From positions 5,557,299 through 5,621,298 of the forward strand of contig NZ_CP051167.1 in assembly GCF_012295525.1 (NCBI RefSeq): a DNA stretch of 64,000 bases, in the 5' to 3' direction. Below the pieces are notes generated by a model. The model was not told where the DNA came from. It ran no database searches and worked only from the letters and a program-made list of their open reading frames with translations. The DNA is from Oxynema aestuarii AP17. Lineage in GTDB: Bacteria; Cyanobacteriota; Cyanobacteriia; Cyanobacteriales; Laspinemataceae. Position numbers and translations under genes: made by a program. Shown here in pieces: positions 1 through 64,000 of the stretch (positions are counted from its first letter, which is position 1; each line of letters begins with the position of its first letter).

Positions 1-142
1 GTGTTATCAGTTAAAAACAAGCCGTAATACCTATACCCTGGTTATTTATTCCCTAAAAAGAGATAACACCGAGATTTGGGAAGGGCCGGCCAGAATTACT
101 CGCTTTCAACTGCGCAAATACGACCCTGAAGATCTCGCTAAC

Positions 143-532
143 TTGACGAAAACCCCGGGTTATGTCGATCCAGACAGTAGTAACTTTGCTGATTGGTCTC
201 CGACTGAAGTGATTAATTACAGTGAAGCTGAAAATGCAGATGTTTTAGTGGATCTCGTCGATTACCATCCCGAAGGCGCCGTACCAGATTGTGGCGATTA
301 CATGCTGTCTACACCAACTTTACCGGATAATAATACAAGCTTTTATGCTTGTGTAAAACCCAGAGAAACTGCTACTAATGCGGGGGAATTTGCAGAAGCG
401 ATCGTTTATTTGCGAGGGAATGCTGCCGAACGAGCTGGAAAGAGGGGAAACCGTAATTCTGTGTACTTGCCAAGTCTGCAACGGCGCGTTCAAGCTCGTA
501 GTGTATTTAATCGGACTCCTCCCGGGTTTTGA
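143..532 (+). CDS. hypothetical protein; ORF has no ATG (TTG at 143) and the frame stays open upstream to nt 29
   Basis: 129-aa ORF from the six-frame track. No recognisable motifs. Start codon uncertain. Confidence 0.25.
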   Translation: MTKTPGYVDPDSSNFADWSPTEVINYSEAENADVLVDLVDYHPEGAVPDCGDYMLSTPTLPDNNTSFYACVKPRETATNAGEFAEAIVYLRGNAAERAGKRGNRNSVYLPSLQRRVQARSVFNRTPPGF

Positions 533-583
533 TTGTTGAATAGTGAGGTAAGAGTCTCAAAATATTTTAGGAGTGGGAAGTTT

Positions 584-1123
584 ATGAAAGCTGGAAGTCA
601 TCTAATCCAACAATTCAGCCGCAATCGGGGACAATCTAAAGCTGAAGGGGGCTTCACACTTCTAGAAGTGGTGTTAGTCGCACTCATGATCGGAATTCTT
701 GCTTCGATTGGCATTCCGAGTTGGTTGTCGATGTTAAATAATACCCGGTTGAAGAAAGGGCAAGCGCCGATTGAAGAAGCGATTCGTAATGCGCAACGCG
801 AAGCGTTACGATCCAAGTCGGGATGGATGGCGAGCTTTCGTCAGCAGGATGAGGCGATCGAATGGACGGTGCATCGGTCGGGAACCGATCCCGCCAATTG
901 GCAGAAGATCGACGAACCAACGGTCACTCTCGATCCGGACAACACCAATCTCGATGAAGAGGAACCGTGGAGTATTGGCTTTAATGAAAGAGGGGAAGTC
1001 AGCAATGCTCCGGTGCAAATTACCATTACACTGACCAGCAATCCCAATAAAAAACGCTGTGCGATCGTCCAGACCTTGTTAGGGTCGATGAGGCTCGCGC
1101 AAGATGAGGACTGTAACTTATAG
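584..1123 (+). CDS. prepilin-type N-terminal cleavage/methylation domain protein (type IV minor pilin / pseudopilin-like)
   Basis: The internal Met (MKAGSHL) precedes a short basic leader, then G|FTLLEVVLVALMIGILASIGIPSW. This is the classical prepilin peptidase site (G-F-T-L-L-E) followed by a hydrophobic helix. The 533 ORF start is probably too far upstream. Confidence 0.7.
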   Translation: MKAGSHLIQQFSRNRGQSKAEGGFTLLEVVLVALMIGILASIGIPSWLSMLNNTRLKKGQAPIEEAIRNAQREALRSKSGWMASFRQQDEAIEWTVHRSGTDPANWQKIDEPTVTLDPDNTNLDEEEPWSIGFNERGEVSNAPVQITITLTSNPNKKRCAIVQTLLGSMRLAQDEDCNL

Positions 1124-1283
1124 CATTCCAGATAGATTGGGGTGAGTGCGATCGCTGATTGACAAGGGGCTAGATATGAATCCGAAAATGTAAAAATGTA
1201 AAAAAAATTAATAAAAAACCTGCTTTGATAGTGAGATAGTTAACCCATATCAGTTCAACTCTTACAAACGAGGGTTTTGTGAT

Positions 1284-1811
1284 ATGGTTACCCAGGAGTG
1301 CAGCACACCACGACTTGTCCGATCGCCTGCCCCCGGCTTTACCCTGTTAGAGACTTTACTGGCCACGCTAATGATAGCAATCTTAGCCGCGATTGCTATT
1401 CCAAGTTGGTTTGGGTTGACGAACCGAAGCCGCCTCAATAAAGCCCAAGATCGGGTATATATGGCGATCCGGGAAGCACAACGACAAGCCAAGCAAAACA
1501 AAACAATTTATCAAGCCAGCTTTAGAAACCACAACAACACCGCTCAATGGGCAATTCATCCCGCTACGCGAACCCCTGAGTCAGGCGAGTGGCAGACAAT
1601 CGACCGAGAAATAAAAATTCAAGAAGATGGAAGCACCTTTTACCAACATCCCGCCACCGAAGCTTGGCGGGTTCAGTTTAACGATAAAGGTCATACAAAT
1701 GGACGCATGGGGCGCGTGATCGTGTCCCTACAAAACGGAGGTGACAACAACCGATGCGTTGTTGTTTCCACCCTACTTGGTGCCCTTCGCAAGCCTGCTG
1801 AGAGTTGTTAA
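1284..1811 (+). CDS. prepilin-type N-terminal cleavage/methylation domain protein (second minor-pilin-like paralog)
   Basis: Leader then GFTLLETLLATLMIAILAAIAIPSWF. Same architecture as the upstream gene. Co-directional with it. Confidence 0.7.
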   Translation: MVTQECSTPRLVRSPAPGFTLLETLLATLMIAILAAIAIPSWFGLTNRSRLNKAQDRVYMAIREAQRQAKQNKTIYQASFRNHNNTAQWAIHPATRTPESGEWQTIDREIKIQEDGSTFYQHPATEAWRVQFNDKGHTNGRMGRVIVSLQNGGDNNRCVVVSTLLGALRKPAESC

Positions 1812-1959
1812 TTGCGACCTCAATTGACCCAAAAGCAGGAAAGGCAACTCTAAAATCCAGTTCGAGAGTTAGCTTTGAGATCCCTCGGTTTCAATAAGTT
1901 TCCTGTAAATACTATAAGGACAGGTCACTCAGAAACCGGGGGATTTATTCAAACTCGAC

Positions 1960-4278
1960 TTACTCTCTCTTCGCCGACGGTAACGACTTGGGGGCGGCTT
2001 CCGTCTTCTCCTTATCCAACTTGAACACCAACACCGCCAACGGGGGCAAGCAGAGATCTAACGAATAGGGACGACCGTGGAACCACCATTCATCGGCCCA
2101 TTTACCGCCGAGATTGCCCATATTGCTGCCGCCATATTTACCGGAATCGCTGTTAAACAACTCCGTATAAAAACCGTGAACGGGAACGCCGACACGATAG
2201 TGACTGTGCGGTTGCGGAGTGAAATTACAGACCACCACGACGAACTCGTCGGATAACTTATCCCGACGCAGGAACGAAACGACACTGTGACGGTTGTCGG
2301 AACAGTCAATCCACTCAAATCCCGGCTCTTCAAAGTCCTGGGTGTATAACGAGGGTTCGCTCTTGTAAAGCTGGTTGAGATCCCCCATGAACTGCTTGAG
2401 CTGGGCGTGGGGTTCGTATTGCAACAAATGCCATTCTAAGTCTGCCCAGACGTTCCACTCGCTCCACTGGGCGAATTCCATGCTCATAAACAAGGTTTTC
2501 TTGCCGGGGTGGGCGAACATGTAGGTAAACAAGCAGCGCACGTTGGCGAACTTCTGCCAGCGATCGCCCGGCATTTTGCCGATGATATTGCTCTTGCCGT
2601 GTACCACTTCATCGTGAGACAGCGCTAGCATGAAATTCTCACTATGGTGATACCACATGCTAAACGTAATATTATTTTGATGGAACTGGCGGAACCACGG
2701 ATCCATGCTGAAATAATCGAGCATGTCGTGCATCCACCCCATATTCCACTTGAGGTTAAAGCCCAAACCCCCCACGTAGGTCGGCCAGGACACCATCGGC
2801 CACGAGGTCGATTCTTCGGCGATCGAAAGCACCCCCGGGAAGTAAGAGAATAACAGGTGATTCACTTGCCGCAGAAAATCTGCCGCTTCGATATTCTCCC
2901 GTCCGCCGTAATCGTTGGTCACCCACTCGCCTTCCTTGCGGCAGTAGTCCAAATACAACATCGAGGCGACCGCATCCACGCGCATCCCGTCGATATGATA
3001 TTTGTCGAACCAAAACAGGGCATTCGCCACTAAGAAATTACGAACTTCGTGGCGGTTGTAGTTAAAGACCAACGTTCCCCATTCTTTATGCTCGCCTTTA
3101 CGGGGGTCGGAATGCTCGTAAAGGTGGGTGCCGTCAAAAAAGGCGAGTCCGTGTCCGTCTTTGGGGAAATGTCCGGGTACCCAGTCCACGATTACGCCGA
3201 TCCCGTTTTGGTGGCACTGGTCTACAAAGTACATGAAGTCTTCCGGGGTGCCGAAACGGGAGGTGGGGGCGTAGTATCCGGTGACTTGATACCCCCAGGA
3301 GCCGTCAAACGGGTGTTCGGCGATCGGCAATAATTCGATATGGGTAAACCCCAAGTCTTTGACGTAGGGAATTAATTTTTCGGCGAGTTCCCGGTAGGTG
3401 AGGAAACGCGCCTCGGATTTGAGTTCGGAAACGACGACGACGGGTTCGGTTTCGCCGTTGGGCAATTGGGCGGGTTCGGAGGCGGCGGCGTGCAGCCAGG
3501 AGCCTAAATGACATTCGTAGACAGAAATCGGCTGGCTGAGAGCTTCGGTGTTGCGTCGCCGTTCCATCCACTCCTCATCGTTCCAGGTGTAATCGTCGAG
3601 GTTGGTGACAATGGAGGCGGTTTTGGGGCGGACTTCGGACTGGAAGCCGTAGGGGTCACTTTTTTCGTAGATGTGGCCGTCTTGGTTTTTAACTTCGTAT
3701 TTGTAGTGTTCGCCGACGTCTAAATCGGGGATAAATAATTCCCAAACGCCATTACCGCGCTTGGCCATTTGGTGTTTGCGACCGTCCCAGTAGTTGAAAT
3801 CGCCGAGGATGGAGACGTTGCGGGCGTTGGGCGCCCAGACGGCGAAGTAGACTCCTTTGACGCCGTTGACCTCCATGAAGTGGGCGCCGAGTTTTTCGTA
3901 GATGCGGTGGTGGTTGCCTTCTGCGAACAGGTGAATGTCAAGGTCTGTTAACTTGGGGGAACGAAAGGCGTAGGGATCGTAAATCACCCGTTCGCGATCG
4001 CCTTCTTCGATCCGAAACTGGTAATTGGCCAGTTCTTTGGTTTCAATAATGCATTCAAAGAAGTTAGGATGATGCACCGACTGCATCGGGATTTCTTTGC
4101 GTTCTTGCGGAACGAGAGCCCAAACCGCTTTGGCAGTCGGTTGGTAGGTTCTGACGACCCATTTAGTGCTATTGCCATTTTCCCCGTCTAGGGGATGTGC
4201 GCCGAGAATTTCAAACGGATCCTGATGCTGGTTGGCAACAATGCGTTCTACTTGCTCTGGGGCGATGCTTGCTGTCAT
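1960..4278 (-). CDS. glgB: 1,4-alpha-glucan branching enzyme
   Basis: 772 aa. N-terminal CBM48-like region. GH13 catalytic core motifs ([44 protein letters not shown]). Length and order are typical of GlgB. Confidence 0.95.
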
Positions 4279-5200
4279 GAAATTACCTACCTAATTTATG
4301 CGGCTGTTGAAGATCTTTAAAAGTACAACTCTCGTTATGTTGTTTTTCTCATCCCCATTGTAGGGCTTGACCCTTCCCGAAAACTGGGGAATCGACAAGT
4401 CTGGGGGGTCTGTGGATCCCGATGTTCATCCCAGGGAATAGAATGCGGGATTTTATAAAAATACACCACAAGTATTAAGTATTGTAAATAGCTCAAAAGG
4501 CGATCGCCCTCTCGATGGATTCGCGGGTGGGGGTTGCCCGATGCTTGGGTAATAGTGGGGAGCGAGTCGAGTCTGGAGGGATTTCAGAAGGGAAAAATCG
4601 ATCGCAGGATCTCGCGCACGGGCAATTGTTCGACAATGGGTTCGGGAGCGATCGCGTCCGGCGGTTCGGCGATGGTCGTTCGGGGGCGCGATCGCCCAAA
4701 TCTGGCCGTTTGCACGGGGTTTTCCACAGTAGCATACTCGCTCGGCGTCAGGGGGCGCCCGTCTACGGGCGATCGCGCTTCGGTGATAATTTCCGTGCGT
4801 AAAATTTCTTCGGGTAAGTCTTCCGGAGGGGGCAAAGCGCTAGCCGGATCGGCGATCGCGGCGATCGAAACAGCCGAAGCGATCGCCGCGATCGCTCCGA
4901 AAACCCCGTTTTTTGACCCGTGGCGCTGTTCCATCCCTTGCCATGCCTCAAACCCGACCGAGGACAATCAACCGCACCTCAACGCTGGTCAGTGCACTTG
5001 CGCCCCTGTTGCCATTGTAACGAATGCACTCGGCTAATCCCTCCAATCAGGGCGATCGACCCCGAAAACCAACCCCCAGAGGGGAAACCTCGGAGGGTTC
5101 CTCTACCGGGGGAAAGTCAAAGAGAACGGACAATTGTGAGAGGGAGAAAGAGATCGAGCTAGACGATCTCCTTACCCTCTCCGATAGGACGGTCTCGCTT

Positions 5201-5536
5201 TTACTGAGCGCCTTCAGCCGGGGGTTCGGCAGCCTCCGGAGTCGTCTCAGCCGGAGTTTCCATCGCTTCAGGAGCCCCCTCAGCCGGAGTTTCCATCGCT
5301 TCAGGAGTCCCTTCAGCCGGAGTTTCCATTGCTTCAGGAGTGGTTTCCGTCGCTGGAGCGTCAGTCGCTCCCGGAGTAGTTTCCGTCGGAGCGTCAGTCG
5401 CTTCAGGAGTGGTTTCCGTCGGAGCGCCAGTCTCTGCCGGAGGAGAGTCCGTACCCGTGTCCGTGGGGGTGCTGCAAGCCGATAACACGGTGGCTAAAGT
5501 TAACACGGCAGCCAAACTCAAGAATTTCTTCGTCAT
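5201..5536 (-). CDS. small repetitive Pro/Glu/Thr/Ala-rich lipoprotein
   Basis: Signal peptide with lipobox (LSAC|S). The mature part is near-perfect repeats TPEATDAPTETTP / EAMETPAEG(T/A)P. These are visible as ~27-30-bp tandem DNA repeats at 5230-5450. Confidence 0.55.
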   Translation of the reverse strand: MTKKFLSLAAVLTLATVLSACSTPTDTGTDSPPAETGAPTETTPEATDAPTETTPGATDAPATETTPEAMETPAEGTPEAMETPAEGAPEAMETPAETTPEAAEPPAEGAQ

Positions 5537-5902
5537 TTTCCCTCGCTTCTACTAAATTAGGTCTAAGTTGTCAACGTGCTGAATGAATAGAATAAAGCAT
5601 TCATCCAAAAATTTCACGCTATCTTAATCCGACTTAGGTTGTATGACAACCCTAACCGGGAAAAATTGACTCAAATAGTTGCTATAAGCCAAACTAGGGA
5701 TTAAAATTCTTTTCCCCAAAAATAAGCGGGATAGGCATTTGGCAGAGTGAAACAACAGGGGGGAACAAAAAAGCCCTCCAGGCGATCGACCGAATGACCT
5801 GCAAACCCTACGAACCCTCAACTCGGGTTGACCTGTTTAAACTCCGTTGGCGCTCCTGTAGGGGGAGCGGACGGGTCGAGTAGATCGGTGTGGCCCAGGG
5901 GC

Positions 5903-5936
5903 GGCGATTCTGCTTTGCAGACGCTTCGCGAACGCC
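5903..5936. repeat. 34-bp element ggcgattctgctttgcagacgcttcgcgaacgcc (copy 1)
   Basis: A perfect reverse-complement copy lies at 8786-8819. A short direct match (g)tagatcgg lies ~20 bp upstream of both copies. Confidence 0.6.
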
Positions 5937-6122
5937 ATTGAAGGCTTTGTCAACAGGCGCAGGGAGCAGGTTCAGTGCCGCGCGGCGGTGGGGCGATCGC
6001 CACGAAACCGCCGAATCGCTGAGGATTGCGACCCCATACCGATATCCCGGTAGCCCGGTGTTAGGATGGAGGCGAGCGCTTTTTACTGACAATTTAGCCA
6101 ATAAAAATCGCTTTATATTTTC

Positions 6123-6659
6123 TTGGGAATTGAGGCGCGATCGCCCCTGGAAATTCCCTATAAGTTGACCTATTTACGATTGGTAAGCATTATGACTGTT
6201 GCGCTGAGATCTCCTCATTCTCCCGAGAAAGTTCGCCCTCGCCAGGATATCCCTCGCCGTGGAAATAAAGTCACCTCTCTGGCGAAGCACCAACGAACGC
6301 CCACCTGGTTGAAAACCCTCTTCCAAGTGCATTCCCTTTGTTCGGTAACCACCTTTGTTTTAGCTTTCGTCGCCTTAACCCTTTACGGAAACACCGTTTA
6401 TTCTCAGCAGCAGTGGGGTCAACAATACCGAGAACTTGAAAAATTAAGACATCAAGAACGGCAACTGATGGCCGCTCGCGAAGCGCTCAAAAATCAAATC
6501 GCGCGACAAGCCGAAGATCCCTCAAGTGGCTTAGTCCCGCCGAGCGCCGAGTTAACCTTAGTACTCGAACCCACCCCGAAACGGGACGCCCTCGCGCCGC
6601 AACCGACCGAAGCGGACGCGCAACGCGAACCGACCTCCTCGAAACCCGTCGGCTACTGA
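6123..6659 (+). CDS. FtsL-like / septum-formation-initiator-like bitopic protein (putative)
   Basis: Single transmembrane helix (CSVTTFVLAFVALTLYG) followed by a coiled-coil (QQYRELEKLRHQERQLMAAREALKNQIARQ). Sits immediately upstream of the ftsI-type PBP gene, as in division/cell-wall (dcw) clusters. A likely alternative start is at 6192. Confidence 0.4.
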   Translation: MGIEARSPLEIPYKLTYLRLVSIMTVALRSPHSPEKVRPRQDIPRRGNKVTSLAKHQRTPTWLKTLFQVHSLCSVTTFVLAFVALTLYGNTVYSQQQWGQQYRELEKLRHQERQLMAAREALKNQIARQAEDPSSGLVPPSAELTLVLEPTPKRDALAPQPTEADAQREPTSSKPVGY

Positions 6660-6739
6660 GACGAGCTTGTTTTATACTTTTGGGGACTGCTGTTGAGTTC
6701 CCGATTTTCCAGTTCAGGCCGTTTCATCTCGATCGCGCA

Positions 6740-8728
6740 ATGGCATCTCGCATTCCCGACCATCCCACTCGCTTCAAACGTGCTTCACGGGAGCGTTCCG
6801 CTCGTACCTCCCGACGACGAGACCCGCGATCGCCGCGACGCCGCCAACGAGTGCAAGTCCGACGGGCGACCGCCTCCAAGCCAGCGAAGCGTAACGGCTT
6901 CAGTCATTTACTTCGCACGGCGATCGCCGCCCTCGCCGTGTCTCCCTCGACCCCCAGCCGAGCTCCCGTCCCATCCTCCCAACGGGGGGGGCGACCGCCC
7001 TTAAGTCGTTCCGCCATCTGGGATCGCCCCAGAGTTCGCTTATCCCTCGTTTGGGGCATGTTGCTCCTGAGCAGTGTCGGACTGCTCGCCAACCTATATC
7101 GCCTCCAAGTTATTTCCGGCGGCAACTTGCGCCAACAAGCTCGACAGCAGCAAAATATTAGCCTCAAACCCTTCGTCCCCCGACGCCCGATCGTCGATCG
7201 CGCCGGGAACGTCCTCGCCATCGATCGCCCGGTCTACAAACTCTACGCCCACCCCAAACTCTTTACCGAATCCGTCGAAACCATCGCCCGATCCCTCTCC
7301 CCGATTCTCGAACGCCCCTTTGCCGAAATTTGGGAACTCCTCGATCGCGGAGAAAGCGGTCTGGTCGTCGCCACCTCAATTAGCGAAGACGCCGCCGACC
7401 GGATCCGCCAACTCTACCTCGACGGACTCGAACTCGAAGAACGACAGCAGCGCTTGTATCCTTACGACCAACTCGCCGCCGATATCGTCGGCTACGTCAA
7501 CGACGAACGCACGGGTCAAGCGGGGATCGAATACAGCCGTCAAGAATCCCTCGTCCCGGCGCCGCCGCTCGTCGAAAGCGATCGCAGCCTCGGCGGCGCC
7601 TTGATCCCCGATCCGGTACCGGGAGACTTTTACCGTTTTGACGACTTGCGCCTCCAATTGACCGTAGACTTGCGATTGCAACGAGCCGCTCACCAGGCGT
7701 TGGCCGCTCAAATCAAGCAGTGGGAAGCCAAACGGGGAACCGTCATCGTCATGGATGCCCGCGACGGCGCCATTCTCGCCCTCGCCAACCAACCGACCTA
7801 CAACCCCAACCAGTTTTACGAATTCGACCTGGAACTGTTTAAAAATTGGGCTCTGACCGACCTTTACGAACCCGGTTCGACCTTCAAACCGATCGCCGTC
7901 GCCATCGCCCTCCAAGCCGGGGCGATCGAACCCGACAGCACCTTTTACGACGAAGGGCGGATCTACGTCGATAGCTGGCCGATTTCTAACTACGATTATT
8001 CCTACGCCGGAGCGCGCGGAACCGTCAACGTGCGCGAAATCTTGCGCCATTCCAGTAATGTCGGCATGGTTCGCGTCGTCGAACAAATGGAATTGCGCGT
8101 CTTCTACAGTTGGCTCCAACGTCTGGGAATTGGCGACGTCACTCATGCGGATTTGCCCTTTGAAGTCGCCAGCCAACTGCGATCGCGTCAGGAATTTGTC
8201 GCCTCCCCGGTTCACGCCGCTACCGCCTCCTTCGGTCAGGGATTTTCCCTGACCCCATTGCAATTGACCCAAATTCACGGGGCGCTAGCCAATGGCGGAC
8301 GCCTGGTGACGCCTCACGTCGTCAAAGGCTTGTATAATGCCGACGGTCGGCTCTATTGGCAACCGCAACGACCCCGCAGCCGCCAGGTCTTTTCCCCGGA
8401 AACGACCCACGCGGTGGTCAGCATGATGGAAGATGTGGTCGCCGAGGGAACGGGGAAAAATGCTCAAATTTCCGGTTATCGCATTGCGGGCAAAACCGGA
8501 ACCTCCCAGAAAGCCACGGCGACGGGAGGTTACTCCGATTACGCCAAAATTGCGAGCTTCGTTGGCATCGTCCCCGCCGACAATCCCCGTTACGTCGTTT
8601 TGGCCGCGATTGACGAACCCAAAGGCGGCAGTGGGGGTATGACTGCCGCTCCCGTGGTCAAGTCCACGATCGAAGCCCTGATTCAGGTGGAAGGTATCCC
8701 GCCGAGTGAGGCGATCGCCCCAGAATAG
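6740..8728 (+). CDS. ftsI: peptidoglycan D,D-transpeptidase (class B penicillin-binding protein, FtsI-like)
   Basis: SXXK (GSTFKP), SXN (HSSNVG) and KTGT (AGKTGTSQ) motifs. N-terminal basic cytoplasmic tail then a transmembrane helix ([14 protein letters not shown]). Start chosen at the ATG at 6740 (MASRIP). The track ORF starts at 6680. Confidence 0.85.
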
Positions 8729-8785
8729 GGATCGCTACCCCCGCGATCGAACTCGTGTAGATCGGATTTATATATTGTATTGTTC

Positions 8786-8819
8786 GGCGTTCGCGAAGCG
8801 TCTGCAAAGCAGAATCGCC
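8786..8819. repeat. 34-bp element, inverted copy 2 of 5903-5936
   Basis: Exact reverse complement of 5903-5936. Located just 3' of ftsI. Confidence 0.6.
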
Positions 8820-9011
8820 GTCACCTCGACCACGATCCCATCGAAGACAAACCGCGCGCCGGGAAAACCTGTGAGTGAAGAGCCGAATTTCCACGCGATC
8901 GCCCCACTCAAGCCCTCAATCCCCTCAGTGATAACCCTTGGGGGGTTAAAATTTGGGTACCCTGATAAACTTCAATCACTACAGGGAAATTGTTTTGAGA
9001 CGTATTTATTT

Positions 9012-10598
9012 ATGGATGCTGCTGCACACTGGCAACGCTATCAGGACTGGCTATATTACCACGAAGGTCTAGAACTTTACCTCGATATCAGTCGCATGGG
9101 CTTTGACGATGCCTTCGTCAGCCAAATGCAACCGAAATTCGAGAAAGCCTTCGCCGACATGGAAGCCCTAGAAAACGGGGCGATCGCCAATCCCGACGAA
9201 AACCGGATGGTCGGTCACTACTGGCTTCGCAACCCCGAGATCGCGCCTCGGGACGAACTCAAGCAAGAAATCCTCGAAAATATAGAGCGGATCGAAAACT
9301 TCGCTCGCAAAATTCACGGCGGGGAAATTCATCCCCCTAAAGCCTCCAAATTTACCGACGTTCTCTCGATTGGCATTGGCGGGTCTGCCCTCGGGCCGCA
9401 ATTCGTCTCGGAAGCCCTCTCGCCGGACTTCCCGCCGATGAACCTGCACTTCATCGACAATACCGATCCGGCGGGGATCGATTCTCTCCTCGCTCGGATT
9501 CGCGACCGCCTCTCGACCACCTTGGTCTTAGTCATTTCCAAATCCGGCGGCACCCCAGATACCCGCAACGGGGCGATCGAAGTTCAAAAAGCATTCGAGG
9601 CAAACGGACTCGACTTTTCCGGTCACGCCGTCGCCATTACGGGTCACGAGAGCGCCTTAGAAAAACAAGCCCTATCGGAAGGCTGGGTCGCCACGTTCCC
9701 GATGCACGATTGGGTCGGCGGACGAACCTCGGAAATGTCTGCCGTCGGCTTAGTTCCCGCCGCCTTACAAGGGATCGACATCCGCGCGTTGCTCGCCGGG
9801 GCGAAAGCCATGGACGAAGCCACCCGTCGGTGGGAGTTAAAAGAGAATCCCGCCGCCTTGTTGGCGCTGTCGTGGTACTACGCCGGAAATGGGCGCGGCG
9901 AGAAAGATATGGTGATTTTGCCGTATAAAGACAGTCTGCTGCTGTTCAGTCGCTACCTCCAGCAATTGGTGATGGAGTCGTTGGGGAAAGAAAAAGACCT
10001 CGACGGCAATACGGTTTATCAAGGGATTGCCGTTTACGGGAATAAGGGATCCACGGACCAACACGCTTACGTGCAGCAATTGCGCGAAGGGGTGCCGAAT
10101 TTCTTCGCAACCTTTATTGAGGTGTTGGAAGAGCGCCGGGGAACGTCCCCGGAAGTCGAGCCGGGAGTAACCACGGGAGATTATTTATTTGGGTTTCTCT
10201 ACGGAACCCGAGAAGCGCTTTACGAGAACCAGCGCGATTCGATTACGGTGACGGTTCCCCAGGTGGACGCTCGGACCGTGGGCGCGTTAATTGCGCTCTA
10301 CGATCGCGCCGTCGGCTTCTATGCCAGTTTGGTGAATATCAACGCCTATCACCAACCGGGGGTAGAAGCGGGTAAAAAGGCGGCGGCGCAAGTGTTGCAG
10401 TTGCAAAAACAAGTGGTGGAGATTCTCCAAAAAAGCGCACAACCCCTGTCTTTAGAGGAGTTGGCGGTGCGTGCGGGGGTCGGCGATCGCGTGGAGATGA
10501 TTTATAAGATCGTGCGCCATCTCGACGCCAACGGACGGGGAGTGAAAATAGAAGGGAATCCGAGAACCCCTTCGAGTTTGCACATTTCCGCCCGTTGA
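9012..10598 (+). CDS. pgi: glucose-6-phosphate isomerase
   Basis: PGI signature-like segments ([11 protein letters not shown]; [16 protein letters not shown]; [15 protein letters not shown]). 528 aa from the ATG at 9012 (MDAAAHW). The track ORF (8706) overlaps the ftsI 3' end, so its N-terminal extension is rejected. Confidence 0.9.
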
Positions 10599-10813
10599 CG
10601 CCTTTTTCCTTGCCCTCGCCAGACCTTCGATTTGGCGGGGGGTCGCTCCCGGGTTTCGGGAGAAGACGGAGCGCAAGATCGCGCGATCGCGTTGGGAAGG
10701 GAGTGTAGTTCGCTAATCTAGAGAGTATAGATGCTACGATCCCGCCTCAACGTTACTCTTCGATCGGAGGGGAGGGGGGATCTGCATTACACTGGGACGC
10801 TCTCCGTGAAATC

Positions 10814-11599
10814 ATGCTCTTGACAATTTTAGTAGTCGATGACGATCCGGGTACTCGCCTGGCGATCGGCGAATATTTGGAAATGTCTGGCTATATGGCG
10901 ATCGCGGCTGCCAACGGTCGGGAAGCGTTGACGATGGTGGAGCGACATCAACCGCATTTGATGGTGACGGATATCGTGATGCCCCAGATGGACGGTTACG
11001 AGTTAGTGCGGCAAATTCGCAAAAAGCCTGCATTTCGCTTGTTACCCGTGATTTTTCTGACGGCGCGGACCAATACCCAAGAGCGGATCTTGGGCTATCA
11101 ACTCGGCTGCGACGTTTATTTGGCCAAACCGTTTGAATTGGAAGAACTCGGGGCGGTGATTCGCAATCTGCTGGAGCGAGCTTCCTCGATCGCCCAAGCC
11201 ACCTGGAGAGCGCAAGAGACCTTGAGTTCTCCCGTGATCGAGGCGGAGTGGCGGTTTGCTTACAAACCCAGCCCCGAGACCGGGGGAGCGGCGGCGTATT
11301 TGTCCCCAGAAGGGGATCCGCCCTCGGACGGGCGGCGATCGCGCGCCTCGGCGCCGAGTTGGAATCAAGCTCAAGATCGAAACCGTGACGGCGAGGGCGA
11401 GGCTGAAATTGTGTTGAGCGATCGCGAACGGCAGGTGTTGAGTTTGCTGACCGAGGGGTTGTCAAACGCTCAAATCGGCGATCGCCTCCACCTCAGTCCG
11501 CGCACGATCGAAAAATACGTCAGCAGCTTGTTGAGAAAAACGGCGACCAAAAATCGCGCGCAGTTGGTGGGGGTGGCGATCGAACGGGCCTTGCTGTGA
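10814..11599 (+). CDS. two-component response regulator, NarL/FixJ (LuxR-type HTH) family
   Basis: Receiver domain (VVDDDPGTRLAIGEYLE...DIVMPQMDGYEL...LTAR...KPF) and C-terminal LuxR HTH (LSDRERQVLSLLTEGLSNAQIGDRLHLSPRTIEKYVSSLLRKT). Unusually long ~70-aa linker. No adjacent histidine kinase. Confidence 0.85.
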   Translation: MLLTILVVDDDPGTRLAIGEYLEMSGYMAIAAANGREALTMVERHQPHLMVTDIVMPQMDGYELVRQIRKKPAFRLLPVIFLTARTNTQERILGYQLGCDVYLAKPFELEELGAVIRNLLERASSIAQATWRAQETLSSPVIEAEWRFAYKPSPETGGAAAYLSPEGDPPSDGRRSRASAPSWNQAQDRNRDGEGEAEIVLSDRERQVLSLLTEGLSNAQIGDRLHLSPRTIEKYVSSLLRKTATKNRAQLVGVAIERALL

Positions 11600-11632
11600 G
11601 CGAAATTCTCCGTTGGTCGTCCCGCCGCCGGA

Positions 11633-12136
11633 CTAGTGCGATCGCGGCGTCGTCGAAGGATCGAGCCGTTCGCTCGCGATTTCTTCTAGCAAACCTTCAC
11701 AGGCGTCGAGCAGCAAGTCGATGACGCGATTGAAGCCCTCGGGACCGCCGTAGTAGGGATCCGGGACTTCTTTGAGGGAGTGATGGCGGCAAAAGTCGCA
11801 CATCATCCGGACTTTATGGTGGTATTCGCCCTTGCGATCTAAGGCGAGGATATCGGCGTAGTTGTCCCGATCCATTGCTAAGATCAGGTCGAATTTTTCA
11901 AAATCGGCGGGATCGAAGCGACGGGCCCGACCGCTAAAGGTCATTCCCCGGGCTTTTGCCGCTTCGACCATGCGACGGTCCGGGGGACTGCCACTGTGGT
12001 AGCTGATGGTTCCGGCGGAGTCGCAGGTAATTTGACCGTCGAGGTTCTGTTGTTGCAGTAAGTAGTTAGTGATATTTTCGGCTGCGGGAGAGCGACAGAT
12101 ATTTCCCAGGCAGACGAACAGGAGTTTGTAGGGCAT
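11633..12136 (-). CDS. low-molecular-weight protein-tyrosine phosphatase
   Basis: P-loop CX5R(S) motif LFVCLGNICRSPAAE at the N-terminus and a DPYYG motif. Start taken at the ATG (MPYKLLFV) at 12136; the track ORF extends to 12202. Confidence 0.8.
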   Translation of the reverse strand: MPYKLLFVCLGNICRSPAAENITNYLLQQQNLDGQITCDSAGTISYHSGSPPDRRMVEAAKARGMTFSGRARRFDPADFEKFDLILAMDRDNYADILALDRKGEYHHKVRMMCDFCRHHSLKEVPDPYYGGPEGFNRVIDLLLDACEGLLEEIASERLDPSTTPRSH

Positions 12137-12295
12137 GGGTACGAGCGGAGTGGTCGCGGGGGAAGCGGGGCGATCGCCGCCAGAGGGCTGCGCGATCGAC
12201 AAAAACGACCCCGGATCGCCGAACCGAGGTTTCGACCTCGAAGGGGTCGAAATCGGTTGGGGGTTCGGGAGCCGTTGGCTTGGAAAGTCGGTAGG

Positions 12296-12640
12296 TTACA
12301 TACCGGGGAGGTTCAAGCCTCCGGTCAGTTCTTCCATGCGTTCGCGCATGGTGGCAGTGGAGTTGTTGTAGGCGTCTTTCATTGCTGCGGTGACCAATTC
12401 GGAAACCACGTCGGCTCCTTCGCCGAGAGCATCCGGGGAAATCTCTACGCGACGCGGTTCTTGGTTGCCACTGAGAATGACTTTGACCAAACCTCCCCCA
12501 GCTTGGCCTTCGATTTCCATTTGGTCTAATTCTTCTTGGAGCTTTTTGGCACCTTCTTGCACCTGCTGAGCTTTTTTGAAAGCTTCAGTCAGTTCTTTCA
12601 TTTTGCCGAGACTGAAGCCAAATCCCTGTCCTTTTGACAT
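12296..12640 (-). CDS. ybaB: YbaB/EbfC family nucleoid-associated DNA-binding protein
   Basis: 114 aa. MSKGQGFG...[25 protein letters not shown]...[20 protein letters not shown], typical of the YbaB family. Confidence 0.9.
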
Positions 12641-12810
12641 AATTGGTTGACTCTATTGTTTTATGGATTAGGTGAACAGCGACGATCGCTTTTCTGATGT
12701 TGAAGTTGTCCCTCAGTGTAGCGCGATCGGTATTTTCGATCCAACTCGATCGCGCCGTTCTCCCCCGGAGCGACCCCGACCCCAGGGGGGGATTGCGGGG
12801 CGGGCGATCG

Positions 12811-13812
12811 TTAGAATTCGCCGAGAATGCGAACTTCCGGTTCTAAATCCAAGGACCAATGTTGGGACACTTGGGCTTGAACGTGACGGATCAGTTCAAA
12901 AATTTGGCTTGCCGTCGCCCCCCCACAGTTGAGAATAAAATTGGCATGGCGTTCGGCGACTTGAGCTTGACCGACTTGATAGCCTTTGAGTCCGCTTTGT
13001 TCGATCAGCCACCCGGCCCCGGGAGACCCTTGGGGATTGCGGAAGACGCTGCCACAACTGGGCAAGTGGTACGGCTGGGTGGATTTGCGAAGTTGGAGTT
13101 GTTCCCCGGTCGTGGCCAGGACTTTTTCCGGATCGGCGCCGGGATTGAGGGCGAAGGTCGCTTCGACCACGAGCAAATCGCTCCCTTGGAGGATCGAGGT
13201 TCGATAAGCATAACCGAGTCGATCCGGGGTCAGCACGCGGACGTTGCCCTGGGGATCCATGACGTGGGCGTTGACGAGGACGTTGGCGCAACAACTGCCG
13301 TGGGCTCCGGCATTCATGACCACGGCGCCGCCGACGGTGCCGGGAATCCCGACCGCCCACTCGAAGCCTTCCCAACCGAGTTGGGCTGCTTGCCATGCCA
13401 AGCGGGCTAGGGATTGGCCTGCGGCGACCCGCACGCGCCCGTTTTCCGGATCGAAGTGAGTTTTTCTTAAATGGCGAGTGGCGATCGTCAGACCGGGCAG
13501 GCCGCGATCGCTGACGAGCAAGTTAGACCCCGCCCCCAAGAGGGTGATGGGTAGCCCCCGCTCCCGCGCCCAAGCAAAACTGGCTTTAATATCGTCGAGG
13601 GATCTGGGAATGACAAACCACTCCGCCGGACCGCCGACGCGAAATGATGTATAGCTCGCCAGAGAAATATTCGGTTTTATCTCACAATTACCACTTTCAA
13701 GTGGGATCGAGTAAGGGGAGCGTTGGGTTTCTCGCTGAAAACTCTCGGGCTTGGGGGAGACGACCGCCTCGGCCCTCGGGACGGCGCTAAGCTGCTCGTG
13801 GGAAAGTGTCAT
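12811..13812 (-). CDS. murB: UDP-N-acetylenolpyruvoylglucosamine reductase
   Basis: FAD-binding MurB fold: SYTSFRVGGPAEWF, GAGSNLL, GIPGTVGGAVVMNAGAHG, and the C-terminal MurB domain. Immediately downstream of murC. Confidence 0.9.
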   Translation of the reverse strand: MTLSHEQLSAVPRAEAVVSPKPESFQRETQRSPYSIPLESGNCEIKPNISLASYTSFRVGGPAEWFVIPRSLDDIKASFAWARERGLPITLLGAGSNLLVSDRGLPGLTIATRHLRKTHFDPENGRVRVAAGQSLARLAWQAAQLGWEGFEWAVGIPGTVGGAVVMNAGAHGSCCANVLVNAHVMDPQGNVRVLTPDRLGYAYRTSILQGSDLLVVEATFALNPGADPEKVLATTGEQLQLRKSTQPYHLPSCGSVFRNPQGSPGAGWLIEQSGLKGYQVGQAQVAERHANFILNCGGATASQIFELIRHVQAQVSQHWSLDLEPEVRILGEF

Positions 13813-13912
13813 GATAGTAATGGTGCTTTTATGCTGGTAAACCTATGCCGAAAATTGGCTCGAACAGGCGTTTTGAACGTTGAAGAACGTCCCTCGTCCG
13901 TTCGCCTCCAAT

Positions 13913-15469
13913 TTAGGCGCGATGGCGCGTGGCTTGCAAACCTTCTCGCTCCGTCTCTTGGTAGAATGCCATGACCTCCGGGACGATCTGGTTGAGATTC
14001 CCCGCTCCCAGAAACAAGACCAAATCCCCAGGAAGTAACATTTCACACAAAAACTGACGAACTGCATCGAGGTTTTCTTGATAATGCACCCGAGGATGAT
14101 GTTCGGCGATCGCCTCGGCAATTCTTACCCCATCGATGCCTTCAATTTTGGCTTCCCCCGCACTGTAAATATCGGTAACCACGACCAAATCGGCATCCTC
14201 AAAGGCACTGGCAAATTCCGATAAGAATTTCTGAGTGCGACTGTAACGATGAGGTTGAAACACGGCAACCGTGCGTTGGCGATCGCCCGAGGACAAACTT
14301 TTAGTCTGTAGTTTAGCCGCATTGAGTGTAGCGCGGATTTCGCTGGGGTGGTGCGCGTAGTCGTCTACGAACTGAATGCCGTTATATTCGCCTTTCAACT
14401 CGAAACGACGAGCGGCCCCGGCAAAAGTCGCGATCGCCGCCGCAATCTGAGAAAACTCCAATCCTAACAAACGTCCGAGCGCTACCGCCGCCAACGCATT
14501 ACTCAAGTTATGGTGTCCCAACAACGGTAAGGAAAGTTGGCCGAGAATTTCACCTCGTTCCCAAACCCGAGCGGTAGTTCCGTCGGCTCGATAAGCGATG
14601 CAATCGACAGTGTAATCCGCGCCCGAATCCAAATTGAGGCTGTAACTCACTGACGGTTGGAGCTGGTCGCGAACCGTCGGACAATCGATACAACCGATCG
14701 AAACTTCACAGCGCCTTTTAAACACTTTAAAAATCTCGACCACTTGATCGAGACTTTGATAGTGGTCGGGATGGTCGAGTTCGATATTGGTGACGATCCC
14801 GAATTTCGCCGACAACTTGGCCAACGAACCGTCCGATTCGTCGGCTTCGGCAACTAAATACGGGCTGTGTCCCAAGCGAGCATTGCCTTCCCAGGTTTTC
14901 ACTTCACCCCCGACCACAATCGTCGGATCGAGTCCGCACTGAAGGAGCAGGTGACCGATGAGCGAACTCGTCGTCGTTTTACCGTGGGTTCCGGCAACGG
15001 CAATGCTGTCGTAATCGTCGATCAAGGCGGCTAACAAGTCGGAGCGATGGAAAATCGGACAGCCTAAGTCTAAGGCAGCTCGATACTCGCTGTTGTTGGC
15101 GTCGATTGCCGTCGAACAGACGACTTGTGGCAGTAAAGAAGCCGAGTTAGACGGGGACTGACCGTTGACGGATTGTGGGGTGGAGCGTTGACGCGCACGG
15201 GTATCCGGAATGCCCCCTCCGTTGACCCGGGCGGGTTCCGGCTGTTCTCCATTTAGTTTCTCGAAGAATAATAAATTGCTTGCATCTTGTCGCCAAAAAA
15301 TATGAGCGCCATTGTCTTGCAAGCGCTGGGTGATATGACTCGATCGCAAATCCGAGCCATATACGGGAACCTGACGCTTCGCTAAAATATAGGCGAGGGC
15401 TGACATTCCTATGCCACCAATTCCAATGAAATGGAAAGGTCTACCGCTAAAATCAACAGAACTCGGCAT
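13913..15469 (-). CDS. murC: UDP-N-acetylmuramate--L-alanine ligase
   Basis: HFIGIGGIGMSALA N-terminus, Mur ligase central motif GTHGKTTTSSL, and the C-terminal domain. Carries a Pro/Ser/Gln-rich insertion (QPEPARVNGGGIPDTRARQRSTPQSVNGQSPSNSASL). Confidence 0.9.
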   Translation of the reverse strand: MPSSVDFSGRPFHFIGIGGIGMSALAYILAKRQVPVYGSDLRSSHITQRLQDNGAHIFWRQDASNLLFFEKLNGEQPEPARVNGGGIPDTRARQRSTPQSVNGQSPSNSASLLPQVVCSTAIDANNSEYRAALDLGCPIFHRSDLLAALIDDYDSIAVAGTHGKTTTSSLIGHLLLQCGLDPTIVVGGEVKTWEGNARLGHSPYLVAEADESDGSLAKLSAKFGIVTNIELDHPDHYQSLDQVVEIFKVFKRRCEVSIGCIDCPTVRDQLQPSVSYSLNLDSGADYTVDCIAYRADGTTARVWERGEILGQLSLPLLGHHNLSNALAAVALGRLLGLEFSQIAAAIATFAGAARRFELKGEYNGIQFVDDYAHHPSEIRATLNAAKLQTKSLSSGDRQRTVAVFQPHRYSRTQKFLSEFASAFEDADLVVVTDIYSAGEAKIEGIDGVRIAEAIAEHHPRVHYQENLDAVRQFLCEMLLPGDLVLFLGAGNLNQIVPEVMAFYQETEREGLQATRHRA

Positions 15470-16327
15470 CTTAGCTCCTTACACACCACACCACGCCAAT
15501 AACACGCGATATCATATCAAGAATTGTTTTTTCACGATACACTCGAAGGCTAAATCCCTTGCGAGCGCTCCAGAGCTTTCTGGAGATTGTAAAGTCAAAT
15601 ACATGGCTGTCACGGTCAATTCCTGACATTTTTTCTATCTGTGGACATTTTTTAACGCGATCGCTACCCAATTGTCCAGTAAGGCAACTTGGACTTGAAT
15701 TTTCAGCTCCAGAGTCGTCCCTTTTGGAAGGCACTCCCTGTTCGGTCGAAATCCCTGGCCAAAAACGAACGGGTCGGCAAGCAAACGATCGGCAAAAATC
15801 GCGGCTACCAACACAAGAGTAACCCCAAAAATCAACTTCTCCCCGACTGTCCGAACGATCGTCCCCAGAGTACTTGAAATTAGGCCGCCCGAGTTGGCTT
15901 TTCAATCGAAAATAATGGGGTACAAGCCCCGTCCTGACTTCGGCCAGCTCAGCCACCATCTAGGACGGCTTTTGGATAGAATGAAGACGATCCGCAACCC
16001 GGCCAGAGTCTCGCGATCGACCGGAGGAAGCTGGCTCGCAATGGGCGGCACACTTGAAATCGCCGAGGGGAAAGTTGTTGGACTCCCGATGAAGCGAGAA
16101 TCCCCATACCTTTAGATGGGGGAGTGTCAAAACACTATACCCGCCACTATACCCGCCGGATCGCAGTTCGATCGCCAACAATAAGCGACGGGTAAGAACG
16201 CCAAATCCCGGAGACAATGGAGGCAGACCATCGAATCGTAGAGGGATGTTTTAAAGTCTCGTACCGCCTTCAATAACGATCGCCAGAAATCGGGAGAATT
16301 TGTTGGGAAATAACTCATGACTCTCCC

Positions 16328-16987
16328 TTGCACGCCAGAGTATCGATGCAAAAAATAGGTATTTTCGGCGGCACCTTCGATCCCGTCCATCGGGGTCACG
16401 AGATCCTTGCCGAGGCAGCATTCAGCCAAGGTCAACTCGATTTAGTCTTGTGGTTACCCGATCGCCGTCCGCCCCATCCGCTCAAAGCCTCACCATCGGC
16501 TTACGAACATCGTTGCAAGATGGTCGAATTGGCGATCGCCGATCGTCGTGAATTTGCCCTATTTTGCGATCCGAATCAGCCGAGTGCTTCCCGCTCTTAT
16601 GCCATTAACACCTTTCTCACCCTCTGCCGAGCCTATCCGGATACCCAGTGGAGTTGGATTCTCGGCGCCGATGCTTTTGCCAAGTTGCCCCAATGGTACC
16701 GCGTCCAGGACCTCGTTGATGCCTGTCGCTGGTTGGTCGCACCGCGCCCCGTCATCGGCGATCGTCCGCAGAACTCCCCCGATCCCACGACCGGTCTCGC
16801 CGAACGGGTGGCCGCCGAATTTAGCCGCCTCGGCCAGACCCTTCACTGGCAAATTTTAGACTTACCCGGAATCCCCCTTTCATCCACTGCAATTCGCCGA
16901 TCGCGGCGCCAAGGGAATTGGCCGTGCGAGGGTCTGGCCGACGCCGTTAGAATCTATATTGAAAGTCACAATCTCTACCGCCATTGA
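16328..16987 (+). CDS. nadD: nicotinate-nucleotide adenylyltransferase
   Basis: IGIFGGTFDPVHRGH (HxGH nucleotidyltransferase motif) and SSTAIR near the C-terminus. The true start is probably the internal Met MQKIGIF (~16346). Confidence 0.85.
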   Translation: MHARVSMQKIGIFGGTFDPVHRGHEILAEAAFSQGQLDLVLWLPDRRPPHPLKASPSAYEHRCKMVELAIADRREFALFCDPNQPSASRSYAINTFLTLCRAYPDTQWSWILGADAFAKLPQWYRVQDLVDACRWLVAPRPVIGDRPQNSPDPTTGLAERVAAEFSRLGQTLHWQILDLPGIPLSSTAIRRSRRQGNWPCEGLADAVRIYIESHNLYRH

Positions 16988-17132
16988 GCGATCGCCGTCG
17001 AACCACCACACTCCGACGGTCAAACCCTGAATATCAGCCAACCCTTGGAAACGAGTATCGAATCGTACAGCCTTTGCGATATGATCGGGTTCAACAATAG
17101 GCATTTTTAAGTAGACAAAGGGGCAAGACGCA

Positions 17133-18149
17133 GTGATTAGAGTAGCGATCAACGGTTTTGGACGCATCGGACGCAACTTCATGCGCTGCTGGCTAACCAG
17201 AACCAACAGTCAACTAGAAATAGTTGGAGTGAACGATACCTCTGACCCCAGAACGAACGCCCATCTTTTGAAATACGATTCGATGCTGGGGAAATTGGAT
17301 GCTGAAATCAGTGCCGATGAAAATTCCATCACCGTAAACGGCAAGACGATTAAATGCGTTTCCGATCGCAATCCATTAAACTTGCCCTGGGCTGACTGGG
17401 GAGTTGATTTGGTGATCGAATCGACTGGCGTTTTTGTGACCGAAGAGGGAGCCTCCAAACACTTAGAGGCAGGCGCCAAAAAAGTTCTGATTACAGCTCC
17501 CGGTAAAGGGGGTAAGATTGGCACCTTTGTCATGGGAGTCAACCACGCCAATTACAAGCACGAAGATTTCAACGTCGTCAGCAATGCAAGCTGTACGACG
17601 AACTGTTTGGCTCCGGTGGTTAAAGTCATTCATGACAACTTTGGCATCATCAAAGGGACGATGACCACCACCCACAGTTACACGGGCGACCAACGCTTGC
17701 TCGATGCCAGCCACCGCGACGTGCGACGCGCTCGTGCTGCCGCGATCAACATCGTTCCGACCTCCACGGGAGCTGCTAAAGCGGTCTCTCTCGTGATTCC
17801 AGATATGGCGGGCAAACTCAATGGGATTGCCATGCGCGTTCCTACCCCCAATGTTTCCGTGGTCGATTTCGTCGCTCAAGTTGAGAAAAAGACCTTTGCC
17901 GAGCAGGTCAACGAAGTCCTGCACGAAGCGGCAAACGGTTCGCTCAACGGAATTTTAGAATACAGCGACGAACCGTTAGTCTCTTCGGACTACCGGGGAC
18001 ACGATGCGTCTTCGATCGTCGATTCCAGCTTGACGATGGTCATGGATGGCGATCTGGTCAAAGTTGTGGCTTGGTACGATAACGAATGGGGTTACAGCCA
18101 ACGGGTGGTTGACTTGGCCGAATTAGTGGCTGCAAAGTGGAGCGCTTAA
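17133..18149 (+). CDS. gap: type I glyceraldehyde-3-phosphate dehydrogenase
   Basis: [13 protein letters not shown] Rossmann N-terminus and active-site [12 protein letters not shown]. 338 aa. Probable GTG start. Confidence 0.95.
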
Positions 18150-18278
18150 AGCTATAATCTTTTTTGCAAAGTGAGTGTTGAACTTTGAGTGATTTGCAAG
18201 AATCTTCAAGGTTCGCCACTCGCTTTTTCGTTGGAATTGTGGCTGTTGCAATTTCGATCGACGTTGCAATTTTCAGAG

Positions 18279-19325
18279 CTAAAAATGTTGGAATCCTTTC
18301 TTGAGGCTCAGTTGTTGTTCGCGACAGCTTCCAGGAGTCCCGGTTAAGTAAACTCCAGGTTCCCGAGTGACTTCACCGACGATTCGCGCTTCGGCATTGA
18401 GACGAGAGAGGAGCGATCGCGCGATCGCCGGGGGCAGACAAAGGACGAGCTCGAAGTCTTCGCCACCGTAAAGCACCCAGTTGAGGGCCTGTTCCGGAGT
18501 CGCCAGTTGGCCGAGACTGTCGGGTTGGGGCAGTTGCGACCGCTCCAACCGGGCGCCCACCCCACTCGCTCGCGCAATTTGCACGATCGCATCGGCTAAC
18601 CCGTCGCTGCTATCCATCGCCGCATAACTTCGGGTCTGGCTGTCGTTCTCGTTTTCGGCGATCGCCCCCCGTAAAGCTTCCCGAACGTCGAGACGCGGTT
18701 TCGGTCGCTGGTGCGCTCGAATCAAATCGGCGCGATCGTCCGCACTCAAAGCCTTTCCCCGGTCGGGATCGAGGAGCAGTTCCAAACCCGCCCGCGAGGC
18801 GCCGTGCCACCCTGTCACTACGATCGCATCCCCGGGACGGGCCGCGTCCCGCCGCCAGATCCGTGCGCCATCGGCCCGACCGAATGCCGTAATCGAGACC
18901 GTATTGACTGAGGAACGACAGACATCCCCTCCGGCGATCGCGGTCCGATAGCGATCGAGACAAGCGACCATCCCCCGATACAGTCCTTCGACCCAGCAGA
19001 GGCGGGTTTCTCCCGTGAGGGCGAGACCGACGGTAATCGCGATCGGAGTGGCCCCCATTGCCGCTAAATCGGATAAGTTGGCGGCGACGGCGCGCCATCC
19101 CGCATCTTCCGGGGAAGTGGTGCGATCGCTGAAATGAACCCCATCGACGAGTACGTCGGTGGTGACCACGAGGGAATCCCCCAAGTCTGGGGTCAGGGCG
19201 ATCGTCGCCGCATCGTCACCGACTAAATCCGCCGGACAAAATTGATACAAACACTGTAAAATTCCCTGTTCGCCGAGATCGCGCACTCGCCGGACGCTGC
19301 GATCGTCATTCGCCATCAAACTCAC
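18279..19325 (-). CDS. thiL: thiamine-monophosphate kinase
   Basis: AIR-synthase-related fold. The GEQGILQCL...DDAATIALTPDLGDSLVVTTDVLVDGVHF N-terminus is typical of ThiL. Confidence 0.8.
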   Translation of the reverse strand: MSLMANDDRSVRRVRDLGEQGILQCLYQFCPADLVGDDAATIALTPDLGDSLVVTTDVLVDGVHFSDRTTSPEDAGWRAVAANLSDLAAMGATPIAITVGLALTGETRLCWVEGLYRGMVACLDRYRTAIAGGDVCRSSVNTVSITAFGRADGARIWRRDAARPGDAIVVTGWHGASRAGLELLLDPDRGKALSADDRADLIRAHQRPKPRLDVREALRGAIAENENDSQTRSYAAMDSSDGLADAIVQIARASGVGARLERSQLPQPDSLGQLATPEQALNWVLYGGEDFELVLCLPPAIARSLLSRLNAEARIVGEVTREPGVYLTGTPGSCREQQLSLKKGFQHF

Positions 19326-19370
19326 CCTTGCTGTTGTTATTTTGAACCTCGATTTCGATGATTTCGATCT

Positions 19371-19679
19371 TTATTCCAACGCCGAATCCGACGGACGCAA
19401 TTTAGGAAAGCGATAGAACGGATCCCCATCGACATCGACTTCTAAGGTGGCTCCAAATGCTTTTGCTTGCCGTTCTAAATAGGGTTTGGCGATGTCGGCA
19501 TCGACTTGAGCGACGACGGACAATTGAATGGTAGAAATTCTGCATTTTTCTCTTTCTAGGAGATGGTAAAATGCTTTTTCCAACCGCCGTTGATTTTCAT
19601 TGGCTCGCAGCAGCGCGCTGACAATGAAAAATAGAATAGATGCGAAAACTAGGAAGAAAAATAATTGAATAATTGCCAT
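19371..19679 (-). CDS. small membrane protein (hypothetical)
   Basis: 102 aa with a strongly hydrophobic N-terminus (IIQLFFFLVFASILFFIVSALL). No recognisable domain. Confidence 0.35.
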   Translation of the reverse strand: MAIIQLFFFLVFASILFFIVSALLRANENQRRLEKAFYHLLEREKCRISTIQLSVVAQVDADIAKPYLERQAKAFGATLEVDVDGDPFYRFPKLRPSDSALE

Positions 19680-19981
19680 GATGTTTTAAGATTATTTTGG
19701 TTTTTGTTTGAACCGATCGCGGAATCTTTAAAACGGGGATCTATTGTTAATTATCTGTGGGGCGATCGCGCTTTGGCGGTTATTTTTAACTTAACTTAAC
19801 TTCAGTGACTCTGGATGGCTGCCGGAGTTCGCCGACAGGTCAGTAAGCCAGCTACACCCGTGGGGGAAGGACTCGAACATCCCGAGCCTACATTTAAACC
19901 CCCGATAACCCCCGATAACCTCCTATATTTCAATACCGTTACTTACCCCAACCCTGTTCTCACCGCGATCGCCGATTCCAT

Positions 19982-20010
19982 ATCTAAAATCTAAAATCTA
20001 AAACCTAAAA
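19982..20010. repeat. heptanucleotide tandem repeat (atctaaa x4)
   Basis: atctaaaatctaaaatctaaaacctaaaa in an intergenic region. A cccccgataacc x2 direct repeat lies at ~19900. Confidence 0.5.
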
Positions 20011-20080
20011 TACCAAAAGGTCTAGACCGAAGACTGGCCTAGACCTTTTAGGGTTCAAATGCAGTTAGAAAGGAATGCAA

Positions 20081-21244
20081 TTAGGGTTCAACCAAGTTTT
20101 CAGATCCTTCGATCGCTTTAGCTGAAATAATTTTATTTCCTTGCTTGAGTTCTTCTAAAATGTCTTCACCTTCGACGACATAACCGAAAACGGAATAACG
20201 ACCGTCCAAGAGGTTGAAGCCGGGAGGGGTGAGTTCGCGATCGAACAACAAGAAGAAGAATTGGGAAGAACCGCCATCGGGATCGATTTCCGGTCGAGCC
20301 ATTGCGACGGCGCCATAAGCGGAGAAAGGTAAGACGGGATCTTCTTGATAGCGACCTGCTTGTTCTAAAGTGATTCCGTAGGTGGGTTTTTCGTCACCTC
20401 GGACTAAAATTTCTAAAGGAATATTGCGATATTCACCGGTTTTGGGATCGATAAAGCCCTCGTCGGGACCGGGGGGATCGCCCGTTTGCAGGACGTAGTT
20501 GCCTTCCGAGCGAATAAATTCGAGACCGTCGTAAAAGCCACGTTGGACGAGATCGATAAAGTTTCCGGCGGTAACGGGGGCGCTGTAGCCGTCAACGACG
20601 ACGGTAACCGGACCTCGATCGGTTTCGATCTCCACGGTGGCGCGACCTTTGAGTTGGGGAAGATTGGCGTATTCTTCGGGAACTTCAAAAGGAAAGCCGG
20701 TGACCATCATCTGTTCGAGTTGACCGACGGTGGCGAGGAGGCGATCGCGCACTTCTTGAGTAGCGGGTCGATCTTTAGCCTCGACAGCCGTTTCGAGGTC
20801 GCCGAGTCCCTGACGGAGTTGTTCGACGAGGGGTTTGGCTTGAGCTTGTCGGTCTTCGGGAATGCTGGCGAGGATATCGGAGGCGCGGGTATCGAGGGCC
20901 ATCGAGATCCGACGGAGATCGGAGGAAATCGGCCCCCAACGTTTGCCGCGCAGTTGATAGGAAATATCTTCGAGGTTTTGTTGGATGTCGCGGATCGTAT
21001 CGTTATCGATGGGTAAAGCGTAGCGCAAGAGCGCTTTTGCATCGGTGATCGCATCTCCTTGAGCGAGGCGGCTGGTGCGTCCGGAATCGCCTCCGGATAA
21101 GTCCCACCATGCCGAACTCAGTCCGAGGGAGAGACTGACCATCAGCAGGAGTACGACTGAGGTTGTCAGCCAAGTCCGTAGTAAATTTTTTATTTTTTTG
21201 CTCCAAAGAAGCATTGATTTATCCCTGACTCCTTGACACGGCAT
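20081..21244 (-). CDS. cyclophilin-type peptidyl-prolyl cis-trans isomerase with long N-terminal domain (TLP40/CYP38-like, putative lumenal)
   Basis: N-terminal transmembrane/signal segment. The C-terminal cyclophilin domain reads GFYDGLEFIRSEGNYVLQTGDPPGPDEGF...YSVFGYVVEGEDILEEL. Confidence 0.85.
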   Translation of the reverse strand: MPCQGVRDKSMLLWSKKIKNLLRTWLTTSVVLLLMVSLSLGLSSAWWDLSGGDSGRTSRLAQGDAITDAKALLRYALPIDNDTIRDIQQNLEDISYQLRGKRWGPISSDLRRISMALDTRASDILASIPEDRQAQAKPLVEQLRQGLGDLETAVEAKDRPATQEVRDRLLATVGQLEQMMVTGFPFEVPEEYANLPQLKGRATVEIETDRGPVTVVVDGYSAPVTAGNFIDLVQRGFYDGLEFIRSEGNYVLQTGDPPGPDEGFIDPKTGEYRNIPLEILVRGDEKPTYGITLEQAGRYQEDPVLPFSAYGAVAMARPEIDPDGGSSQFFFLLFDRELTPPGFNLLDGRYSVFGYVVEGEDILEELKQGNKIISAKAIEGSENLVEP

Positions 21245-21470
21245 GAAATTATCTTGCCATATAGAGGGGTGGGTTTCTTGGACGCGCCGAGGGAGAAACC
21301 GTAGGATCTCGTGGGGTTTTGGGGGAAATTAGAGCAGCGCAAGGGGTTGATGGGAGGGGCGATACGCGCGATCGCGACTCGTCGAATCGGTCGGGATCGA
21401 TTTTGAATGGAAGGAGAAGACCTCCCTCGCGGTACAATTAGATGCCGATTGTTCTGCCCGAGAAAGATAG

Positions 21471-22028
21471 ATGATTTCGAGTAATGACTTTCGCACTGGG
21501 GTCACGATTGAATTAGATGGTGCGGTCTGGCGGGTAGTTGAATTCCTTCACGTCAAACCCGGAAAAGGTTCTGCTTTCGTGCGCACGAAACTCAAAAATG
21601 TGCAAAGCGGGAGCGTTGTCGAGCGCACGTTCCGAGCTGGGGAAACCGTTCCTCAAGCGACGCTAGAAAAGCGCACGATGCAATACACCTATAAAGACGC
21701 GGATCAGTTCGTCTTTATGGATATGGAAACGTTTGAGGAAACGCGCCTGCAAACCGAGCAAATCGGCGATCGCGTGAAGTATCTCAAGGAAGGGATGGAC
21801 GTCAATGTCGTCCGTTGGGAAAGCCAGGTGCTGGAAGTCGAACTTCCGAATTCGGTGGTTTTGGAGGTGACCGAAACCGAACCCGGAGTTAAAGGCGATA
21901 CAGCGACTGGCGGCAACAAACCCGCGATCGTCGAAACAGGCGCCCAGGTGATGGTTCCCCTGTTTATTTCGATTGGAGAACGTATCAAAATCGATACTCG
22001 CAACGACACTTATCTAGGTCGCGAATAA
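21471..22028 (+). CDS. efp: elongation factor P
   Basis: [43 protein letters not shown]. Contains the KPGKG loop with the modified Lys. 185 aa. Confidence 0.95.
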
Positions 22029-22232
22029 ACCGAAGCGCCAGCTCTCTATTTCAACAGCCCCTCATGATGACGGGTCGGGAGTGCATTACTTCCAGACGCG
22101 CTCGACGACGGGGCTTTGAATTTCTCAAGCACTGCGCGATCGTTCTCGGCGCCAACCGAGAAAGATATTTTAAAGCAGCCGAGCGATCTGCTGGGTTTGC
22201 TTTCATGATGATTTAACGGGATCGAAAACACT

Positions 22233-22769
22233 GTGGTATTTGACTTCAGTCAACTGTGCGAACTGCTCGCAACGGTCGATCGGACCGATATTTCCGAACT
22301 GATTTTAAAAAGTGATGATTTTGAGCTGACCGTGCGTAAAGGCCCCCTCGGGGGAACGGTTGCCGCTACGGGGGCGCCTACTCCGGCGGTGGAGGTCTCC
22401 GGATTGGCGACGGGTGAAGGTACGCCGAGCGCTCCCGTAGCGCCCGTCCCCGCGCCTCCCGCCGCGCCTGCGCCCACTCCGTCGCCGACTCCCGCTTCGC
22501 CGCCGCCGACGCCGAACGATCGCCAGTGGGTGGAGATTGCTTCGCCGATGGTGGGTACGTTTTATCGCGCCCCCGCACCGGACGAACCGCCGTTTGTGTC
22601 GGTGGGCGATCGCATCAGTGTCGGTCAAAGCGTCTGTATTATCGAGGCGATGAAACTGATGAACGAACTGGAAGCGGAGGTCTCCGGACAGGTGATGGAA
22701 ATCTTAGTCGAAAATGGAGAATCCGTCGAATACGGTCAAGTGTTGATGCGGGTCAATCCGGAGGGCTAA
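22233..22769 (+). CDS. accB: acetyl-CoA carboxylase biotin carboxyl carrier protein
   Basis: DFSQLCELL...[19 protein letters not shown]-terminus, Ala/Pro-rich linker, and biotinyl domain with [12 protein letters not shown] (EAMKLM biotin attachment). The efp-accB arrangement is conserved. Confidence 0.9.
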
Positions 22770-23015
22770 ACGTGGCGTCGCCCGGGGATGCGGGGGATAA
22801 CCCTTGAGGCTCGGGGGTTTCGTCTGGAGAGGCGATCGCCCCGTGCCAGTTGTCGTTCCCTTCTCGGTACGGTCTCGATTCGGACGAGGGGCGATTCTCC
22901 TCGGTCGCCCCTATGCGATCGCCCCTGCCCGACAAGGTTTTACTTTAATCACTCTATTGTCATAAACCTTTTAACTGTTAAGATAGTTAGATCGGTCATT
23001 TCAGGTTAATTTCCC

Positions 23016-23369
23016 ATGAAAATCGCGCAACCTGTCCCCCAAGAAGTCGTACAGTACGTTGCGGACTACTTTAGTATCTTGAGCGAGCCGATGCGCTTAA
23101 AGCTCTTAAATCTCTTACGTGACGGTGAAAAATGCGTTCAAGAACTCGTCGAAGCGACCGATACCAGTCAGGCGAATGTCTCCAAACACCTCAAAGTGAT
23201 GTTGCAAGCGGGGATCCTCAGCCGTCGGAGTGAAGGCACTTCTGCTTACTACCGCGTCGAGGATCCCCTAATTTTTGACCTGTGTAACTTGGTGTGCGAT
23301 CGCCTCGCCGCCCGCATCGAAGAACAAGCCCGCCAATTCCGGGCCTTAAGTTTCACGAGCAAAAAGTAA
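23016..23369 (+). CDS. ArsR/SmtB-family metalloregulatory transcriptional repressor
   Basis: LSEPMRLKLLNLLRDGEKCVQELVEATDTSQANVSKHLKVMLQAGILSRRSEGTSAYYRV. Winged HTH of the ArsR family. Confidence 0.85.
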   Translation: MKIAQPVPQEVVQYVADYFSILSEPMRLKLLNLLRDGEKCVQELVEATDTSQANVSKHLKVMLQAGILSRRSEGTSAYYRVEDPLIFDLCNLVCDRLAARIEEQARQFRALSFTSKK

Positions 23370-23424
23370 ACCACTCCCCACACCCATGACGTGGGGAGCG
23401 TCGTTAACCCACGTCTGAAGGGGT

Positions 23425-24042
23425 TTACAGCGAAAATTCTCGATCGAAAATCTCCCGGGTAATCGGTTGGGGAACTTCCAACCCTTCACCGCCGAGCAAT
23501 TCTAACGGTTCTCCGCCGACAGAAATCCACACGGGAGCATTGGGATTTAAACTGGTGGCCGTGTAAACAATTTGTCCCAAGCGCCCCATCATCGAACTAC
23601 TGCCGCCCCCACTGGTAAATTCAGCAGACAAATCGACGAAGACTCCGTTTTCTTTAACGCTAACGTCGAGTAACTTCGTTTCCGGCGGGATGGCGCTGAA
23701 CCCTCGAACTTCACCGGATTGAGAAAATAAACGCTCGAAAGCGGCTCTCAACAAGGCGTCGGGTTCGGCAGATGCTTCTACGGAAACTGGGGTCGATTCG
23801 AGCTTGAACTCGGTTCCCGTATCTTCGAGCAAGTAAATTTCTACCTTTTGCGCTTCAGTCGGTAGGGTCGCGGGGGTCTCGGTTTGGGGTGCGACGGTGG
23901 CGGTGGGACTGGGGTCGGGGGTTGCAGAGGGTTGGGATTTGAAAACCCACCAAGCCGTAGCACCCCCTGCCGCGATCGCGACAGTGGCACCGAGGGCGAC
24001 AATCCCGACGGGAACGCGGCGCGTGTTTGGTTGGTTTTGCAT
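23425..24042 (-). CDS. membrane-anchored hypothetical protein (possible GerMN-like domain)
   Basis: N-terminal transmembrane helix (VGIVALGATVAIAAGGATAWWVF), a Thr/Pro-rich spacer, then a ~130-aa globular domain. Family assignment is tentative. Confidence 0.5.
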   Translation of the reverse strand: MQNQPNTRRVPVGIVALGATVAIAAGGATAWWVFKSQPSATPDPSPTATVAPQTETPATLPTEAQKVEIYLLEDTGTEFKLESTPVSVEASAEPDALLRAAFERLFSQSGEVRGFSAIPPETKLLDVSVKENGVFVDLSAEFTSGGGSSSMMGRLGQIVYTATSLNPNAPVWISVGGEPLELLGGEGLEVPQPITREIFDREFSL

Positions 24043-24260
24043 GATATCAATGTGCTCCTTTTGGATTCGAGAATAGTCGATCTAAATCGGGCGATCGCGG
24101 GGCGAAACCCGAACCGGGTAAGGTTGGACGCGCAGTCCTCCTCGGTTGCTCGCACTCGACTCCGTTCGCGACGGTCGGATCTGCGATTCCCTCGAGTGAC
24201 GTTCTCCCGACGCTGACCTATGCGCTTCGCGCAGGCTTCGCCAACGGTACAGCGCGGGCT

Positions 24261-25502
24261 TCACTGGATCGCTCCAGCGACTACCTGCTTCGTTCGGTCT
24301 TGTCTAGGCAATGCCCCCGACAGAACCCGTCCACAGGCGATTTCATCAGCCGTGAGACCCACGACTGAGAGGCCACGATTGCGAATAACTTGAGCGCTGG
24401 CAACATCTCTGGGCTTGATGGAACCGCATTCACCGCAATGGTGAATGCGGTCTTTTAGTTCCTTGCGGACTTGAGCCCCACACTCAGGGCATTCCTGGCT
24501 GGTGCCTCTAGGGTTGACCTTGCTGTAGTAGACACCACGCTTCCAGCACACCCACGGCAGCACAATGTTGACGAACTGACCCAAGCCAGCATCAACCATC
24601 TGTTTGCCAAGGAAGCCCTTAGCGAGTGTCCTGAAGTCCAAGTCTTCAACAAATATTATCCCGGCTCGATCGCAGAGATGATGAGCCAGCTTAAACTGCC
24701 AGTCCAGACGGTAATTCGCAATATTTTCGTGAACTCGACCGATCCGCTCGATTAACTTGAGCCAGTTTTTCGACCCCTTCTGCTTCCCTTTTAGCCTACG
24801 TTGCAGCGATTTCAGCTTGCGGTGCAGCTTATTGAAGAAACGAGGACGAGAAACCTGCTCGCCATCAGAGGTGGATAGAAAATACTCCAGACCCACATCC
24901 AGCCCCAGGGCATGACCTTCTGGCGGGATGTCGGGTACATCAACGTTGGCTTTTAGAATCAGCATGACGTACCAGCCTGAATGCTTCCGCACGACCCGAA
25001 CAGCTTTCAGATCGAAGCCCTCTGGGATGGGGCGATGCAAGTTGATAGGCACCTGCCCGATCTTTGGCAGCTTAATGCTGTTGCCATCAATCGCCTCACC
25101 TTTGATCTGCGGAAACAGAAATGACCGCATCCGACCAAATTTCTTGAACCGAGGAAACCCAGTTCGCTTTTGGTGGAAGGCGACGAAAGCAGCATCAACC
25201 CTCCCCATGACATCCTGAAGCACCTGAGAATGAACCGCTTTGAGTTCAGGATTGGTTTTCTTAGCTTCAGTTAACGCCTTCTTCTGACGGTAGTAATTGT
25301 ACTCCTTCTGGAGAGTGCAAGCATTGACCGAGCACTTCCGACTGTCGATCCAGTCCTTGCGCTCCCCGACCGCATAGTTGTAAACCTGGCGGCAAGTCTC
25401 CAGCCAATTCAGCATCTGGAGTTCTTGTTCGAGATCTGGGTAAATCCGGTATGAGTAGGTCAATACAAGCATGTAACTCTTATAACTTAGGAGAAACAGC
25501 AA
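24261..25502 (-). CDS. tnpB: IS200/IS605-family TnpB (OrfB) RNA-guided endonuclease-like transposon protein
   Basis: 413 aa. OrfB N-terminal region (YSYRIYPDLEQE...CRQVYNYAV), RuvC-like core, and a C-terminal zinc finger CPECGAQV...HHCGECG. No adjacent tnpA (Y1 transposase). Confidence 0.9.
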   Translation of the reverse strand: MLFLLSYKSYMLVLTYSYRIYPDLEQELQMLNWLETCRQVYNYAVGERKDWIDSRKCSVNACTLQKEYNYYRQKKALTEAKKTNPELKAVHSQVLQDVMGRVDAAFVAFHQKRTGFPRFKKFGRMRSFLFPQIKGEAIDGNSIKLPKIGQVPINLHRPIPEGFDLKAVRVVRKHSGWYVMLILKANVDVPDIPPEGHALGLDVGLEYFLSTSDGEQVSRPRFFNKLHRKLKSLQRRLKGKQKGSKNWLKLIERIGRVHENIANYRLDWQFKLAHHLCDRAGIIFVEDLDFRTLAKGFLGKQMVDAGLGQFVNIVLPWVCWKRGVYYSKVNPRGTSQECPECGAQVRKELKDRIHHCGECGSIKPRDVASAQVIRNRGLSVVGLTADEIACGRVLSGALPRQDRTKQVVAGAIQ

Positions 25503-25801
25503 TGCTCCCTAGAAAATCGCGAAAGAGTATGGCGACTCCATTCCACTCCATCGCCTCGGCTTTCATCCCGACACTCACGCTTCGCGTAGAGTGCGGGGCT
25601 TCCCGCCGATTCAGCTAAAAAACAGGAATAAATCTACAAACCTGCCGATCTTGGAGGCCATGACTGCCCCCGAGCCAACCCGAAACGGGACAAAAGCAAG
25701 ATCGATGTTGTCCCGGTGTCTTCGAGGTGATGCCTCGCCATGACAACCCTTTCAAAACTACAACCAATTCCCCCGAATTTCCAGAAAAGCGGCGATCGCC
25801 C

Positions 25802-26617
25802 TCACGGCGAAATGGGCGCACTGGCATCCTGAATTTTGATAAATCCCGCGATTTCGATCGCCTCGTCGGTCATCGAAAATTCTAAAATCCGGGCGAGTAA
25901 GCCCCGGTCTTCATATTGTTGCAAGTTGGCCCGTTCTCTAACCGCTTTGGCAATCAATTCGATCGCCTTCGGGGGTAATTCGCGATCGCCGAGTGAGATC
26001 TTGGGTTCGACCAGTTCGAGGCGATGTCCGGAAATTACGGCTAAACCGGAATTAACCCGAACTTGCAAACTTTCCCCATCGCGACGATCGCGGATTTCGA
26101 CTTGGAAGGCGAGGCGATCGTTGCCGAGGAAGTCCAATCGCGGGTTGACGACTTCATAACGATCGCCCTGGGTTTCGGCGGCAGTTCCTTCGGCGATCTG
26201 TTCGCCGACGACGCCAACTTGTTCGAGAAAGGCGGGGGACTGAATAAACCGATTGAGGTCGGCTTCCGTCAACACCAAACGCACGGCCCCTTGAAGGGGT
26301 TCGCGCAAAAAGAGCGGTAACGATTCGCTTCCTTCTTCGCGCAGGCGATCGAGGTCTACGTTGAGGCGATCGGTTTCCAACTCTAATGTATCGATCCGCA
26401 AGTCGGGCGTGAGATATAATCCGCGCCCGGCCACCCGCAGGCGATCGATCTTGCCCCCAAACCAAAGATAGTTGGGGGAATTGTCCATGCGAACGGTCAA
26501 ATTGTCGGCAGAATGAAGGCCGGAAAGAACGGCTTTCTCGGCGGCGGTATCGAACACGGTGCCGACGGGCGAACCGAGGCCGAGCAGTCCGGCGAGTACG
26601 ATTGTGAGAAATTCCAT
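25802..26617 (-). CDS. exported hypothetical protein (possibly DUF2993/LmeA-like)
   Basis: N-terminal signal-like segment MEFLTIVLAGLLGLGSP. No catalytic motifs. Family assignment is from memory only. Confidence 0.5.
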   Translation of the reverse strand: MEFLTIVLAGLLGLGSPVGTVFDTAAEKAVLSGLHSADNLTVRMDNSPNYLWFGGKIDRLRVAGRGLYLTPDLRIDTLELETDRLNVDLDRLREEGSESLPLFLREPLQGAVRLVLTEADLNRFIQSPAFLEQVGVVGEQIAEGTAAETQGDRYEVVNPRLDFLGNDRLAFQVEIRDRRDGESLQVRVNSGLAVISGHRLELVEPKISLGDRELPPKAIELIAKAVRERANLQQYEDRGLLARILEFSMTDEAIEIAGFIKIQDASAPISP

Positions 26618-26720
26618 AGTTTGGGGAAGTTTTGGGACGCGGGAGCCAAGAGGGGGGAGGGGAGTAGAAAGTCTGGGGTGCGGGCGTCTTGCCTGGTCGA
26701 TCGGAAACAGAGGCTCTATC

Positions 26721-26764
26721 GAAAATCTTAAAATCTACAATCTACAATCTACAATCTACAATCC
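26721..26764. repeat. heptanucleotide tandem repeat (aatctac x5)
   Basis: gaaaatcttaaaatctacaatctacaatctacaatctacaatcc, immediately 3' of the HEAT-repeat gene. Confidence 0.5.
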
Positions 26765-29098
26765 CCACTCTGCTACGATTTTTTCGGCAAACTGGCGAAC
26801 CGCAGGATCGGTATCTTGGGTCTGGCGATCGCGCAAAATTTGTACGGTTTCGGGACGATCGCCATAGCGATCGCACAAACATTCTAAAGCCGTTTGTCGG
26901 GGATTGAGTTTGCCATCTTCCGGCGATTTAAACGGGTCTTGGGTGGCGCGATCGCGCAGAAATTCAAATAATAAACCCTCGTCACTCATGCCTCGGGCGA
27001 GATATTGAACGGCGGCATGACGGACGAACGAATCTTCATCTTTAATGGCCCGTTCTTTGAGAAGGGCGATCGTTTCTGGTAGTTCGATCCAGCCGCGAAA
27101 GAGTTCTTTAATCGCCGCCAATCGAACGGCCCAATTTTCATCAGATCCGGCACAGTTTTTGAGTATTGAAAATGTTTCCGAATCGTCAAACCATCCGGCA
27201 GCCAGTTCTTGCAACGCCACGATCCGCACGTCCCAATCGGGATCGGACTCGACCCGCTCTTGCAGTAAGGTCAGCGTTTCCGGGCGACCGTAATATCCGG
27301 TGGCGAGTTCGCTGAGGGCAGCCATTTTAACATCGGAGCTGGAGTCTTCGACGGCCAAGGTTTCGAGGGTTTCGATCGTATCGGTTTCGCCTTTCCAACC
27401 TTTGACGAGTTCGTGAAGGGCGGCTTCGCGCACTTGCCAAGCGCGATCGCCCGTGGTGGTACGTTGCAGGAGACTGAGGGTTTCCGGGCGATCGAACCAT
27501 CCGGTGACCAGTTGCTCGACGGCGGCGATGCGCACCTGCCAATCGGCATCAGTTTGGGTGCGATCGCCCAGCCAGGGGGCGGTGTCGGGGCGATCGCACC
27601 CTTGGGCGGCCACGGCTTGCACGGCGCTGACGCGCACTTGCCAGGTTTCCTTGGGCGTCGCGCACTGTTTGAGCCAGTCGAGGCGATCGCCGGGGGTGAT
27701 TCTCATGCTGGCGATCGCCTCGATCGCCCGTCGGCGCACGTGCCAATCGGCATCGGTAGTGGCGATTTCGCGCAGTAATTTTTCGACCCTTGCTTCGATT
27801 TCCGGTCGATTGAGCCATTCGGCGGCCAGTTCGCGGACGATGCTGCGACGCACGCGCCAATCGGCATCTTCCCGGGCGAGGGTTTGCAGGACCGAGAAGG
27901 TTTCGGGGCGATCGGGGTAGGTGTGGGCGAGTTCGCGGGCGGCTGTTTCGCGCACGTCCGGTTCGCGATCGCCCGTAGCGAGGGTTTGCAGGAGGGAGAA
28001 GGTTTCGAGATCGTCTCGATAATGTTGGGCCAGGGCTTCGACGGCGGCTTCGCGTACCAACCAGTCGCGATCGTCTTTAATCAGGGTTTTGAGTAAGGGT
28101 TCGGTGGCGGAATTTTTGGGGGCGTAGGTGGCCAGTCCGCGCAGGGCACTGGCCCGGGTAATGTCGGAACCGGGGGTTTTGGCGAGGGTTTCGAGCCACT
28201 GGAGGGTCTCGGGATCGCGGTTCCAGCCTCGGGCGATTTCGTCTACGGCGCTCATGCGGATCGAGTCGTAGGCGTCGGACTGGGCGAGGGTTTTCAGCCA
28301 GTGGAGGGTCTCGGGATCTCCGGGAGAGAGGTTGGCGATCGCGCTGACGGCTTTGAGGGCGATCGGGAAGCGACGGTCGGCGACGCCGCGATCGCGTAGG
28401 AACGCCGAAGGGGTATCGCACAACTGCCGGAGGCGATCGCGCACGGTGGCGGTGAGGGGAGCCATTTCGGCGCGATCGCCGCGACTGGCGAGGCAGGTGG
28501 CGGCGAGGAACAGGTTGAGGAAATTGGCGTTTTCGCCGTCGAGGTGGAGTAAATAGTCGATCAGTTCGCCAGCCAGTTCGCGATCGGCGATCGCCACAAT
28601 TTCTACGAGAATTTCGTGCCAGGTTTCGTCAAACCAGCGTTCGCCAAAAATCCGAGTTTTGAGGGTTTCGCGGGTTAAACTGTCCTCTACATTCGGACTT
28701 TCGAGGCGCTGGCAGACCGATTGGGCGTAGGCGAGCGCTTTCACTTTTTGCAAGTAAGCACGAGCGAGATCGGACCAACTCCACAGATCCGGCAACGGCG
28801 GTAAGTGCAGGTCCGCCCAAGATCTGGGAAAAACTTCGAGTTCCAGGGTCGGGCTTTGGGGGGTGAAGGCCGAGAGTAAGGTGGTTTTGACCGACGGGCG
28901 ATCGAGAAATTTTTGGAATGGTTCGCGATATTGGGCGATCGCCTCCGCCTCCAGCCCCGCATCCTCTAACTCCAACTGCACTAAGTGCAGAAAAATCGTG
29001 AAAGCCGCTTTGAGATTTTCCGGCTCCTCTGCCCCCACTATCGGCGGGTCGAGGAGAGGTTGAAACGTCAAACTAACAGCGTTGGCTACTCCCTGCAT
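26756..29098 (-). CDS. HEAT-repeat (PBS-lyase/E-Z type) domain protein, 780 aa
   Basis: At least 12 tandem ~31-aa units of the form D(W/P)xVRxxA(V/I)xxL(A/V)xxW (e.g. DWQVRIAAVEQLVTGW, AWQVREAALHELVKGW, DWDVRIVALQELAAGW). N-terminal non-repeat region. Confidence 0.85.
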   Translation of the reverse strand: MQGVANAVSLTFQPLLDPPIVGAEEPENLKAAFTIFLHLVQLELEDAGLEAEAIAQYREPFQKFLDRPSVKTTLLSAFTPQSPTLELEVFPRSWADLHLPPLPDLWSWSDLARAYLQKVKALAYAQSVCQRLESPNVEDSLTRETLKTRIFGERWFDETWHEILVEIVAIADRELAGELIDYLLHLDGENANFLNLFLAATCLASRGDRAEMAPLTATVRDRLRQLCDTPSAFLRDRGVADRRFPIALKAVSAIANLSPGDPETLHWLKTLAQSDAYDSIRMSAVDEIARGWNRDPETLQWLETLAKTPGSDITRASALRGLATYAPKNSATEPLLKTLIKDDRDWLVREAAVEALAQHYRDDLETFSLLQTLATGDREPDVRETAARELAHTYPDRPETFSVLQTLAREDADWRVRRSIVRELAAEWLNRPEIEARVEKLLREIATTDADWHVRRRAIEAIASMRITPGDRLDWLKQCATPKETWQVRVSAVQAVAAQGCDRPDTAPWLGDRTQTDADWQVRIAAVEQLVTGWFDRPETLSLLQRTTTGDRAWQVREAALHELVKGWKGETDTIETLETLAVEDSSSDVKMAALSELATGYYGRPETLTLLQERVESDPDWDVRIVALQELAAGWFDDSETFSILKNCAGSDENWAVRLAAIKELFRGWIELPETIALLKERAIKDEDSFVRHAAVQYLARGMSDEGLLFEFLRDRATQDPFKSPEDGKLNPRQTALECLCDRYGDRPETVQILRDRQTQDTDPAVRQFAEKIVAEWGL

Positions 29099-29584
29099 CG
29101 GTGCTTACTCCGCGATCGTCCTCTGCTCATCCGAGTATAGCCCTTCGTCCCGTTCGTGTCGCTATTCGAGCCAGCCCGAACCCCGGACTCCGGACATCCT
29201 ACTCACCTCCCCCACCCGCCAGAAATTCAGTCACCGGGCGATCGCGATTCCACCGCTTCTTACCTTGCCGACAATAACCGCTTTAAAATATAGCTATCCT
29301 CTCTAAGTTGTTTCATCCAGCGATCGTCAGGCATCCCTGTAGGGAAACAGAATTGCCGTATCCCTAAAAATCATGAATTTTACAACAACATTCGTGATAG
29401 CCATCTAAGAGACTTTTTATCAAGAAAATCTCAAAGAATCTAGGGGTTTGCTTACCAAACTCCTACAGGATCCTCAAACATGACTCTTAATGTTTATTTT
29501 ATAAACAATCTCCAAAAGAAATACAGCATTTTCCTCTGCTCTGCAAGACATTTAGATCCCCCTAAATCCCCCTTGAAAAGGGCG

Positions 29585-29660
29585 ACTTTCCTCGTTCCCC
29601 CCTTACTAAGGGGGGTTAGGGGGGATAAAAACTATCCCTCATCAGACGCCCGCGTGCTGT
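29585..29660. repeat. left ~75-bp inverted repeat bracketing the Uma2 gene pair
   Basis: The reverse complement of 29585-29660 matches 30904-30980 with only a few mismatches (acagcac[g/t]cggg[c/t]gtctgatgagggatagtttttatcccccctaacccccttag...). Contains an internal G/C hairpin ccccccttactaagggggg. Confidence 0.7.
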
Positions 29661-29685
29661 AACTTAAAATCACCTCAAAACAAAA

Positions 29686-30264
29686 ATGAATACAATTACA
29701 ATTGATTTAAATTCAATTACCCCAATTGATGACGAACAATTTTATCAACTTTGTCGCGCCAATCCCGAACTCAAATTTGAACGCAACGCCAATGGAGAAA
29801 TCCTCATCATGTCGCCGACCGGAGGAGAAACAGGGAATTGCAATATTGAGATTGCCGCCGATTTTGTCTTTTGGAACCGCCAAACCAAATTAGGGAAATT
29901 ATTCGATTCTTCCACCTGTTTTAAATTGCCAAATGGCGCCAACCGTTCTCCCGATTTGGCTTGGGTGAAGGTGGAGAGATGGGAGGGACTGACGGCGACA
30001 GAAAAAGAGAAATTTCCACCCCTTGCACCGGATTTTGTCTTGGAGTTGAAGTCACCCACAGACCGCCTCAGCACTTTACAGGCTAAACTCGAAGAATATA
30101 TCGAAAATGGGGTGAAATTAGCTTGGTTAATTGACCGAGAAACAGATCGCGTCGAGGTCTATCGAACGGGACGGGATAAGCAGGTTTTCGAGAAACCAGC
30201 CACTTTATCTGGAGAAGAAATTTTACCCGGTTTTGTTTTATCTTTTGAGGAAATTTGGAAATAG
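29686..30264 (+). CDS. Uma2-family (DUF820) putative restriction-endonuclease-like protein, copy 1
   Basis: 192 aa. ELKFERNANGEILIMSP, PDLAWVKVERW, PDFVLELKSPTD, KLEEYIENGVKLAWLIDRETDRVEVYR. These match the Uma2 PD-(D/E)XK-like signature blocks. Confidence 0.85.
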   Translation: MNTITIDLNSITPIDDEQFYQLCRANPELKFERNANGEILIMSPTGGETGNCNIEIAADFVFWNRQTKLGKLFDSSTCFKLPNGANRSPDLAWVKVERWEGLTATEKEKFPPLAPDFVLELKSPTDRLSTLQAKLEEYIENGVKLAWLIDRETDRVEVYRTGRDKQVFEKPATLSGEEILPGFVLSFEEIWK

Positions 30265-30313
30265 ACTTTTGATTTAAAAGCGAATTTAACTTTTATTTTA
30301 ATAAATCCAAAAA

Positions 30314-30892
30314 ATGAATATAATTACTCTTGACTTAAAACCGCTTTGTGCGATCGATGACGAACAATTTTATCAACTTTGTCGCGCCAATCCCGAACTC
30401 AAATTTGAACGCAACGCCAATGGAGAAATCCTCATCATGTCGCCGACGGGAGGAGAAACAGGAAACTGCAATGCAGAATTATTAATCGAATTTGGCATTT
30501 GGAACCGCCAAACCAAATTAGGGAAATTATTCGATTCTTCCACCTGTTTTAAATTGCCAAATGGCGCCAACCGTTCTCCCGATTTGGCTTGGGTGAAGGT
30601 GGAGAGATGGGACGGACTGACGGCGACAGAAAAAGAGAAATTTCCACCCCTTGCACCGGATTTTGTCTTGGAGTTGAAGTCACCCACAGACCACCTCAGC
30701 ACTTTGCAGGCTAAACTCGAAGAATATATCGAAAATGGGGTGAAATTAGCTTGGTTAATTGACCGAGAAACAAATCGCGTCGAGGTCTATCGACCGGGAC
30801 GGGATAAGCAAGTTTTTGAGAAACCAGCCACTTTATCTGGAGAAGAAATTTTACCCGGTTTTGTTTTATCTTTTGAGGAAATTTGGAAATAG
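30314..30892 (+). CDS. Uma2-family (DUF820) putative endonuclease, copy 2 (tandem paralog)
   Basis: 192 aa, ~90% identical to copy 1 at DNA and protein level. Differences are concentrated in residues ~3-15 and ~52-66 (NIEIAADFVFW vs NAELLIEFGIW). Confidence 0.85.
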   Translation: MNIITLDLKPLCAIDDEQFYQLCRANPELKFERNANGEILIMSPTGGETGNCNAELLIEFGIWNRQTKLGKLFDSSTCFKLPNGANRSPDLAWVKVERWDGLTATEKEKFPPLAPDFVLELKSPTDHLSTLQAKLEEYIENGVKLAWLIDRETNRVEVYRPGRDKQVFEKPATLSGEEILPGFVLSFEEIWK

Positions 30893-30903
30893 TTATTAAA
30901 TAT

Positions 30904-30980
30904 ACAGCACTCGGGTGTCTGATGAGGGATAGTTTTTATCCCCCCTAACCCCCTTAGAAAGGGGGGGACGAGGGAGAAAA
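30904..30980. repeat. right inverted repeat partner of 29585-29660
   Basis: See the left repeat. Near-identical in reverse orientation. Confidence 0.7.
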
Positions 30981-31202
30981 ATACTGTAGTTATCCTATGC
31001 GAGTCGTGACCTTGATTTCCAACTATTTTAGGATGGCTCTATAGACCTCTAAAAAAGTTGCTGCAAGCTGCTATTTTTCAAGAGATTTGGGGTGATTTTG
31101 TTTCATGATGCAAGAGCGATAAGCAAAAAACCCGGTGTCTTCAGATTGTAATTGCAAGTAACTAAACTACCGTAAATAGTCGTCATCACAATTTCAAAAG
31201 AA

Positions 31203-33548
31203 TCATTCCTCTAACAAACGTTGTAACTCCTGTTCCGTAAATGGGTTTTTATCGTTACGGAGGGAATAAATCCATTCTTTTCGCCAAAACTGTGCTGAGT
31301 TGTTATTAATTGAATCGAGAAATGCTTGGAAATCTTCTATTGCCCCTTCAATGTTTCCCGTCAGCGCTCTTGCCAAACCGCGACTATCTTGATAGACTGC
31401 ATTTTCTGCTTCTAAACTGACTGCTGTTTCACAAGCAAACAGCACTGCAGCCGCGCGACCTTGGAGCGCACCAAAACGACACAGGGTATTCCAAGAACTA
31501 GCCTTTTTTACATTCGGATCGAGATTTTGAGCTTCTTTAAACAAGGCAATTGCTTCATCTATTTCTCCCTTTTTTGCTGATGATTCGCCTTTCTTGAATT
31601 TTTCAATGGCAGCCAAGTAGCGAACAGCCATTTCGGGCTGTTTATATTGTTCATCACTGTTGTCGGAAATTAGATCGATATCCGGATTGAGGTTCTGTGC
31701 TTCTTTAAATTTGGCAATCGCTTTATCGAGTTGCCCCTCTTTCACTAATTTAGTTCCTTCTTCATGTTTTTTATCAGCCGCGAATTGCTTGGCAACAGTT
31801 GCTGCGTCTGTCTCTACTTCTGCAGTGCTCAGATTGAGATCGAGATTAGGGTCGAGAGTTTGCGCTTCTTCAAATCTAGCAATGGCTTCATCGAGGTTTC
31901 CCTCCCTCGCTAACGTGGTTGCTTCTCCACGTTTTTTCACAGCAGTAAATTGATTAGCAACTATTTCTGCATCTGTCTCTACTTCTTTAGTATCAGGATT
32001 GAGATCGAGATTAGGGTCGAGAGTTTGTGCTTCTTTCAATTTGTAAATTGCTTCATCGCGTTTTCCTTCGAGAACCAAATTTTCGGCTTGTTTGACTAAG
32101 GCGGGGACTGCTTTTCGCTGAGAATCGAAAGTTAATTTTAGATTCCACTGTTTTGCTCGCTCGAATTTGTGAATTGCTTCCTCGAACTTTCCTGTTTTAA
32201 CTAGTTGTTCGCCTTGGGCAACTAGAGAAAGTGCAGATGCTTGCAATCGTTGAGGGTTCTGGCAAGATTCTAATTGACTGAATCGATCTGGTCGGCTAAT
32301 ATTATATTCCTCAAGCCAGGTGCAACCACGGTTTATCAGGTCGGGTAAATTCAGATTCCATAATTTCACGGTACTATCTTCACTGCCAGATACCAAGGTT
32401 TTTCCATCCGGGCTAAATGCTAATGCATAAATTGGACCGTTATGAGATAAAAAAGTATGAATTAAAGTACTGTCGGGCTGCCACAATTTCACCGTATTAT
32501 CGGAACTGCCTGATGCGATAGTTTTGCCATCGGGACTGAAGGCGATTGCATTCACTTCACTAGCATGGCTTTCGAGGGTAGCGATTAAACTGCCATCAAG
32601 ATTCCACAGTTTGACCATTTTATCCTTACTGCCTGATGCAATGGTTTTGCCATCGGGACTGAAGGCGATTGTATTAATCTCACTAGCATGACCTTCGAGA
32701 GTAGCAATTAAACTGCCATCAAGATTCCACAGTTTGACCATTGCGTCTGCACCCCCTGATGCGACGGTCTTGGCATCAGGACTGAAGGAGATCGCATTAA
32801 TCTTGCTACTATGGCCTTCGAGAGGAAATGAGGTAATAGACTGGCCATCCTTATGCCACACATGTACTTTTTTGTCGGAAGTAGCTGATAACACTTTTCG
32901 ATCGTCGTCACTAAAAGCTACTGCCAAAATTGAACTCGTATGTTCTGGAAAATTTCTAATTAAGCTACCATCAAGGTTCCAGAGTGCGATCGTTTTATCC
33001 GAACTGCCTGATAGGAGAGTTTTTCCATCCGAACTGAATGTTAGTGTGTTAATGTAGTTTTTATGACCTTGTAGAGTCGTGATTAGAGTACCGTCACGCA
33101 GCGATAATTTCACTGTGTTATCCCTACCGCCCGATGCAATGATTTCTCCATTTGGGCTGAATGCCACTGACCAAACAGAATCTCCATGAGTTGTAAGGTT
33201 AGGAATTGAAGGGGTATTTTTCCGCCAAAACTTCACCGTATTGTTATCACTACCAGAAATAATAGTCTTTCCATCGGGACTAAATCCTACGGTTCTAACT
33301 TTATGAGTATGACCTTCGAGGGTTTTAATTAATTTGCCATCAAGTTTCCACAATTTAACTGTTTTATCATCACTACCGGAGACTAAAGTTTTACCATCTG
33401 GGCTGAATGCGACTTCTCTAATCGCCAATGTATGAGCTTTGATAGTGTTGATTGAAGTGCCGTCGCGCCGCCACAAATTTATGGTGCCATCCCAACTTCC
33501 CGATGCTAATAATTCGCCATTTGGGCTGAATGCGACTATCAACTCCAT
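31203..33548 (-). CDS. WD40-repeat (14-15 blades) plus C-terminal TPR-like repeat region; C-terminal portion of a frameshifted NTPase-WD40-TPR gene
   Basis: Repeated GH...(A/V)FSPDG(K/E)(T/I)(I/L)(A/V)SGS.D.T(V/I)KLW units. The C-terminus has four EAIxKFEEAQTLDPNLDLN TPR-like units. The N-terminus overlaps the upstream ORF in another frame. Confidence 0.8.
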   Translation of the reverse strand: MELIVAFSPNGELLASGSWDGTINLWRRDGTSINTIKAHTLAIREVAFSPDGKTLVSGSDDKTVKLWKLDGKLIKTLEGHTHKVRTVGFSPDGKTIISGSDNNTVKFWRKNTPSIPNLTTHGDSVWSVAFSPNGEIIASGGRDNTVKLSLRDGTLITTLQGHKNYINTLTFSSDGKTLLSGSSDKTIALWNLDGSLIRNFPEHTSSILAVAFSDDDRKVLSATSDKKVHVWHKDGQSITSFPLEGHSSKINAISFSPDAKTVASGGADAMVKLWNLDGSLIATLEGHASEINTIAFSPDGKTIASGSKDKMVKLWNLDGSLIATLESHASEVNAIAFSPDGKTIASGSSDNTVKLWQPDSTLIHTFLSHNGPIYALAFSPDGKTLVSGSEDSTVKLWNLNLPDLINRGCTWLEEYNISRPDRFSQLESCQNPQRLQASALSLVAQGEQLVKTGKFEEAIHKFERAKQWNLKLTFDSQRKAVPALVKQAENLVLEGKRDEAIYKLKEAQTLDPNLDLNPDTKEVETDAEIVANQFTAVKKRGEATTLAREGNLDEAIARFEEAQTLDPNLDLNLSTAEVETDAATVAKQFAADKKHEEGTKLVKEGQLDKAIAKFKEAQNLNPDIDLISDNSDEQYKQPEMAVRYLAAIEKFKKGESSAKKGEIDEAIALFKEAQNLDPNVKKASSWNTLCRFGALQGRAAAVLFACETAVSLEAENAVYQDSRGLARALTGNIEGAIEDFQAFLDSINNNSAQFWRKEWIYSLRNDKNPFTEQELQRLLEE

Positions 33549-35541
33549 CTATATGACCCTTGAGGGTTGTAATTAAGGTGCCGTCAGGTCGCCACAATTT
33601 CACGGTTTTGTCCGAACTACCTGATGCAATGATTGCCCCATCTGGACTGAATGCTACTGCATAAACTACATCCTTATGACCTTCGAGGGTTGTAATTAAG
33701 GTGCCGTCAGGTCGCCACAATTTCACGGTTTTGTCCGAACTACCTGATGCAATGATTGCCCCATCTGGACTGAATGCTACTGCATAAACTACATCCTTAT
33801 GACCTTCGAGGGTTGTAATTAAGGTGCCGTCAGGTCGCCACAATTTCACTTTCTTGTCCCAACTGCCAGAAGCCAAAATTTCCCCATTCGGGCTGAATGC
33901 TACTGCCCTAACTTGATCTGTGTGACCTTCGAGGGTGTTAATTAAGGTGCCATTGGTCTGCCACAACTTCACTGTTTTATCCCGACTGCCTGATGCAATG
34001 ATTTTTCCATCTGGGCTGAATGCTGTTGCCCAAACCCAATGGGTATGACCTTCAAGACGGTTGAACTCCTCAATGTCATAAACTACTTGTTGCAATGCCA
34101 TGATGGGATGCATTTGCGTTGCGACAGTATGACCTTGGGCTTCTAAGTCTTGCAATTTTTGGGCAGTTTTTAAAGCTTCGACTAAGGCTTCAATTTTCTG
34201 GTTGGAATTAAAAAATTCTCGGCTTTTGAGACTCATGGCTAGGATTTCCGCATTGATTTCCCGGCGTTTGGCGTCTCTCGCGAGAAAAATTGCTGTCGCA
34301 GTCGCGGCAGAGAGAGCGAAAATAAAGGTTAAAGCTCCTGCCAAACTGCGTTGCAACAGTTTCACTCGCGCCCGTTCCGCCTGTTGTTTCCCGGCTTCGG
34401 CTTCGGCGAGGCGTCGTTCGAGGTCGTAGTGATACCGTTGCCGGATGGGTTCGACGAGGTAATCGTGGACGAGTTGGTAGCAGTCTGCGGCGGCGTCGAT
34501 CCAGTGTACGACTAAGCCGGAACCGACGAGGACGGTTAAAATCGCGTCTTGCAAGTGAGGGGCTTGAGGTCTGGTCGCCGCGTCTAACTCTAAGGCGGCT
34601 TGGAGGTCGGCATAAGTGCGGCTGGGACGGGTGCCTTTGTCGTCGGTTAAGGCGGCGAGGACTTTCCAGGCGGCTTCGATGTTGGGCGGGCCGCAGTCAG
34701 CTACTGCGGTTTCCAGCCATCGTTGTACGAGGGTGGTTTTGGGTTCGTCGCCGAGGTGGCGGTAGCGGTCGAGGTCGGTGATGTTCTCGGCTTGCAGTTG
34801 GGCGCCGACGATTTGCAGTTCGATGGGGCGGACGGCATCGACTTCGCTGGCGAGGTCGGCGACGACGGCATCGATTAACTCGGGTTGTAAGGACAAATGC
34901 GCTCGTTGGCTCAATTCGAGGATGACTTTACGGGCGCTGTCGGCGTCGAAGTTGCCGAGATAGTAACGATATTTGGGGTTTAACAGGTCGCCCCGGATGT
35001 CGGCGACTTGGGTAAAGCGCTCGAATTCTAGGAGTTCGTGTAAGTAATCTTGCCTTAAGGAAAGGATGATTTTGACGAGGGGAATGGTTTTGGCGTCGAG
35101 GCAGCGTTCGAGAAATTCGTAGAACTGGCGGCGTTGTTTCGGTTGGGGACAAGCTAAGAAAAATTCCTCAAATTGGTCGAAAATTAGCACGGTTAGCCAG
35201 TGGTTCGCCCCGTTGCGCCGTAATTGTCCTTCGATCGCCTCCAAACTGTCCCAATGGGCGTCCGGTTGCCCCATGATTTCCGCCAATGCCGCCCCTAATT
35301 CTTCTGTCCAGGTTTGGCGATCTCGTTCCCGGTCGGACTGAGGCTGGAATAGCGCACCCATTCCGTCTCGCAGTTCCTTGACCTTATGCCATAAATACGG
35401 GTCAGCCTGATCGGGACGTAAGCAAGCTACCCCATTCGGGATGGCTTTAGATGGGGCGCATCCACTGTTACCCCCACACACCGGACAGGGGTTTTGTTTA
35501 TTGAAACTCCGAAGACTTACCGGGGAGGTCATAGCCCGCAC
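33418..35541 (-). CDS. STAND/NACHT-like NTPase remnant (Walker B and winged-helix region, no P-loop) fused to 5 WD40 repeats; N-terminal portion of the same disrupted gene
   Basis: LTVLIFDQFEEF (Walker-B-like) and LVKIILSLRQDYLHELLEF (NACHT-like) motifs, but no GxxxxGK(S/T). An N-terminal Cys cluster (CPVCGGNSGC). Then WD40 units (HTHWVWATAFSPDGKIIASGSRDKTVKLW...). Confidence 0.7.
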   Translation of the reverse strand: MRAMTSPVSLRSFNKQNPCPVCGGNSGCAPSKAIPNGVACLRPDQADPYLWHKVKELRDGMGALFQPQSDRERDRQTWTEELGAALAEIMGQPDAHWDSLEAIEGQLRRNGANHWLTVLIFDQFEEFFLACPQPKQRRQFYEFLERCLDAKTIPLVKIILSLRQDYLHELLEFERFTQVADIRGDLLNPKYRYYLGNFDADSARKVILELSQRAHLSLQPELIDAVVADLASEVDAVRPIELQIVGAQLQAENITDLDRYRHLGDEPKTTLVQRWLETAVADCGPPNIEAAWKVLAALTDDKGTRPSRTYADLQAALELDAATRPQAPHLQDAILTVLVGSGLVVHWIDAAADCYQLVHDYLVEPIRQRYHYDLERRLAEAEAGKQQAERARVKLLQRSLAGALTFIFALSAATATAIFLARDAKRREINAEILAMSLKSREFFNSNQKIEALVEALKTAQKLQDLEAQGHTVATQMHPIMALQQVVYDIEEFNRLEGHTHWVWATAFSPDGKIIASGSRDKTVKLWQTNGTLINTLEGHTDQVRAVAFSPNGEILASGSWDKKVKLWRPDGTLITTLEGHKDVVYAVAFSPDGAIIASGSSDKTVKLWRPDGTLITTLEGHKDVVYAVAFSPDGAIIASGSSDKTVKLWRPDGTLITTLKGHIDGVDSRIQPKWRIISIGKLGWHHKFVAARRHFNQHYQSSYIGD
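33565..33850. repeat. perfect 126-bp tandem duplication (x2.3) encoding one 42-aa WD40 blade
   Basis: gttgtaattaaggtgccgtcaggtcgccacaatttcacggttttgtccgaactacctgatgcaatgattgccccatctggactgaatgctactgcataaactacatccttatgaccttcgagg occurs twice identically, with a third partial copy. Confidence 0.8.
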
Positions 35542-35813
35542 CCTCCGAAGTCGAGTTCAAGTTGCTGGGTTTTCGGTGCTGTTTTGGTTTGGGCGCAACC
35601 CTTTAGATCTTCAAATTCAAGCCGCCCCACCTTCCGCCACCAGCGATCGCACCGCAAGCAGTGAAGCGAAGCCGGATAATTGCCCTGGGGGTGGAGTTCC
35701 AGGCGAGTCTCGCGGCATCCGCAAGATGCACACCCGTGAATATGGGGAGGTAATTTTTTTAATCCCCGGTATCCCGGTCGGGATTCCAAAGAAGGTGATA
35801 TTATGTTTTTCAT
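35529..35813 (-). CDS. small zinc-ribbon-like ORF, possibly an out-of-frame N-terminal piece of the NTPase-WD40 gene
   Basis: HGCASCGC...HCLRCDRWW (CxxC...CxxC). Ends 13 nt inside the next ORF in a different frame. Confidence 0.3.
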   Translation of the reverse strand: MKNIISPSLESRPGYRGLKKLPPHIHGCASCGCRETRLELHPQGNYPASLHCLRCDRWWRKVGRLEFEDLKGCAQTKTAPKTQQLELDFGGCGL

Positions 35814-36217
35814 GAGGGTCCTTCGTGGTGGGAGCGACCCTCGCGCTTCAAAAAACCTTAGAAAAAATCTCTTTATTATCCTAGTGGTGCTAAGATAAAT
35901 CCAGTATTAAATTGATTGATTTTTTCTTTGGGGGTCTCGTGTGGTTGTCGCCAAACAACCAGGAAGCGCGGGGCCTTCTTCCGTTTGTACAGATTGAATT
36001 GTACCCCAGAAATCGGGGACTTGGTAATACCTTTTTGTAAATTGTTTCCCGGTTGGGGAAATTTTCACCCTTCATCGCACCAGGGTGAATTTCCCCTTTA
36101 ACCTTGCCACACCTTATCGGTAGTCTGATTGAGAATTAGTTGCTGTTAGCGAAATATTTGGGGTTTGCACTAATAAAAATCTCAGATTATGCCGTGCGAA
36201 CCCGGTAAACCAGGGAA

Positions 36218-36574
36218 TCATTGGAGATTTTCTTGAGCTTTTTCTAAGGCAATAGTTAACCCATCGGCTAACCTGACGACCTCGGACTGCACCCCATTAC
36301 CTGAAAAATCCCCATCACGGAATAGGGCCAACAGGTACCGATCGCGCTCAGTTTCGGAGAATTTCGCCGAGAGGGGGTCCCGGTTCGCGGCTGTATTCGC
36401 ATAAATGCAGCAAGAAGGAGCGAGTCTGACGATCGCCCCTGGGGATTCTCTATGGAAAATTTTAGTCCAGAGGAGAGCGAGTTGGATCGCCGCGATCGCC
36501 CTGTCAGGACTGGCGGCGACTCGTTGGAGTTGACCCGTCGGATGGTGGTGATCGCGTGGTGCAGACCAGACCAT
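36218..36574 (-). CDS. hypothetical protein
   Basis: 118-aa ORF overlapping a second ORF in another frame. The C-terminal part is plausibly protein-like. Weak call. Confidence 0.2.
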   Translation of the reverse strand: MVWSAPRDHHHPTGQLQRVAASPDRAIAAIQLALLWTKIFHRESPGAIVRLAPSCCIYANTAANRDPLSAKFSETERDRYLLALFRDGDFSGNGVQSEVVRLADGLTIALEKAQENLQ

Positions 36575-36699
36575 CGAAGGGGTTTAGAAGGGTGGGACAT
36601 CCTCGCCGGGTGTAAGTTGTCAGAATCATTCGGGGGGTCCTTTTTAAATAATCAGTATAAATAAAAGGGCGATCGCAGTTGAGAGGCGATCGCCCCTGG

Positions 36700-36927
36700 T
36701 TAGTCGTTAGCAGTTTTGATAAGGTCCCCCGGTTCGCACTGCAACAGTTCGCAGAGTCGGGTCAGTTTTTCGTGATCTAGTCCTGGCGGGACAATATCCG
36801 AATTTTTATATCTACTTGCCGTGGTGCGGCTAACCTCCAAGATTTCCGCGAGTTCCCCTACGCTTACCCTCTTAAGCGCCATCAACGCTCGCAGGTTCCA
36901 GTAAATCTCCATAACGGTTGCCATCAT
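36700..36927 (-). CDS. XRE-family (Cro/CI-type) helix-turn-helix transcriptional regulator
   Basis: LKRVSVGELAEILEVSRTTASRYKNSDIVP...LTRLCELLQCEPGDLI. HTH_XRE pattern, including the C-terminal Lxx LxCxxxDL segment. Confidence 0.7.
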   Translation of the reverse strand: MMATVMEIYWNLRALMALKRVSVGELAEILEVSRTTASRYKNSDIVPPGLDHEKLTRLCELLQCEPGDLIKTAND

Positions 36928-37353
36928 ATATCATTCCTCTCTGCTATTGTTCCACGGGGCGGGTTATTTGATGTGTTCAGCGAGTCAGCCCGCTCCTTTC
37001 ATTGTAACCCCTTTGGGTCCTGCTATAATCCACTATATAGGACAAATAACCTTTATAAATTGACAAATATCCCATGCTACGCTACATTAAAATATTGGAA
37101 CCGACAAGACCCCCAGAGACTCCCGGAGTAACCCGGTAAACCAAATCTTGTCCCTGCGATCGACTCGGAATCCTGCAAAAAAAACGAGACCCCATAGCCC
37201 GAAAGCTACAGGGTCCCACCTTACGGGAGATTTCTCCCCCATGAACCGAACATTGACAACCGAATAATCATTTTCATGACCGTATCGGTCTAGTCCTAGG
37301 CGCGCCAACGCTTTGGACCGTATTTCAGTTCAAGTAGTTTTTCAACTAACACT

Positions 37354-37761
37354 ATGACTACTCTATCAATTTCAAGCCCCAAGTGCATGGGATTTTACTC
37401 CCAGGGACTCCAAGATAAGCTCTATCCCTTTGTTGAGAACGGCCAGAGGCTAACACTTGACGATGCCATCCGCCTGATCCACCTATCCAGCGAAGGTGCT
37501 TGGTGGGCGATGCAAAAAGGAATGGACCAGGCGATCGGCCAAATCATGAGTGACCTCGAAGCCGACTCTATGGATTGCGTTCCCTTTGACGGCTTTGATT
37601 CCGACGCTGATGAGTTCCGGGCCCTCAAACTCGAACTCACCGAATGGTTAGCCCTAGCCCGGTGGAGTTCGGAACTGGCTGAACTGCGGCTCAATGATTA
37701 CACCCGAGCCAAAGTCAGCGAGATGGCTGCACAGTCGCCTCCAATCTGGGAGGTACTCTGA
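37354..37761 (+). CDS. hypothetical protein (first of three translationally coupled small ORFs)
   Basis: 135 aa. Its stop overlaps the next start (TGATG). No known motifs. Confidence 0.4.
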   Translation: MTTLSISSPKCMGFYSQGLQDKLYPFVENGQRLTLDDAIRLIHLSSEGAWWAMQKGMDQAIGQIMSDLEADSMDCVPFDGFDSDADEFRALKLELTEWLALARWSSELAELRLNDYTRAKVSEMAAQSPPIWEVL

Positions 37762-38054
37762 TGCAACTACCCAACAAGCTGGCCCCCTTTATTCAGCTAG
37801 ATAACCTCTGCTACGAAGACAAGCTCGACCTCCTAATCGTTGCCACCCAAGCTCTAAAGCAGTGCCACTCTAATAGCCATTACGAAATCGACCTGCTTAA
37901 CGCCCTCGAAAATTCAGACTGTACGCAGGACGCCTTTGAGGGCATCACCGAAAGTCACGAATTTCTCGAAGTGACCCTCACCGAGGTGGAATGGATCCAG
38001 TTCTCCCAGGCTGTTTTAACAGCACTCAAGTTGGTGTTTGAGGTCGCGAAATGA
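37761..38054 (+). CDS. hypothetical protein
   Basis: 97 aa. Start overlaps the previous stop; its stop overlaps the next start (ATGA). Confidence 0.4.
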   Translation: MQLPNKLAPFIQLDNLCYEDKLDLLIVATQALKQCHSNSHYEIDLLNALENSDCTQDAFEGITESHEFLEVTLTEVEWIQFSQAVLTALKLVFEVAK

Positions 38055-38233
38055 ACAACGTTGAGGAGCGAACCATTCATTGGGAGTCGGTCCTGATGGC
38101 TACCCCACTCCCCGGCGAATTAGTGACCTATGTCGCCACCATCCTCGTTCAAGATGAAAACTGGGGTTTTGATGCCCGGACCCGTCAGCAGCAGGCTATC
38201 ATGGCCCGCGCTGCTCAGTCGGTGAGCCTTTAG
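38051..38233 (+). CDS. hypothetical small protein
   Basis: 60 aa. Coupled to the upstream ORF. Confidence 0.35.
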   Translation: MNNVEERTIHWESVLMATPLPGELVTYVATILVQDENWGFDARTRQQQAIMARAAQSVSL

Positions 38234-38579
38234 GAGGTACGCCGATGAGCATTTTCCTTGACATTGGCCTGACCCTCTCCCTCGGTTACCTCTGGTTTCT
38301 GGCATCAGTTGCCCGTGCTCCGGACTGCCGAACCGATAGGTGCGATCGCCTGGATCCGAGTGAAAAAAGACCCCTAATTTATCGATCATAACTTGAGGGA
38401 CATCTTTCACTCCCTAAGTATCTCATCAGCCCTCACAAGACCTGCCTAGGTACTTAGGCCAAAAACTACCTCAAATAACCTCAGATAGCGGGATAGAGAT
38501 AATTCTGTCCCGCTATTCTATTGGTTCCTTCTTAGACCTATCAAGACCTATACAGACCCATAAGGAGTTATACAGTCCT

Positions 38580-39590
38580 ATGCAACCTTACGCGCTTGAT
38601 TTAGGCAACGGATACACGAAATTCTCACGCGGCTCAACCCCTCAGATGATGCCCTCCTACATCTGTGAAGCCCTAGATCCATCAGAGTTGTGTGACGACA
38701 TTGGCTTCGGTGCAATTATCAAATACACCGTCGGAGAGCGCACTGACCTAGCCGGACGAATTTGGGCAGTAGGGGAAGCGGCTAAAACCTCATTCCCAGG
38801 CGCTTTCAGTCGAGTCGTTGATAGCGAGAATTCAACCGGGAAAGTTGATTTTGCACTTCATTTTGCACTCGCTGGACTCCCCCCAGTGAGTCACGGCCAA
38901 TACTTCCAAATTCCGATGATGTATGCCAGTCTGCCTGACCCGGCACTACTGGGAAGCGCCTTCAAACGAGCCATCATCGGCACTCACCGATACATTCATA
39001 ACGGAGTGGAGGCGAGCGCCACAATCGACGATGTGACCGTACTCCATGAAGGTCAGGGAGCTTTCGTTTATGCCTTATCCCAGGGGGTTTTTCCCAGTGG
39101 AACAGCTAACGCGATTATCGACTGTGGGAATGGCACGACAATCGCTCAAGCCTTCAGTCCCAACGGGCATTTAATCCCTAAAAGTCGCACAGTTTCTCAG
39201 GTTGGGGTGTTTCATTTGCTCAAGTCAATCGCCTCGGATATCCGGTTCAAAAAAACCCTCGGGAAAGAAGGGAATATTCACCTGATTCAGCAGGCAATCG
39301 AGGATGGCTCACTCAGCTACGGCTCCCGGAATATTGACATCAGCAACATCTACCGTGAACACCGCAACCGCTGGGCATCACAAGCCCTCAAGAAAGCCCT
39401 CGAAAAGTTTAGCACGATGAAGGATGAAATCGACACCATTTTATTGATTGGCGGTGGCGCAAACATCGTCAAAATCTTAGCCGAAAAGAAAGACTCGATT
39501 GAGTTATGCCCGGAGCCTCAGTTAGCCAATGTCTTAGGTTTAGCAAAGTTGGCAGACAAGCGAATCCGTAACCTTCGGAGTGTGGCGTAA
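38580..39590 (+). CDS. actin-like ATPase of the ParM/StbA plasmid-segregation family
   Basis: Phosphate-1 motif LDLGNGYTK at the N-terminus, phosphate-2 IDCGNGTTIAQ, adenosine motif LLIGGGANIV. 336 aa. Confidence 0.75.
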   Translation: MQPYALDLGNGYTKFSRGSTPQMMPSYICEALDPSELCDDIGFGAIIKYTVGERTDLAGRIWAVGEAAKTSFPGAFSRVVDSENSTGKVDFALHFALAGLPPVSHGQYFQIPMMYASLPDPALLGSAFKRAIIGTHRYIHNGVEASATIDDVTVLHEGQGAFVYALSQGVFPSGTANAIIDCGNGTTIAQAFSPNGHLIPKSRTVSQVGVFHLLKSIASDIRFKKTLGKEGNIHLIQQAIEDGSLSYGSRNIDISNIYREHRNRWASQALKKALEKFSTMKDEIDTILLIGGGANIVKILAEKKDSIELCPEPQLANVLGLAKLADKRIRNLRSVA

Positions 39591-39805
39591 TGGGCAAAAA
39601 ATTAACCCTCCGGACTGAGCTTATCCCCTTGGTTGAATCCTTCGCCAGTGCTAAAGGGGACGACTCCCTTGGAGCGGCGATGAATCGGCTGATTTATCTG
39701 GGATTGAAAGCTGAAGGATTTATCCCTCATGCCACCCATACAAAAGGTGGCAATACTTCCCCCAACAATGACGACTTAGAAATACTCGGAGTCATTGACT
39801 TATGA
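39590..39805 (+). CDS. small putative ribbon-helix-helix DNA-binding protein (ParR-like adaptor candidate)
   Basis: 71 aa. KKLTLRTELIPLVESFASAKGDDSLGAAMNRLIYLGL fits a beta-strand, helix, turn, helix pattern. Overlaps the parM-like stop (TAATG). Position matches the parMR order. Confidence 0.35.
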   Translation: MGKKLTLRTELIPLVESFASAKGDDSLGAAMNRLIYLGLKAEGFIPHATHTKGGNTSPNNDDLEILGVIDL

Positions 39806-40089
39806 ACTACAAAATTACCACCCTTATTACCTGCATAGTCGGTTCAATGCTCACCATGATCCTCGTCCTCGGTGCGCTTGAACCCCAGGTCGATTCAGCC
39901 CGGATGATGACCATTGCCATCTTATGCGGCATAGGGTCAGCTATTGCAAACATAGTGTTTCAACGGCGGCGCTGTCCCCCAGCTTCCGACTCCCTCCAGA
40001 GCCTTCTGCGCGGAGGGCGACTTTCACCGGCGCAGCAATTCACCATCCTGGATGCGATCGCCATCTTGGACGAGCGAGAAAAGGCGTAA
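39802..40089 (+). CDS. small integral membrane protein
   Basis: Two hydrophobic helices (ITTLITCIVGSMLTMILVLGAL; MTIAILCGIGSAIANIVF). Overlapping start and stop. Confidence 0.4.
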   Translation: MNYKITTLITCIVGSMLTMILVLGALEPQVDSARMMTIAILCGIGSAIANIVFQRRRCPPASDSLQSLLRGGRLSPAQQFTILDAIAILDEREKA

Positions 40090-40197
40090 CAACCGGGAAA
40101 CCAACCACTGTAACCATTGAGATTCCGTGGGTTGGGTTTCAGATGTAACCAACAGATTTAACCAACCCCACCCCCTGAAAAATAGGAGATTAAGCCC

Positions 40198-41295
40198 ATG
40201 ATGACGCCATTCGGTGGGAGTTATCTGGAGATAGAGGAAGACTTGCCAGACCTCCAAGACTCCCCCGATGAAACATCTAATTTGCCAGATTTGCTCAATC
40301 CTCCTCCCCTGGAGGCAGACCCCGCACCCACCGTAAAACCCTCAGTCAATCATGCCCGGTTATGGCTGATTATCGGAACGATAGGGGTGGGGTTAGCCGT
40401 TTCAGCCATCGCCCAAAATCAACCCCAATTTAGCCAAATTTCTCTCCCCCAACTCAACCCGCAGACAGGCCAACAAACCCACCAAAAACCTATCTGCCGC
40501 GAGGGGGAACAATCGATGGCGGGTTGTATCCCCTTGCCAGCCCTTGACCCGGCTGAGATGAGGCGGAATGAGTTGCTGGCAAAAACCCTGATAGAAACCT
40601 CCATGCAGCAGACGGCAATCGACCGGGCAAGGCGGGATAACCTGTTGGCTCTATTCGCACCCAACCATAAAGAGGGAGATTACACTCCCCTGGATATTAA
40701 GTTAGTGCGAGAGATGGCTCGACAATCCCAAAACTTGAGGGAATTGGGCCAATTTGAATATTCCGGTGAAGCCTCAATTATTGATATCCCTCGGGTCTAC
40801 AATTCCGACGCCCGTGCGGTTGTTCTAGCAGCCCTGACCCGGATTGGTGAGCAGAGTTTAGTCCAGTCATTCTTAGCCCAACAACTCCAGACTCTCACCA
40901 ACGAACTGAACGAGATTTTAGCCCCGACGATGGGGGAAGTAACCGACAGCAACCGCGCCACATTTGAGCGCCTATCCAGCGAGATTGATGCGGTAAACGA
41001 CGCAATCCGGGCCAGCGCCGGAGGAAATACCCCGGAACCCATCAACCTCGCCTACCTGGCTTCGTTGATGGAGCAACTCACCCTGGAATCAGCCAACCAG
41101 TTGAGCCGTGAAGACTATATGCGCCTGCGGATGGAGGCGCGGCAACAGGCCATCACCGAGGAGATGGAACGCCAAAAACAACTCCAGGAGATTGAGCGCA
41201 TCCGCCAACAAAGCGGGATTGCCCTCCCCAGCAGATCGCGTAGCGTCTCGGAACGAGAATCGCCCACAGGAGGCCCACCTGATGAGCCGAACTAA
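40198..41295 (+). CDS. membrane-anchored protein with acidic N-terminus and long coiled-coil/Gln-rich ectodomain
   Basis: One transmembrane helix (LWLIIGTIGVGLAVSAIA). Predicted helical C-terminal 250 aa. Its stop overlaps the next gene's start by 14 nt. Confidence 0.5.
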   Translation: MMTPFGGSYLEIEEDLPDLQDSPDETSNLPDLLNPPPLEADPAPTVKPSVNHARLWLIIGTIGVGLAVSAIAQNQPQFSQISLPQLNPQTGQQTHQKPICREGEQSMAGCIPLPALDPAEMRRNELLAKTLIETSMQQTAIDRARRDNLLALFAPNHKEGDYTPLDIKLVREMARQSQNLRELGQFEYSGEASIIDIPRVYNSDARAVVLAALTRIGEQSLVQSFLAQQLQTLTNELNEILAPTMGEVTDSNRATFERLSSEIDAVNDAIRASAGGNTPEPINLAYLASLMEQLTLESANQLSREDYMRLRMEARQQAITEEMERQKQLQEIERIRQQSGIALPSRSRSVSERESPTGGPPDEPN

Positions 41296-42727
41296 ACCTG
41301 ACCCGCTGACAACCCGCCAGCTAGGTTTACTCCTAGCGGCCACTTTATTTAGTGGGTCCATCGCTGCCTGGATTGCCTCCCTCACTCCCCAAACCACTTC
41401 GGCAGTGCGCCAAACTCAAGGGGCCATTGATGTACTCACCGAACGGACCCCGAACGACAACTGGGGATTTTTTCTGGGGACCTCCATCGCCTGCCTCGCG
41501 GGAGGAAGTTTGATTCTCAGCCGCAAGGAATTTTTTGACCCCTCCACCCTCCGGGATGACGCCATCAGCACCATCCTTGCCTTGACTTCCCACTCGAATT
41601 ACCTACTCGCGGGAGGTCTCCAAGCTACTGCCAAAATTGCCCTGACCTCACCCCCAGCGAAAAAAGGGAAAGAGGTGGTCTTGCGTGTCATCCCTCCGCA
41701 GTTGAAAAGCGCGGCTGAGAAGTTGAGTGGCGATCGCAAATGGTTCGTGGAGTGGGCTGGATTCCGGAAGGGGTTAGGCGGTCAATCCTGGCAGTGCAAC
41801 TTCGTTGTGGGCTTGCCTGGGAGCGGCAAAACCACCGTGGTCAACGAGATTATCGTCGGGTTCATCCGCTTTAGTGAAGGCACTGGGCAGCTTCGGATAT
41901 TCGACATCAACTACGGCAAACCCGATGACTCGGGGCGAGTAAATACCTGGATGGGTTTACCCCTGAATCAAATAGTAGAGGCCCAATTTGACCGCATCCA
42001 TGCGGGGATTAATGCGGTCTGGGATGAGTTGGAAAAGCGCCGTCAGCAAGCAATTAAAGTCGCGAGTGATGGGGGCAAGCAAACCCTCAACTTCACCCCC
42101 CTGCTCTGTGTTATCGACGAGTTGCCCGCACTCATGAACACCGCCAAGCAGCATGAGGTGGATGAGGAGATTAAGGAGAAGATAGCCGACATCCTGACAA
42201 TGGGGCGCGGTTACCGGGTCAAGCTCCTCCTCATCTCCCAGATGCTCGCCGTTGGCTCGGTCGCCCTGACTAAGGCTCAACAGCAACAAGTTAACAAGTT
42301 AATCCTGGGGACATCCGCCCTTGACGCCGACATCATCAACCGCATCCCCGGGACTGCCCAAGATTTGAGAGGGGAAATCGAGCCTTTACTAAAACAGAAA
42401 AAGCGGGCTTGTGTGGTGCAGTTTGGCGCATCACTCCCCGAGGTTAGAGTCATCCCAGAAATCGACATCAAAGCTCACCGGGTAAGGGTTTGCGCTACTG
42501 ACCCGGACGAGGTTTGGTGGCGTGAAACCTGGACGGGAGAGACCCGAAAGCGGGTAGAAGAACTCGCCCGAAGTTACGCCAATGGCGAGATTAAATCGCC
42601 TCTAAAGGGGGAAGTTATCTCGCTGTTCAATATCACCAACATGAGTAGAGACGAGCGTTACAAGCGCTTTGTTAGCCCCGTCTGGAACGAGTTAGTTAAT
42701 CAACATAAAACGGAGCAAAAACCATGA
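41282..42727 (+). CDS. membrane-anchored P-loop NTPase, FtsK/SpoIIIE- or TraD/VirD4-like (putative DNA translocase/coupling protein)
   Basis: Two N-terminal transmembrane helices. Walker A VVGLPGSGKTTVVNE, Walker B LLCVIDELPALM. Start at the ATG at 41282 (MSRTKPD); the track ORF begins at 41108 inside the upstream gene. Confidence 0.75.
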   Translation: MSRTKPDPLTTRQLGLLLAATLFSGSIAAWIASLTPQTTSAVRQTQGAIDVLTERTPNDNWGFFLGTSIACLAGGSLILSRKEFFDPSTLRDDAISTILALTSHSNYLLAGGLQATAKIALTSPPAKKGKEVVLRVIPPQLKSAAEKLSGDRKWFVEWAGFRKGLGGQSWQCNFVVGLPGSGKTTVVNEIIVGFIRFSEGTGQLRIFDINYGKPDDSGRVNTWMGLPLNQIVEAQFDRIHAGINAVWDELEKRRQQAIKVASDGGKQTLNFTPLLCVIDELPALMNTAKQHEVDEEIKEKIADILTMGRGYRVKLLLISQMLAVGSVALTKAQQQQVNKLILGTSALDADIINRIPGTAQDLRGEIEPLLKQKKRACVVQFGASLPEVRVIPEIDIKAHRVRVCATDPDEVWWRETWTGETRKRVEELARSYANGEIKSPLKGEVISLFNITNMSRDERYKRFVSPVWNELVNQHKTEQKP

Positions 42728-43347
42728 TTAAAAATGTAGGCACGGCCATCATTGGCGCGGGTGCAATTTGGGTTCTTTGGAGTCCGCTCATTGCCCCAAT
42801 CGGGCGGGGGATGTTTACCCAGCGAATCAATCCCTCTCGCAATGCTTCCCCTGATAGTGTGGTGCAGTTTTTTAGTGCGGGGACTGCGAACATGATTGGT
42901 AAGGGTTTTGAGAACTATGATACCGAAAACCTCGGACGACGGTTTGACGAACCCAACCCTCAGATTCGCTTACCGGGTGATGATTTATGGCTCACAGACC
43001 CACGCCGTTATATCCCCTTTTTGCGCCCCAACCCCCAGCAACCGCAACAACAGCAGCGGAATTTATCGCCCCATAACCAGGTAGTCACCCCGAACGAAAA
43101 CTGCCCACCGGACCAGCAATGGATTGATGCCACGGAACCCGACAAAAACCCAGATCAACCGAACCGACTCCAGGCGATCGCCACCGAACCCAACAAAACC
43201 CCAACTCAACCGCACCTCCGTTGTCCCCTACGTTATCTGGACCGACTCCAGGCGATCGCCAACTTCCTCAACAAAACCCCCTATCAACCGGACCTGAGTT
43301 GTCCCCGGCGTCAGCCTCACCCACTCAATCCAAACCGGACATCTTGA
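42724..43347 (+). CDS. membrane protein with Pro/Gln-rich repetitive C-terminus
   Basis: N-terminal transmembrane helix (VGTAIIGAGAIWVLWSPLIAPI). Internal repeat PDQPNRLQAIATEPNKTPTQP / LDRLQAIANFLNKTPYQP. Confidence 0.4.
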   Translation: MIKNVGTAIIGAGAIWVLWSPLIAPIGRGMFTQRINPSRNASPDSVVQFFSAGTANMIGKGFENYDTENLGRRFDEPNPQIRLPGDDLWLTDPRRYIPFLRPNPQQPQQQQRNLSPHNQVVTPNENCPPDQQWIDATEPDKNPDQPNRLQAIATEPNKTPTQPHLRCPLRYLDRLQAIANFLNKTPYQPDLSCPRRQPHPLNPNRTS

Positions 43348-44129
43348 ATGAGGAGGAATATCATCAATGGTCCCGCCAGGTTGCGCCCGTCCTCAATACT
43401 TACCTCCAGCACCGAGGGATTCCAGTTATCGAAGGCAACCGCTTCCGGACTTATAAGCGCGGTCAATACCTCGTTTTGGAATATCGGGATGACTCCAGAA
43501 CACTGATGATTGCCCATAACAGTGACTCGGGTTCCTGGGAGATTCCGAACTGTTTCGCGGTTAAGCGGACCACTGCGGAGCACATTTTGTCACAGTTACT
43601 CCCGGCCATGCAGCGCACTATGAGGCTCAGTCATCCGAGTATCTCAGGCAAGTCTCCAACAGATCCGCCCACACCTCAACCCTCTCAGTCTCAAATCGCA
43701 ACACCGTCACCAACGCCCTCATCAACCCCAACCTCAACGCCAACACCATCACCCACCCCGTCCCCACCCTCTGTCCTGAATGAGCAGGAATATCAACAGT
43801 GGGTGAATACCGTGGCTCCATTCCTCAATACTTACCTGAAGCACCGGGGTGTGCGGATGTTCTCCGGCGATCGCTTCCGGACTTACAAGCGGGGTCAGTA
43901 CCTCGTTTTGGAATATCGGGATGGTTCGGGCACTCTGATTATTGGCCGACCCACTGGCAACGGGTCTTGGGAGACTCCCAAACAGTTTCCGGTCAAGGTC
44001 AAACGCGAGGACGCCAACTATATTGTGGAACGGTCTATCCCGCTGATGCAGGAAGATATCAGGCAACGTCAACAACGTTATAGGCCATCGAAACGCTCTC
44101 GTTCTAACCAACTGGATATCTCGGATTGA
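43221..44129 (+). CDS. protein with two tandem copies of a ~90-aa domain separated by a Pro/Ser/Thr linker
   Basis: EEEYHQWSRQVAPVLNTYLQHRGIPVIEGNRFRTYKRGQYLVLEYRDDSRTL... is repeated as EQEYQQWVNTVAPFLNTYLKHRGVRMFSGDRFRTYKRGQYLVLEYRDGSGTL.... The 5' end overlaps the upstream ORF by 127 nt, so the true start is uncertain. Confidence 0.5.
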   Translation: MSPTLSGPTPGDRQLPQQNPLSTGPELSPASASPTQSKPDILNEEEYHQWSRQVAPVLNTYLQHRGIPVIEGNRFRTYKRGQYLVLEYRDDSRTLMIAHNSDSGSWEIPNCFAVKRTTAEHILSQLLPAMQRTMRLSHPSISGKSPTDPPTPQPSQSQIATPSPTPSSTPTSTPTPSPTPSPPSVLNEQEYQQWVNTVAPFLNTYLKHRGVRMFSGDRFRTYKRGQYLVLEYRDGSGTLIIGRPTGNGSWETPKQFPVKVKREDANYIVERSIPLMQEDIRQRQQRYRPSKRSRSNQLDISD

Positions 44130-44224
44130 GGCGATCGCGGCATGGTGTTTTCGTACCCTTGAAGTCTCCTTGAGGCGATCGCACCCGGGTCATCCAAACC
44201 CAGCCACCGGCTTACTGAGTACCT

Positions 44225-44700
44225 GGTCTAGTTTTAGTCTACACTGCTGTCTACTATCATGCCCGGTAATTGTAAGCGCCCACCTCAAACCCCTAGGATA
44301 ATCCGGGTCCATCCCCTGTCTACAATTTTGTCTATTATAGGGAGCAAACCCGAGTGTAGTCCCCGTCTATAACCTTGTCTACTTCAGGGCTGTTCCCCGC
44401 CAAATTTTCCGCCTATAACCTTGCTAAGGGAGTCAATCCAAGTCTAGCCTCTGTCTATCCCCTGCCTAGACTACTATGGGTCACCGGGGTCAACACGGGT
44501 CTAACTGCTGTCTACAATCCCGTCTATCTCAGGGGGCCAACAAGGGTCTAGTTTTCGTCTACAATCCTGTCTATCCTAGCGGTCGAGATTGGTCTACCTC
44601 TTGTCTATCCTAGTGGGTGATATCGGTCTAGTTCTTGTCTACAACCCTGTCTAGTTTAGGGAGCCAACAACAGTCTAGTTTTCGTCTATATCTTTGTCTA
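44225..44700. repeat. iteron array A: ~10 units of 38-47 bp, each with three GTCTA(C/T/G) hexamers at ~11-12-bp spacing
   Basis: Example unit: gGTCTAgttttcGTCTACaatccTGTCTAtcctag. The units are unambiguous direct repeats. Immediately 3' of the RHH gene. Confidence 0.75.
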
Positions 44701-44708
44701 CAAATGCC

Positions 44709-45569
44709 CTAACCCTTTGGCTCAACGGGATAGTAGCGCTCTTTTTGATAGCTCCAGGCGATCTCTTCCGGGTCCTGTTGGCTGGTCCATTTGGCAAAGG
44801 CGTTCGTGCCTTTTTTCTTGCGGTTGGTGGTAATGCTCGACGGGCTGACTGACAACCGTTTTGCCAACTCCCGGCCACTGAGTCCTTGAGTGCGGAAATC
44901 TCCCGCCGCGTCTACTCCCTGCTTAGATTCCTGGGAACGGCTGAGATCGCCCCCGGTTGCTTCCTCCAAGCCCAATTCTCCAGAAGTCGCCTGAACCTCA
45001 CCCTCAACCGCATCATCACCCGAGTCTCCCGCCGCCTCTACAAAGCGCTCAGATTCTGGGGAAGCGTGGCGATCTCGAACGGTTACTTCCTCCAACTCCA
45101 ACTCTGCCGAAGTTGCCTGAATCTCTCCTTCAACTGGCGCATCACCCGAGTCTACCAGCGAGTCTACCTGCCCGTCTACATCAACCCGGGCCACCTCATC
45201 TACTGGTGCATCACCCGAGTCTCCCGGCGCGTCTAGCCCGTCTACCGGCGCGTCTACATTCTCATCTACATCAGAAGCAGACAGCCGTATTTCCAATGCT
45301 TTCAGGCGTTCCTCAAGGGTGCGAGTTACCCCCAGAATCGCCTGCTCAACCGCAGCGTCTACAAGGGATTGAACAGTCGCCGTCGTCTGAGGGGATGGCG
45401 GTTCTATTCCCAGGTACGCCTCAATCGCTTGGACAATAAATTCGCTGCGACTCGTATCCTGCCGTGCCTGATCAATCTGGGCCAACAGTTGGGGAGTGGT
45501 CCGGACATTCACCTGGGCGCGTCCCGATTTGGATGACTTCGCCTCGGCTTTTTTTGAGGGTCGGCTCAT
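44709..45569 (-). CDS. ribbon-helix-helix DNA-binding protein with acidic repeat region and basic C-terminal tail (candidate iteron-binding Rep/Par-type protein)
   Basis: N-terminal RAQVNVRTTPQLLAQIDQARQDTSRSEFIVQAIEAYL matches the CopG/ParG/omega RHH pattern. Central acidic repeats SGDAPVEGEIQATSAELELEEVT / SGDDAVEGEVQATSGELGLEEAT. C-terminus RKKKGTNAFAKWTSQQDPEEIAW. Confidence 0.6.
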   Translation of the reverse strand: MSRPSKKAEAKSSKSGRAQVNVRTTPQLLAQIDQARQDTSRSEFIVQAIEAYLGIEPPSPQTTATVQSLVDAAVEQAILGVTRTLEERLKALEIRLSASDVDENVDAPVDGLDAPGDSGDAPVDEVARVDVDGQVDSLVDSGDAPVEGEIQATSAELELEEVTVRDRHASPESERFVEAAGDSGDDAVEGEVQATSGELGLEEATGGDLSRSQESKQGVDAAGDFRTQGLSGRELAKRLSVSPSSITTNRKKKGTNAFAKWTSQQDPEEIAWSYQKERYYPVEPKG

Positions 45570-45590
45570 GTTTTTTCCTCTATTTTGAAT

Positions 45591-45835
45591 AGTCTACACT
45601 GAATCTACTATGAGTCTACGCTGAATCTATCATCAGTCTACAGTGAATCTACCCTCAGTCTACAATAAATCTATCATCAGTCTACAGTGAATCTACCCTC
45701 AGTCTACAATAAATCTATCATCAGTCTACAGTGAATCTACCCTCAGTCTACAGTGAATCTACCCTCAGTCTACAATAAATCTATCCTCAGTCTACACTGA
45801 ATCTACCCTCAGTCTACACTGAATCTACACCTAAT
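45591..45835. repeat. iteron array B: 11 contiguous 22-bp direct repeats (cAGTCTACagtGAATCTACcct) in the promoter region of the RHH gene
   Basis: Two alternating unit variants (cagtctacagtgaatctaccct / cagtctacaataaatctatcat). The GTCTAC core is shared with array A. Three inverted GTAGAC hexamers follow at 45925-45960. Confidence 0.8.
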
Positions 45836-46158
45836 CCGACATTGCTCCCCTAGAATTTTTCACTCCACTCTACTCCTCCGGCTGCAACCCCTAGTTTGGC
45901 TGTGGGGGGAAGCGGCACATCCCCTTCAAGTGTAGACAAACAAGTAGACTACTATTCAATCCTGTAGACGTTCGTTTTCTTCTTCCAACTCGGTGAGCCG
46001 TAACCGGAGTTCAGCCAGCGCCATCCCGATTTTCTCCTCCAATTCGTTGATGCGGTTGTTGAGCCGGTTCGACTCCCTTGCATCCAAATCCTCATCGCAA
46101 AGGGGCAAACGGGGTTTGAATAGCAACCATGCAGAAACTTACGCTAAGGCTAAAAGCC

Positions 46159-49100
46159 TTACATACAAGGGGTTTCACCCCATGTTTCTGGGAAATCATT
46201 GAGGTCACGTAAGGGACGCATCCCTCCATCAAGCAACTCCGAAGGCAAATTAAAGTGATAGCGACCCAGCATATTGATATGAGAATAGGCCAGAGGAGAT
46301 AGCCGAGCAATATCTTCTGCCTTGACCAGTGTTCCTTGAAGGCGTAGATGATTCAAGGCGGTATTCATGTAATAGGTATTCCATAAAACCAGCACATTAA
46401 CCACCAAACCTAAAGCTGATAGCTGCTCTTCCTGACCTTCTCGATAGCGTTGGCGTACCTCTCCTCGACGACCATAAAATATCGCTCTAGATAAACTATG
46501 ACGACCTTCTCCCCGATTTAATTGAGTAAGGATGCGACGGCGATAAGCCTCATCATCGACATAGTTCAACAAATACAAAGTCTTGGCAACTCGTCCTAAT
46601 TCCCCAATTGCCTTGGCTAAAGTAGAAGGCTTTTTTCCTAATTGCAAAGCTCGCATAATTTCTTGAGCGCTGACAGTTCCCAACTTCAATGAACCAGCTA
46701 CCCGGAGCAAATCATCCCAGTTCTGCTCAATTAAGTGTGTCTTGACCCACTGTCGTGCTAGTTTATCGAGAACTCCGTAATCAGCATTTGTATCAAGTCG
46801 CCAAAATCGAGCCTCCCCTACGTCTGCTAGACGAGGACTAAACTGATAACCTAACAACCAAAACAACCCAAACACCACATCGCTGTAACCAGAAGTATCT
46901 GTCATCAGTTCTTTAGGTTGTAGGCTAGTTTGTTGCTCTAATAATCCCACCAAAACAACCAGAGAATCCCGCAGCGTTCCTGGCACAACCAGACCATGAA
47001 AGCCCGTAAACTGATCGGAGGTAAAGTTATAGTAAGTAATGCCTCGTCCCTGACCAAAGTATTTACTGTTTGGCCCAGCGTTCAAAGTTCGTACAGGCAC
47101 CACAAAGCGCAAACCATCGGCTGAAGCCACTTCGCCACCTCCCCAATTTTGAGCGAGAGGAATTTGGGCCTGGGTATCAACCAGCCGCGCATTAGCTCGG
47201 ACAAGAGTTTCGGGGCGAATATAGTTTTGCTCTACCCAAGTGAGCCGAGAACGTGTTAAAGCCGGGAGATCTGGACGTACCAAGGGAGTCAATCCAATAT
47301 TGCAAGCTGAAGCAATTAACACAGCACAAATACTGGTGGATAAGTCTCTCACCCTGGCGAAACTTTCATTGATGTGGATGAACTCATCCATAAACCCAGT
47401 TTTGACTTGGATTTCCAGCAAGACTTCTGGTAAATCGACATGGGGAAGCAACGATTCAACTTGCTGTTTGAGGAGAAGGTAACTATCGGGTTCTTCCAAC
47501 TTATCCAGATTGCTGATAGTTAGAGTTTCACGCCCTTTGGTAACTTCAATTCTGACGGCAGCATTATTAGGTAAATTGTTGGCAGTCCGAGAGTAAGCTT
47601 CATCCAATTGTTGTCTAAGGACATTCAGTTCCTCGACAGGAGTTGGGTTAAGATTTAAAGCTCGACAGACGTGAGACCGAGCTGATTCCCAAGCACGACC
47701 CTGTAACAATTTAGCTTGAGGATTACTCCAACGCTCAGAAGGACTTACGAATAAGTCTCGACGACGAAGCCCTTCAACTAATTGCTCTAAGACACAAAAA
47801 GTATAGGCGCGACGGTCAATTCTACCATCAGAAAGAACGACCCACCGTCCCCAACTTTTGCTCACGACTTGAAGCGGTGCAGCCTTCATATCTGGCTTGG
47901 TTTGTCCCTCAATCGATTGGAGAAAACGCCAAGCGGCTAAGATAGGCTGACCCGCTTTGTTAGCCAAAAATTCAATCGTCAAGAGTAGGGTAGGAAGAAA
48001 ACACCGAGCCTGTCGCCAACGTCCCAACAATTCCTGATAATAATTATGGTCGGGAGGTCTTGCCAACTCTTCAACTTGAGTTACTGCCTTGGTCAATTGG
48101 TCTTTGGTTAGGAGCCTCCATACTTTTTCTCGCACCTTCTCATCATCGCAGTTAGGGTCAAGTAAAACTCGACCCACTTGGGAAAGTTGTAGAGCCGCTG
48201 CATCTAAATCTTTGAGCGTCCGGAGGCGTTCTTTCTTTCCCTCACGCGCTGAGCAGGAGAGTAAATCTTTGACGAGTAACTCTAACACATCAAGTGCATC
48301 ATCCGTAGCGATCGCTTCCATGACATAAGCGAAAGCAACCAGAGTGGCAAGGCGTCTTGAAGAGGGCATTCGTGCGATTGCCTGCGCTCTTACCGTTAAG
48401 GCAGTTCTGGATAAAGCTTTCAATTGAGTGGGTGGAATTTTAGCGACGGGAAGCTGCCTGATTCCTAGAGAACGAATGGTTACTAAGCGATTCAAAGCAT
48501 TTACTAGAGCTGAAGAACTGGTCCGGGTTGGCGAGCGCCGTAACTGCTCCAGAAGAGTGGGTCTCATTTTTTCATTGACGAAAAGTAAAGCTTCTAGTTG
48601 ATTGGTTTGCTCGGCATTAGGTAGTTTTGACAACAAAAGCCACAGACGCTTGGCGACCCGCTCACGCACACTGGAAATCAGCCGAACTAATACACTCACT
48701 CCCGGCAGAAGAATTTTGTTTTCAACCAATCGAGCTGTGGTTAGATCGAATAAAATACTTGGACTTTCGTCACTGACCCAAGCTCGTTCGTAAAGCCAAC
48801 GAACTAATCGCCAGTGAAAGGGTTGCTCGCTGAAATCTCGATAGGCGTAGTGCAGTTTAATGGCTTGTGCGTGTTCCCAATGAGTTGTGGGTCGTTCCAA
48901 ATAGCGGGGTAAACAGTTCTTATTGGTGATATCCAACTGGGCTGCCAGATCGGCAATGACAACTTGAGGGACATCAATAGGGTTGGTCAGGAACGTTCCT
49001 AGAAAGCGAACTGTACAAAGCTGTATCGCGAAGCCCAAGCGGTTATGGTCTCCACGGCGTTTGTTCACTAACTGTCGGGCTGTATCGTCTAAATGGAAAT

Positions 49101-49185
49101 AGCGAGCGAGCTGAACTGGCGTTGGGTCTCCCACATACCGTCCATAACTTTGTTGCTGTTCCTCCGTCAGAAATCGTATCGACAT
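46159..49185 (-). CDS. tnpA: Tn3-family DDE transposase
   Basis: 1008 aa. N-terminal DUF4158-type region (MSIRFLTEEQQQSYGRYVGDPTPVQLARYFHLDD). The C-terminal DDE core is typical of Tn3 TnpA. Confidence 0.95.
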   Translation of the reverse strand: MSIRFLTEEQQQSYGRYVGDPTPVQLARYFHLDDTARQLVNKRRGDHNRLGFAIQLCTVRFLGTFLTNPIDVPQVVIADLAAQLDITNKNCLPRYLERPTTHWEHAQAIKLHYAYRDFSEQPFHWRLVRWLYERAWVSDESPSILFDLTTARLVENKILLPGVSVLVRLISSVRERVAKRLWLLLSKLPNAEQTNQLEALLFVNEKMRPTLLEQLRRSPTRTSSSALVNALNRLVTIRSLGIRQLPVAKIPPTQLKALSRTALTVRAQAIARMPSSRRLATLVAFAYVMEAIATDDALDVLELLVKDLLSCSAREGKKERLRTLKDLDAAALQLSQVGRVLLDPNCDDEKVREKVWRLLTKDQLTKAVTQVEELARPPDHNYYQELLGRWRQARCFLPTLLLTIEFLANKAGQPILAAWRFLQSIEGQTKPDMKAAPLQVVSKSWGRWVVLSDGRIDRRAYTFCVLEQLVEGLRRRDLFVSPSERWSNPQAKLLQGRAWESARSHVCRALNLNPTPVEELNVLRQQLDEAYSRTANNLPNNAAVRIEVTKGRETLTISNLDKLEEPDSYLLLKQQVESLLPHVDLPEVLLEIQVKTGFMDEFIHINESFARVRDLSTSICAVLIASACNIGLTPLVRPDLPALTRSRLTWVEQNYIRPETLVRANARLVDTQAQIPLAQNWGGGEVASADGLRFVVPVRTLNAGPNSKYFGQGRGITYYNFTSDQFTGFHGLVVPGTLRDSLVVLVGLLEQQTSLQPKELMTDTSGYSDVVFGLFWLLGYQFSPRLADVGEARFWRLDTNADYGVLDKLARQWVKTHLIEQNWDDLLRVAGSLKLGTVSAQEIMRALQLGKKPSTLAKAIGELGRVAKTLYLLNYVDDEAYRRRILTQLNRGEGRHSLSRAIFYGRRGEVRQRYREGQEEQLSALGLVVNVLVLWNTYYMNTALNHLRLQGTLVKAEDIARLSPLAYSHINMLGRYHFNLPSELLDGGMRPLRDLNDFPETWGETPCM

Positions 49186-49287
49186 TCTGTGACTGGCTGT
49201 TTGTACCCGTAAGACTATAATCTATTTGGTACACTGAAAGGGAACGATAGCATTAGGGTTTTCACTCTTGTTTCACAGAGGGATTAA
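49186..49287. promoter_or_regulatory. putative res (resolution) site / divergent tnpA-tnpR promoter region
   Basis: 102-bp interval between divergent tnpA and tnpR. Contains the inverted motif tgtaccc...ggtaca (tgtacccgtaagactataatctatttggtaca). The position is canonical for Tn3-family res sites. Confidence 0.45.
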
Positions 49288-49935
49288 TTGGTACAAAAAG
49301 TTGCTATCTACTGTCGGGTTTCGACTTCTGACCAGTCCTGTTCTCGCCAAGAACGTGACTTGGTTGCTTATGCTGAATTAGCTGGCTATCAAGTGGTTGG
49401 GATTTGGAAAGAAACGGCTTCTGGGAGTAAGCATCGCCTATTACAAAGAGACCAGATCCTGAAGTTAGCTCAAGCTCGTGCCATTGATGCGGTGCTGGTC
49501 ACTGAACTGACTCGCTGGGGTCGCAGCACTTTAGATTTGATTCATACATTGCAGGATTTAGCTCATTGGCGAGTCTCGTTGATTGCTCAAACTGGAATTG
49601 AGTTTAGTTTAGACACGCCTCAAGGTAAACTGATTGCCAATGTTATGGCTACTCTGGCTGAGTTTGAGCGCGATTTAGTTCGAGAGCGGGTGCGTTCAGG
49701 TTTGGCTGCGGCTAAGGCACGTGGAGTTAAGTTGGGTAGACAGCCTGGGCAACGGGTGAAAGCTGACCGTTTAGAGAACAAGGTTTTGCTTCTGGTTGAG
49801 CAAGGTCACTCCTATCGGGCGATCGCCAGACAGCTTCATCTGAGTAAGACTACAGTTAATGACATTGTGAAGCGACATAGGCAAAAAACCGCTCCATCTT
49901 TGACTGGCATAAGCACAGAAGATTCTGAAAGCTAG
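49288..49935 (+). CDS. tnpR: serine recombinase (Tn3-family resolvase)
   Basis: VAIYCRVSTSDQS catalytic Ser motif and C-terminal HTH (GHSYRAIARQLHLSKTTVNDIV). 215 aa. Probable TTG start. Confidence 0.9.
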   Translation: MVQKVAIYCRVSTSDQSCSRQERDLVAYAELAGYQVVGIWKETASGSKHRLLQRDQILKLAQARAIDAVLVTELTRWGRSTLDLIHTLQDLAHWRVSLIAQTGIEFSLDTPQGKLIANVMATLAEFERDLVRERVRSGLAAAKARGVKLGRQPGQRVKADRLENKVLLLVEQGHSYRAIARQLHLSKTTVNDIVKRHRQKTAPSLTGISTEDSES

Positions 49936-50264
49936 AAGTATTACCCAGTAAGGATTTCAGCCTTAGCGTAAGTTTCTGTACGATTGCTACTCAAACGCCC
50001 AAACCCTGAGCAAGGCACTGGCGAATAAAGATGGAAATCTGCTCCGTGGCAGTGGTCCCCTCATCCTGGCAAAGGGCCACAAAAGATTGCCACTCCTCCG
50101 GATCCATTCGGAGTGAAATCGGTTTTCGGGTCATAACTTTTCGTTTCCCACGTCAATCCAGTATTGCCAATACAAGCGTATTACAAAAAAAGGGAATTGC
50201 CGATACAGGGCCTTGGGGGACTGGGGGCCTTTGAGGTGGGTTCTACTAGATTTAAGGTAAACTG

Positions 50265-50291
50265 GTGTAAATAAGGGACCCTTATTTACAC
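50265..50291. promoter_or_regulatory. perfect 13-bp inverted repeat with 1-nt spacer (gtgtaaataaggg a cccttatttacac) 22 bp upstream of the truncated serine recombinase gene
   Basis: Perfect palindrome, followed by the RBS-like aggaaaggtagg and the ATG at 50313. Candidate recombinase binding or crossover site, or an operator. Confidence 0.45.
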
Positions 50292-50312
50292 ACAAGAGGA
50301 AAGGTAGGGGCC

Positions 50313-51032
50313 ATGACGAAAGGTTTTGATAACAGTACAGTAATCTATATTCGGGTATCCACCGATGAGCAAGCGAAAGAAGGGGTCTCTATCCCGGCCC
50401 AGGTAGAAAAACTGACGGCCTACTGTAAACAAGCGGGTCTCAGGGTAGTCTCCACGATTATTGACGATGGAGTCAGTGCGGGGAAGTTTCTGAGCACTCG
50501 TCCTGGGGGTAGCCAGTTGGTTGAGTTGGTCCGGTCGCGCCAAGTCAAAAATATTGTGGCGGTCAAGCTCGACCGTCTGTTTCGGAGTGCCGCCGATGCC
50601 CTCACCAGCGTTGACAATTGGGATAAGCTGGGGGCATCGCTCCACCTCTTAGACTTCAATGGGATGAGCTTGGATACGTCCAGCCCGATGGGGAGGATGA
50701 TGTTGACGATGATCGCGGGCTTCGCGGAACTCGAAAGAAATCTCTGTAAACAACGGACTAAAGACGCTATCCAACATAAGAAAGCGAGTAAGCAGAAGTA
50801 TTGCCGGAGTGTTTACGGGTATCAAACTTTAGAAGATGGAACAATGGTTCCAGACGCATCTGAGCAAGAGGCGATCTGCATAATCAAGATGATGCGATCA
50901 TCGGGTGCAAGTCTTCGAGCTATCTGTTCTAAGCTCACCGAACTCGGTTACAAAACCAAGCGTGGCGGGGTTCAATGGTATGCCGCTACTATTAAGGGAA
51001 TCCTAGAAAATGATATCCACCAACTAGCTTAA
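50313..51032 (+). pseudogene. large serine recombinase, truncated after ~239 aa
   Basis: Resolvase catalytic domain (VIYIRVSTDEQ). The start of the recombinase domain ends at ...GVQWYAATIKGILEN and then terminates (DIHQLA*). Zinc-ribbon and coiled-coil domains are missing. Confidence 0.65.
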
Positions 51033-51298
51033 AACATGAGCAATTTAGAAAAGGACATCATAGAAGCCTTAAGGGGTAAGGACGGCATCTTCCCTACTAG
51101 AATACGCGATTACATACGCACTAAGCATTTCTTAAACTTCGGAGATGGGCCAAACGTCGCACTCTTAATGTCAAAAAAGCTCAGGGTCTATATTGGCGAG
51201 CAATCAGCAATAGAAACTGGGTATTTGCGACCAAAGGGGAGCAGCCAAAAAAGCTAGTTTTACACACAGAGTTTGCGACCAGTAGTAACAAACATCTG

Positions 51299-51604
51299 TT
51301 GGTAAAAGGCGATAGAAGCCCCTATGAGGGCGACTTAGTTTATTGGAGTAGAAGGTTAGGCAGACATCCTGAATTACCTAACAGACAAGCGATACTTTTA
51401 AAACAACAACAAGGTAAGTGCGCTTGGTGGGGACTACACTTTCTTTCAGGAAATGTAATGGAGGTTGACCATAAAATCCCACTTTCTCAAGGAGAAAAAG
51501 ACGAGTGGGTTAATCGTCAGCTATTACATCGACATTGCCACGATGAAAAGACTGCTGCTGACGGCAGTCAGAAGTCCGTTATTGACAAAGGGATTGCACA
51601 TTGA
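51299..51604 (+). pseudogene. group II intron-encoded protein fragment (DNA-binding/HNH endonuclease domain only)
   Basis: KCAWWGLHFLSGNVMEVDHKIPLSQGEKDEWVNRQLLHRHCHDEKT is the characteristic En-domain motif (C..C...EVDHI.P...G...N...LH..CH). A degenerate domain-V-like sequence follows (agccgtgtgcggtgaaaatcgc...ccggtttc). The reverse-transcriptase domains are absent, so this is a 5'-truncated copy. Confidence 0.6.
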
Positions 51605-51822
51605 GTAGCCGTGTGCGGTGAAAATCGCTCTTCCCGGTTTCGGAAGAAAGGGGTGGAATGGTAACATTCCCCTCGACTCTATCTCTCGGCTTTACCCCTC
51701 TATCTCTCGGCTTTACCCCGGATTCAGCCGGTGTTGGTGAATGGGTGATTTCACGCTAACTCAAAATCCAGCCAAACGTAGACTCATTTAATCCACCAAT
51801 TTTCTAGTATTCACTAACATAA

Positions 51823-52245
51823 AATCTTACTATAGATGATAATCAAGTTCAAGGAACAATCACGGGAATTACATTTACCAATCCCGAGGATGGCTACACA
51901 ATTGCCCAACTCACCTCGCCTGAGCATGGCACAATCACGGTCATCTTTAATCTAACTGTCAAGAAAGGGCAAAAGCTGATTGTAACGGGATTATGGAAGA
52001 ATCATCCTCGCTATGGCAAACAATTTCAAGCTCAAACTTGGAAGGAAGAAAAGCCCACCACTTTGCTTGGAATTGAGCGCTACTTAGGCGATGGACAAAT
52101 TCCCGGGATTGGTCCAGGGTTGGCTAAAAAGATTGTTGCTTATTTTGAAGAGCAAACGCTTTCAGTGATTGAGAACCAGGTCGAGCGGTTGATTGAAGTG
52201 CCGGGTATTGGCAAGAAGAAAGCCGATCAAATTCAGGCTGTTTGA
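51823..52245 (+). pseudogene. RecD2-type SF1 helicase, N-terminal ~140 aa only
   Basis: GTITGITFTNPEDGYTIAQL...LIVTGLWKNHPRYGKQFQAQTW...GIERYLGDGQIPGIGPGLAKKIVAYFEEQTLSVIENQVERLIEVPGIGKKKADQI. This is the N-terminal OB and helix-hairpin-helix region of RecD2. There is no ATG, and it stops after the HhH motifs with no helicase domains. Confidence 0.65.
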
Positions 52246-52363
52246 TCTGCAAAAGCAAAGTTAGGAGCATTTTTTCGACGTGGGTTCAAGTTGAGTGCTT
52301 ATCTTATCAGGATGGCTCGTCGTTCGGCCACCTGTTTGGTGGATCCCACTCCTCATCAATTTG

Positions 52364-52762
52364 TTAACTTTCCAGATTCTCTCTGTTCTGAGTAAAACAT
52401 TTGGAAAGTAAGTCTGCTACCCACGATCCCACATTTGTTGTACCATTCCAGTCAGGAACCTTTTCGTCGTCGAGTTCAACTTTGAGGCTATCTTCTAGGA
52501 AAAGAACAATTTCAAGAAGGTCCCAGTCACAAGGCTGAAGGCGAGATAACTCCCCAAATTTATCATTTGGATATATTTTTTCAGGGGGAACTTGAAACAT
52601 ATCTCCTAACTTTGAGCGATAGTCTTTGACAACTTTTTTCAATTTAGTGCCTGAAAAGCCAAGTTCAGACAAAAAGTCTTCATCGGTCATTCGCGGACGC
52701 TGTAAAAATTCCTCTAACTTTTTTTTAGAGTTGAACCAGAAAAGCATAAACTCTCTTTTCAC
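52364..52762 (-). CDS. putative immunity protein for the orphan Rhs C-terminal toxin
   Basis: 132-aa acidic cytoplasmic protein. AT-rich. Immediately 3' of the orphan Rhs C-terminal cassette. Assignment by position only. Confidence 0.4.
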   Translation of the reverse strand: MKREFMLFWFNSKKKLEEFLQRPRMTDEDFLSELGFSGTKLKKVVKDYRSKLGDMFQVPPEKIYPNDKFGELSRLQPCDWDLLEIVLFLEDSLKVELDDEKVPDWNGTTNVGSWVADLLSKCFTQNRENLES

Positions 52763-52775
52763 CTGCTCATTGTTT

Positions 52776-55532
52776 TTAGTTGTTTGTCAAGCCATACTGG
52801 TGGTCGTAGGTTTTTCTTATTCTCGCTCCTGACGCATAACCAATAGTGAATCCAAAAAGAAAACCTAATGCGATAAAAGTAGTTGATTGACCGTATTTCA
52901 ACAAAACTTTCGCTTGCGTTGCGAAGCCTTGACCAACAACTCTAGCTATTTCATGTCTTCTCCATATCGCTCCACGTATCAGCGCATCATCCACAATGGT
53001 AATGGCAGTGGTGAGGGCAGTACCTAATGTAACTTCATAGTCGGGTTCTAAAAGCCCTCCAGTAAAGCCAAGTGCAAAGCCTCCGATTAGTGCTGCCGCA
53101 GTTGTAGAATGTCTTGTGAGTGCCTTTCTCCATAATTCCTGAAAACCCCGAGTCAGAATTGGTCCTAGACCTGCTGGAGTTAGATAGAAGGCTCCGCCAA
53201 GCATAGCTCCGGCAGCGGCTCCTCCTACGGCTCCTACCAGTGCAAACTTTAAAGTCTCTTTGCTAAAGACTTCACCTGACTTATAGGCCCCGTAATAACC
53301 GCCTCCTACTGCACCAGCGAGACTGCCAATTATCGTACTGCCTGCTAACACCTCTGTCAAAGCAAAGAAACCACTAGGATCAACATAATTAACCGGATTC
53401 GCATTCCCATACAAATACTTATGCAGAGTAATCGGCTCATTAAGACGTCCCTCATAAGTATCCCGGCGAGTAAACCGGCCAATCCCCGCATCATAATAGC
53501 GTTGTCGCAGATAATATTGCTCTAAACTCTCATCATACTGCTCCCCTGCAAACAAAAACTCATTTTCAATACTACCAGAAGATGCCACCAGATTCCCAAA
53601 CGCATCGTAACTGTAAGCATTTGTAACCTCCCCACCTTCATCCGTTAGCAACCTCGTACTACCCAGTCCATCCACTAAGTAGAACGACTCACTCCCATCC
53701 CTTTCCTGAGAAATCAAATCCAGGCCATGCAGATAGCTGACAGCAAGCGTATCATCCACATACTCTGACAACACCTCAGCATAGGGACGATTCTTATCCA
53801 CGAGGTACTCCGTTGTCACCCCATTCACCGTCGAACTGACCCGAATATTGTCAGTATCGTAGGAGTAACTGATGACATCCCCGGTTGATGTTGTCGCCCC
53901 AACCAAACGATTCTCCTTATCCCAGGAGTAAGTCGCATTCCCGATGACATTATTACTTCCATCCTTCTCAATACGTTCTATCGTATTGCCATTGTCGTCA
54001 TAACGATACTCGTAGACACGAACTACATTCCCATCTAGAGTCAACTCTTTCCGAACCAGGCGATCGCTCTCATCGTAAACATAAGTCGTCGTCCCCTCAA
54101 CCGAATCAATCCGACTCAAGCGATTTCCCACCGCATCATAGGTGTACTCTATCGTGCGGTTCCCATTTACGGGGTCAGCGATCGCCTCTTTAGTTAGACG
54201 ATACAAATCATCATATTCATACTCTACTTTCCGGCCATCACGTTCTTCAACAACGCGGCGATGTCCTACTGGGTCAAGAGTATAATCGTAACTAGCGATG
54301 AGCGTTCCATCCTTGACATAACTCACCGATTCCAACCGACTCAATTCATCGTAAGTCCGAGTTTCCACCACTCCATTCGGTAACTCAGTCCGGATTAAAT
54401 TGCCAACTTCATCATAGGAATAACTCGTGACTCCAGCATCATCCGTCACCGTTTTCAGACGATTTTGCTCCTCAAAAGCGTATTCTATCGTTCCCGTCGG
54501 TGTCGTTACAGAAGTCCGATTTCCAGCAGAATCGTATCCATATTCAATCGAAGCACCACTGGTTAAATAAGGCCCATCCGGGTCAGTCCGAGAAAGCAAA
54601 CGACCGAGTTCATCGTAGGAGTAACTCGTCACCCCGCGACTATCTGTTATGGTTTCTAGTTGTCCGGTTGGGGTATAGGTGAAACTGGCAATTGGCGTTT
54701 CTCCCACCCGTTTTTCAATGAGACGATTTTGAGCGTCATAGTTATAAGTAATGGTGTCCCCATTGAAGTCGGTAACGCTAAAAGTGTTGCCTACTGCGTC
54801 ATATTCTGTTGTAGAACGTTGAGTGTCAGGTAACTCGACGGCAGTGCGACGACCCAGGTTATCATACTCGTAATTAGTCCGATGGTTGTTGGCATCCTCC
54901 TGCCAAATTAATCGACCCGATTCATCGTAACCATACTCAGTCCGGATTTCTTCGCCGTTGAGGAACTGCACCACATCCGTCAAGCGACCAAGTGCATCGT
55001 ATTCATACTCGGTTTTATTCTCTGCTTGGTCGATCGCAGCAACCCGACGACCGAGTGCATCGTAAATTGTTTCTGCCTTAGTTCCATCAGCAAAATGCGT
55101 TGCAACTAAGCGTCCCAGATTATCGTAAACGAACCGAGTCGCATGACCTTGAGCATCAATTTCTTTGACTCGCTGTCCTGCATTATTATACTCAGACTTG
55201 CTACGCGGATTATCTGATAAATCGTCTGGTGTATCATCCGGATAAATCGTCTCTATCAAACGACCTGCATCATCGTAACGATACTCAGTCCGATTACCGC
55301 GTTGGTCTATATTCGCCTTAACTTGGCCGTTTTTATTGTACTCCGTAACCGAACGAGGATTGTCAGTTAAATAGGTAGGTAAGTCATCCGGATAAACAAC
55401 TAGACTCCAATCAATCGTTGCCGCAGTTTTTCCAGGTGCAACCGCGTCGATAAACTGTTGTAAAGTATCGGTTTTATCAAGATAAATTGTCTCGGTTAAC
55501 TGTCCCGCCGCATCGTATTTATAATGAATCAC
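52776..55532 (-). CDS. Rhs/YD-repeat protein, N-terminally truncated orphan copy with distinct glycine-zipper-rich C-terminal tip
   Basis: Starts inside the YD repeats (MIHYKYDAAGQL). Many YDxxGR(L/V) repeats. Conserved core end RYYDAGIGRFTRRDTY...PVNYVDPSG. A ~200-aa C-terminal tip rich in GxxxG/AxxxA and hydrophobic segments (SLAGAVGGGYYGAY, GAVGGAAAGAMLGGAF). Confidence 0.85.
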   Translation of the reverse strand: MIHYKYDAAGQLTETIYLDKTDTLQQFIDAVAPGKTAATIDWSLVVYPDDLPTYLTDNPRSVTEYNKNGQVKANIDQRGNRTEYRYDDAGRLIETIYPDDTPDDLSDNPRSKSEYNNAGQRVKEIDAQGHATRFVYDNLGRLVATHFADGTKAETIYDALGRRVAAIDQAENKTEYEYDALGRLTDVVQFLNGEEIRTEYGYDESGRLIWQEDANNHRTNYEYDNLGRRTAVELPDTQRSTTEYDAVGNTFSVTDFNGDTITYNYDAQNRLIEKRVGETPIASFTYTPTGQLETITDSRGVTSYSYDELGRLLSRTDPDGPYLTSGASIEYGYDSAGNRTSVTTPTGTIEYAFEEQNRLKTVTDDAGVTSYSYDEVGNLIRTELPNGVVETRTYDELSRLESVSYVKDGTLIASYDYTLDPVGHRRVVEERDGRKVEYEYDDLYRLTKEAIADPVNGNRTIEYTYDAVGNRLSRIDSVEGTTTYVYDESDRLVRKELTLDGNVVRVYEYRYDDNGNTIERIEKDGSNNVIGNATYSWDKENRLVGATTSTGDVISYSYDTDNIRVSSTVNGVTTEYLVDKNRPYAEVLSEYVDDTLAVSYLHGLDLISQERDGSESFYLVDGLGSTRLLTDEGGEVTNAYSYDAFGNLVASSGSIENEFLFAGEQYDESLEQYYLRQRYYDAGIGRFTRRDTYEGRLNEPITLHKYLYGNANPVNYVDPSGFFALTEVLAGSTIIGSLAGAVGGGYYGAYKSGEVFSKETLKFALVGAVGGAAAGAMLGGAFYLTPAGLGPILTRGFQELWRKALTRHSTTAAALIGGFALGFTGGLLEPDYEVTLGTALTTAITIVDDALIRGAIWRRHEIARVVGQGFATQAKVLLKYGQSTTFIALGFLFGFTIGYASGARIRKTYDHQYGLTNN

Positions 55533-55690
55533 CCGTCCCGCTTCATCAATAGTCGCTCGTTGGCGTCCTCCCTTATCGTAAACATTGATAGTCCGGGGGT
55601 TATCGTTAGGATTTTCTGGAGTGTTGTCGGGATAAATCGTTTCGACTTTCGTGTGGCTCTGCCCACCCTACCATCTATTTATAACTTTTT

Positions 55691-56830
55691 TTAAAATGGA
55701 ATCCTTGCCTCAAGTTCTGGAAACTTTAAAATCAGTTTTGTTAATGCTTTAGCTGCTGCATCTTTTACCTCAATATCGCTATCGCTTAAAGCTTCAATCA
55801 GAGGTTCTACTGCTCTTGAATCTTTGATTTCACCTAATGCCCATGCTGCCTTCTTCCTAATCTCTTTTAAAGCCCACGCTTTTATATGTTTAATTTCGAT
55901 GTCAGTCGCTCTATGACTTGTGGTGGTAAGTTCAGCTATTCGCTCGTTTTTTAACCGACAAAAATCACTTTCTGGATTTAAAATTTTAATTAGATCGGGG
56001 AGAGCTTGTGGATCGCCTAACTCGCCCAAAATTTCAATTGCCCTTGTTATAAACATCATAATTATTGATAGATCGTTGTTTTGTTGGCTTGATTGCTGTA
56101 TGGCGTTGCTTAAAATTTTTACGGTTTCTAAACTTTTGAATTCTACAAATTCGTCTGAAAATAATTCTAATATCTCCCAAGTTATTGGCTGAAATTTTTT
56201 AAGATTTTTAACGGCTAATTCTCCTAACTTGGAATTATAGTTTCGCCAGATTTGACGGACTCGTTCGGGATAAGAAGCAATATAAGAACGCTCGTAGGCT
56301 TCAGCATCGTGATAGTAAGCGCCTGTTTCATAGCACTCTGCCATTGTTAGCATCATACTTGTTAAACTAGCATATTTTTTTATTGTTTCAGGCCATACTT
56401 CAAAATCTAAAAAAATTACAGGATAATGAAACTCCTTGTTTATGCGACTCATTGTAATTACACCTTGTTGTGGACCTTGAGGAGGGTAAAAAATAGAAAA
56501 ATAGTTTAATTTGTAACCACTTTCAGCTTTTGAGTTTGCAAGACAGCCATAGTATAAAATTTGACCGATTTGTAATACTTCTTGCAAAGGCTTAAAAGTC
56601 CAGTTTTCAAAAATCCAAGCTGTTTCTTTACACAAGTCTCCTTTTACTGCACCATTTCTCCATTGGTAGAGTTCATAGAGTTCCGGAGGTACTTTAACGG
56701 GTAAATTTTTAACTAGCTCGTCTATTTCATTTTTTGACAATCCGGGCTGTAAATAATCCACCAACCAGGGTTTATATTGTTCTATCCAGCTTAATATTCG
56801 GTTTAAGGCATCGGTCAGTTCTGTACTCAT
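55691..56830 (-). CDS. SMI1/KNR4 (SUKH-1) family immunity protein with C-terminal HEAT-like repeats
   Basis: The N-terminus (LPVKVPPELYELYQWRNGAV) is the SUKH hallmark. The C-terminus has HEAT/PBS-lyase-like repeats (EPLIEALSDSDIEVKDAAAKALTKL). Very AT-rich gene directly 3' of the main Rhs toxin gene. Confidence 0.7.
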   Translation of the reverse strand: MSTELTDALNRILSWIEQYKPWLVDYLQPGLSKNEIDELVKNLPVKVPPELYELYQWRNGAVKGDLCKETAWIFENWTFKPLQEVLQIGQILYYGCLANSKAESGYKLNYFSIFYPPQGPQQGVITMSRINKEFHYPVIFLDFEVWPETIKKYASLTSMMLTMAECYETGAYYHDAEAYERSYIASYPERVRQIWRNYNSKLGELAVKNLKKFQPITWEILELFSDEFVEFKSLETVKILSNAIQQSSQQNNDLSIIMMFITRAIEILGELGDPQALPDLIKILNPESDFCRLKNERIAELTTTSHRATDIEIKHIKAWALKEIRKKAAWALGEIKDSRAVEPLIEALSDSDIEVKDAAAKALTKLILKFPELEARIPF

Positions 56831-56844
56831 AACTCATAACCTTT

Positions 56845-58395
56845 TTAAAATGGATACCATAAATTATTATTGTTTATATTTAGCTTTTGACCCTCTCGAT
56901 CTATCCAATGCGTCTGATCGTCATTAACTTGAACCCCAAACCAACTTTCTTTGGGATGGTTAGAGTTAACAGGAGCGGACTTGTAAAAGTTTAAAAGGAA
57001 ATCACCTTGGCTTTGATTTTGGGTTTCATTTACAAGTCTTAAACTAACCTTGCCTGCATCATAATTCAAAGGGCCTCCTTGCAAAGTTGAATTGTATGGG
57101 TACTCATCACACTGCCGATTTTGGAATTGTGGTTGCCATACGCCTTTAATCCACTGACAATTTCCTTCTACTGCATTATACCATTCCCGTGGTCCACCAC
57201 TTCCTACTGGGCTTGCAGGGCCCCTCCATTTAGTCCACCCTGGAAGAATACGAGCTAAGAAAGACTGCCCAGTTTGGACAATAGCCTCCTGCGTATGTTG
57301 CCTTATTTCCGGTACCTCGTCTCCCCAAACAATAACTGGGAATCCCTCAAAATCACAGTTACCAGCCCCCACCGTTGTGTTGCACTCTTCAACCTTTTTT
57401 CTAAGAACCTGATAATTATTTTCAGTTATGGGCAAACCCAGGAACGTATTAACTCCACTATGCTTAATATTTTTCAAATAGCCAGGAACTACAACATCAT
57501 CTCCATCGAATCTTCTCAAGTTTCCAATAGGGGCACTTGGAGAAACAAGCTGCATTGCGGCTAGAACAGTAGCTATTTTCATGGTTATGGATGTGTCCCC
57601 ATAGGTAAAAAGACCAGTGGGATCCGTTAAATTCACAGGGTTGCCATGAACGTAGGGATACTTCGCCAAAGACAGTGGCTCCACTAACATCCCCTCAAAG
57701 GGGTCTGTGGCACTAAAACGTCCAGTTTCCGAGTCGTAATACCTCGCTCTTAAATAATACTGCTCCAAATTTGGATCGTACTGTTCCCCAGCAAATAGGT
57801 AGTGATTGACCGTATTGCCTGTAGACCCCAGTAAATCGCCATAAGCCTCGTACTGGTAAGTATCTGTGACCAAACCAGCAGCATTAGTCAAAGCCCTCGT
57901 ACTACCCAATCCATCAACATGATAGAAAAAGCGATCGCTGCCTCGCTTTTGGGAAACCAGGTCGAGTCCGTAGGTATAAGACGCCGTTACCATACCATCT
58001 GGAGTGTACTCCTCCAATACCTGAGCGTGAGGCCGATTGGTATCGAGCAAATACCGCGTCTCCTGACCATCCACAATTGACGCCACCCGCATCCCGTCAG
58101 CATCGTAGCGATATTCAATCTGTTGGGTTTCTCCCCCATCAGTAACAGAAGCCGTCAGCAAGCGATTTTCCTCATCCCAGGTGTAGCTAGCTTTGTCGGT
58201 ATCGCTTTTAAACCGGGAGAGGAGATTGCCGTTATTGTCATAAGTGTAGGTGGTTAGCTGACCATTAAGAGCTTCACTCAACAACTTGCCATTGTCATCG
58301 TAAATATAGGTAGTCAGTCCCTCTGACGAATCATTACGACTAACTCGGTTCCCCACACCGTCGTAGGTGTAATTAATCGTGCGATCGCCTGCCAC
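56845..58395 (-). CDS. C-terminal part of the main Rhs protein (YD repeats, core end, C-terminal toxin domain); in frame with 58423-62355 across a TGA
   Basis: Homologous to the orphan copy up to DPTGLF, then a different ~250-aa tip containing NRQCDEYPYNSTLQGGP, which resembles the DEYPF..GG motif of NucA/NucB-type DNases. Begins at a GTG. Confidence 0.85.
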   Translation of the reverse strand: MAGDRTINYTYDGVGNRVSRNDSSEGLTTYIYDDNGKLLSEALNGQLTTYTYDNNGNLLSRFKSDTDKASYTWDEENRLLTASVTDGGETQQIEYRYDADGMRVASIVDGQETRYLLDTNRPHAQVLEEYTPDGMVTASYTYGLDLVSQKRGSDRFFYHVDGLGSTRALTNAAGLVTDTYQYEAYGDLLGSTGNTVNHYLFAGEQYDPNLEQYYLRARYYDSETGRFSATDPFEGMLVEPLSLAKYPYVHGNPVNLTDPTGLFTYGDTSITMKIATVLAAMQLVSPSAPIGNLRRFDGDDVVVPGYLKNIKHSGVNTFLGLPITENNYQVLRKKVEECNTTVGAGNCDFEGFPVIVWGDEVPEIRQHTQEAIVQTGQSFLARILPGWTKWRGPASPVGSGGPREWYNAVEGNCQWIKGVWQPQFQNRQCDEYPYNSTLQGGPLNYDAGKVSLRLVNETQNQSQGDFLLNFYKSAPVNSNHPKESWFGVQVNDDQTHWIDREGQKLNINNNNLWYPF

Positions 58396-58422
58396 GGGGT
58401 CAGTAATCTTTTCTTCTATAAG

Positions 58423-61400
58423 TCAGTACAAGTCGTCATAGGTGTACTCAATTACTCGACCGTTATTTTCCTCCACCTTTGTCCGCTGTCCTGCTGCGTT
58501 TAAGGTATATCGGTAACTAAAAAGTGTCACTTCTTGACCCGTACTGGGTTCGACCTTTAAATTTTTCAAGAAGACTAGACGATTTAATTCGTCGTACTCG
58601 CGAAGTTCAATCGTGCCATTAGGGAATTCCGTTCGGGTGAGGTTGCCAGCTTTGTCATAAGCGTATTGCGTCACCCCTAAGTCAGGAGTGGTAACGGTTT
58701 CAAGTTGATTGTACCTGTCGTAAGTATAATATGTCGTACCAGAGGAAGTTGTTACTGAGGTAATATTGCCAGCCCCATCATAAGTGTACTCTATCTTACG
58801 CCCATCCGATTCAGTGCGCTCGATAAGTCGATCGCGCTCGTCGTACTTATAAGTGGTTGTCCGAGTCATTCCTGCCTCGATTTCCGTTACTGTGTGGCGC
58901 AATCCAGTAGGTGTGTAGGTGTATTCAAGGGACCTGCCATCGGGGAAACGTTCAGCAGTTAGATGGTTAAGCGAATCGTATTCGTAGGAAACGCTATCTT
59001 GGTTGAAATCCTTTGCACTCAGAAGGTTTCCTACAGCATCGTAGGTAGTTTGAGAGTATTGGAATTCGGGCAACACTGTTCCCACTCGACGTCCCAATTC
59101 ATCGTATTCGTAAGTGGTAACATCGCCGTTAGCATTTTTGATGCTGGTTAAGTTGCCACTGAAATCGTAGCCGTACTCAGTTCGTTGTTTCAGAGCATCT
59201 ACCACAGCTACGAGTCGTCCTTGAGGATCGTATTCAAACTCTGTTTTCTTGCCAACCTGGTCAGTTATCGAGGTGACGCGCCCTAAGTTGTCGTAAGTTG
59301 TTGTGGTGTAGGTATTATCGGGAAAGTGTGTTTCGCTCAAGCGACCCAACTCGTCATAGACAAAGCGAGTCGTATTTCCCATTTGGTCAGTCTCGCTAAT
59401 TTGATTGCCAAACTCATCGTAAGTTATTGTTTTGCGACGGCAACCGCAACTGCTGCGAGATTCAATTACGCGACCTAACGTATCGTATTCGTACTCATTT
59501 CGATTACCTCGTTCGTCAATCTCAGCTACGACCCAACCGAGTTCGTTGTATTCAGTTTTGGTTCTGGGGTTATCTGCTAAGTCATCTGGGGTATTGTCTG
59601 GATGGATGACTTCCACTAAGCGATCGAGCAAGTCATAAACAAAATAGGTAGTACGACCTGCTTGGTCTGTGAAAGAATGTTTGCGTCCCACCGCATCATA
59701 AGTAGTGACAGTGCGACTGCCATCGGCATAGTGAGTTTCAATTGGACGACCGACGCGATCGTAAACAAACTTGGTCGTGTGGTTCCGAGCGTTTGTTTCG
59801 CTTAACCGATTTCCCACTGAATCGTAGGTGTATTTAGTTTCATTGTTGAGAGCATCGCGCATAAGAGTCCGACGACCTGTTTTATCGTCCTCGTACTCGG
59901 TACGATACCCCCGCTCGTCAATTTTAGCTTTAATTTGACCAGCTTGGCTGTATTCTGTTTTAGTTCTAGGGTTGTCGGAAAGATTGTTAGGTGTATCATC
60001 TGGGTAAATAGTTTCTATTAGTCGATTTAGAGCGTCGTAGACGAAATGCGTCATTTGTCCTTGTTGGTCAAGGACAGCCACTTTTCGGCCTGCCTTATCG
60101 TAAACAAACCGCTCTAATGTTCCGTCAGGATATAAGGTTTCTTCAAGATGGCCTTTCTCGTTATAACGGTATTCGGTACGACGATTTTTTGTACCTTCTT
60201 CAACCAGAGCGGTTAGGTTGCCCAATTGGTCATATTCGTGGCGGATGACATGACCCGATGAGTCAGTTTTTGTCAAGACATTCCCTTTGCTATCGTATGT
60301 CCATTTGGTGACCAGTGTCTTTTTACCTTCAGGGGTGGTAACAGTAACGGTTTCAGTAAGTTGGTTGCCATTGTTGTCATAAGTGTAAGTCGTTTCATTC
60401 CCCAAAACATCAATTTGACGAGTGACATTGCCAAAAGAATCGTATTCAAATTGGGTGGTATTACCGTCGGCATCGGTGAGAGAAGTGACATTACCAAACT
60501 CATCGGTAGTTTGCTTGATAACTTTCCCTTGTGCGTTCGTGGTGCTGAGGAGGTTTCTTCTACTGTCGTAGGTGTAGGTAATGGTGTTCCCTAGAGGGTC
60601 AGTTTTAGTTAAGACTTGCCCCAAACTATTGTAAGTGTATCGGGCTACGTTACCAAGAGGATCGGTTATGGCGAGCAAGTTGCCATTACTGTCATAGTCA
60701 TATTTGATAGTATTGCCCTCTGGGTCAGTTTCACTTAGCAAGTTATTGTCTTTATCATAAGACTGCTTGCTAATTCCTCCTACTGCATTCACTTTTTGAA
60801 CTATATTCCCCCGCTCATCATACACATAAGTCGTCGGGTTCCCAAACACATCCAACACCGTTTGAGTCGAATTATCCGGGTCATAAACCAACTCAACCGC
60901 TTCGCCATTCACATCCAGCATCCGCTTCAATCGACCCGACTCATCATACTCGGTCCGTACCCCAGTTCGTCCCAACGGGTCAATGATTTCTTCTAAGTAA
61001 TGTTCTCGTTCCTCATGATACTCAAACCTTGTGGTATTCTCCTCGCGATCCGTAACCCCAACTAAATCCCCATTCTCATCATATTCATACTGAATCTTAT
61101 TCCCCTCCGGGTCAACTGCCGCCACAATCCGACCCGACGCATTGCGCTCAAACGTCACCGACTTCCCAGTAGAACTGAAAATCCCCTCATCCGAATAAGT
61201 CAGCGTATTGCCATTCGTATCCGTCACCGTCAATAAATCGCCAGTTGTCCCATCAATCACATACTCAATACCCTCCTTCGTTCTCAGCGTATAACTCCCG
61301 CCAAAGAACGAATTTGCTGGATTGTAAGGCGACCCACTCGGATGATAGTATTGACCCGTCTCCTGATTGTAAAGCAACTGAGTTTTTTGAGCACTCAACG

Positions 61401-62355
61401 TCACCTGTTCCCCATCATCCGTCTCAAACGCTGGATTGTAGAAAATCATGCTTTGGGGTAAAGGTGCTCCCATCCGCAACGCCTTGACAATCTCCGGATC
61501 CATCACAGGTTTGAACGTAAACCCAGTCCGCTTCCCACCGGGTAACGTCACGTAAACCCGCGTACCTTCCTCAAATCCAACTGAAGGAATCCCCGTCTGT
61601 TCGTACAGTTCATCCCGTCCCACAGAAGTCCGTAAATCTGTATCCCGGAACTCCAAGCGCCATCCATATCCAAAATCATCGGATTGGTTCGTGGTTAGCG
61701 TATCGTAAGTCCGCGTCAGGTTAATCGGAATCCCCGCTACTGGAACCTCCAAATCCGTAAACGATAAGCGGAAATTGCCTAATTTTAACTCCCCAGCAAC
61801 ATCCACCATTTGTTCTGTCGAAGCACTATTCCCACTTTCATCCGTCGCCGTCAACCGCAGAATGTAAGTATCATTTTGCAGCAGGGTCGGGTCAAACTCT
61901 GCCAATTTCCCATTGGTTATCTGAGAATTTCCCGATGCAATTTCGACAAACTCTCCACCGGATGCAGGTGCAATAGATAGGACGTAATTCGTCAAGTTGT
62001 CATCCGTTACCGTCCCAATAATATCGGTAAAATCGGTCAGCGGTTTCTCTCCAAGGGTGGGAGATAGTTCTACAATAGGAGGATTCAGGTCATTGGGGTC
62101 GTAAACCCGAATGTCAATGCTACTTTCACCCAAATTTCCCGCCGCATCTACCGCAACTGCTTTAGCGGTTAACGTTCCCAATTCTGAAGGGGTGTAACTT
62201 GCTGTTCCATTGGCAGTTAAGGTAACGGGAACTTCATCCACAAACAATTGGACACCTTCTACGCCAATATTATCGGTGGCATTAGTAAAGAAAGTGATGG
62301 GAGTGCCTAACGGGACTTCAAAATCGCCATCTACGATAAATACGCCTGAAGGCAA
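58423..62355 (-). CDS. N-terminal 1310 aa of the main Rhs/YD-repeat protein (Ig-like N-terminal domains plus YD repeats), ending at an in-frame TGA
   Basis: N-terminal beta-rich Ig/cadherin-like region, then tens of YD repeats. Ends ...YTYDDLY* exactly where the orphan copy reads YDDLYRLTKEAIADPV. The downstream ORF continues in the same frame (LIEEKITDPVAGDRTINYTYDG). Confidence 0.85.
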   Translation of the reverse strand: MPSGVFIVDGDFEVPLGTPITFFTNATDNIGVEGVQLFVDEVPVTLTANGTASYTPSELGTLTAKAVAVDAAGNLGESSIDIRVYDPNDLNPPIVELSPTLGEKPLTDFTDIIGTVTDDNLTNYVLSIAPASGGEFVEIASGNSQITNGKLAEFDPTLLQNDTYILRLTATDESGNSASTEQMVDVAGELKLGNFRLSFTDLEVPVAGIPINLTRTYDTLTTNQSDDFGYGWRLEFRDTDLRTSVGRDELYEQTGIPSVGFEEGTRVYVTLPGGKRTGFTFKPVMDPEIVKALRMGAPLPQSMIFYNPAFETDDGEQVTLSAQKTQLLYNQETGQYYHPSGSPYNPANSFFGGSYTLRTKEGIEYVIDGTTGDLLTVTDTNGNTLTYSDEGIFSSTGKSVTFERNASGRIVAAVDPEGNKIQYEYDENGDLVGVTDREENTTRFEYHEEREHYLEEIIDPLGRTGVRTEYDESGRLKRMLDVNGEAVELVYDPDNSTQTVLDVFGNPTTYVYDERGNIVQKVNAVGGISKQSYDKDNNLLSETDPEGNTIKYDYDSNGNLLAITDPLGNVARYTYNSLGQVLTKTDPLGNTITYTYDSRRNLLSTTNAQGKVIKQTTDEFGNVTSLTDADGNTTQFEYDSFGNVTRQIDVLGNETTYTYDNNGNQLTETVTVTTPEGKKTLVTKWTYDSKGNVLTKTDSSGHVIRHEYDQLGNLTALVEEGTKNRRTEYRYNEKGHLEETLYPDGTLERFVYDKAGRKVAVLDQQGQMTHFVYDALNRLIETIYPDDTPNNLSDNPRTKTEYSQAGQIKAKIDERGYRTEYEDDKTGRRTLMRDALNNETKYTYDSVGNRLSETNARNHTTKFVYDRVGRPIETHYADGSRTVTTYDAVGRKHSFTDQAGRTTYFVYDLLDRLVEVIHPDNTPDDLADNPRTKTEYNELGWVVAEIDERGNRNEYEYDTLGRVIESRSSCGCRRKTITYDEFGNQISETDQMGNTTRFVYDELGRLSETHFPDNTYTTTTYDNLGRVTSITDQVGKKTEFEYDPQGRLVAVVDALKQRTEYGYDFSGNLTSIKNANGDVTTYEYDELGRRVGTVLPEFQYSQTTYDAVGNLLSAKDFNQDSVSYEYDSLNHLTAERFPDGRSLEYTYTPTGLRHTVTEIEAGMTRTTTYKYDERDRLIERTESDGRKIEYTYDGAGNITSVTTSSGTTYYTYDRYNQLETVTTPDLGVTQYAYDKAGNLTRTEFPNGTIELREYDELNRLVFLKNLKVEPSTGQEVTLFSYRYTLNAAGQRTKVEENNGRVIEYTYDDLY

Positions 62356-62498
62356 TACTTGTACTAAGGGAGATATGGTATCGGAGGAAACTTCGAGTAT
62401 GAGGTTTCCGCATAGAGTTGGGGAATAAAGGGAGTCTAATGAAAGATCTGTTGACTCATGTTGTTTGATACAAATGGTGTTAAAATTAAGGCAGGAAC

Positions 62499-62975
62499 TT
62501 GGATTTAGGGAGATTAATGATGGATGGGGAAGAACTGCTCAGACGCTACGATGCGGGAGAGAGAGATTTTCGAGCAATTATTTTGCAGCATACTGACTTA
62601 AGCAATGTTAAGTTAGATTCGGTCAATCTAAGCGGTGCTTGCTTTTACCATGTCAACCTTCAGAGTGCTAACTTAAAAAATGTTAACTTAAGCAGTACCG
62701 AATGGTCGGACTGTAATTTATCGGTTATGCAATTCTGGTTATGTAATCTGAAAGATGCTACGATCGAGCAGTGTGATTTGGAGAGTGCCAGATTTTTTGA
62801 CTGCGATCTCAGAGGTATAAGAATTAGTCTTTCAAATGTAAGCCGTGCTGCTTTTATTAGAGTAAATTTTCAAGATGCTAAGTTGGGTGGTTCTGGCGAA
62901 GATCCTTGTGAATTCTGGGATGTTATTCGACCGGACGGAGTTTTTATATCCGGTTTTACTTACCATATAACTTGA
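62499..62975 (+). CDS. pentapeptide-repeat protein
   Basis: Consecutive A(D/N)LSx units: DLSNVKLDSVNLSGACFYHVNLQSANLKNVNLSSTEWSDCNLS... Confidence 0.85.
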   Translation: MDLGRLMMDGEELLRRYDAGERDFRAIILQHTDLSNVKLDSVNLSGACFYHVNLQSANLKNVNLSSTEWSDCNLSVMQFWLCNLKDATIEQCDLESARFFDCDLRGIRISLSNVSRAAFIRVNFQDAKLGGSGEDPCEFWDVIRPDGVFISGFTYHIT

Positions 62976-63130
62976 CCATACGCAACCTGAATAGTAAAGA
63001 CATTAAGTTAAAATAAATATGCTGGATAAATCGTTAAAAATTCATAACAAAAACCCCTTATAGAAGTCAAGTCAAAAAATTACAAAATAAGAATTGCTGA
63101 ACCAATATGCCCCCAAAATATAAAATGTAA

Positions 63131-63170
63131 AAATAGCGGTTCTCGTCTTCGTGAGGCCGCTATTTTTTTT
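63131..63170. terminator. bidirectional rho-independent terminator between convergent genes
   Basis: aaatagcgg-ttctcgtcttcgtgagg-ccgctattt stem-loop, followed by a T8 run and preceded by an A-run. Confidence 0.55.
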
Positions 63171-63178
63171 AGAAAAAC

Positions 63179-64000
63179 TTAGCTATTCAAAGTCTGCTGA
63201 ATAGTTTCTGGTAGATTTGACAGGAAATCAAAATTAAAGTCATAATCGCGAACTCGGTTACGCTCATTCAGAATGTGGGTCAGTTCTGGAATAGTGACTC
63301 GCCAGGTATCTGGGTTTCTCCAATCCGTTGGATTAGTGATGTTCCCGCGATTGTTGTTCAAAAACTGGGAAAATACATTCAGTGGATTGGCAATCCCTTC
63401 TGAGGATACATTATTCCAATCTGGTTCCGCTCTATTGGGGGTTATATATGCGAAACCTTCTATGTTTGACGAAGTAATATCGGCTCCTGGCTGTTCTAAG
63501 GCGATGATACTTTTCCACGTCCATTTAGGAATGTGAATTTCTTGGCTGACTAAATTGTCAGGGTTTGTATTTCCCCTATTTACATTCAGGTTAAGTAATT
63601 CGGGTACATTTGTTCTTGGTTGAGAATTATCATTATTGCCAAAAGCTCCAGCAAAAATATAAAGCTCTTCCCCCTGAGCAGCCCGTGGAAACACCACTTT
63701 ATCTTCTATATTGAACCAAGCAGAAGCATCTCTGGGATTGTCACTTCCCGACACAAAAAATCGATTATTATCCATTGATTGGGCAATCAAATTAGTTGTG
63801 AGGTAGGTTGATAACTGGTCTTTGGGGTGTCTTCGTTTATCGCGATCGGGAGCCAAATGTCCTCGATCCATTCCCAATCCTGTAAAAATATTTGCATCAT
63901 AGCTGGACAGGCCACTCGCTAATAAATCAGGGTCAGCTATAAATTCAGGTCTTCTTAGTAATCCTGTTGGGAATTCTCCCGGTTCGGGTTGTGGTTGTGT
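63179..64000 (-). CDS. DNA/RNA non-specific endonuclease (NucA/Serratia-nuclease family), 5' end beyond window
   Basis: DRGHLAP active-site motif (DRGH) and Asn-rich C-terminus. The reading frame stays open upstream to nt 64000; the track start at 63877 is a TTG. Confidence 0.7.
   Translation of the reverse strand, partial: TQPQPEPGEFPTGLLRRPEFIADPDLLASGLSSYDANIFTGLGMDRGHLAPDRDKRRHPKDQLSTYLTTNLIAQSMDNNRFFVSGSDNPRDASAWFNIEDKVVFPRAAQGEELYIFAGAFGNNDNSQPRTNVPELLNLNVNRGNTNPDNLVSQEIHIPKWTWKSIIALEQPGADITSSNIEGFAYITPNRAEPDWNNVSSEGIANPLNVFSQFLNNNRGNITNPTDWRNPDTWRVTIPELTHILNERNRVRDYDFNFDFLSNLPETIQQTLNS

What the first reader, a model, noticed from the sequence alone, without database searches (positions are those of the whole stretch)
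29585..30980. Two near-identical Uma2 (DUF820) endonuclease genes enclosed by ~75-bp inverted repeats
The paralogs are ~90% identical, including silent sites. Divergence is confined to two short segments (residues ~3-15 and ~52-66), a pattern of localised diversification or gene conversion. The pair is bracketed by nearly identical inverted repeats with internal G/C hairpins, forming a ~1.4-kb cassette that looks like a MITE-like vehicle. Uma2-family proteins are abundant in cyanobacteria but their function is unknown, so a mobilisable Uma2 cassette would be new.
Basis: seen in the sequence. Interest (0 to 1): 0.6.

Follow-up and report, generated by a model that had tools for sequence, protein, structure and literature searches.

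The report
Tandem Uma2 genes between two repeat copies
Two neighbouring copies of a cyanobacterial nuclease gene of unknown function sit between two oppositely oriented copies of a small non-coding repeat; the evidence favours a long-resident gene pair kept alike by gene conversion over a new kind of mobile gene cassette.

Summary
The window is Oxynema aestuarii AP17. It holds two 192-aa Uma2 (PF05685) genes, 93.4% identical in DNA, with 31 of 38 differences in nt 8-42 and 135-184, bracketed by inverted repeats.

The "mobilisable Uma2 cassette" reading is not supported.
- Each arm is a self-contained foldback element bounded by TACAGCA...TGCTGTA. It measures 140 and 86 nt here and about 210 nt in a related strain.
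- A third copy lies about 6 kb away in two related genomes, beside no Uma2 gene.
- The G/C-hairpin core of the arm occurs in intergenic DNA on plasmids of many cyanobacterial genera.
- The locus sits at the same chromosomal site in all five Oxynema-like sequences recovered.
- None of 65 related Uma2 loci has flanking inverted repeats.

The patchy divergence reflects gene conversion. A third divergent tract survives in one strain and has been overwritten in others. Strain CENA135 carries a single A/B chimeric gene.

Tandem Uma2 pairs were already described (Feder & Bujnicki 2005; Makarova 2009). One thing appears new. In about six other cyanobacterial array lineages, neighbours are 84-96% identical yet differ at the same positions on one face of helix 47-67. 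That face may determine specificity.

Overall: ordinary, with one modest lead.

The parts
29522..29661 (+). Left arm: one copy of a MITE-like foldback repeat (TACAGCA...TGCTGTA). It has a unique outer part, about 1.5 generic G/C-hairpin units and a unique inner part.
   Evidence: Boundaries come from the alignment of the left, right and third copies. It folds on itself with its termini paired: -53.3 kcal/mol, z = -4.4. Its core matches intergenic DNA on plasmids of other cyanobacteria.
29686..30264 (+). Uma2 gene A (QIZ73002.1), 192 aa. The putative PD-(D/E)XK residues are D90, E120, K122 and K134. Its helix type is IEIAADFVF, close to the family consensus.
   Evidence: Pfam PF05685, E = 7.5e-46. 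The exact protein is recorded for O. aestuarii AP17. The AF2 model has pLDDT 92. The best structural match is 1WDJ, TM 0.76.
29693..29727 (+). Patch 1 in gene A (nt 8-42, residues 3-13). The matching tract in gene B is 30321-30355.
   Evidence: A and B differ at 14 of 35 nt. A matches the CENA135 gene at 34 of 35.
29820..29869 (+). Patch 2 in gene A (nt 135-184, residues 45-62; amino-acid changes at 54-62). It lies inside predicted helix 47-67. The matching tract in gene B is 30448-30497.
   Evidence: A and B differ at 17 of 50 nt. The same positions vary within tandem arrays of other cyanobacteria.
30265..30313 (+). A/T-rich 49-nt spacer between A and B. It resembles neither outer flank.
   Evidence: It is identical in AP17, L089 and L090. 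Its similarity to the leader of gene A is not above shuffled controls.
30314..30892 (+). Uma2 gene B (QIZ73003.1), 192 aa. Its helix type is AELLIEFGI, the minority 'G61' type.
   Evidence: Pfam PF05685, E = 2.4e-46. It is identical to P0002 of O. aestuarii AP17.
30903..30988 (-). Right arm: a second copy of the same foldback repeat, inverted relative to the left arm, with an internal deletion of the outer unique part and the generic units.
   Evidence: The full-length version is seen in L090 10590-10806 and in L091.

Best explanation
This is a resident, vertically inherited tandem pair of Uma2-family (COG4636, PD-(D/E)XK-fold) genes in Oxynema. It happens to lie between two inverted copies of a small non-coding, self-folding (MITE-like) intergenic repeat.

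Shown:
- The pair and both repeat copies occupy the same chromosomal site in every Oxynema-like genome recovered.
- The repeat has sharp TACAGCA...TGCTGTA ends.
- A further copy of the repeat lies beside unrelated genes.
- The repeat is built around a G/C-hairpin core that is widespread in cyanobacterial intergenic DNA.

Inferred:
- The pair is old.
- Its near-identity, including silent sites, comes from repeated gene conversion restricted to the coding sequence (concerted evolution).
- The short divergent tracts are what conversion has not yet erased, or what selection does not allow it to erase.
- The single gene of strain CENA135 arose by A x B recombination that deleted one unit.
- The inverted arrangement of the two repeat copies is incidental. 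It is not a transposition vehicle.

The biochemical role of Uma2 remains untested. The best guess is a nuclease in which one face of helix 47-67 sets target or partner specificity.
For: Same site, five genomes. The neighbours are the same in all: an NNH2-HEAT protein upstream and an nSTAND/WD40 protein downstream. Four sequences carry the pair or its remains. CENA135 carries one gene between the same arms.

Discrete repeat. All copies start and end at the same bases. Each arm folds on itself with its ends paired.

Third copy. L090 17039-17218 and L001 about 16000-16270 lie between the WD40 gene and a 446-aa gene, with no Uma2 nearby.

Generic core. It occurs on plasmids from 16 cyanobacterial genera across two searches (13 in the larger one), nearly always in unannotated DNA. 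The number of core units varies between strains on both sides.

No inverted repeats around 65 related Uma2 loci. The null maximum score was 32, the best related locus scored 32, and the window scored 119.

Gene conversion.
- nt 43-134 is identical in all genes.
- L090 gene B and CENA135 share a B-type tract at nt 276-313 that is A-type in gene B of AP17, L089 and L091.
- CENA135 is A-like up to nt 153 and B-like from nt 160 to about 330.
- A/B homology stops at the edges of the coding sequence.

Tandem Uma2 genes are common: 18 of 79 related loci here. They were reported earlier (PMC551604; PMC2701414).
Against: The genome-wide copy number of the repeat in Oxynema could not be measured. The Oxynema genomes are evidently not in the searchable DNA collections: searches missed even the known copies. 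Only about 100 kb of Oxynema DNA was examined, so a second Uma2-carrying unit elsewhere cannot be excluded.

The whole unit is bounded by TA on both sides, as a Tc1/IS630-type composite would be.

The order of events is not settled. The three lineages are about equidistant. A duplication after the CENA135 split, followed by import of three short tracts from other paralogs, also fits.
Confidence: 0.7

Rival explanations
1. Composite, MITE-flanked mobilisable unit. A transposase acting in trans on the outer ends of the two inverted repeat copies moves the Uma2 genes as cargo. MITE pairs that flank class 1 integrons in Acinetobacter are thought to work this way.
For: Two copies of one repeat in inverted orientation bracket the genes. 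TA lies on both outer sides. MITE-flanked cargo has precedent (PMC10969869). Uma2 genes have been called selfish (PMC551604).
Against: The unit is at the same site in five genomes, with no second site. There is no filled/empty polymorphism. The right arm has lost its outer unique part and its generic repeat units in AP17, L089 and CENA135. A third copy flanks an unrelated gene, so adjacency to Uma2 is not special. None of 65 related Uma2 loci has flanking inverted repeats. No transposase with matching ends was seen in the window.
Confidence: 0.07
2. Recent tandem duplication followed by local replacement. The ancestor had one gene like that of CENA135. It duplicated after the split, and three short tracts were then imported from more distant Uma2 paralogs by short-tract ectopic gene conversion.
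For: Outside the patches A and B differ at 7 of 494 nt, while each differs from CENA135 at 24-25. By the upstream block CENA135 is marginally the most distant lineage. The A-type helix IEIAADFVF is 8 of 9 identical to the commonest family types and is identical to L038 copy 2, so donors plausibly exist.
Against: It needs three separate imports where the main explanation needs one deletion. A fresh duplication would copy flanking DNA, yet the spacer is unrelated to either flank. Other cyanobacterial arrays show the same pattern of near-identical neighbours that differ in the same helix, often with helix types shared across genera. That is easier to explain by old types kept apart.
Confidence: 0.2
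3. The inverted repeat is functional for the Uma2 genes. It could pair the 5' and 3' ends of the transcript, drive antisense transcription from the right arm, allow inversion of the segment, or serve as a substrate of the nuclease itself.
For: The arms are retained in all five genomes. In AP17 and L089 a 29-nt core is identical in both arms, although the left arm differs there in L090 and CENA135, which points to exchange between arms.
Against: There are no compensatory changes, and the CENA135 left arm has lost complementarity over about 16 nt with no change in the right arm. The right arm tolerates a large deletion. Orientation is the same in all genomes, so there is no inversion. No Rfam family matches. 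No promoter-like site was found on the gene strand in either arm. Other Uma2 loci lack such repeats.
Confidence: 0.04

Closest known systems
Uma2 / DUF820 / COG4636 family (TT1808, PDB 1WDJ), including its known tandem 'cassettes of paralogous genes'
   Same: Both genes give full-length Pfam matches. The PD...ExK...K residues are present. The predicted fold matches 1WDJ, 6OKH, 3OT2 and 9Y1L. The head-to-tail arrangement of paralogs matches what Feder & Bujnicki 2005 and Makarova et al. 2009 reported for cyanobacteria.
   Different: Nothing essential. This pair has the 'PD-EXK-K' variant (K122 plus K134), whereas the commoner form in the family is PD-EXX-K. The conversion mosaic and the recurrent variable helix face have not been described in the papers I could read.
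Bacterial MITEs and related small foldback repeats (for example Correia elements and cyanobacterial Nezha)
   Same: Short (86-210 nt) and non-coding. Sharp ends with short terminal inverted repeats. Strong self-folding. Intergenic location. More than one copy. Copy-to-copy variation in internal repeat units.
   Different: The terminal inverted repeat is only 7 nt. No unambiguous target-site duplication: TA is palindromic. No partner transposase was identified. No filled/empty polymorphism was seen. Only three copies were observed.
MITE-flanked composite units (MITE pairs around class 1 integrons in Acinetobacter)
   Same: Two copies of one small repeat bracket protein-coding cargo.
   Different: In those cases identical MITEs surround different cargos in different strains and species, which is the evidence for movement. 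Here a single cargo sits at a single site, and one arm is partly deleted.
Concerted evolution of tandem paralogs by gene conversion (as in duplicated tuf genes and rRNA operons)
   Same: Neighbours are far more alike than orthologs in related genomes, silent sites included. The tract boundaries are sharp and the tract patterns differ between strains.
   Different: Specific short tracts resist homogenisation. One of them coincides with a segment that also differs between neighbours in unrelated arrays.

Membership tests
Uma2 (PF05685 / COG4636) | Full-length match to the family profile above the curated cut-off | tested here: met
   156.2 and 157.8 bits against a cut-off of 27, covering profile positions 2-171 of 172.
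Uma2 (PF05685 / COG4636) | PD-(D/E)XK-type residues: the invariant Asp and Glu, plus Lys in the strand and/or the adjacent helix (Feder & Bujnicki 2005) | tested here: met
   P89-D90, E120 and K134 are invariant in the 108-sequence alignment. K122 is also present in A and B. The motif definitions are in PMC551604.
Uma2 (PF05685 / COG4636) | Restriction-endonuclease-like fold resembling TT1808 | tested here: met
   AF2 pLDDT 92.1. Foldseek to 1WDJ gives E = 7e-22, TM 0.76. The profile search against PDB sequences gives 1WDJ at E = 2e-39.
Uma2 (PF05685 / COG4636) | Nuclease activity | not testable with these tools
   No family member has been characterised biochemically in the papers found.
MITE | Small non-coding element with defined ends and terminal inverted repeats | tested here: met
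   All copies are bounded by TACAGCA...TGCT(G/A)TA, measure 86-210 nt and have no long ORF. The ends pair in the predicted fold. The terminal repeat is only 7 nt, which is weak.
MITE | Several dispersed copies in one genome | tested here: inconclusive
   Three copies within 8 kb in L090 and in CENA135, and two in 64 kb of AP17. The genome-wide count was not obtainable.
MITE | Target-site duplication | tested here: inconclusive
   All copies have TA at both ends. TA is palindromic, so it may belong to the terminal repeat. No longer direct repeat is present.
MITE | Evidence of movement (filled versus empty sites) or a partner transposase with the same ends | tested here: not met
   Both arms are present in every genome. 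The site of the third copy has no counterpart in AP17 or L089. No element with matching ends is in the window.
Composite (repeat-flanked) mobile cassette carrying Uma2 | The same bracketed unit at different genomic sites or with different neighbours | tested here: not met
   Five sequences all have the same neighbours. The arm pattern was absent from the collections scanned, but those collections lack Oxynema.
Composite (repeat-flanked) mobile cassette carrying Uma2 | Recurrent association of the cargo family with flanking inverted repeats | tested here: not met
   None of the 65 related loci exceeded the largest score of the mismatched-flank null.
Concerted evolution by gene conversion | Discordant relationships along the gene, with tract patterns that differ between strains | tested here: met
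   The site-pattern table of eight genes. In other arrays the neighbour is the closest relative outside the helix (0.90-0.99 against at most 0.85). Yet 20 of 27 genes have a closer helix in a distant locus.

The most novel reading that the evidence does not exclude
Tandem Uma2 arrays across filamentous cyanobacteria are homogenised by gene conversion everywhere except one face of the first core helix (residues 52, 54, 57, 58, 61, 62, plus 71-72). There, a small set of old helix types is kept apart by selection, for example SEINADFVI, FEIATDFGI and IEIAADFVF. On this reading the helix face is the target- or partner-specificity determinant of an uncharacterised nuclease family. An array would then be a set of enzymes, or heterodimers, with different specificities. 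That would give the first experimental handle on what Uma2 proteins recognise.
Probability: 0.25. Interest if true: 0.5.

Novelty: new member of a known kind. Interest (0 to 1): 0.22.

Why it matters
As a claimed new mobile cassette it does not hold up, so this locus should not be used as evidence that Uma2 genes travel in MITE-like vehicles.

What is useful is narrower.
- The locus is a clean, multi-strain example of gene conversion between tandem Uma2 paralogs. It includes a recombinant single-copy derivative.
- It points to one helix face that stays different between otherwise near-identical neighbours in several unrelated cyanobacteria.

Uma2 is among the most expanded gene families of unknown function in cyanobacteria, so a candidate specificity surface gives a concrete place to start mutagenesis or binding studies.

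Tried and rejected
1. DNA pattern scans for the unique inner part of the arm. Genome contigs gave six chance-type hits in unrelated phyla. Viral contigs and metagenome contigs gave none. These scans missed even the known copies in AP17, CENA135 and L090, so those genomes are not in the collections. The negatives therefore say only that the unique ends are absent from other taxa.

2. Exact look-ups of A and B returned nothing, so AP17 is not in that index. P0002 also failed.

3. I searched the 60-aa ORF that overlaps the left arm as a proxy for other arm copies. Only the L089 ORF itself came back. This is weak evidence, because other copies need not carry a called ORF.

4. Rfam found no family in 29000-31500. 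The promoter and terminator scan found nothing on the gene strand in the arms. There are no tRNA genes in the window.

5. I tested whether the leader of gene B is a paralogous 'empty site' for the left repeat. Its similarity to the leader of gene A was no better than shuffled sequence, so I rejected this.

6. I looked for the HEAT or LmeA neighbours next to Uma2 genes in 79 metagenome loci, hoping for an outgroup empty site. There were no hits.

7. The strain tree was meant to decide whether CENA135 lost a copy. The upstream block makes the three lineages nearly equidistant and the downstream block groups L090 with CENA135. The tree cannot decide.

8. I could not measure distances between the variable residues and the active site, because model coordinates are not exposed. 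Only helix periodicity was used.

Full report
**What is there**

The region holds two head-to-tail ORFs, A (29686-30264) and B (30314-30892). Each encodes 192 aa, and a 49-nt A/T-rich spacer separates them. Both are full-length Uma2 / PF05685 proteins, with E = 7.5e-46 and 2.4e-46. They differ at 38 of 579 nt and 18 of 192 residues. Thirty-one of the nucleotide differences fall in nt 8-42 and nt 135-184. That clustering cannot be chance: binomial P = 6e-20, and none of 20,000 permutations matched the densest 50-nt window.

An inverted repeat brackets the pair. A 29-nt core is identical in both arms, with none expected by chance.

**Source and relatives**

Proteins A and B are exactly QIZ73002.1 and QIZ73003.1 of Oxynema aestuarii AP17. 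The same locus was recovered from four other sequences:
- a 6.31-Mb JGI genome (L089);
- a 46-kb metagenome contig (L090);
- a 4.7-kb contig (L091);
- Oxynema sp. CENA135 (L001).

All have the same neighbours: an NNH2-HEAT protein upstream and an nSTAND/WD40 protein downstream. L089 and L090 carry the pair. L091 carries B and the end of A. CENA135 carries a single gene between the same two arms.

**The arms are copies of a discrete foldback repeat**

Aligning left and right arms across strains shows the repeat is longer than 75 bp and has sharp ends. In L090 both arms are about 210 nt and contain three parts:
- an outer unique part, TACAGCATTTTCCTCTGCT.TGCAAGACATTTAGATC;
- about three generic G/C-hairpin units of roughly 39 nt;
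- an inner unique part ending in CATCAGAC.CCCGAGTGCTGTA.

In AP17 the left arm is 29522-29661. The right arm is 30903-30988 and has lost the outer unique part and the generic repeat units, keeping only its terminus. Each arm begins with TACAGCA and ends with TGCTGTA, so each arm has its own short terminal inverted repeat. Each arm also folds on itself with its ends paired; the left arm gives -53.3 kcal/mol, z = -4.4. The number of internal units differs between strains on both sides.

**A third copy not associated with Uma2**

BLAST of the L090 left arm against all Oxynema sequence in hand found a third copy with the same ends. It lies at L090 17039-17218 and L001 about 16000-16270. [quoted passage not shown]

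The local order is therefore repeat - Uma2A - Uma2B - repeat - WD40 gene - repeat. The repeat marks successive intergenic regions and does not specifically wrap the Uma2 genes.

**The core of the repeat is generic**

BLAST against plasmids matched the G/C-hairpin core at 77-97% identity, nearly always in unannotated intergenic DNA. The hits include Nostoc, Oscillatoria, Kovacikia, Allocoleopsis, Aulosira, Synechocystis, Pseudanabaena, Picosynechococcus, Planktothrix, Anabaena, Calothrix, Cyanobacterium and Geminocystis. The unique ends matched nothing outside Oxynema.

One caveat applies. The three collection scans also missed the known Oxynema copies, so those genomes are not in the collections. 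The genome-wide copy number in Oxynema remains unknown.

**Is Uma2 generally flanked by inverted repeats?**

No. I fetched 79 metagenome loci with 61-69% identical relatives. For the 65 with at least 250 bp on both sides, I aligned the upstream flank against the reverse complement of the downstream flank.

| Comparison | Score |
|---|---|
| Window | 119 |
| CENA135 | 91 |
| Best related locus | 32 |
| Null (mismatched flanks): mean / maximum | 18.4 / 32 |

**Insertion signature**

The whole unit, and each repeat copy, has TA at both ends. That is compatible with a TA target duplication, but TA is palindromic and may simply belong to the terminal repeat. No longer direct repeat exists.

No genome shows an empty site for either arm. 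The third copy's site has no counterpart in AP17 or L089, because synteny breaks there.

**How the two genes came to look as they do**

A site-by-site table of eight genes shows a mosaic:
- nt 43-134 is identical in all genes.
- Patch 1 (nt 8-42) and patch 2 (nt 135-184) separate A from B in every strain, with almost no variation within each type.
- A third tract (nt 276-313; IKLERW..PEKEKF against VKVERW..TEKEKF) is B-specific in L090 and also present in CENA135.
- In gene B of AP17, L089 and L091 that third tract carries the A-type sequence, which is a direct trace of A-to-B conversion.
- The CENA135 gene is A-like up to nt 153 and B-like from nt 160 to about 330. An A x B crossover that deleted one 628-bp unit would produce exactly this.

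A/B homology starts about 4 nt before the ATG and ends at the stop codon. The spacer resembles neither outer flank, which argues against a fresh duplication.

I favour an old pair homogenised by conversion. I cannot exclude a later duplication with three imported tracts, because the strain tree is unresolved.

**A pattern that goes beyond this locus**

Eighteen of the 79 related loci carry two or three head-to-tail Uma2 genes. Within the ten complete arrays, which represent about six distinct lineages, neighbours are 84-96% identical in protein. Their differences recur at residues 52, 54, 56-58, 61, 62, 66, 71 and 72. This is the same segment as patch 2.

Outside that segment the neighbour is always the closest relative (0.90-0.99 against at most 0.85 for other loci). 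Yet for 20 of 27 genes the segment is closer to a gene in a distant locus. Helix types recur across organisms:
- SEINADFVI;
- FEIATDFGI;
- FEMTADFVI;
- IEIAADFVF, which is gene A here and is identical in L038 copy 2.

The Gly61 type, as in gene B, makes up 41% of array genes and 19% of single genes.

In the AF2 model (pLDDT 92) the segment lies in helix 47-67, just after the conserved GGETG motif. By helical periodicity, the variable positions 54, 57, 58, 61 and 62 share one face. The conserved residues E55, D59, F60, W63 and N64 occupy the other.

**What is already known**

Feder & Bujnicki (2005, PMC551604) defined COG4636 as PD-(D/E)XK nucleases with a relocated lysine. They noted its explosive expansion in some cyanobacteria and called its members a new type of selfish element. 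They found no association with mobile elements and listed tandem duplications.

Makarova et al. [quoted passage not shown] Steczkiewicz et al. (2012, PMC3424549) state that the genomic context in cyanobacteria is well conserved.

The four solved structures (1WDJ, 6OKH, 3OT2, 9Y1L) are deposited only as hypothetical, uncharacterised or putative-nuclease proteins. PADLOC gives only weak hits to a candidate defence model, PDC-S03, at E about 1e-8. MITE pairs flanking cargo are a known route of mobilisation (PMC10969869).

**Verdict**

The sequence features are real. The arms belong to a dispersed repeat that is also found away from Uma2, and there is no insertion signature.

The tandem arrangement is already described. 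The gene-conversion mosaic is well documented here but ordinary in kind. The recurrent variable helix face in tandem arrays is a modest new lead for a family whose function is still unknown.

Noticed in passing
window 24196-25614 (tnpB ORF 24261-25502, - strand): A 1419-bp IS605-family, tnpB-only element (OrfB_IS605 plus the Cas12f1-like TNB domain) is inserted between the Germane and LmeA genes in AP17 and L089. It is absent at exactly that point in L090, and the gene map suggests it is absent in CENA135 too. This is a clean filled/empty polymorphism about 4 kb from the Uma2 pair.
   Followed up: partly
window ~35300-51100 (ALP/ParM-like 38580-39590; Tn3 transposase 46159-49185; resolvases 49288-49935 and 50313-51032; RHS protein 52776-55532): Synteny with L090 and CENA135 ends at about 35311, just beyond the nSTAND/WD40 gene. 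AP17 and L089 continue into an island rich in mobile-element genes. L090 and CENA135 have the third repeat copy at that breakpoint, followed by different genes.
   Followed up: partly
window 31203-35541 and the corresponding genes in L001, L089, L090, L091: The downstream nSTAND1/WD40/TPR gene varies greatly between strains. Called products are 413, 757+687, 2003 and 1085 aa, with many internal repeat matches. This suggests rapid repeat-mediated rearrangement or assembly collapse.
   Followed up: no
L001 9745-9905; L090 9170-9288 and 10650-10768: The generic G/C-hairpin units of about 39 nt inside the repeat behave like a minisatellite. Copy number differs between strains and between the two arms.
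   Followed up: partly
window genes A and B, residues 120-122 and 134: Both proteins carry Lys at the classical position (ELK) and also the relocated helix Lys (K134). This is the 'PD-EXK-K' form that Feder & Bujnicki regarded as a possible evolutionary intermediate. Most close relatives have Met at position 122.
   Followed up: no
P0003 (245 aa, JGI, 923-nt contig): One relative contains an internal duplication of the FDSSTCF...LELMSNTD segment, which is an intragenic repeat of the catalytic core. It could be an assembly artefact or unequal recombination within a tandem array.
   Followed up: no
window 26756-29098 (- strand): The upstream neighbour combines a NACHT N-terminal helical domain 2 (NNH2) with HEAT repeats but has no detectable NTPase domain. 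Together with the nSTAND/WD40 gene downstream, the neighbourhood looks like STAND-type signalling or defence genes.
   Followed up: no

What the first reader, a model, noticed from the sequence alone, without database searches (positions are those of the whole stretch)
31203..35813. Giant zinc-ribbon/NTPase-remnant/WD40(~20 blades)/TPR gene with missing P-loop and a frameshift
The two ORFs (707 and 781 aa) overlap out of frame. Around 33480-33550 the sequence departs from the neighbouring repeat units, which points to a frameshift. The NACHT-like module retains Walker B but lacks Walker A. An additional zinc-ribbon ORF (35529-35813) is out of frame at the 5' end. This is either a decaying STAND-type signalling gene, an assembly error inside repeats, or slippage-regulated expression.
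Basis: partly seen in the sequence, partly recalled or inferred. Interest (0 to 1): 0.5.

Follow-up and report, generated by a model that had tools for sequence, protein, structure and literature searches.

The report
Plasmid-truncated, frameshifted STAND gene remnant
This is not one giant zinc-ribbon signalling gene. It is the broken remainder of an ordinary cyanobacterial STAND (nSTAND1-WD40-TPR) gene that lost its front end, ATP-binding loop included, where chromosome meets plasmid-derived DNA, and it also carries a 2-base deletion.

Summary
The sequence features are real, but "one giant gene with a zinc ribbon" is the wrong reading.

- **Junction.** Codons 1-78 (35532..35299, minus strand) are the N-terminal zinc ribbon of a CyRepA1-family plasmid replication protein. 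It is 65% identical to a Laspinema protein (E=4e-22), 90% in protein to a metagenomic one and about 92% in DNA. Similarity stops abruptly after TGGACAGAAGA (W-T-E-E, 35310..35300). nSTAND1 homology starts at residue 73.
- **What is missing.** About 630 N-terminal residues, Walker A included, and the rest of the rep gene are both absent from the window.
- **Flanks.** DNA below the junction (19359-32426) is syntenic with the Oxynema sp. CENA135 chromosome. DNA above it (36381-51699) resembles Oscillatoria acuminata plasmid pOSCIL6304.02.
- **ORF94.** The 94-aa ORF is a separate small gene whose TGA overlaps the next ATG (ATGA). It is not an out-of-frame exon.
- **Repeats and frameshift.** There are 14 WD40 units, not about 20. 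Unit 5 is 121 nt instead of 123, a 2-nt loss at 33531-33541, with no slippery motif.

Most likely this is a young pseudogene made by illegitimate plasmid-chromosome recombination. I could not test for assembly error because no reads were available. Interest is low.

The parts
35529..35813 (-). ORF94, a small protein with two CxxC pairs. It is a separate gene, translationally coupled to the next ORF (its TGA overlaps ATG 35532), and is probably the small companion gene of the plasmid rep operon.
   Evidence: ATGA overlap, GGAGG 9 nt upstream of the ATG. In the Laspinema sp. D1 contig a 58-aa ORF with two CxxC pairs sits in the same position, abutting the CyRepA1 gene. There is no detectable sequence similarity to it, no homologs in the word-index search and no Pfam or PHROG hit.
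35299..35532 (-). Codons 1-78 of the 704-aa ORF: the N-terminal zinc-ribbon domain (C16, C19, C25, C37; 35422-35487) of a CyRepA1-family plasmid replication protein. It is a 5' gene fragment.
   Evidence: Exhaustive HMMER search: P0121 (Laspinema, 1192 aa) 65% identity, E=3.9e-22. P0123 (1332 aa) is 91% identical in that search over residues 38-72 and 90% by tblastn over residues 38-78. P0121, P0123 and P0125 exceed the NCBIfam NF042913 CyRepA1 cutoff. About 92% DNA identity to L003 over 35508..35300 only. tblastn matches end at 35299 and the rest of the rep gene is absent from the window.
35300..35316 (-). Fusion junction. The codons Q-T-W-T-E-E are alignable to both parental families. The DNA breakpoint falls right after TGGACAGAAGA (35310..35300), so the microhomology is at most about 11 nt.
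   Evidence: The DNA alignment with L003 collapses after 35300. The nSTAND1 N-terminal profile aligns from residue 73, at 35316. CyRepA1 relatives read W-T-E-E / W-K-E-D / W-S-Q-E here, and nSTAND1 homologs read W-x-E/x-E/x-L-G.
34441..35299 (-). nSTAND1 STAND-NTPase remnant. It lacks about 630 N-terminal residues, including Walker A. Walker B (LTVLIFDQFEE) is at 35164-35196.
   Evidence: Pfam PF20703, 66.5 bits, profile positions 102-342 of 379. Homologs of 35-52% identity carry G-x-S-G-V-G-K-S about 40 residues upstream of the junction point. 79 of 120 homologs have a P-loop and the others were not examined. The intact Laspinema homolog has its P-loop at residue 588 and Walker B at about 697. 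No P-loop fragment occurs elsewhere in the window.
34066..34440 (-). Coiled-coil and predicted transmembrane linker (LAGALTFIFALSAATATAIFLA, 34279-34344). GC3 drops from about 0.66 to about 0.37 near 34330.
   Evidence: Sequence and alignment to P0001/P0015, which have the same hydrophobic segment. GC3 profile.
32358..34065 (-). Array of 14 WD40 units (enough for two 7-bladed propellers), read in two frames because of the frameshift in unit 5.
   Evidence: Repaired translation splits into 14 units, most of them 41 aa. Pfam WD40 E=8.8e-57 and 3.2e-115. Tandem repeat finder period 123.
33531..33541 (-). Frameshift site: GTT GAT AGT CGC, where the other units have two more bases. The net loss is 2 nt. 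Frame A then stops at 33418-33420. Frame B is open from ATG 33548.
   Evidence: Unit 5 (33591..33471) is 121 nt and the aligned units 2-4 and 6-9 are 123 nt; the MAFFT gap falls at this spot. Three-frame translation.
33562..33849 (-). Perfect direct repeat, 2.34 copies of the 123-nt WD40 unit. Units 3 and 4 are 100% identical. It ends about 20 nt before the frameshift site.
31203..32357 (-). C-terminal TPR-like domain of the STAND gene, ending ...NPFTEQELQRLLEE.
   Evidence: 76% identical to Oxynema sp. CENA135 JJD41_23180 (P0135) and to P0134. Both carry precomputed TPR Pfam families. Also aligns to the tail of Scytonema WA1_29940. dN/dS against Oxynema is 0.29.

Best explanation
The locus is the 3' remainder of a chromosomal nSTAND1-TM-WD40(x14)-TPR gene. 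This is a STAND NTPase of the kind assigned to cyanobacterial conflict and signalling systems. The remainder is joined in frame to the first 78 codons of a plasmid replication gene of the CyRepA1 family.

Shown:
- Sequence on the 5' side of the junction (HTH regulator, small zinc-ribbon ORF, rep start, then ParM, relaxase and so on) is plasmid backbone.
- Sequence on the 3' side is chromosome, syntenic with Oxynema sp. CENA135.
- The joint lies in a short stretch, W-T-E-E, that both parental genes happen to encode.

Inferred: a plasmid recombined illegitimately with the chromosome. This could have been a single crossover at that microhomology. Alternatively the plasmid integrated nearby and a deletion then ran from rep codon 79 to STAND codon ~630.

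Either route destroys both genes. The rep gene loses its Toprim-like and helicase parts. The STAND gene loses its N-terminal region and Walker A. Without Walker A a STAND protein cannot bind nucleotide, so it cannot switch or oligomerise.

A 2-nt deletion in WD40 unit 5 then split the remaining frame into the 704-aa and 781-aa ORFs. Because there is only one such lesion and dN/dS is low, the gene probably died recently. ORF94 is the plasmid operon's own small upstream gene and not part of the STAND gene.
For: - CyRepA1 origin of residues 1-78.
- Abrupt DNA breakpoint at 35300/35299.
- The plasmid module (small ORFs, HTH, rep start) is collinear with the Laspinema contig up to exactly 35299.
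- nSTAND1 homology starts at residue 73 and no P-loop is alignable.
- Intact homologs have about 630 residues before this point.
- The missing halves are not elsewhere in the window.
- Chromosomal synteny of 19359-32426 with Oxynema at 87-96% nt identity.
- Plasmid identity of 36381-43131 (91.5% to pOSCIL6304.02) and of 43164-51699 in pieces. In both PCC 6304 plasmids the Rep-type gene occupies the position of the chimera.
- 2-nt shortfall in unit 5.
- Neighbouring genes mostly match Oxynema gene lengths exactly (780, 271, 205, 185, 178 aa), and two genes in the plasmid-like block are about the same size as their PCC 6304 plasmid counterparts. There is therefore no pattern of indel errors.
Against: - No reads were available, so neither the join at 35299/35300 nor the 2-nt indel can be verified.
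- The reciprocal junction (STAND 5' part joined to rep 3' part) is not in the window, so integration and deletion cannot be told apart.
- The Oxynema ortholog is an N run over its P-loop and most of its WD40 units. No other close ortholog of the NTPase part exists in the collections searched. The pre-fusion sequence and the intact unit 5 are therefore inferred, not observed.
- Both reading frames are otherwise clean. dN/dS of the tail is 0.29, which is also what a still-functional gene would show.
Confidence: 0.72

Rival explanations
1. Assembly artefact. The contig wrongly joins a plasmid to the chromosome at 35299/35300, and/or the 2-nt shortfall in WD40 unit 5 is a consensus error next to a perfect 288-nt repeat. 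In the real genome the STAND gene would be intact.
For: The frameshift lies about 20 nt from the end of a perfect 2.34-copy repeat (33849..33562) that is longer than a short read. The ortholog in the Oxynema assembly is itself unresolved, with an N run over its interior. Plasmid/chromosome joins are a known class of mis-assembly (my own knowledge).
Against: The shared sequence at the join is at most about 11 nt, far shorter than assembler k-mers or read overlaps. The join is a clean in-frame fusion with no foreign filler. Two independent lesions fall in one gene, and the second is what one expects after the first. Other genes in the window that could be compared with Oxynema or pOSCIL6304.02 show no frameshifts. 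The indel site is not a homopolymer.
Confidence: 0.15
2. The lesions are real but the products are used. The 704-aa chimera (zinc ribbon, NTPase remnant, TM, 4 WD40 units) and/or the 781-aa WD40-TPR protein starting at ATG 33548 would be expressed from the plasmid rep promoter and act as a nucleotide-independent scaffold, decoy or dominant-negative partner of paralogous STAND proteins.
For: The fusion is in frame and has a good Shine-Dalgarno sequence. Both ORFs are long and otherwise free of stops. dN/dS of the tail is 0.29. An ATG opens frame B directly after its last stop.
Against: No homolog has this architecture: all large proteins sharing the N-terminal domain are Rep-type, and the one other long hit is a spurious Ig-repeat match. 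The split cuts a WD40 blade in the middle of a 14-unit array, which should prevent both propellers from closing (inference from WD40 structure). The low dN/dS mostly reflects divergence that predates the lesions.
Confidence: 0.08
3. Programmed recoding or slippage. Ribosomal +1 frameshifting, or transcriptional slippage, at the unit-5 site would restore a full-length protein at a regulated rate.
For: The two frames overlap by 131 nt, so a shift anywhere in 33548-33421 would give a fused product.
Against: Frame B is +1 relative to frame A, so the common -1 mechanism is excluded. There is no slippery heptamer, homopolymer run, in-frame stop or rare-codon pause at 33531-33541. A +1 shift would give a 40-residue unit, where the regular units are 41. 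A restored protein would still lack Walker A.
Confidence: 0.02

Closest known systems
nSTAND1-WD40(-TPR) STAND NTPases of filamentous cyanobacteria (Pfam PF20703), e.g. Scytonema hofmannii PCC 7110 WA1_29940 and the 1733-aa Laspinema sp. D2d homolog
   Same: Central nSTAND1 module with the hhhhDQFEEFF Walker B, a coiled-coil/TM linker, a WD40 array and the same TPR-like tail ending NPFT..EL..L. nSTAND1 proteins are treated as putative conflict-system sensors in PMC10907252.
   Different: The N-terminal region of about 630 residues and Walker A are missing, replaced by 78 codons of a plasmid rep gene. The WD40 array is interrupted by a 2-nt deletion. Best identities in the NTPase part are only 35-52%.
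CyRepA1 (Slr7037-type) cyanobacterial plasmid replication proteins, NCBIfam NF042913
   Same: The N-terminal Cys4 zinc-ribbon segment (65-90% identity to family members). The upstream operon layout is also shared: an HTH regulator, then a small ORF coupled to the rep start.
   Different: Only codons 1-78 are present. The DUF3854/Toprim-like and DEXDc helicase parts described for CyRepA (PMC10079941), which NF042913 models, are absent from the window.
Oscillatoria acuminata PCC 6304 plasmids pOSCIL6304.02 and pOSCIL6304.01
   Same: Backbone of HTH, small ORFs, ParM/StbA, hypothetical genes, relaxase and recombinase. Identity is 91.5% and 78.6% over window 36.1-43.1 kb. The Rep gene sits where the chimera sits.
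   Different: Those plasmids carry a DUF5906-type Rep instead of CyRepA1, and they are free circular replicons. Here the backbone is contiguous with chromosomal DNA.
Orthologous locus in Oxynema sp. CENA135 (JAEOXH010000003.1, gene ending JJD41_23180)
   Same: Same neighbours (Uma2, NNH2-HEAT 780 aa, LmeA, Germane, AccB-like, EF-P) and the same WD40-TPR tail (76% aa identity).
   Different: There the gene begins with a long N-terminal domain next to chromosomal genes (ATPase, TenA, LmeA, radical SAM) and has no plasmid DNA. Its interior is unresolved (N run).

Membership tests
nSTAND1 STAND NTPase (PF20703) | Significant match to the family profile | tested here: met
   66.5 bits against a gathering score of 27.1, but only profile positions 102-342 of 379.
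nSTAND1 STAND NTPase (PF20703) | Walker A P-loop (GxxxxGK[ST]) about 40 residues before the W..LG strand | tested here: not met
   A profile of homolog N-termini aligns only from residue 73. The apparent G-G-N-S-G-C-A-P-S is part of the CyRepA1 zinc ribbon. There is no P-loop fragment elsewhere in the window.
nSTAND1 STAND NTPase (PF20703) | Walker B hhhhDQFEE | tested here: met
   LTVLIFDQFEE at residues 113-123, window 35164-35196.
nSTAND1 STAND NTPase (PF20703) | C-terminal repeat sensor (WD40 and/or TPR) in one uninterrupted reading frame | tested here: not met
   14 WD40 units plus a TPR-like tail are present, but the frame is broken in unit 5.
CyRepA1 plasmid replication protein (NF042913) | N-terminal Cys4 zinc-ribbon segment as in family members | tested here: met
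   E=3.9e-22 and 65% identity to P0121; 90% (tblastn) to P0123. Both exceed the NF042913 cutoff.
CyRepA1 plasmid replication protein (NF042913) | Toprim-like (DUF3854) and DEXDc helicase core, the region the NCBIfam model covers | tested here: not met
   tblastn of six family members against the window finds nothing beyond 35299. Domain description from PMC10079941.
WD40 beta-propeller | Multiples of about 7 units of about 41 residues with the GH...WD pattern | tested here: met
   14 units, most of them 41 aa, after repair. Pfam WD40 E down to 3e-115.
Programmed ribosomal frameshift / slippage site | Slippery motif or homopolymer at the shift site, conserved in orthologs | tested here: not met
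   No such motif at 33531-33541, and the required shift is +1/-2. Conservation could not be tested because no ortholog covers unit 5.
Integrated plasmid (episome in chromosome) | Both chromosome/plasmid junctions identified | not testable with these tools
   Only one junction (35299/35300) lies in the window. Plasmid-like DNA runs at least to 51.7 kb, and the expected second junction is not in the window.

The most novel reading that the evidence does not exclude
The plasmid did not land here by accident. Recombining into a host STAND (putative defence or conflict) gene would knock out that sensor. The in-frame zinc-ribbon / P-loop-less STAND / WD40 product, driven by the rep operon's promoter and HTH regulator, would then act as a dominant-negative decoy against paralogous STAND proteins. 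That would be a plasmid-borne anti-defence strategy.
Probability: 0.04. Interest if true: 0.6.

Novelty: new member of a known kind. Interest (0 to 1): 0.22.

Why it matters
This is mainly a correction to annotation. The locus should be recorded as a disrupted nSTAND1-WD40-TPR pseudogene abutting a truncated CyRepA1 rep gene, not as a novel zinc-ribbon STAND architecture.

Its modest wider value is as a base-pair-resolved example of a cyanobacterial plasmid backbone (pOSCIL6304-like, with a CyRepA1 replication module) joined to the chromosome by microhomology. The join inactivates the plasmid's replication gene and a host STAND gene at once.

It also shows how a domain-architecture scan can mistake a fusion junction for a new multidomain protein.

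Tried and rejected
- **Degenerate P-loop?** I tested whether residues 1-72 are a decayed P-loop, because BLAST extends homolog alignments over 'VCGGNSGCAPS' against 'VIHGQSGVGKS'. Rejected: a profile of 79 homolog N-termini aligns only from residue 73, and the segment is clearly CyRepA1.
- **Missing halves elsewhere in the window?** tblastn with nSTAND1 and CyRepA1 proteins found none.
- **Word-index search with ORF94 plus the N-terminus.** No hits. Only the exhaustive HMMER search found the CyRepA1 relatives.
- **Looking for the source genome.** Exact-protein lookup of the Uma2 gene found nothing on record.
- **Looking for a close ortholog of the NTPase part**, to read the pre-fusion sequence and an intact unit 5. 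In genome contigs the best identity was about 50%. In metagenome contigs nothing was found. The Oxynema ortholog is an N run. I did not use the second metagenome scan, because six specific 8-mers had already failed.
- **ORF94 against the Laspinema 58-aa ORF.** BLASTP gives no alignment, so homology is not claimed. Only position, coupling and CxxC pairs are shared.
- **P0122** (3184 aa, 13 'stretches') is a spurious Ig-repeat hit.
- **Iterons or att-like repeats around 35.2-37.4 kb.** Nothing convincing.
- **Neighbouring 780-aa NNH2-HEAT protein as a second decayed STAND gene.** Rejected: it is conserved full-length in Oxynema with dN/dS 0.24.
Full report
**1. Observation**

On the minus strand, ORF 33418..35541 (707 aa from GTG) and ORF 31203..33548 (781 aa) overlap by 131 nt in different frames. 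A 94-aa ORF lies at 35529..35813.

Three-frame translation shows that the WD40 pattern leaves frame A at ...LKGHIDGVD and continues in frame B as VAFSPNGELLASGSWDG. Cutting the array into units gives 123 nt for every unit except unit 5 (33591..33471), which is 121 nt. A MAFFT alignment of eight units puts a 2-nt gap at GTT--GATAGTCGCATTC, window 33531-33541. With one placeholder residue restored, the protein has 14 WD40 units, most of them 41 residues long. That is enough for two seven-bladed propellers, not about 20 blades.

Pfam finds nSTAND1 (PF20703, 66.5 bits) on residues 98-364, matching only profile positions 102-342 of 379. Walker B (LTVLIFDQFEE) is present and no Walker A is found.

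**2. ORF94 is a separate gene**

Its TGA overlaps an ATG at 35532 (GGGCTATGACC). A GGAGG lies 9 nt upstream of that ATG. This ATGA overlap is the ordinary coupling of two genes in an operon, not a frameshift. The large ORF therefore most likely starts at 35532 and is 704 aa.

**3. Why the P-loop is missing**

nSTAND1 homologs are 35-52% identical. They include Scytonema WA1_29940, Potamolinea, Nostoc and Okeania proteins. They align only from about residue 73-75 (TWTEELG...) and carry G-x-S-G-V-G-K-S about 40 residues upstream of that point.

BLAST sometimes stretches the alignment so that the P-loop lies over CPVCGGNSGCAPS. A profile built from 79 homolog N-termini, however, aligns from residue 73 and not before.

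The word-index search with ORF94 plus residues 1-72 found nothing. An exhaustive HMMER search of 1.8 billion representatives with residues 1-72 found 10 proteins. The best are 1100-1330-aa proteins in which the match is at the extreme N-terminus:
- P0121 from Laspinema sp. D1: 65% identity, E=3.9e-22.
- P0123 from a JGI metagenome: 91% over residues 38-72 in that search, and 90% by tblastn over residues 38-78.

P0121, P0123 and P0125 exceed the curated cutoff of NCBIfam NF042913, 'plasmid replication protein, CyRepA1 family'. One other hit, P0122, is a spurious match to an Ig-repeat protein.

CyRepA proteins are cyanobacterial plasmid Rep proteins with a Toprim-like DUF3854 domain and a DEXDc helicase domain (PMC10079941).

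At the DNA level the window is about 92% identical to the metagenomic rep gene (L003) from 35508 to 35300. Similarity vanishes immediately after TGGACAGAAGA. L003 continues GAAGCGCCAGGAATGG (E-K-R-Q-E-W), while the window continues ATTAGGGGCGGC (L-G-A-A). tblastn matches of six CyRepA1-type proteins all stop at 35299, and nothing else in the 64 kb matches them. No second nSTAND1 fragment exists in the window either.

The 704-aa ORF is therefore an in-frame chimera. Codons 1-78 come from a plasmid rep gene and the remainder from an nSTAND1 gene. The joint lies inside W-T-E-E, a motif both families happen to encode at that point, so the microhomology is at most about 11 nt. In an intact Laspinema homolog of 1733 codons, the P-loop is at residue 588 and Walker B at about 697. 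About 630 residues of the STAND protein are therefore missing here.

**4. Context: the joint is a chromosome/plasmid boundary**

*Chromosome side.* The TPR-like tail is 76% identical to a 'partial' protein of Oxynema sp. CENA135. Its 1-Mb contig is collinear with window 19359-32426 at 87-96% nucleotide identity. The shared gene order is WD40-TPR tail, Uma2, a 780-aa NNH2-HEAT protein, LmeA, Germane, an AccB-like protein, EF-P and a PPIase.

In Oxynema the gene starts 5.1 kb upstream with a long N-terminal domain resembling that of full-length homologs. It is preceded by chromosomal genes that are absent from the window. Its interior is an N run.

*Plasmid side.* Window 36381-43131 is 91.5% identical to Oscillatoria acuminata PCC 6304 plasmid pOSCIL6304.02 (HTH regulator, small ORFs, ParM/StbA and others). 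Window 43164-51699 matches it in pieces (relaxase, recombinase). In both PCC 6304 plasmids the gene downstream of the HTH and small ORF, at the position of the chimera, is the Rep-type gene, there of the DUF5906 type.

A Laspinema sp. D1 contig carrying P0121 shows the order small ORFs, HTH_26, a 58-aa ORF with two CxxC pairs abutting the rep start, then CyRepA1. It is collinear with the window by tblastx up to exactly 35299. The 58-aa ORF shares position, coupling and cysteine pattern with ORF94 but has no alignable sequence.

**5. Mechanism**

*Shown:* a direct, filler-free, in-frame junction between plasmid and chromosomal DNA inside two genes, and a net 2-nt loss in WD40 unit 5.

*Inferred:* illegitimate recombination at the microhomology. 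This could have been a single crossover that integrated the plasmid. It could also have been integration nearby followed by a deletion from rep codon 79 to STAND codon ~630. Either event removes the STAND N-terminal region and Walker A. By established knowledge of STAND/AAA+ NTPases, this abolishes nucleotide binding and therefore switching. It also removes the catalytic parts of Rep.

The frameshift is then what one expects in a gene already dead. The gene has only one frameshift and no stops, and dN/dS of the tail against Oxynema is 0.29. Both points indicate recent inactivation.

**6. Rivals**

*Assembly error* cannot be ruled out without reads. The frameshift lies about 20 nt beyond a perfect 288-nt repeat. 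Against it:
- An 11-nt overlap cannot drive a mis-join.
- The indel site is not a homopolymer.
- Comparable genes in the window show no other frameshifts.

*Programmed recoding* is unsupported. The shift needed is +1/-2, no slippery motif is present, and only a 2-nt restoration gives the 41-residue unit of the regular repeats. A restored protein would still lack Walker A.

*A functional truncated or decoy product* is possible but has no supporting homolog.

**7. Comparison with known families and verdict**

The locus works like nothing new. It is a disrupted member of the nSTAND1-WD40-TPR family next to a truncated CyRepA1 gene. As a member of nSTAND1 it fails two defining features, Walker A and an intact frame. 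As a member of CyRepA1 it has only the N-terminal zinc ribbon.

Novelty is limited to a well-resolved example of a plasmid-chromosome fusion in an Oxynema/Laspinema-like cyanobacterium. Interest is low, at about 0.2.

Noticed in passing
window 29686-30264 and 30314-30892 (+): Two tandem Uma2-family (PF05685) genes of 192 aa each. The syntenic Oxynema sp. CENA135 locus has a single copy, so this looks like a lineage-specific tandem duplication.
   Followed up: partly
window 24261-25502 (-): A TnpB / IS605 OrfB-type gene (OrfB_IS605, Cas12f1-like TNB, HTH) lies between the LmeA and Germane genes. The Oxynema alignment skips this interval, so it is an insertion relative to Oxynema.
   Followed up: partly
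window 26756-29098 (-): A 780-aa protein has a NACHT N-terminal helical domain 2 (NNH2) followed by HEAT repeats but no NTPase domain. It is conserved at full length in Oxynema (94% aa identity, dN/dS 0.24), so it is a genuine NTPase-less architecture and not decay.
   Followed up: partly
window ~34330 (within the chimera), low-GC block 29.3-34.3 kb: GC3 drops from about 0.66 in the nSTAND1 part to about 0.37 from the TM linker onward. Intact Laspinema homologs show only a mild drop. dS of the WD40/TPR tail against Oxynema is 0.43, compared with 0.06-0.15 for most flanking genes (Uma2 copies 0.20-0.24). This hints at an older exchange of the sensor half of the gene together with the Uma2 genes.
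   Followed up: partly
window 33562-33849 (-): A perfect 288-nt direct repeat (2.34 WD40 units; units 3 and 4 are 100% identical). It is either a very recent duplication or gene conversion, or a spot where repeat copy number may be unreliable.
   Followed up: partly
window 36381-51699: A plasmid-derived block related to Oscillatoria acuminata PCC 6304 pOSCIL6304.02/.01 (HTH_26 regulator 36700-36927, ParM/Alp 38580-39590, relaxase and recombinase region). It carries an embedded Tn3-family transposase (46159-49185) and two serine recombinase/resolvase genes (49288-49935, 50313-51032).
   Followed up: partly
window 52776-62355 (-) and 55691-56830 (-): An RHS-repeat protein cluster (918, 516 and 1310 aa). 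The 516-aa protein ends in a NucA/NucB DNase domain. It is followed by a SUKH-1/HEAT protein that looks like an immunity gene, so this is a polymorphic-toxin locus.
   Followed up: no
L005 (Oxynema sp. CENA135 JAEOXH010000003.1) 6725-10000: The interior of the orthologous STAND gene is a 3.3-kb run of N, and the 3' piece is annotated as 'partial'. The only close ortholog therefore cannot be compared across the P-loop or WD40 unit 5.
   Followed up: yes
L004 5388-10529 and L001 1-10075: In a related metagenomic contig with a CyRepA1 rep gene and in pOSCIL6304.02 (DUF5906-type Rep), the Rep gene is followed by giant DUF4114-domain proteins. The window has none downstream of the rep fragment, which is consistent with loss of everything 3' of rep codon 78.
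   Followed up: partly

Follow-up and report, generated by a model that had tools for sequence, protein, structure and literature searches.

A probable integrated plasmid remnant in Oxynema aestuarii carrying a putative partition cassette and the front half of a candidate DNA-export module

From sequence homology and predicted structure, we propose that the interval at ~35.3-51.7 kb of the window (the 64,000-nucleotide stretch of Oxynema aestuarii DNA analysed here) is a truncated, chromosomally integrated plasmid backbone of the pOSCIL6304 type, with Oscillatoria/Laspinema-type filamentous cyanobacteria as the plasmid source. In our best joint explanation, to which we give a probability of roughly 0.55, this decayed plasmid carries a partition cassette and an envelope module for DNA export. 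The region is located in a 6.36-Mb (6,357,750-bp) O. aestuarii contig, where its FtsK-like ATPase is 100% identical to an O. aestuarii protein. An initial annotation had suspected an integrated plasmid, and collinearity with Oscillatoria acuminata pOSCIL6304.02 bears this out: positions 37083-43131 are 91.7% identical to that plasmid over 6 kb (74% to pOSCIL6304.01), and a second part of it is collinear with 43163-46108 and 50001-51698. The homologies, architecture, synteny and truncations are direct observations. Two separable functional modules, one for partition and one for the envelope, appear to lie behind four small genes of unassigned function. The features are as follows.

36700-36927, minus strand: divergent Cro/C1-type HTH regulator, 75 aa (Pfam HTH_26, E 5.6e-12)
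37002-37088, plus strand: two sigma-70-like promoter matches between the divergent genes (TTGTAA-16-TATAAT with TG; TTGACA-17-TACATT; consensus matches only)
37354-37761, plus strand: 135-aa acidic protein, conserved in pOSCIL6304.01 and.02
37761-38054, plus strand: 97-aa acidic protein, overlapping the preceding ORF by 1 nt; homologues annotated on pOSCIL6304.01 and.02
38051-38233, plus strand: 60-aa protein, 4-nt overlap; homologues on pOSCIL6304.01 and.02
38245-38391, plus strand: 48-aa single-TM protein from translation (TM residues 1-19); a 48-aa CDS is annotated there on both Oscillatoria plasmids
38485-38516, no strand: 13-bp inverted repeat ATAGCGGGATAGA / TCTGTCCCGCTAT, candidate operator, or hairpin between transcription units
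38534-38581, plus strand: 10-bp tandem repeats adjoining the ribosome-binding site of parM, a possible operator or parC-like centromere
38580-39590, plus strand: ParM/ALP-type actin-fold ATPase, 336 aa
39590-39805, plus strand: 71-aa ParR-like adaptor candidate
39802-40089, plus strand: module gene A, 95-aa 2-TM protein (TM 8-26 and 35-53)
40198-41295, plus strand: module gene B, bitopic, 365 aa (N-terminus acidic/Pro, TM 55-73, C-terminal part long and helical)
41282-42727, plus strand: module core ATPase, 481 aa (two N-terminal TM helices, FtsK/TcpA-like RecA-type domain, ~80-aa conserved helical C-terminal domain)
42724-43347, plus strand: module gene D, chimeric, 207 aa, 1 TM; residues 1-136 correspond to a native 144-aa 1-TM protein, with a foreign tail acquired via deletion
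43131-43163, no strand: deletion junction (blastn coordinates L001 18043 and L003 7310)
43221-44129, plus strand: C-terminal remnant of a relaxase (two repeats of ~145 aa), not functionally part of the operon

The initial annotation described a single operon of ten coupled plus-strand genes. The ten ORFs (all plus-strand coding entries above except 38245-38391) are confirmed at these coordinates, and most are coupled by overlaps of 1-14 nt, but the ten-gene operon does not stand, as the cluster is interrupted by non-coding gaps at 38392-38579 and 40090-40197 and its last member is a relaxase remnant. The 48-aa gene at 38245-38391, absent from the earlier list, is an eleventh gene. Given the non-coding gaps, the first of which contains a conserved inverted repeat and further repeats, the cluster probably comprises more than one transcription unit. 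A gene in the position of the HTH regulator also occurs in pOSCIL6304.01, pOSCIL6304.02 and the related element L037, and the 135-aa protein has no match in Pfam, NCBIfam or PHROG. GTCTA-type repeat arrays lie 1.5-3 kb downstream, and the flanks of the region carry STAND-WD40 and RHS-type genes.

The putative partition cassette

The actin-fold ATPase is of the ParM/ALP type, as had been proposed, by Pfam matches that pass the gathering threshold (45.7 bits for MreB-like_C, 33.2 bits for ALP_N) and by matches to the PHROG 'partition protein' family over its full length (8e-24), partially to NCBIfam ParM and PRTRC_D, and in the PDB to 3js6, 'Uncharacterized ParM protein' (3.9e-5), and to ALP12. 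Its relatives are found on 105 plasmids, mostly cyanobacterial. In the parR position, the earlier reading placed a ribbon-helix-helix protein, of which the ParR layout is retained and the fold is not secured. Alignments of the 71-aa protein reveal a conserved 44-aa N-terminal domain, a variable linker and a conserved acidic-hydrophobic tail, and in the AF2 model the N-terminus is extended and leads into two helices (9-22 and 27-42, pLDDT ~87), after which come a disordered linker and a short helix at the C-terminus. Most of the top Foldseek matches are ribbon-helix-helix proteins (NikR, ParD, AtaR), but none is significant (E >= 0.68). Upstream of parM, TRF reports a repeat of period 10 in 4.8 copies over 38534-38581, with three clear AGACC units at 38534-38563; AGACCYNNNNAGACC has 2 matches against 0.03 expected. 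L002 and L011 also have three AGACC units at 10-bp spacing with other spacer bases, and the 13-bp inverted repeat is kept in L001, L002 and L011 despite differing flanking bases.

What are the implications for plasmid maintenance? We interpret this first module as a type II (ParMRC-like) partition cassette, in which the ParR fold assignment is statistically non-significant. As in the R1 and pSK41 systems, the gene for the actin-fold ATPase is followed, with a start/stop overlap, by a small gene for a candidate DNA-binding adaptor, and short tandem repeats lie directly upstream of parM; the best solved relative of the window ParM by sequence is the ParM of PDB 3js6. Whereas model ParMRC systems have eight to ten iterons, only three clear 10-bp repeats and the 13-bp inverted repeat are found here, and the adaptor has no sequence match to known ParR families. 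The repeats that precede parM would be the binding sites of the ParR-like protein, which may couple plasmid copies to growing ParM filaments and so let the filaments push the copies apart.

The ATPase and the envelope module

The initial annotation called the product of 41282-42727 a translocase-like P-loop ATPase with two TM helices, and this description holds. Two TM segments are predicted (AF2 helices 11-34 and 61-80), both Walker motifs occur (A, GSGKT; B, VIDE), and residues G182, K183 and E280 do not vary among 70 family members. By profile and predicted fold the protein is a member of the FtsK/TcpA group, and a KAP NTPase assignment was rejected on these grounds. Pfam FtsK_SpoIIIE scores 17.6 bits, below its gathering threshold of 24; in profile searches against the PDB, EssC/EccC of type VII secretion give the best match (1.8e-11) and outscore FtsK and TcpA, and NCBIfam gives weak EssC and EccCa matches. 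Fold, Walker motifs and membrane anchoring are shared with FtsK/SpoIIIE and EssC/EccC, but the window protein has a single ATPase domain and no gamma domain or linker; its C-terminal domain has no FtsK-gamma or winged-helix match. Judging from 122 synonymous versus 21 non-synonymous codon differences relative to the plasmid copy, it is under purifying selection. The earlier TM predictions also agree with ours for the 95-aa (two), 365-aa (one) and 207-aa (one) proteins.

On comparative evidence, a conserved module of several genes, ending in peptidoglycan hydrolases, is centred on the ATPase and is common to plasmids and Planktothrix phage PaV-LD. In intact relatives (plasmids, metagenomic contigs and PaV-LD), the module continues with gene E, encoding a small 1-TM protein, and then a membrane-anchored M23 peptidase and glycosidase (GH108 or lysozyme). 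This gene order recurs in pOSCIL6304.01 and.02, Laspinema contigs, L037, L038/L039 and PaV-LD-like phages, where it closes with a TM-anchored M23 peptidase, alone or together with a glycosidase; L017 conserves the order as far as its contig end. ATPase identity across the lineages is 26-32%, and the ATPase is the sole component detectable by sequence in all of them; for the accessory genes A, B, D and E, the likeness between plasmid and phage lies in topology, order and weak hhalign scores. Gene A has a homologue in L017 (tblastn 2.5e-9), counterparts of like topology and position upstream of the ATPase in PaV-LD (ORF129L), L038 and L039, and a weak hhalign score against the phage family (0.01). 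Gene B, whose end overlaps the ATPase start by 14 nt, has positional counterparts in PaV-LD (ORF128L), L038 and L039, bitopic proteins whose genes overlap the ATPase start or end within a few nt of it; in L017 the gap is ~120 nt. For gene B, hhalign between the plasmid and phage families gives 3e-4, against 0.04-0.85 for non-cognate controls. Gene D is matched over 136 of its 207 residues in all relatives (tblastn), and its homology to L001 stops at 43131. The Pro/Gln-rich membrane protein of the initial annotation thus keeps its single TM, but its Pro/Gln-rich tail is foreign, lying beyond the ~43131 junction in DNA that matches the plasmid relaxase gene.

PaV-LD ORF122-ORF129 encode, collinearly, the 2-TM, bitopic, ATPase, two 1-TM, TM-M23 and GH108 proteins, and the phage ATPase is 26% identical to that of the window over its full length (E 1e-36); M23 and GH108 are separate in the phage but fused in the plasmids, and no ParM lies beside the phage module. 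Because the module also occurs without ParM in L004 and L012 and is accompanied by three different replication-gene types, we regard it as an independent unit. With the exception of one Actinomycetota MAG, every named host of the module is a filamentous cyanobacterium (Oxynema, Oscillatoria, Laspinema, Elainellaceae, Kastovskya and Planktothrix). A packaging-motor role for the ATPase was rejected, as PaV-LD separately encodes a terminase, a portal and a major head protein. The PaV-LD M23 protein is active in E. coli through its own TM domain (PMC9096620), on which account a need for the ATPase in hydrolase export was also rejected.

Candidate functions of the module

Could the module be a phage-type lysis or envelope-breaching cassette of holin-like proteins, a spanin-like bitopic protein and endolysins, acquired by plasmids from phages, with the ATPase accessory or regulatory? 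Published work on this region of PaV-LD covers only ORF123 and ORF124, studied as a lysis module in which ORF124 is a holin and ORF123 an endopeptidase; ORF123 (TM + M23) and ORF124 damage membranes and inhibit growth (PMC9096620). ORF122 is annotated as an endolysin, L039 has a phrog_90 endolysin (3e-36), PHROG gives a weak holin match for the 95-aa protein (0.0016), and the bitopic protein, with its long helical domain after the TM segment, resembles an inner-membrane spanin. However, the cassette is retained on stably maintained plasmids, O. acuminata PCC 6304 and Laspinema palackyanum D2a both having two diverged copies, and it is the ATPase alone that is detectable across all lineages, overlapping or abutting both neighbours in most. 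We know of no described lysis system with an FtsK-like ATPase, and consider lysis the foremost rival, though an unlikely one. Rather less plausible is a minimal type VII-like secretion system, in which an EssC/EccC-like ATPase and small membrane partners would secrete a protein, for instance a small acidic one encoded upstream or a toxin. The profile matches to EssC and EccC, the two N-terminal TM helices, which EssC has likewise, and the 97- and 135-aa acidic proteins encoded upstream are consistent with it.

Among DNA-transfer systems, the Tcp locus of Clostridium perfringens pCW3, a Gram-positive type IV secretion system with the FtsK-like coupling protein TcpA, was compared as a close system. 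Unlike that locus, none of the elements examined has a VirB4-type second ATPase or a VirB6-like polytopic protein; TcpA and the window ATPase are only ~14-16% identical, the cyanobacterial host has an outer membrane, and the module is also found in tailed phages. Among the elements compared, only pOSCIL6304.02 has a relaxase (MobA/VirD2-type, 737 aa, Pfam Relaxase domain at residues 17-150); none was found in pOSCIL6304.01 and none is annotated in the parts of PaV-LD examined. The 43221-44129 product is 62% identical (BLASTP) to residues 486-737 of this relaxase.

Decay of the integrated element

Relative to pOSCIL6304.02, a segment of ~16 kb is missing at 43131-43163, and with it the 83-aa TM protein, the M23+GH108 hydrolase, ParA, the integrase and the relaxase N-terminus. 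When the proteins encoded there are searched against the window by tblastn, only the relaxase C-terminus matches; no Rep, GH108, 83-aa protein, ParA or tyrosine integrase and no wall hydrolase is detectable, and the relaxase nuclease domain is gone. A Tn3-family transposon lies nearby (52-bp inverted repeats, 5-bp CAAAC duplication). Without a wall hydrolase, gene E, a replication gene, ParA, an integrase or the nuclease part of the relaxase, and with a Tn3-family insertion close by, the window copy is most likely a non-autonomous, transfer-defective remnant.

The initial annotation likened the region to an actinomycete integrative element, and we think it very improbable that it is an active one of this type, excising as a circle and moving double-stranded DNA via a single TraB-like FtsK translocase that recognises element repeats. 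The element is chromosomal, its ATPase is a single membrane-anchored FtsK-like protein, the hosts are filamentous, and the downstream GTCTA-type repeats could in principle serve as recognition sites. Small membrane Spd proteins work with Streptomyces TraB in a complex that spreads plasmid DNA between compartments (PMC4447253); our module likewise combines a single FtsK-like translocase with several small membrane proteins, and the host of its plasmids is again multicellular and filamentous. However, a search for att-like flanking direct repeats found none, the left junction falls within a host gene that is truncated (a chimeric Rep-Zn-ribbon/nSTAND1-WD40 ORF), the deletion cuts the module, and its nearest relatives exist as free plasmids rather than as integrated elements. 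The cyanobacterial module has dedicated M23 and GH108 hydrolases, and no clt-like site was identified. As tblastn of the ATPase over 72,556 plasmids matched the two Oscillatoria plasmids only and no TraB, kinship with Streptomyces TraB is not detectable, and present evidence lends no support to double-stranded DNA transfer by a single FtsK-like protein. Least credible is a role in anti-phage defence or exclusion, with the ATPase as a HerA/FtsK-like core. PADLOC mad8 matches the P-loop region (2.5e-9), HerA defence ATPases are among the structural neighbours and STAND-WD40 and RHS-type genes lie in the flanks, but the other module proteins have no PADLOC match, there is no nuclease, Sir2 or methyltransferase partner, and a phage itself carries the module.

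We infer instead that the module functions in DNA transfer or cell-to-cell spread, with phage-type lysis and protein secretion as rivals. The ATPase would assemble as a ring in the cytoplasmic membrane and pump the element's own DNA out of the cell, towards a recipient or perhaps the adjacent cell in the trichome; the conduit may consist of the small membrane proteins, and the M23 and glycosidase hydrolases would open the thick peptidoglycan. Such a membrane module around a DNA-pump-like ATPase is previously undescribed, and the window has its front half.

An integrated plasmid backbone and its decay

The ATPase encoded at 41282-42727 has an identical counterpart in Oxynema aestuarii, on a 6,357,750-bp contig, and a glgB-like match lies near window position 2,700, which together indicate that the region is chromosomal. 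Over positions 37083-43131, identity to two plasmids of Oscillatoria acuminata PCC 6304 is 91.7% (pOSCIL6304.02) and about 74% (pOSCIL6304.01); a second part of pOSCIL6304.02, with the relaxase C-terminus, a 302-aa protein, a serine recombinase and an HNH gene, is collinear with 43163-46108 and 50001-51698. About 16 kb of pOSCIL6304.02 is missing at 43131, and tblastn detected no match in the window to the 83-aa protein, the M23-GH108 hydrolase, ParA, the integrase or the DUF5906/D5_N replication protein of the plasmid. A complete Tn3-family transposon sits exactly at position 10299/10300 of L003, a stretch of pOSCIL6304.02, between two collinear blocks.

Features of the plasmid remnant and its borders
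33418-35541, minus strand: chimeric ORF at the left junction, a Rep-like CPVCGG zinc-ribbon N-terminus fused to a WD40-repeat nSTAND1 NTPase truncated at its own N-terminus
35529-35813, minus strand: 94-aa ORF just upstream of the chimeric ORF, in which ~19 residues from the start of the plasmid Rep are preserved
46111-49999: complete Tn3-family transposon, bounded by inverted repeats of 52 bp and with a target duplication of 5 bp (CAAAC)
46159-49185: transposase gene of the transposon
49288-49935: resolvase gene of the transposon
50313-51032: serine recombinase (Resolvase and Recombinase domains) within the plasmid remnant, 93% DNA identity to pOSCIL6304.02
51299-51604: HNH endonuclease gene within the plasmid remnant, 93% DNA identity to pOSCIL6304.02

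The chimeric ORF indicates that on the left the plasmid DNA stops within a broken host gene. On the right a perfect 21-bp tandem duplication (51677-51718; CTCTATCTCTCGGCTTTACCC twice) lies exactly at the end of the pOSCIL6304.02 homology, and no further copy of this unit occurs in the window, the left border included. The initial annotation had offered two origins for the region. Collinearity with pOSCIL6304.02 bears out the first, an integrated plasmid. The second, an actinomycete-ICE-like element, would call for an integrase, a replication gene and attachment sites for excision, and is not supported: tblastn for integrase and Rep was negative, and neither a tRNA in the window nor direct repeats flanking the region were found. 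Most codon changes relative to the plasmid copy are silent (122 synonymous versus 21 non-synonymous in the ATPase gene, 33 versus 10 in parM), a pattern that points to purifying selection on both genes during their divergence but carries no information on its timing. The conclusion that the region is an integrated, truncated plasmid backbone, comprising a ParMR cassette plus the leading portion of an ATPase module, is well supported. With hydrolase, replication gene and functional relaxase all lacking, this copy is most probably no longer active as a mobile element. As a decayed plasmid fragment with a common ParM partition cassette the content of the window is in itself ordinary; its value is as a pointer to the module.

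Two further features were observed in the flanking DNA. Upstream of the remnant, within a low-GC stretch (~42-44% GC, 29-34 kb), a 628-bp direct duplication at 29682-30892 holds two 192-aa ORFs that are 90-98% identical. Just past the right border, 52364-55532 on the minus strand carries a 918-aa ORF rich in YD/RHS-like repeats and then a 132-aa ORF, which, judged by their sequences, look like a toxin-immunity pair.

Gene cluster and partition cassette

The plus-strand ORFs of the cluster, described initially as a ten-gene co-directional operon, are all present, mostly coupled through overlaps of 1-14 nt, and the predicted membrane proteins hold up in hydropathy and in the AF2 model: the 95-aa protein and the N-terminus of the ATPase have two TM helices each, the 365-aa and 207-aa proteins one each. 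The operon itself needs revision. A 48-aa gene had been overlooked, the last ORF is a relaxase remnant, the 207-aa ORF is chimeric, and two non-coding gaps (38392-38579 and 40090-40197) probably split the cluster into more than one transcription unit. Only the first 136 residues of the 207-aa ORF (42724-43347) match the native 144-aa protein, and its Pro/Gln-rich tail lies past the deletion junction at ~43131. The relaxase ORF is considered a remnant since the part that it matches lies outside the nuclease domain (residues 17-150) of the plasmid protein.

Genes revised in the cluster, and repeats downstream of it
38245-38391, plus strand: 48-aa gene with a single TM helix
43221-44129, plus strand: relaxase remnant, 62% identity to residues 486-737 of the 737-aa MobA/VirD2-type relaxase of pOSCIL6304.02
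44225-44700 and 45547-45876: GTCTA-type iteron arrays flanking a 286-aa gene (44709-45569, minus strand)

The assignment of the 336-aa protein (38580-39590) as a ParM-like actin ATPase is supported. Both of its ParM/ALP-type domains exceed the Pfam gathering scores (ALP_N 33.2 bits against a cut-off of 26.3, MreB-like_C 45.7 bits against 27.8), a PHROG partition protein is matched over the full length (8e-24), the nearest solved relative by sequence is PDB 3js6, ‘Uncharacterized ParM protein’ (3.9e-5), and the motifs DLGNGYTK, DCGNGTT and IGGGA are found in the translation. This part of the cluster is ordinary, as ParM relatives are carried by 105 plasmids, mostly of Nostoc, Tolypothrix and Calothrix. 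The 71-aa gene that overlaps the parM stop had been proposed to encode a ribbon-helix-helix adaptor in the parR position. Its location agrees, as do its layout in alignments (a 44-aa N-terminal domain and an acidic-hydrophobic tail, NDDDLEILGxIDL, both conserved and joined by a variable linker) and the AF2 model, whose N-terminus, extended and followed by two helices (pLDDT ~87), has a topology compatible with that fold. On the other side, the best Foldseek matches, mostly to proteins of the ribbon-helix-helix type, are not significant, and by sequence the protein has no match in Pfam, NCBIfam, PHROGs or the PDB. The DNA immediately ahead of parM carries a 13-bp inverted repeat together with three AGACC units spaced 10 bp apart, both of which recur in three relatives with differing spacer bases; the AGACC pattern occurs twice in the window against 0.03 expected. 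On sequence grounds parM, the 71-aa gene and these repeats fit a ParMRC cassette with a candidate adaptor and a candidate centromere. The two GTCTA arrays, one of 47-bp units and the other of 10.8 copies of the 22-bp unit AGTCTACACTGAATCTACCCTC, are candidates for a second centromere, an origin or a translocase recognition site. The gene between them encodes a protein whose N-terminus looks ribbon-helix-helix-like. The layout of pOSCIL6304.02 is alike (L003 8792-8988, gene 9007-9915), but there the 22-bp unit is present in 3.9 copies, indicating that the window array has expanded.

An ATPase family and its module on plasmids and phage

The ATPase had been likened to FtsK and TraD; profile and fold place it in the FtsK/SpoIIIE/TcpA branch of the FtsK-HerA superfamily, although the Pfam FtsK_SpoIIIE threshold is missed (17.6 bits, cut-off 24). 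The protein has a RecA-type core of the FtsK-like fold with Walker A (GSGKT) and Walker B (VIDE) motifs, in which G182, K183 and E280 do not vary across 70 family members, and among solved structures it comes closest to a conjugation coupling protein and a DNA translocase. Single-sequence searches of Pfam and NCBIfam gave weak FtsK and EssC matches only, and just 4 of the 70 members match FtsK_SpoIIIE at E < 1e-3. A profile of the 70 members, compared with the PDB, matched EssC/EccC best (1.8e-11), and also HerA, FtsK (2.1e-7) and TcpA (2.2e-6), which argues against membership of an unrelated NTPase family; a KAP or STAND identity is ruled out by the fold results. Together with the P-loop, the C-terminal ~80 residues (~400-481; DPDxxWW...GEIxSPLK...RY...W) are the best conserved part of the family, a helical domain with invariant tryptophans and the GEIxSPLK motif. 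Its profile has no significant match in the PDB (best 0.04-0.07), and an FtsK-gamma-like winged helix is unsupported, as there is only a weak SANT/Myb-like match (E 0.07).

Neither Pfam nor NCBIfam contains a model for the family. Word-based searches returned 6-7 close matches only, even with the 70-sequence profile; an exhaustive search of representatives yielded 186 clusters, 101 of them at E < 1e-10. A genome search with a 6-sequence alignment found only Laspinema and Oscillatoria contigs, a metagenome scan gave two loci, and neither the plasmid-type ATPase nor three distant members yielded a match in viral scans. Members with a named source belong to filamentous cyanobacteria or their phage, one Actinomycetota MAG being the exception. 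The label of that MAG, borne by two family proteins on contigs of 7.8-8.2 kb (P0011 and P0171), could be a binning error or a real actinomycete link.

In both Oscillatoria plasmids, in several Laspinema/Oscillatoria contigs and in the 20.7-kb contig L037 the ATPase gene is embedded in a constant order: a 2-TM protein, a bitopic protein, the ATPase, a 144-aa 1-TM protein, an ~80-aa 1-TM protein and a hydrolase that is a TM-anchored fusion of Peptidase_M23 and Glyco_hydro_108. Two contigs (L004, L012) carry these genes without ParM, beside a DUF3854 protein, and elsewhere DUF5906/D5_N or Prim-Pol replication genes accompany them; for these reasons we regard the module as a unit of its own. By tblastn against phages the ATPase matches ORF127L of Planktothrix phage PaV-LD (26% identity over the full length, E 1e-36). 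There (L015 5640-10525), and collinearly in PaV-LD-like viral contigs, the order is 2-TM ORF129L, bitopic ORF128L, ATPase, two 1-TM proteins, TM-M23 ORF123L and GH108 ORF122L, the published ‘holin’ ORF124 and endopeptidase ORF123 being the fifth and sixth module genes; ORF126L is absent from the viral contigs L022 and L032. The two halves of the plasmid hydrolase match ORF123L (2e-9) and ORF122L (2e-14). Gene order is the same in the distant contigs L017, L038 and L039 (ATPase identity 27-32%); in the latter two the sixth place is taken by a TM-anchored M23 peptidase, and L039 has a phrog_90 endolysin in addition. BLASTP of the accessory genes, plasmids against phage, was negative. Cognate pairs of small membrane proteins score best in hhalign (0.01, 3e-4 and 1e-3 for three positional pairs, 0.16-0.38 for the fourth-place protein, 0.04-0.85 for other pairings), which makes a weak sequence case for plasmid-phage homology of these proteins. 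A phage-plasmid reading was rejected, the annotation of the two Oscillatoria plasmids containing no structural phage genes. Besides the module, PaV-LD carries integrase, replication-initiator and toxin-antitoxin genes. Our literature search turned up no paper on the module.

Possible functions of the module

What might such a module do? It is not a standard type IV system, since a second, VirB4-type ATPase is missing from every element examined and a relaxase accompanies it on pOSCIL6304.02 only, none being found on pOSCIL6304.01. MOB-suite classes the two plasmids as mobilizable and non-mobilizable, not conjugative; in a survey, cyanobacterial plasmids predicted to be conjugative were recognised by VirB4, VirD4 and a relaxase (PMC8600333). 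Nor is the ATPase a detectable relative of actinomycete TraB, as among 72,556 plasmids it finds only the two from Oscillatoria, and its C-terminal domain, unlike the TraB winged helix that reads 8-bp clt repeats, has no significant structural match.

We propose, at a probability of roughly 40%, that the module would carry the DNA of its own element through the cell envelope, with the wall opened for its passage by the hydrolases. This tentative reading draws on the nearest structures being a coupling protein and a DNA translocase, on plasmids and phage as carriers and on the filamentous habit of the named hosts. A more specific version is unlikely in our estimation: a relaxase-independent DNA translocation apparatus through which plasmids and the temperate-looking PaV-LD pass DNA across the septal wall along the cyanobacterial trichome, a counterpart of the intramycelial spreading by TraB/Spd in Streptomyces. 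Alternatively, the module may be a phage-type lysis cassette, as ORF123 and ORF124 of PaV-LD have been interpreted (PMC9096620). The holin assignment comes from the ORF124 work and a weak PHROG match, and M23 and GH108 or lysozyme always close the module in intact relatives, although the window lacks them. Expressed in E. coli, the M23 protein of PaV-LD works via a TM segment of its own (PMC9096620), and the ATPase is therefore not needed for hydrolase export. A minimal type VII-like protein exporter may also be considered, EssC/EccC being the best profile matches; those proteins, however, have three tandem FtsK-like domains, whereas here there is one in 481 aa, and no cluster protein has a WXG100 or FHA match in Pfam or NCBIfam. 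A defence role of the MADS or HerA type is unlikely, as the full gene set is not present and the PADLOC match is confined to the ATPase (mad8, 2.5e-9), the other nine scanned proteins having none. Packaging for a membrane-containing tailless phage can also be rejected as a role of the ATPase, since PaV-LD encodes a terminase, a portal and a major head protein of its own; close to another family member there is a Terminase_6N gene.

The ATPase family comprises about 186 sequence clusters, and the conserved module around it occurs both on plasmids and on tailed phages of filamentous cyanobacteria. Should the module prove to move DNA, it would add a second and far simpler route of transfer to a phylum whose plasmid mobility is poorly understood, and it could explain how plasmids and phage genomes reach all cells of a trichome. 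The PaV-LD ‘lysis’ genes, explored for bloom control, would then be reread.

Follow-up and report, generated by a model that had tools for sequence, protein, structure and literature searches.

A complete short serine recombinase gene followed by remnants of a small gene, a group II intron and recD2 at the edge of a plasmid-like backbone in Oxynema aestuarii AP17

Organization of the locus

The window analyzed in this work is a stretch of 64,000 nucleotides of Oxynema aestuarii AP17 (NZ_CP051167.1), and the region described here occupies positions 50313-52245 and the DNA adjoining it to the right. It contains one intact small recombinase gene, followed by the dead remnants of three other genes; this is ordinary genome wreckage and no new system. 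The four pieces that a first-pass annotation of this DNA had listed all exist, and their extents and identities needed correction. The features, with the evidence used to define each, are the following:

50313..51032, + strand: small serine recombinase of 239 aa, intact (Pfam Resolvase and partial Recombinase matches, 234 homologs, dN/dS, structure model)
51036..51130, + strand: small-gene remnant, first ~31 codons (similarity to the intact gene of Laspinema D1)
51131..51604, + strand: group II intron reverse transcriptase (RT)/maturase pseudogene, C-terminal ~157 residues with the DNA-binding and HNH parts (93.8% nt identity to L011 2625-3192)
51604..51682, + strand: intron RNA domains V and VI, canonical 3' splice site after 51682 (Rfam RF00029, comparison with relatives)
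51683..51698, + strand: intron 3' exon, 16 nt (CTCTCGGCTTTACCCC), the last sequence common to all seven known copies
51699..51719, + strand: second copy of a 21-nt tandem duplication, in which the last 5 nt of the intron precede the 16-nt exon
51720..51748, + strand: further "type B" 3' flank, 29 nt (common to Laspinema olomoucense D3b and Oscillatoria sp. HE19RPO)
51749..52245, + strand: recD2 5' fragment, codons ~1-140 with the OB fold and helix-hairpin-helix, preceded by ~83 nt of upstream DNA (Pfam, TIGR01448, matches to full-length RecD2)
52364..55532, - strand: ORF of 132 aa located as an immunity gene would be, and orphan 918-aa piece of an RHS-repeat toxin (Pfam RHS_repeat)

With the last of these features an RHS array reaches its distal end; the array extends to ~62355, and the recD2 fragment adjoins it. 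In related plasmids other RHS/immunity cassettes are found in the same place. A palindrome with 13-bp arms is located at 50265-50291, just upstream of the recombinase gene.

The window is collinear with plasmid pOSCIL6304.02 of Oscillatoria acuminata PCC 6304 (NC_019694.1) at 36310-46108 and 50001-51698, including a ParM-like gene, a relaxase fragment and iterons. At 38682-40401 the plasmid repeats the arrangement of the window: the 239-aa recombinase, the small-gene stub and the intron remnant are all there, and the remnant agrees in its 5' junction, its domain V mutations and its 16-nt 3' exon. Window positions 50001-51698 are 93.3-93.6% identical to the plasmid, and further backbone blocks are common to both. 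In contrast, the 21-mer is present in a single copy in the plasmid, the right flank consists there of pentapeptide-repeat and nuclease genes in place of the recD2 fragment and the RHS genes, and the upstream insertion of the Tn3 family is missing. Given the synteny with pOSCIL6304.02 we use the label plasmid for this DNA, which, to judge from sequence, could be a plasmid or an integrated plasmid. A scan for tRNA genes in this DNA found none, and a T-arm-like string at 46066-46080 is not a tRNA; therefore the region is not a tRNA-linked island.

The serine recombinase is a full-length member of a short family

The recombinase gene is the only gene of this region that still looks functional. Its product has a resolvase-type N-terminal domain (Pfam Resolvase, E 4.7e-37) in which the serine nucleophile is present and the catalytic columns are conserved, including the invariant R14-V15-S16; the Recombinase domain PF07508 is matched only at positions 6-53 of 102, and no zinc-ribbon match was obtained. 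As in the large serine recombinases (the TP901-1, Bxb1 and PhiC31 integrases, XisF and CcrB), the catalytic domain, which is closest to that of TP901-1 (E 3.5e-18), is followed by the long helix E and the first subdomain of the recombinase domain. In contrast to those proteins of 440-700 aa, the 239-aa protein has neither the remainder of the recombinase domain nor a zinc ribbon nor a coiled coil, and this shortness is family-wide. In an AlphaFold model (pLDDT 87.7) the C-terminal domain is compact and confident; the best fold matches of the model are serine integrases (~245 columns, TM 0.60-0.62), and the models of XisF and CcrB are matched over their first ~230 positions only (2-234 of 465 and 9-229 of 542, respectively). 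In these comparisons, the protein resembles the N-terminal ~240 residues of a large serine recombinase.

This resemblance and the half-matched Pfam Recombinase domain favor the earlier model, in which a large serine recombinase gene was hit by a 5'-truncated retrohomed group II intron and the 3' part of the recombinase gene was deleted later. That model placed the end of the protein correctly, right after a W...ILEN motif, and took it for a truncation; it is the natural end of the family. Among the best 120 of the 234 homologs nearly all have 221-250 aa and coverage of 95-100%, and in an alignment of 18 diverse members the sequences share a common C-terminal end, a few residues past the ILxNDLH motif. 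Homologs of ~235 aa with the same NDLH tail come from cyanobacteria, Methylobacterium, Desulfocucumis and Eremiobacteraeota, and the same 239-aa gene is carried by the intron-less relatives L002 and L009. The gene is under purifying selection, with dN/dS values of 0.10-0.19 (the comparison with L009 was left out, given that an indel shifts the naive codon alignment). In addition, intron homology begins at 51131, 99 nt past the recombinase stop codon and within another gene. Since more than 200 homologs from many phyla share this endpoint, selection on the gene is purifying and the C-terminal domain is modeled with confidence, we conclude that the recombinase is not truncated; a history as a disrupted large serine recombinase gene is extremely improbable. 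The protein is a full-length member of a widespread, unnamed family of ~235 aa, annotated as "recombinase family protein" or "Pin-like", and what seemed a broken large serine recombinase is, in consequence, a complete member of a large and uncharacterised group of short recombinases. This family may merit a study of its own, as genome-engineering integrases in minimal form. The protein probably acts in plasmid multimer resolution or in integration.

A small-gene stub and the 3' end of a group II intron

Downstream of the recombinase gene, the sequence at 51036-51130 is related to an intact 72-aa gene of Laspinema D1 (L002, 4725-4943), with 59% aa identity over 34 residues, after which the similarity ends. 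The 73-aa ORF listed at 51036-51257 is a chimera that starts in this stub and runs on into intron DNA in the wrong frame; its chimeric tail is interrupted by stop codons in pOSCIL6304.02 and in L005.

Intron-derived DNA spans 51131-51682; it encodes the DNA-binding/HNH tail and continues through a mutated domain V into domain VI. The first-pass annotation, which had given an extent of 51036-51760, was right about the presence of intron DNA; the start is at 51131 instead of 51036, and the canonical 3' end at 51682 instead of ~51760. The closest full-length relative is the intron of the Oscillatoria sp. MAG S11.Bin022 (JAABSJ010000080.1; L011, ~610-3176), which is followed by the same 16-mer as 3' exon; window positions 51131-51698 are 93.8% identical to it over 568 nt (L011 2625-3192, within its 596-aa protein). 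Unlike the remnant, the L011 intron has a 5' GTGCG end, domains I-IV and an intact 596-aa reverse transcriptase/maturase/HNH protein, and it does not adjoin the recombinase. Only residues ~440-596 of that protein are left in the window, and the reverse transcriptase and maturase parts are missing; a profile search of the remnant gave no match to TIGR04416. Similarly, the 5' GUGYG end and ribozyme domains I-IV are absent, homology beginning at position 2625 of ~3176 in L011 with nothing intron-like upstream. Judged by its sequence, then, the element is a fragment descended from a bona fide group II intron, continuous with the intact copy in L011.

The protein tail matches Pfam HNH (E 9.8e-10) and shows 50-59% aa identity to the C-termini of ltrA products encoded on cyanobacterial plasmids. 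An in-frame stop codon lies directly upstream of its reading frame. Within this tail, the 101-aa ORF at 51299-51604 (TTG start) might be taken for a domesticated free-standing nuclease, given its 101 open codons and its intact H-N-H core, the annotation of an HNH protein in pOSCIL6304.02 and a gene call in L005. This is hardly credible in view of several observations: the high identity of the DNA to the interior of the 596-aa intron protein, the change of a CxxC motif to CxxW in the window copy with loss of a zinc-binding Cys, the in-frame stops in L012 and L013, dN/dS values of ~0.6-2.4 against other remnant copies, and gene calls that vary by genome (48 aa, 125 aa, 101 aa). The assignment of this ORF to the tail of a group II intron protein, already proposed from the sequence, is thus upheld, and a non-intron HNH protein at 51299-51604 was not found.

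The degenerate domain V noted earlier was also recognized. The Rfam model RF00029 is matched at 51604-51682 with 26 bits (E 0.027), below its gathering score of 40, while L011 reaches 45.8 bits, above this threshold, and intact relatives 58-63 bits. Relative to L011, domain V carries three clustered substitutions in the 3' strand and the bulge, which disrupt the bulge and the helix. Domain VI can be made out from the sequence, and its bulged A lies 7 nt before the end. Related introns end in ...ctctaac or ...gtttaac at the canonical position; because of these ends and of a branch-point geometry that fits, 51682 is taken as the 3' end of the intron. On the same grounds a longer 3' end, with an extension of domain VI, was rejected as the default.

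The 3' flank and the recD2 fragment

The direct repeat that had been described next to the intron exists; it is 21 nt long and not 20, and the coordinates given for it (~51668-51715) were off by about 10 nt. It is a perfect tandem duplication, 51677-51697 plus 51698-51718 or, equivalently, 51678-51698 plus 51699-51719, and it replaces 30 nt of flank B that are present in the closest relatives. The 16-mer that forms its core occurs twice, versus 0.07 occurrences expected by chance. After the intron remnant, the sequence can accordingly be read as 16 nt of 3' exon, a 21-nt duplication that probably arose locally, and 29 nt of what would be an older flank. The seven known copies share the 16 nt after the intron and continue into four unrelated flanks.

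To the right of this flank, the reading frame at 51823/51832-52245 corresponds to residues ~1-140 of a ~740-aa RecD2 helicase. Pfam identifies OB_YrrC (PF23139, E 2.2e-19), HHH_5 (E 2.9e-09) and positions 16-60 of 92 of HHH_RecD2, inside which the fragment is cut; the NCBIfam RecD2 model TIGR01448 is matched at positions 1-130 of 713, with a score of 127 versus a cut-off of 500. The fragment shares with the RecD2/YrrC helicases of superfamily SF1B the N-terminal OB fold and helix-hairpin-helix, with 42-47% identity to full-length proteins, and differs from them in the loss of ~600 residues, which include both motor domains, and of the start codon. When full-length RecD2 proteins (718-749 aa) were compared with the whole window they matched only 51838-52242, and the SF1B motor domains (Walker A/B, 1A/2A) were absent. 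No in-frame ATG, GTG or TTG was found before 52063, and the original start would be represented by an ATA at 51832 or an out-of-frame ATG at 51836. These results bear out the earlier description of a RecD2 N-terminus devoid of start codon and helicase domains, the rest of which lies outside the window. The 140 codons are free of internal stops, and there is no close relative (best identity ~53%); recD-like helicase genes with ~50% aa identity to the fragment are common on cyanobacterial plasmids. A word-index search for homologs gave two short matches only; the exhaustive search that was used revealed no discrete short protein family among its matches, and the piece is read as the 5' fragment of a gene and not as a complete small helix-hairpin-helix protein family.

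Origin of the remnants and of the variable edge

Taken together, the comparisons indicate that the region is very probably the edge between variable cargo and the conserved backbone of a plasmid that resembles pOSCIL6304.02 and belongs to the Oscillatoria/Laspinema group, and that it holds no working system. The island boundary suspected in the first-pass annotation is, in this sense, borne out as a boundary between conserved and variable DNA. The literature on serine recombinases, group II introns and cyanobacterial plasmids yielded nothing specific. The backbone part consists, in order, of the intact recombinase gene, the small-gene stub (~31 codons) and the last 552 nt of the intron. One old illegitimate deletion probably joined the latter two, possibly with its breakpoint at the microhomology TTCGNAGAT; this event would have taken the remainder of the small gene, the 5' exon and ~2 kb of the intron. 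The 5' junction at 51131 is identical in four replicons (the window, pOSCIL6304.02, L005 and L013); because the same junction occurs in pOSCIL6304.02 and two other contigs, a single old deletion inherited with the backbone is suggested. The remnant has since decayed, with domain V mutated, the zinc ligand of the HNH part lost and selection relaxed.

The earlier proposal that the intron retrohomed into the recombinase gene is contradicted by the position of the remnant, which begins ~100 bp past the stop codon, in the small gene of which Laspinema D1 has an intact 72-aa version. A variant of that proposal would have the remnant made directly by abortive, 5'-truncated retrohoming into the small gene, with no later deletion. 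Exactly the 3' end of the intron is kept, as in truncated cDNA products, and the remnant lies in sense orientation inside a gene; on the other hand, both sides lack the 5' exon motif and the remaining part of the small gene. In the full-length L011 copy the 5' exon reads ...TTTTGCCGTTA, which is absent at the junction and in the window. Moreover, the full-length copy in L011 and the remnant in pOSCIL6304.02 sit on the same 3' flank (type A), which suggests that the intron was inserted at full length before the deletion occurred. Because of the missing 5' exon, the junction common to four replicons and the full-length copy at the 3' flank of pOSCIL6304.02, we infer that the later deletion of a full-length intron would explain the junction better, and direct formation by 5'-truncated retrohoming seems quite improbable. 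Neither the intron-less target site (TTGCCGTTACTCTCGGCTTTAC) nor the junction 20-mer had a match in metagenome scans, which also added no further flank types. The four flanks could also be thought to derive from independent retrohoming events; this was rejected, as the 5' junction and the domain V mutations are identical in remnants with differing flanks. Simple decay is no explanation for four different right flanks that all begin 16-17 nt after the intron, and this fixed breakpoint is a small puzzle. One answer would be that this point is a site-specific break or crossover, used for repeated cargo exchange, with the 21-nt duplication as a repair scar. The point might be nicked, might be recognized by a recombinase or might serve as an alternative 3' splice site that travels with the intron, and the idea is compatible with the deletion of a full-length intron. 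It is favored by the 16-mer that the seven copies have in common before the flanks diverge and by flank changes that are younger than the 5' junction and the domain V mutations, both of which are shared. In the window, moreover, the duplication stops 0-2 nt from that point and takes the place of 30 nt there. In contrast, searches for a second copy of the 16-, 17- or 20-mer in both orientations, allowing up to 3-4 mismatches, in the window, pOSCIL6304.02, L005 and L013 gave only 3-mismatch matches at chance level, which argues against inversion or a paired-site system; the 16-mer is missing from the intron-less plasmids of the family and is therefore not a backbone recombinase site; the introns of relatives end canonically; and the sample is small (seven copies, four flank types). 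A site-specific break or crossover is thus unlikely, and a little more doubtful still is a recurrent breakpoint that swaps RHS toxin/immunity arrays, pentapeptide genes and the recD2 fragment and that left the duplication as its scar. Under such a reading, possible causes are an intron variant with a short 3' extension or a nick/crossover site that arrived with the intron target.

The remnant is comparable to other fragmented bacterial group II introns, which are 3' remnants in mobile DNA with a decayed ribozyme core and protein tail; a large share of bacterial group II intron copies are reportedly truncated. It differs from them in having been inherited, fixed in a plasmid backbone, by several species-level genomes, an example of how dead mobile-element fragments can persist as fixed landmarks. 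The recD2 fragment is probably what is left of a plasmid-borne paralog, cut at codon ~140 and destroyed when RHS toxin/immunity cassettes were exchanged beside it. The intron stump, the helicase stub and the turnover of RHS cassettes are typical plasmid wreckage. Finally, window positions 50761-51130 are identical to pOSCIL6304.02 at 369 of 370 positions, and the stretches on either side at 89-96%; since this block sits between more divergent stretches and the character states of the intron tail are mixed among copies, recombination between related plasmids probably keeps reshuffling the edge between backbone and cargo.

Plasmid setting of the region

The region 50313-52245 was read directly, its ORFs were listed, and it was scanned with Pfam, Rfam and NCBIfam. 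It is the backbone/cargo boundary of a cyanobacterial plasmid, an ordinary outcome, and by sequence it contains one predicted working gene and three inherited stubs. The first-pass annotation described the sequence largely correctly, and all four items it named are present; its main story, in which a homing intron, itself truncated, struck a truncated recombinase gene, was wrong in its central point.

The window is plasmid-like. It is collinear with plasmid pOSCIL6304.02 of Oscillatoria acuminata PCC 6304 (hereafter pOSCIL) at 37083-43131 (91.7% identity), 44683-46108 (~77%) and 50001-51698 (93.3%), and it includes a ParM-like gene. The neighbouring features are:

44709-45569, minus strand: 286-aa ORF adjoining the iteron-like array, matched by no Pfam family
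45591-45876: iteron-like array, ~12-13 copies of a 22-nt unit with an 11-nt sub-periodicity, of the type ...CAGTCTACAGTGAATCTACCCT...
46111-49999: compact Tn3-family transposon with 52-nt inverted repeats beginning GGGG

The arrangement of the array and the 286-aa ORF is conserved among related plasmids, and the pair looks like plasmid replication iterons with a Rep gene. The transposon encodes a 1008-aa DDE_Tnp_Tn3 transposase and its own 215-aa resolvase, and a 5-bp target duplication, CAAAC, lies on both sides of it (46106-46110 and 50000-50004). Its target is a 94-aa gene upstream of the recombinase, which has a weak Pfam match to RepB-RCR_reg (plasmid replication-regulator) and is intact in pOSCIL; when the transposon and one CAAAC copy were removed in silico, an ORF nearly identical to the pOSCIL protein was obtained. 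From this insertion and the collinearity with pOSCIL, we infer that the region begins just to the right of a recent transposon insertion, within the plasmid backbone.

Further to the left, related plasmids have a MOBP-type relaxase gene of which apparently no more than the C-terminal part is present here, at 43129-44132 (96.6% identity to 326-1144 of the Laspinema D1 locus, with internal repeats), and the ORFs 42724-43347 and 43221-44129 in this area have no Pfam match; this replicon may thus have a truncated or rearranged relaxase.

The recombinase gene is complete

50265-50291: palindrome with 13-bp arms, GTGTAAATAAGGG A CCCTTATTTACAC, 22 nt before the start codon of the recombinase gene
50313-51032: serine recombinase gene (239 aa)

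The recombinase had been described as a large serine recombinase truncated right after the W...ILEN motif. The protein does end there, and this is its natural end: it is a complete member of a short family related to the large serine recombinases. A search of a large protein collection found 234 homologs, from cyanobacteria, Methylobacterium, Desulfocucumis, Eremiobacteraeota and many metagenomes; nearly all of the best 120 have 221-250 aa, with coverage of 95-100% and identity of 44-98%. All proteins in a diverse 18-member alignment stop 3-15 residues past ILxNDLH, and N233 is almost invariant, so the NDIHQLA tail also belongs to the family. The same 239-aa gene is found in the intron-free Laspinema D1 and A4, and comparison with four relatives gives dN/dS values of 0.10-0.19. 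The AlphaFold model derived from the 18-member alignment has a mean pLDDT of 87.7; its C-terminal 80 residues, a beta-hairpin and three helices, have block means of 81-96, above 89 save for the last few residues. The model superposes on large serine integrases in their N-terminal part (~245 columns, TM 0.60-0.62), and the sequence is similar to XisF and CcrB over their first ~230 positions and also to the TP901-1 catalytic domain. The palindrome, conserved in part in pOSCIL, is a candidate recombinase binding or crossover site.

The tract 50761-51130, which covers the 3' end of the recombinase gene and the stub of the small gene that follows it, is identical to pOSCIL at 369 of 370 positions, while neighbouring stretches show 89-96% identity; this indicates recent gene conversion or recombination between plasmids. 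Three independent metagenome contigs with close recombinase relatives (L006, L007 and L008) all stop at the equivalent of window position 51038, just past the stop codon, which suggests that co-occurring plasmids differ in the sequence after the recombinase and that assemblies break there for this reason.

The intron remnant and its 5' junction

51604-51682: weak group II intron domain V/VI match following an HNH tail (Rfam 26 bits, gathering score 40; E 0.027)

The HNH frame runs upstream to '...LKLRRWAKRR...' and aligns to the C-terminal ~160 residues of cyanobacterial ltrA proteins with 50-59% identity. A genome scan with a 20-mer spanning the intron/exon junction found four further copies, among them a full-length intron in the Oscillatoria sp. 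MAG S11.Bin022 (L011). In this copy the 5' GTGCG end lies at ~610, the 596-aa reverse transcriptase/maturase/HNH protein is intact, and domain V/VI scores 45.8 bits. The last 568 nt aligned in L011 share 93.8% identity with window 51131-51698. The HNH ORF is thus the tail of a group II intron protein, as proposed, and by this alignment the remnant is 51131-51682, roughly a fifth of the intron. With respect to L011, its domain V carries three clustered substitutions (GCACTGCACGG to GCTCTTCCCGG) that strike the bulge and the lower helix, hence the low Rfam score. The protein tail is decaying: a zinc-ligand Cys is lost in the window (CAWC to CAWW), the tails of L012 and L013 have an in-frame stop, and comparison with the other remnant copies gives dN/dS values of 0.6-2.4. 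In locus L004, from the Crinalium epipsammum plasmid pCRI9333.04, two domain V/VI matches (1811-1889 and 3623-3699) lie 1.8 kb apart, and the first directly precedes the start of the ltrA gene belonging to the second; these introns may be nested or tandem.

Upstream of 51131 the DNA is not recombinase; it corresponds to the ~31 initial codons of a small gene, which Laspinema D1 has in intact form (72 aa, directly after the recombinase). The listed 73-aa ORF 51036-51257 is a chimera of this stub and out-of-frame intron DNA, and its tail is interrupted by stop codons in pOSCIL and L005. The earlier claim that the intron retrohomed into the recombinase gene therefore fails, since the joint sits in the small gene and the recombinase is untouched. 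The window, pOSCIL, L005 and L013 agree at this junction to the nucleotide, which indicates that it arose once; a TTCG(G/T)AGAT microhomology is possible at the joint. Neither the window nor any other remnant-bearing locus has the 5' exon that precedes the full-length copy (...TTGTCCTATTTTGCCGTTA), and L011 and the pOSCIL remnant have the same 3' flank. In the most economical history, a full-length intron would have inserted downstream of the small gene, and a later deletion would have reached from within that gene into the intron; production of the remnant by abortive retrohoming is less likely.

The right flank of the intron

Past the canonical 3' splice site, all seven copies continue with the same 16 nt (CTCTCGGCTTTACCCC), save for one SNP in L005. 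Beyond this 16-mer the copies split into four unrelated flanks:

Type A: pOSCIL and L011
Type B: L012, L013 and the window
Type C: L005
Type D: L014, a 174+16-nt piece in a 123-kb chromosomal contig

An origin of these flanks in independent homing events is ruled out, given that the type A, B and C remnants share one 5' junction and the domain V mutations are common to all remnants; the flank changes are thus later rearrangements. All four flanks begin at +16/17 after the intron, and related introns finish at the canonical position. No partner site for this point was found in any replicon examined, the 16-mer is absent from the intron-less plasmids, and metagenome scans for an intron-less target site and for the junction 20-mer found nothing. 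Recombination among these plasmids is evidently frequent, as shown by the near-identical tract 50761-51130 and by the mixture of character states that the copies have in the intron tail. In the window, the direct repeat reported as 20 bp is present as a perfect 21-nt tandem duplication (51677/8-51718/9); its second copy (51699-51719) takes the place of 30 nt of flank B (GGGAGGGACGGCAGCAGCGGGAGTGGCGGT), which resumes after it for 29 nt, to 51748. The fixed breakpoint after the intron stump and the short recombinase family are the only points that might repay more work.

The RecD2 stub and the RHS array

51823/51832-52245: RecD2 N-terminus-type frame (OB-fold and helix-hairpin-helix), no in-frame start
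52364-62355, minus strand: RHS toxin array, comprising
52364-52762, minus strand: 132-aa ORF without family match
52776-55532, minus strand: orphan 918-aa RHS fragment
55691-56830, minus strand: 379-aa SUKH-1/HEAT immunity-like protein
56845-58395, minus strand: 516-aa piece with a NucA/NucB DNase tip
58423-62355, minus strand: 1310-aa RHS core

The frame 51832-52245 matches the Pfam OB_YrrC and HhH families, HHH_RecD2 only at positions 16-60 of 92, and TIGR01448 only at positions 1-130 of 713, in agreement with the earlier reading of a RecD2 N-terminus that lacks a start codon. Eight full-length RecD2 proteins match the window solely at 51838-52242, equivalent to their residues ~4-154; the rest of recD2 is indeed absent from it. 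An exhaustive search with the stub gave 7322 matches. Among the 150 listed, nearly all match at or near the protein N-terminus, and lengths peak at 700-799 aa (43/150) with an otherwise even spread from 100 to 600 aa. The shortest 17 of these end at scattered RecD2 positions, so there is no discrete small family, and the RecD2-like ORF is not a complete member of one. Typical RecD2 N-termini (M, 4-8 residues, then xGxIxRIxF) fit '(M)DDNQVQGTITGITF', which makes either the ATA at 51832 (a change from ATG) or the out-of-frame ATG at 51836 the probable native start. Identity to the best relatives reaches only ~50-53%, and recD-like genes from many cyanobacterial plasmids are among them; the stub plausibly derives from a plasmid-borne paralog rather than from a split chromosomal gene.

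The 3' cut of the stub faces the 3' end of the 132-aa ORF, followed by the orphan RHS fragment, the SUKH-1 immunity gene and the RHS protein with the NucA/NucB tip. In related plasmids the same place is occupied by other RHS/immunity cassettes, and turnover of such cassettes likely caused the recD2 cut.
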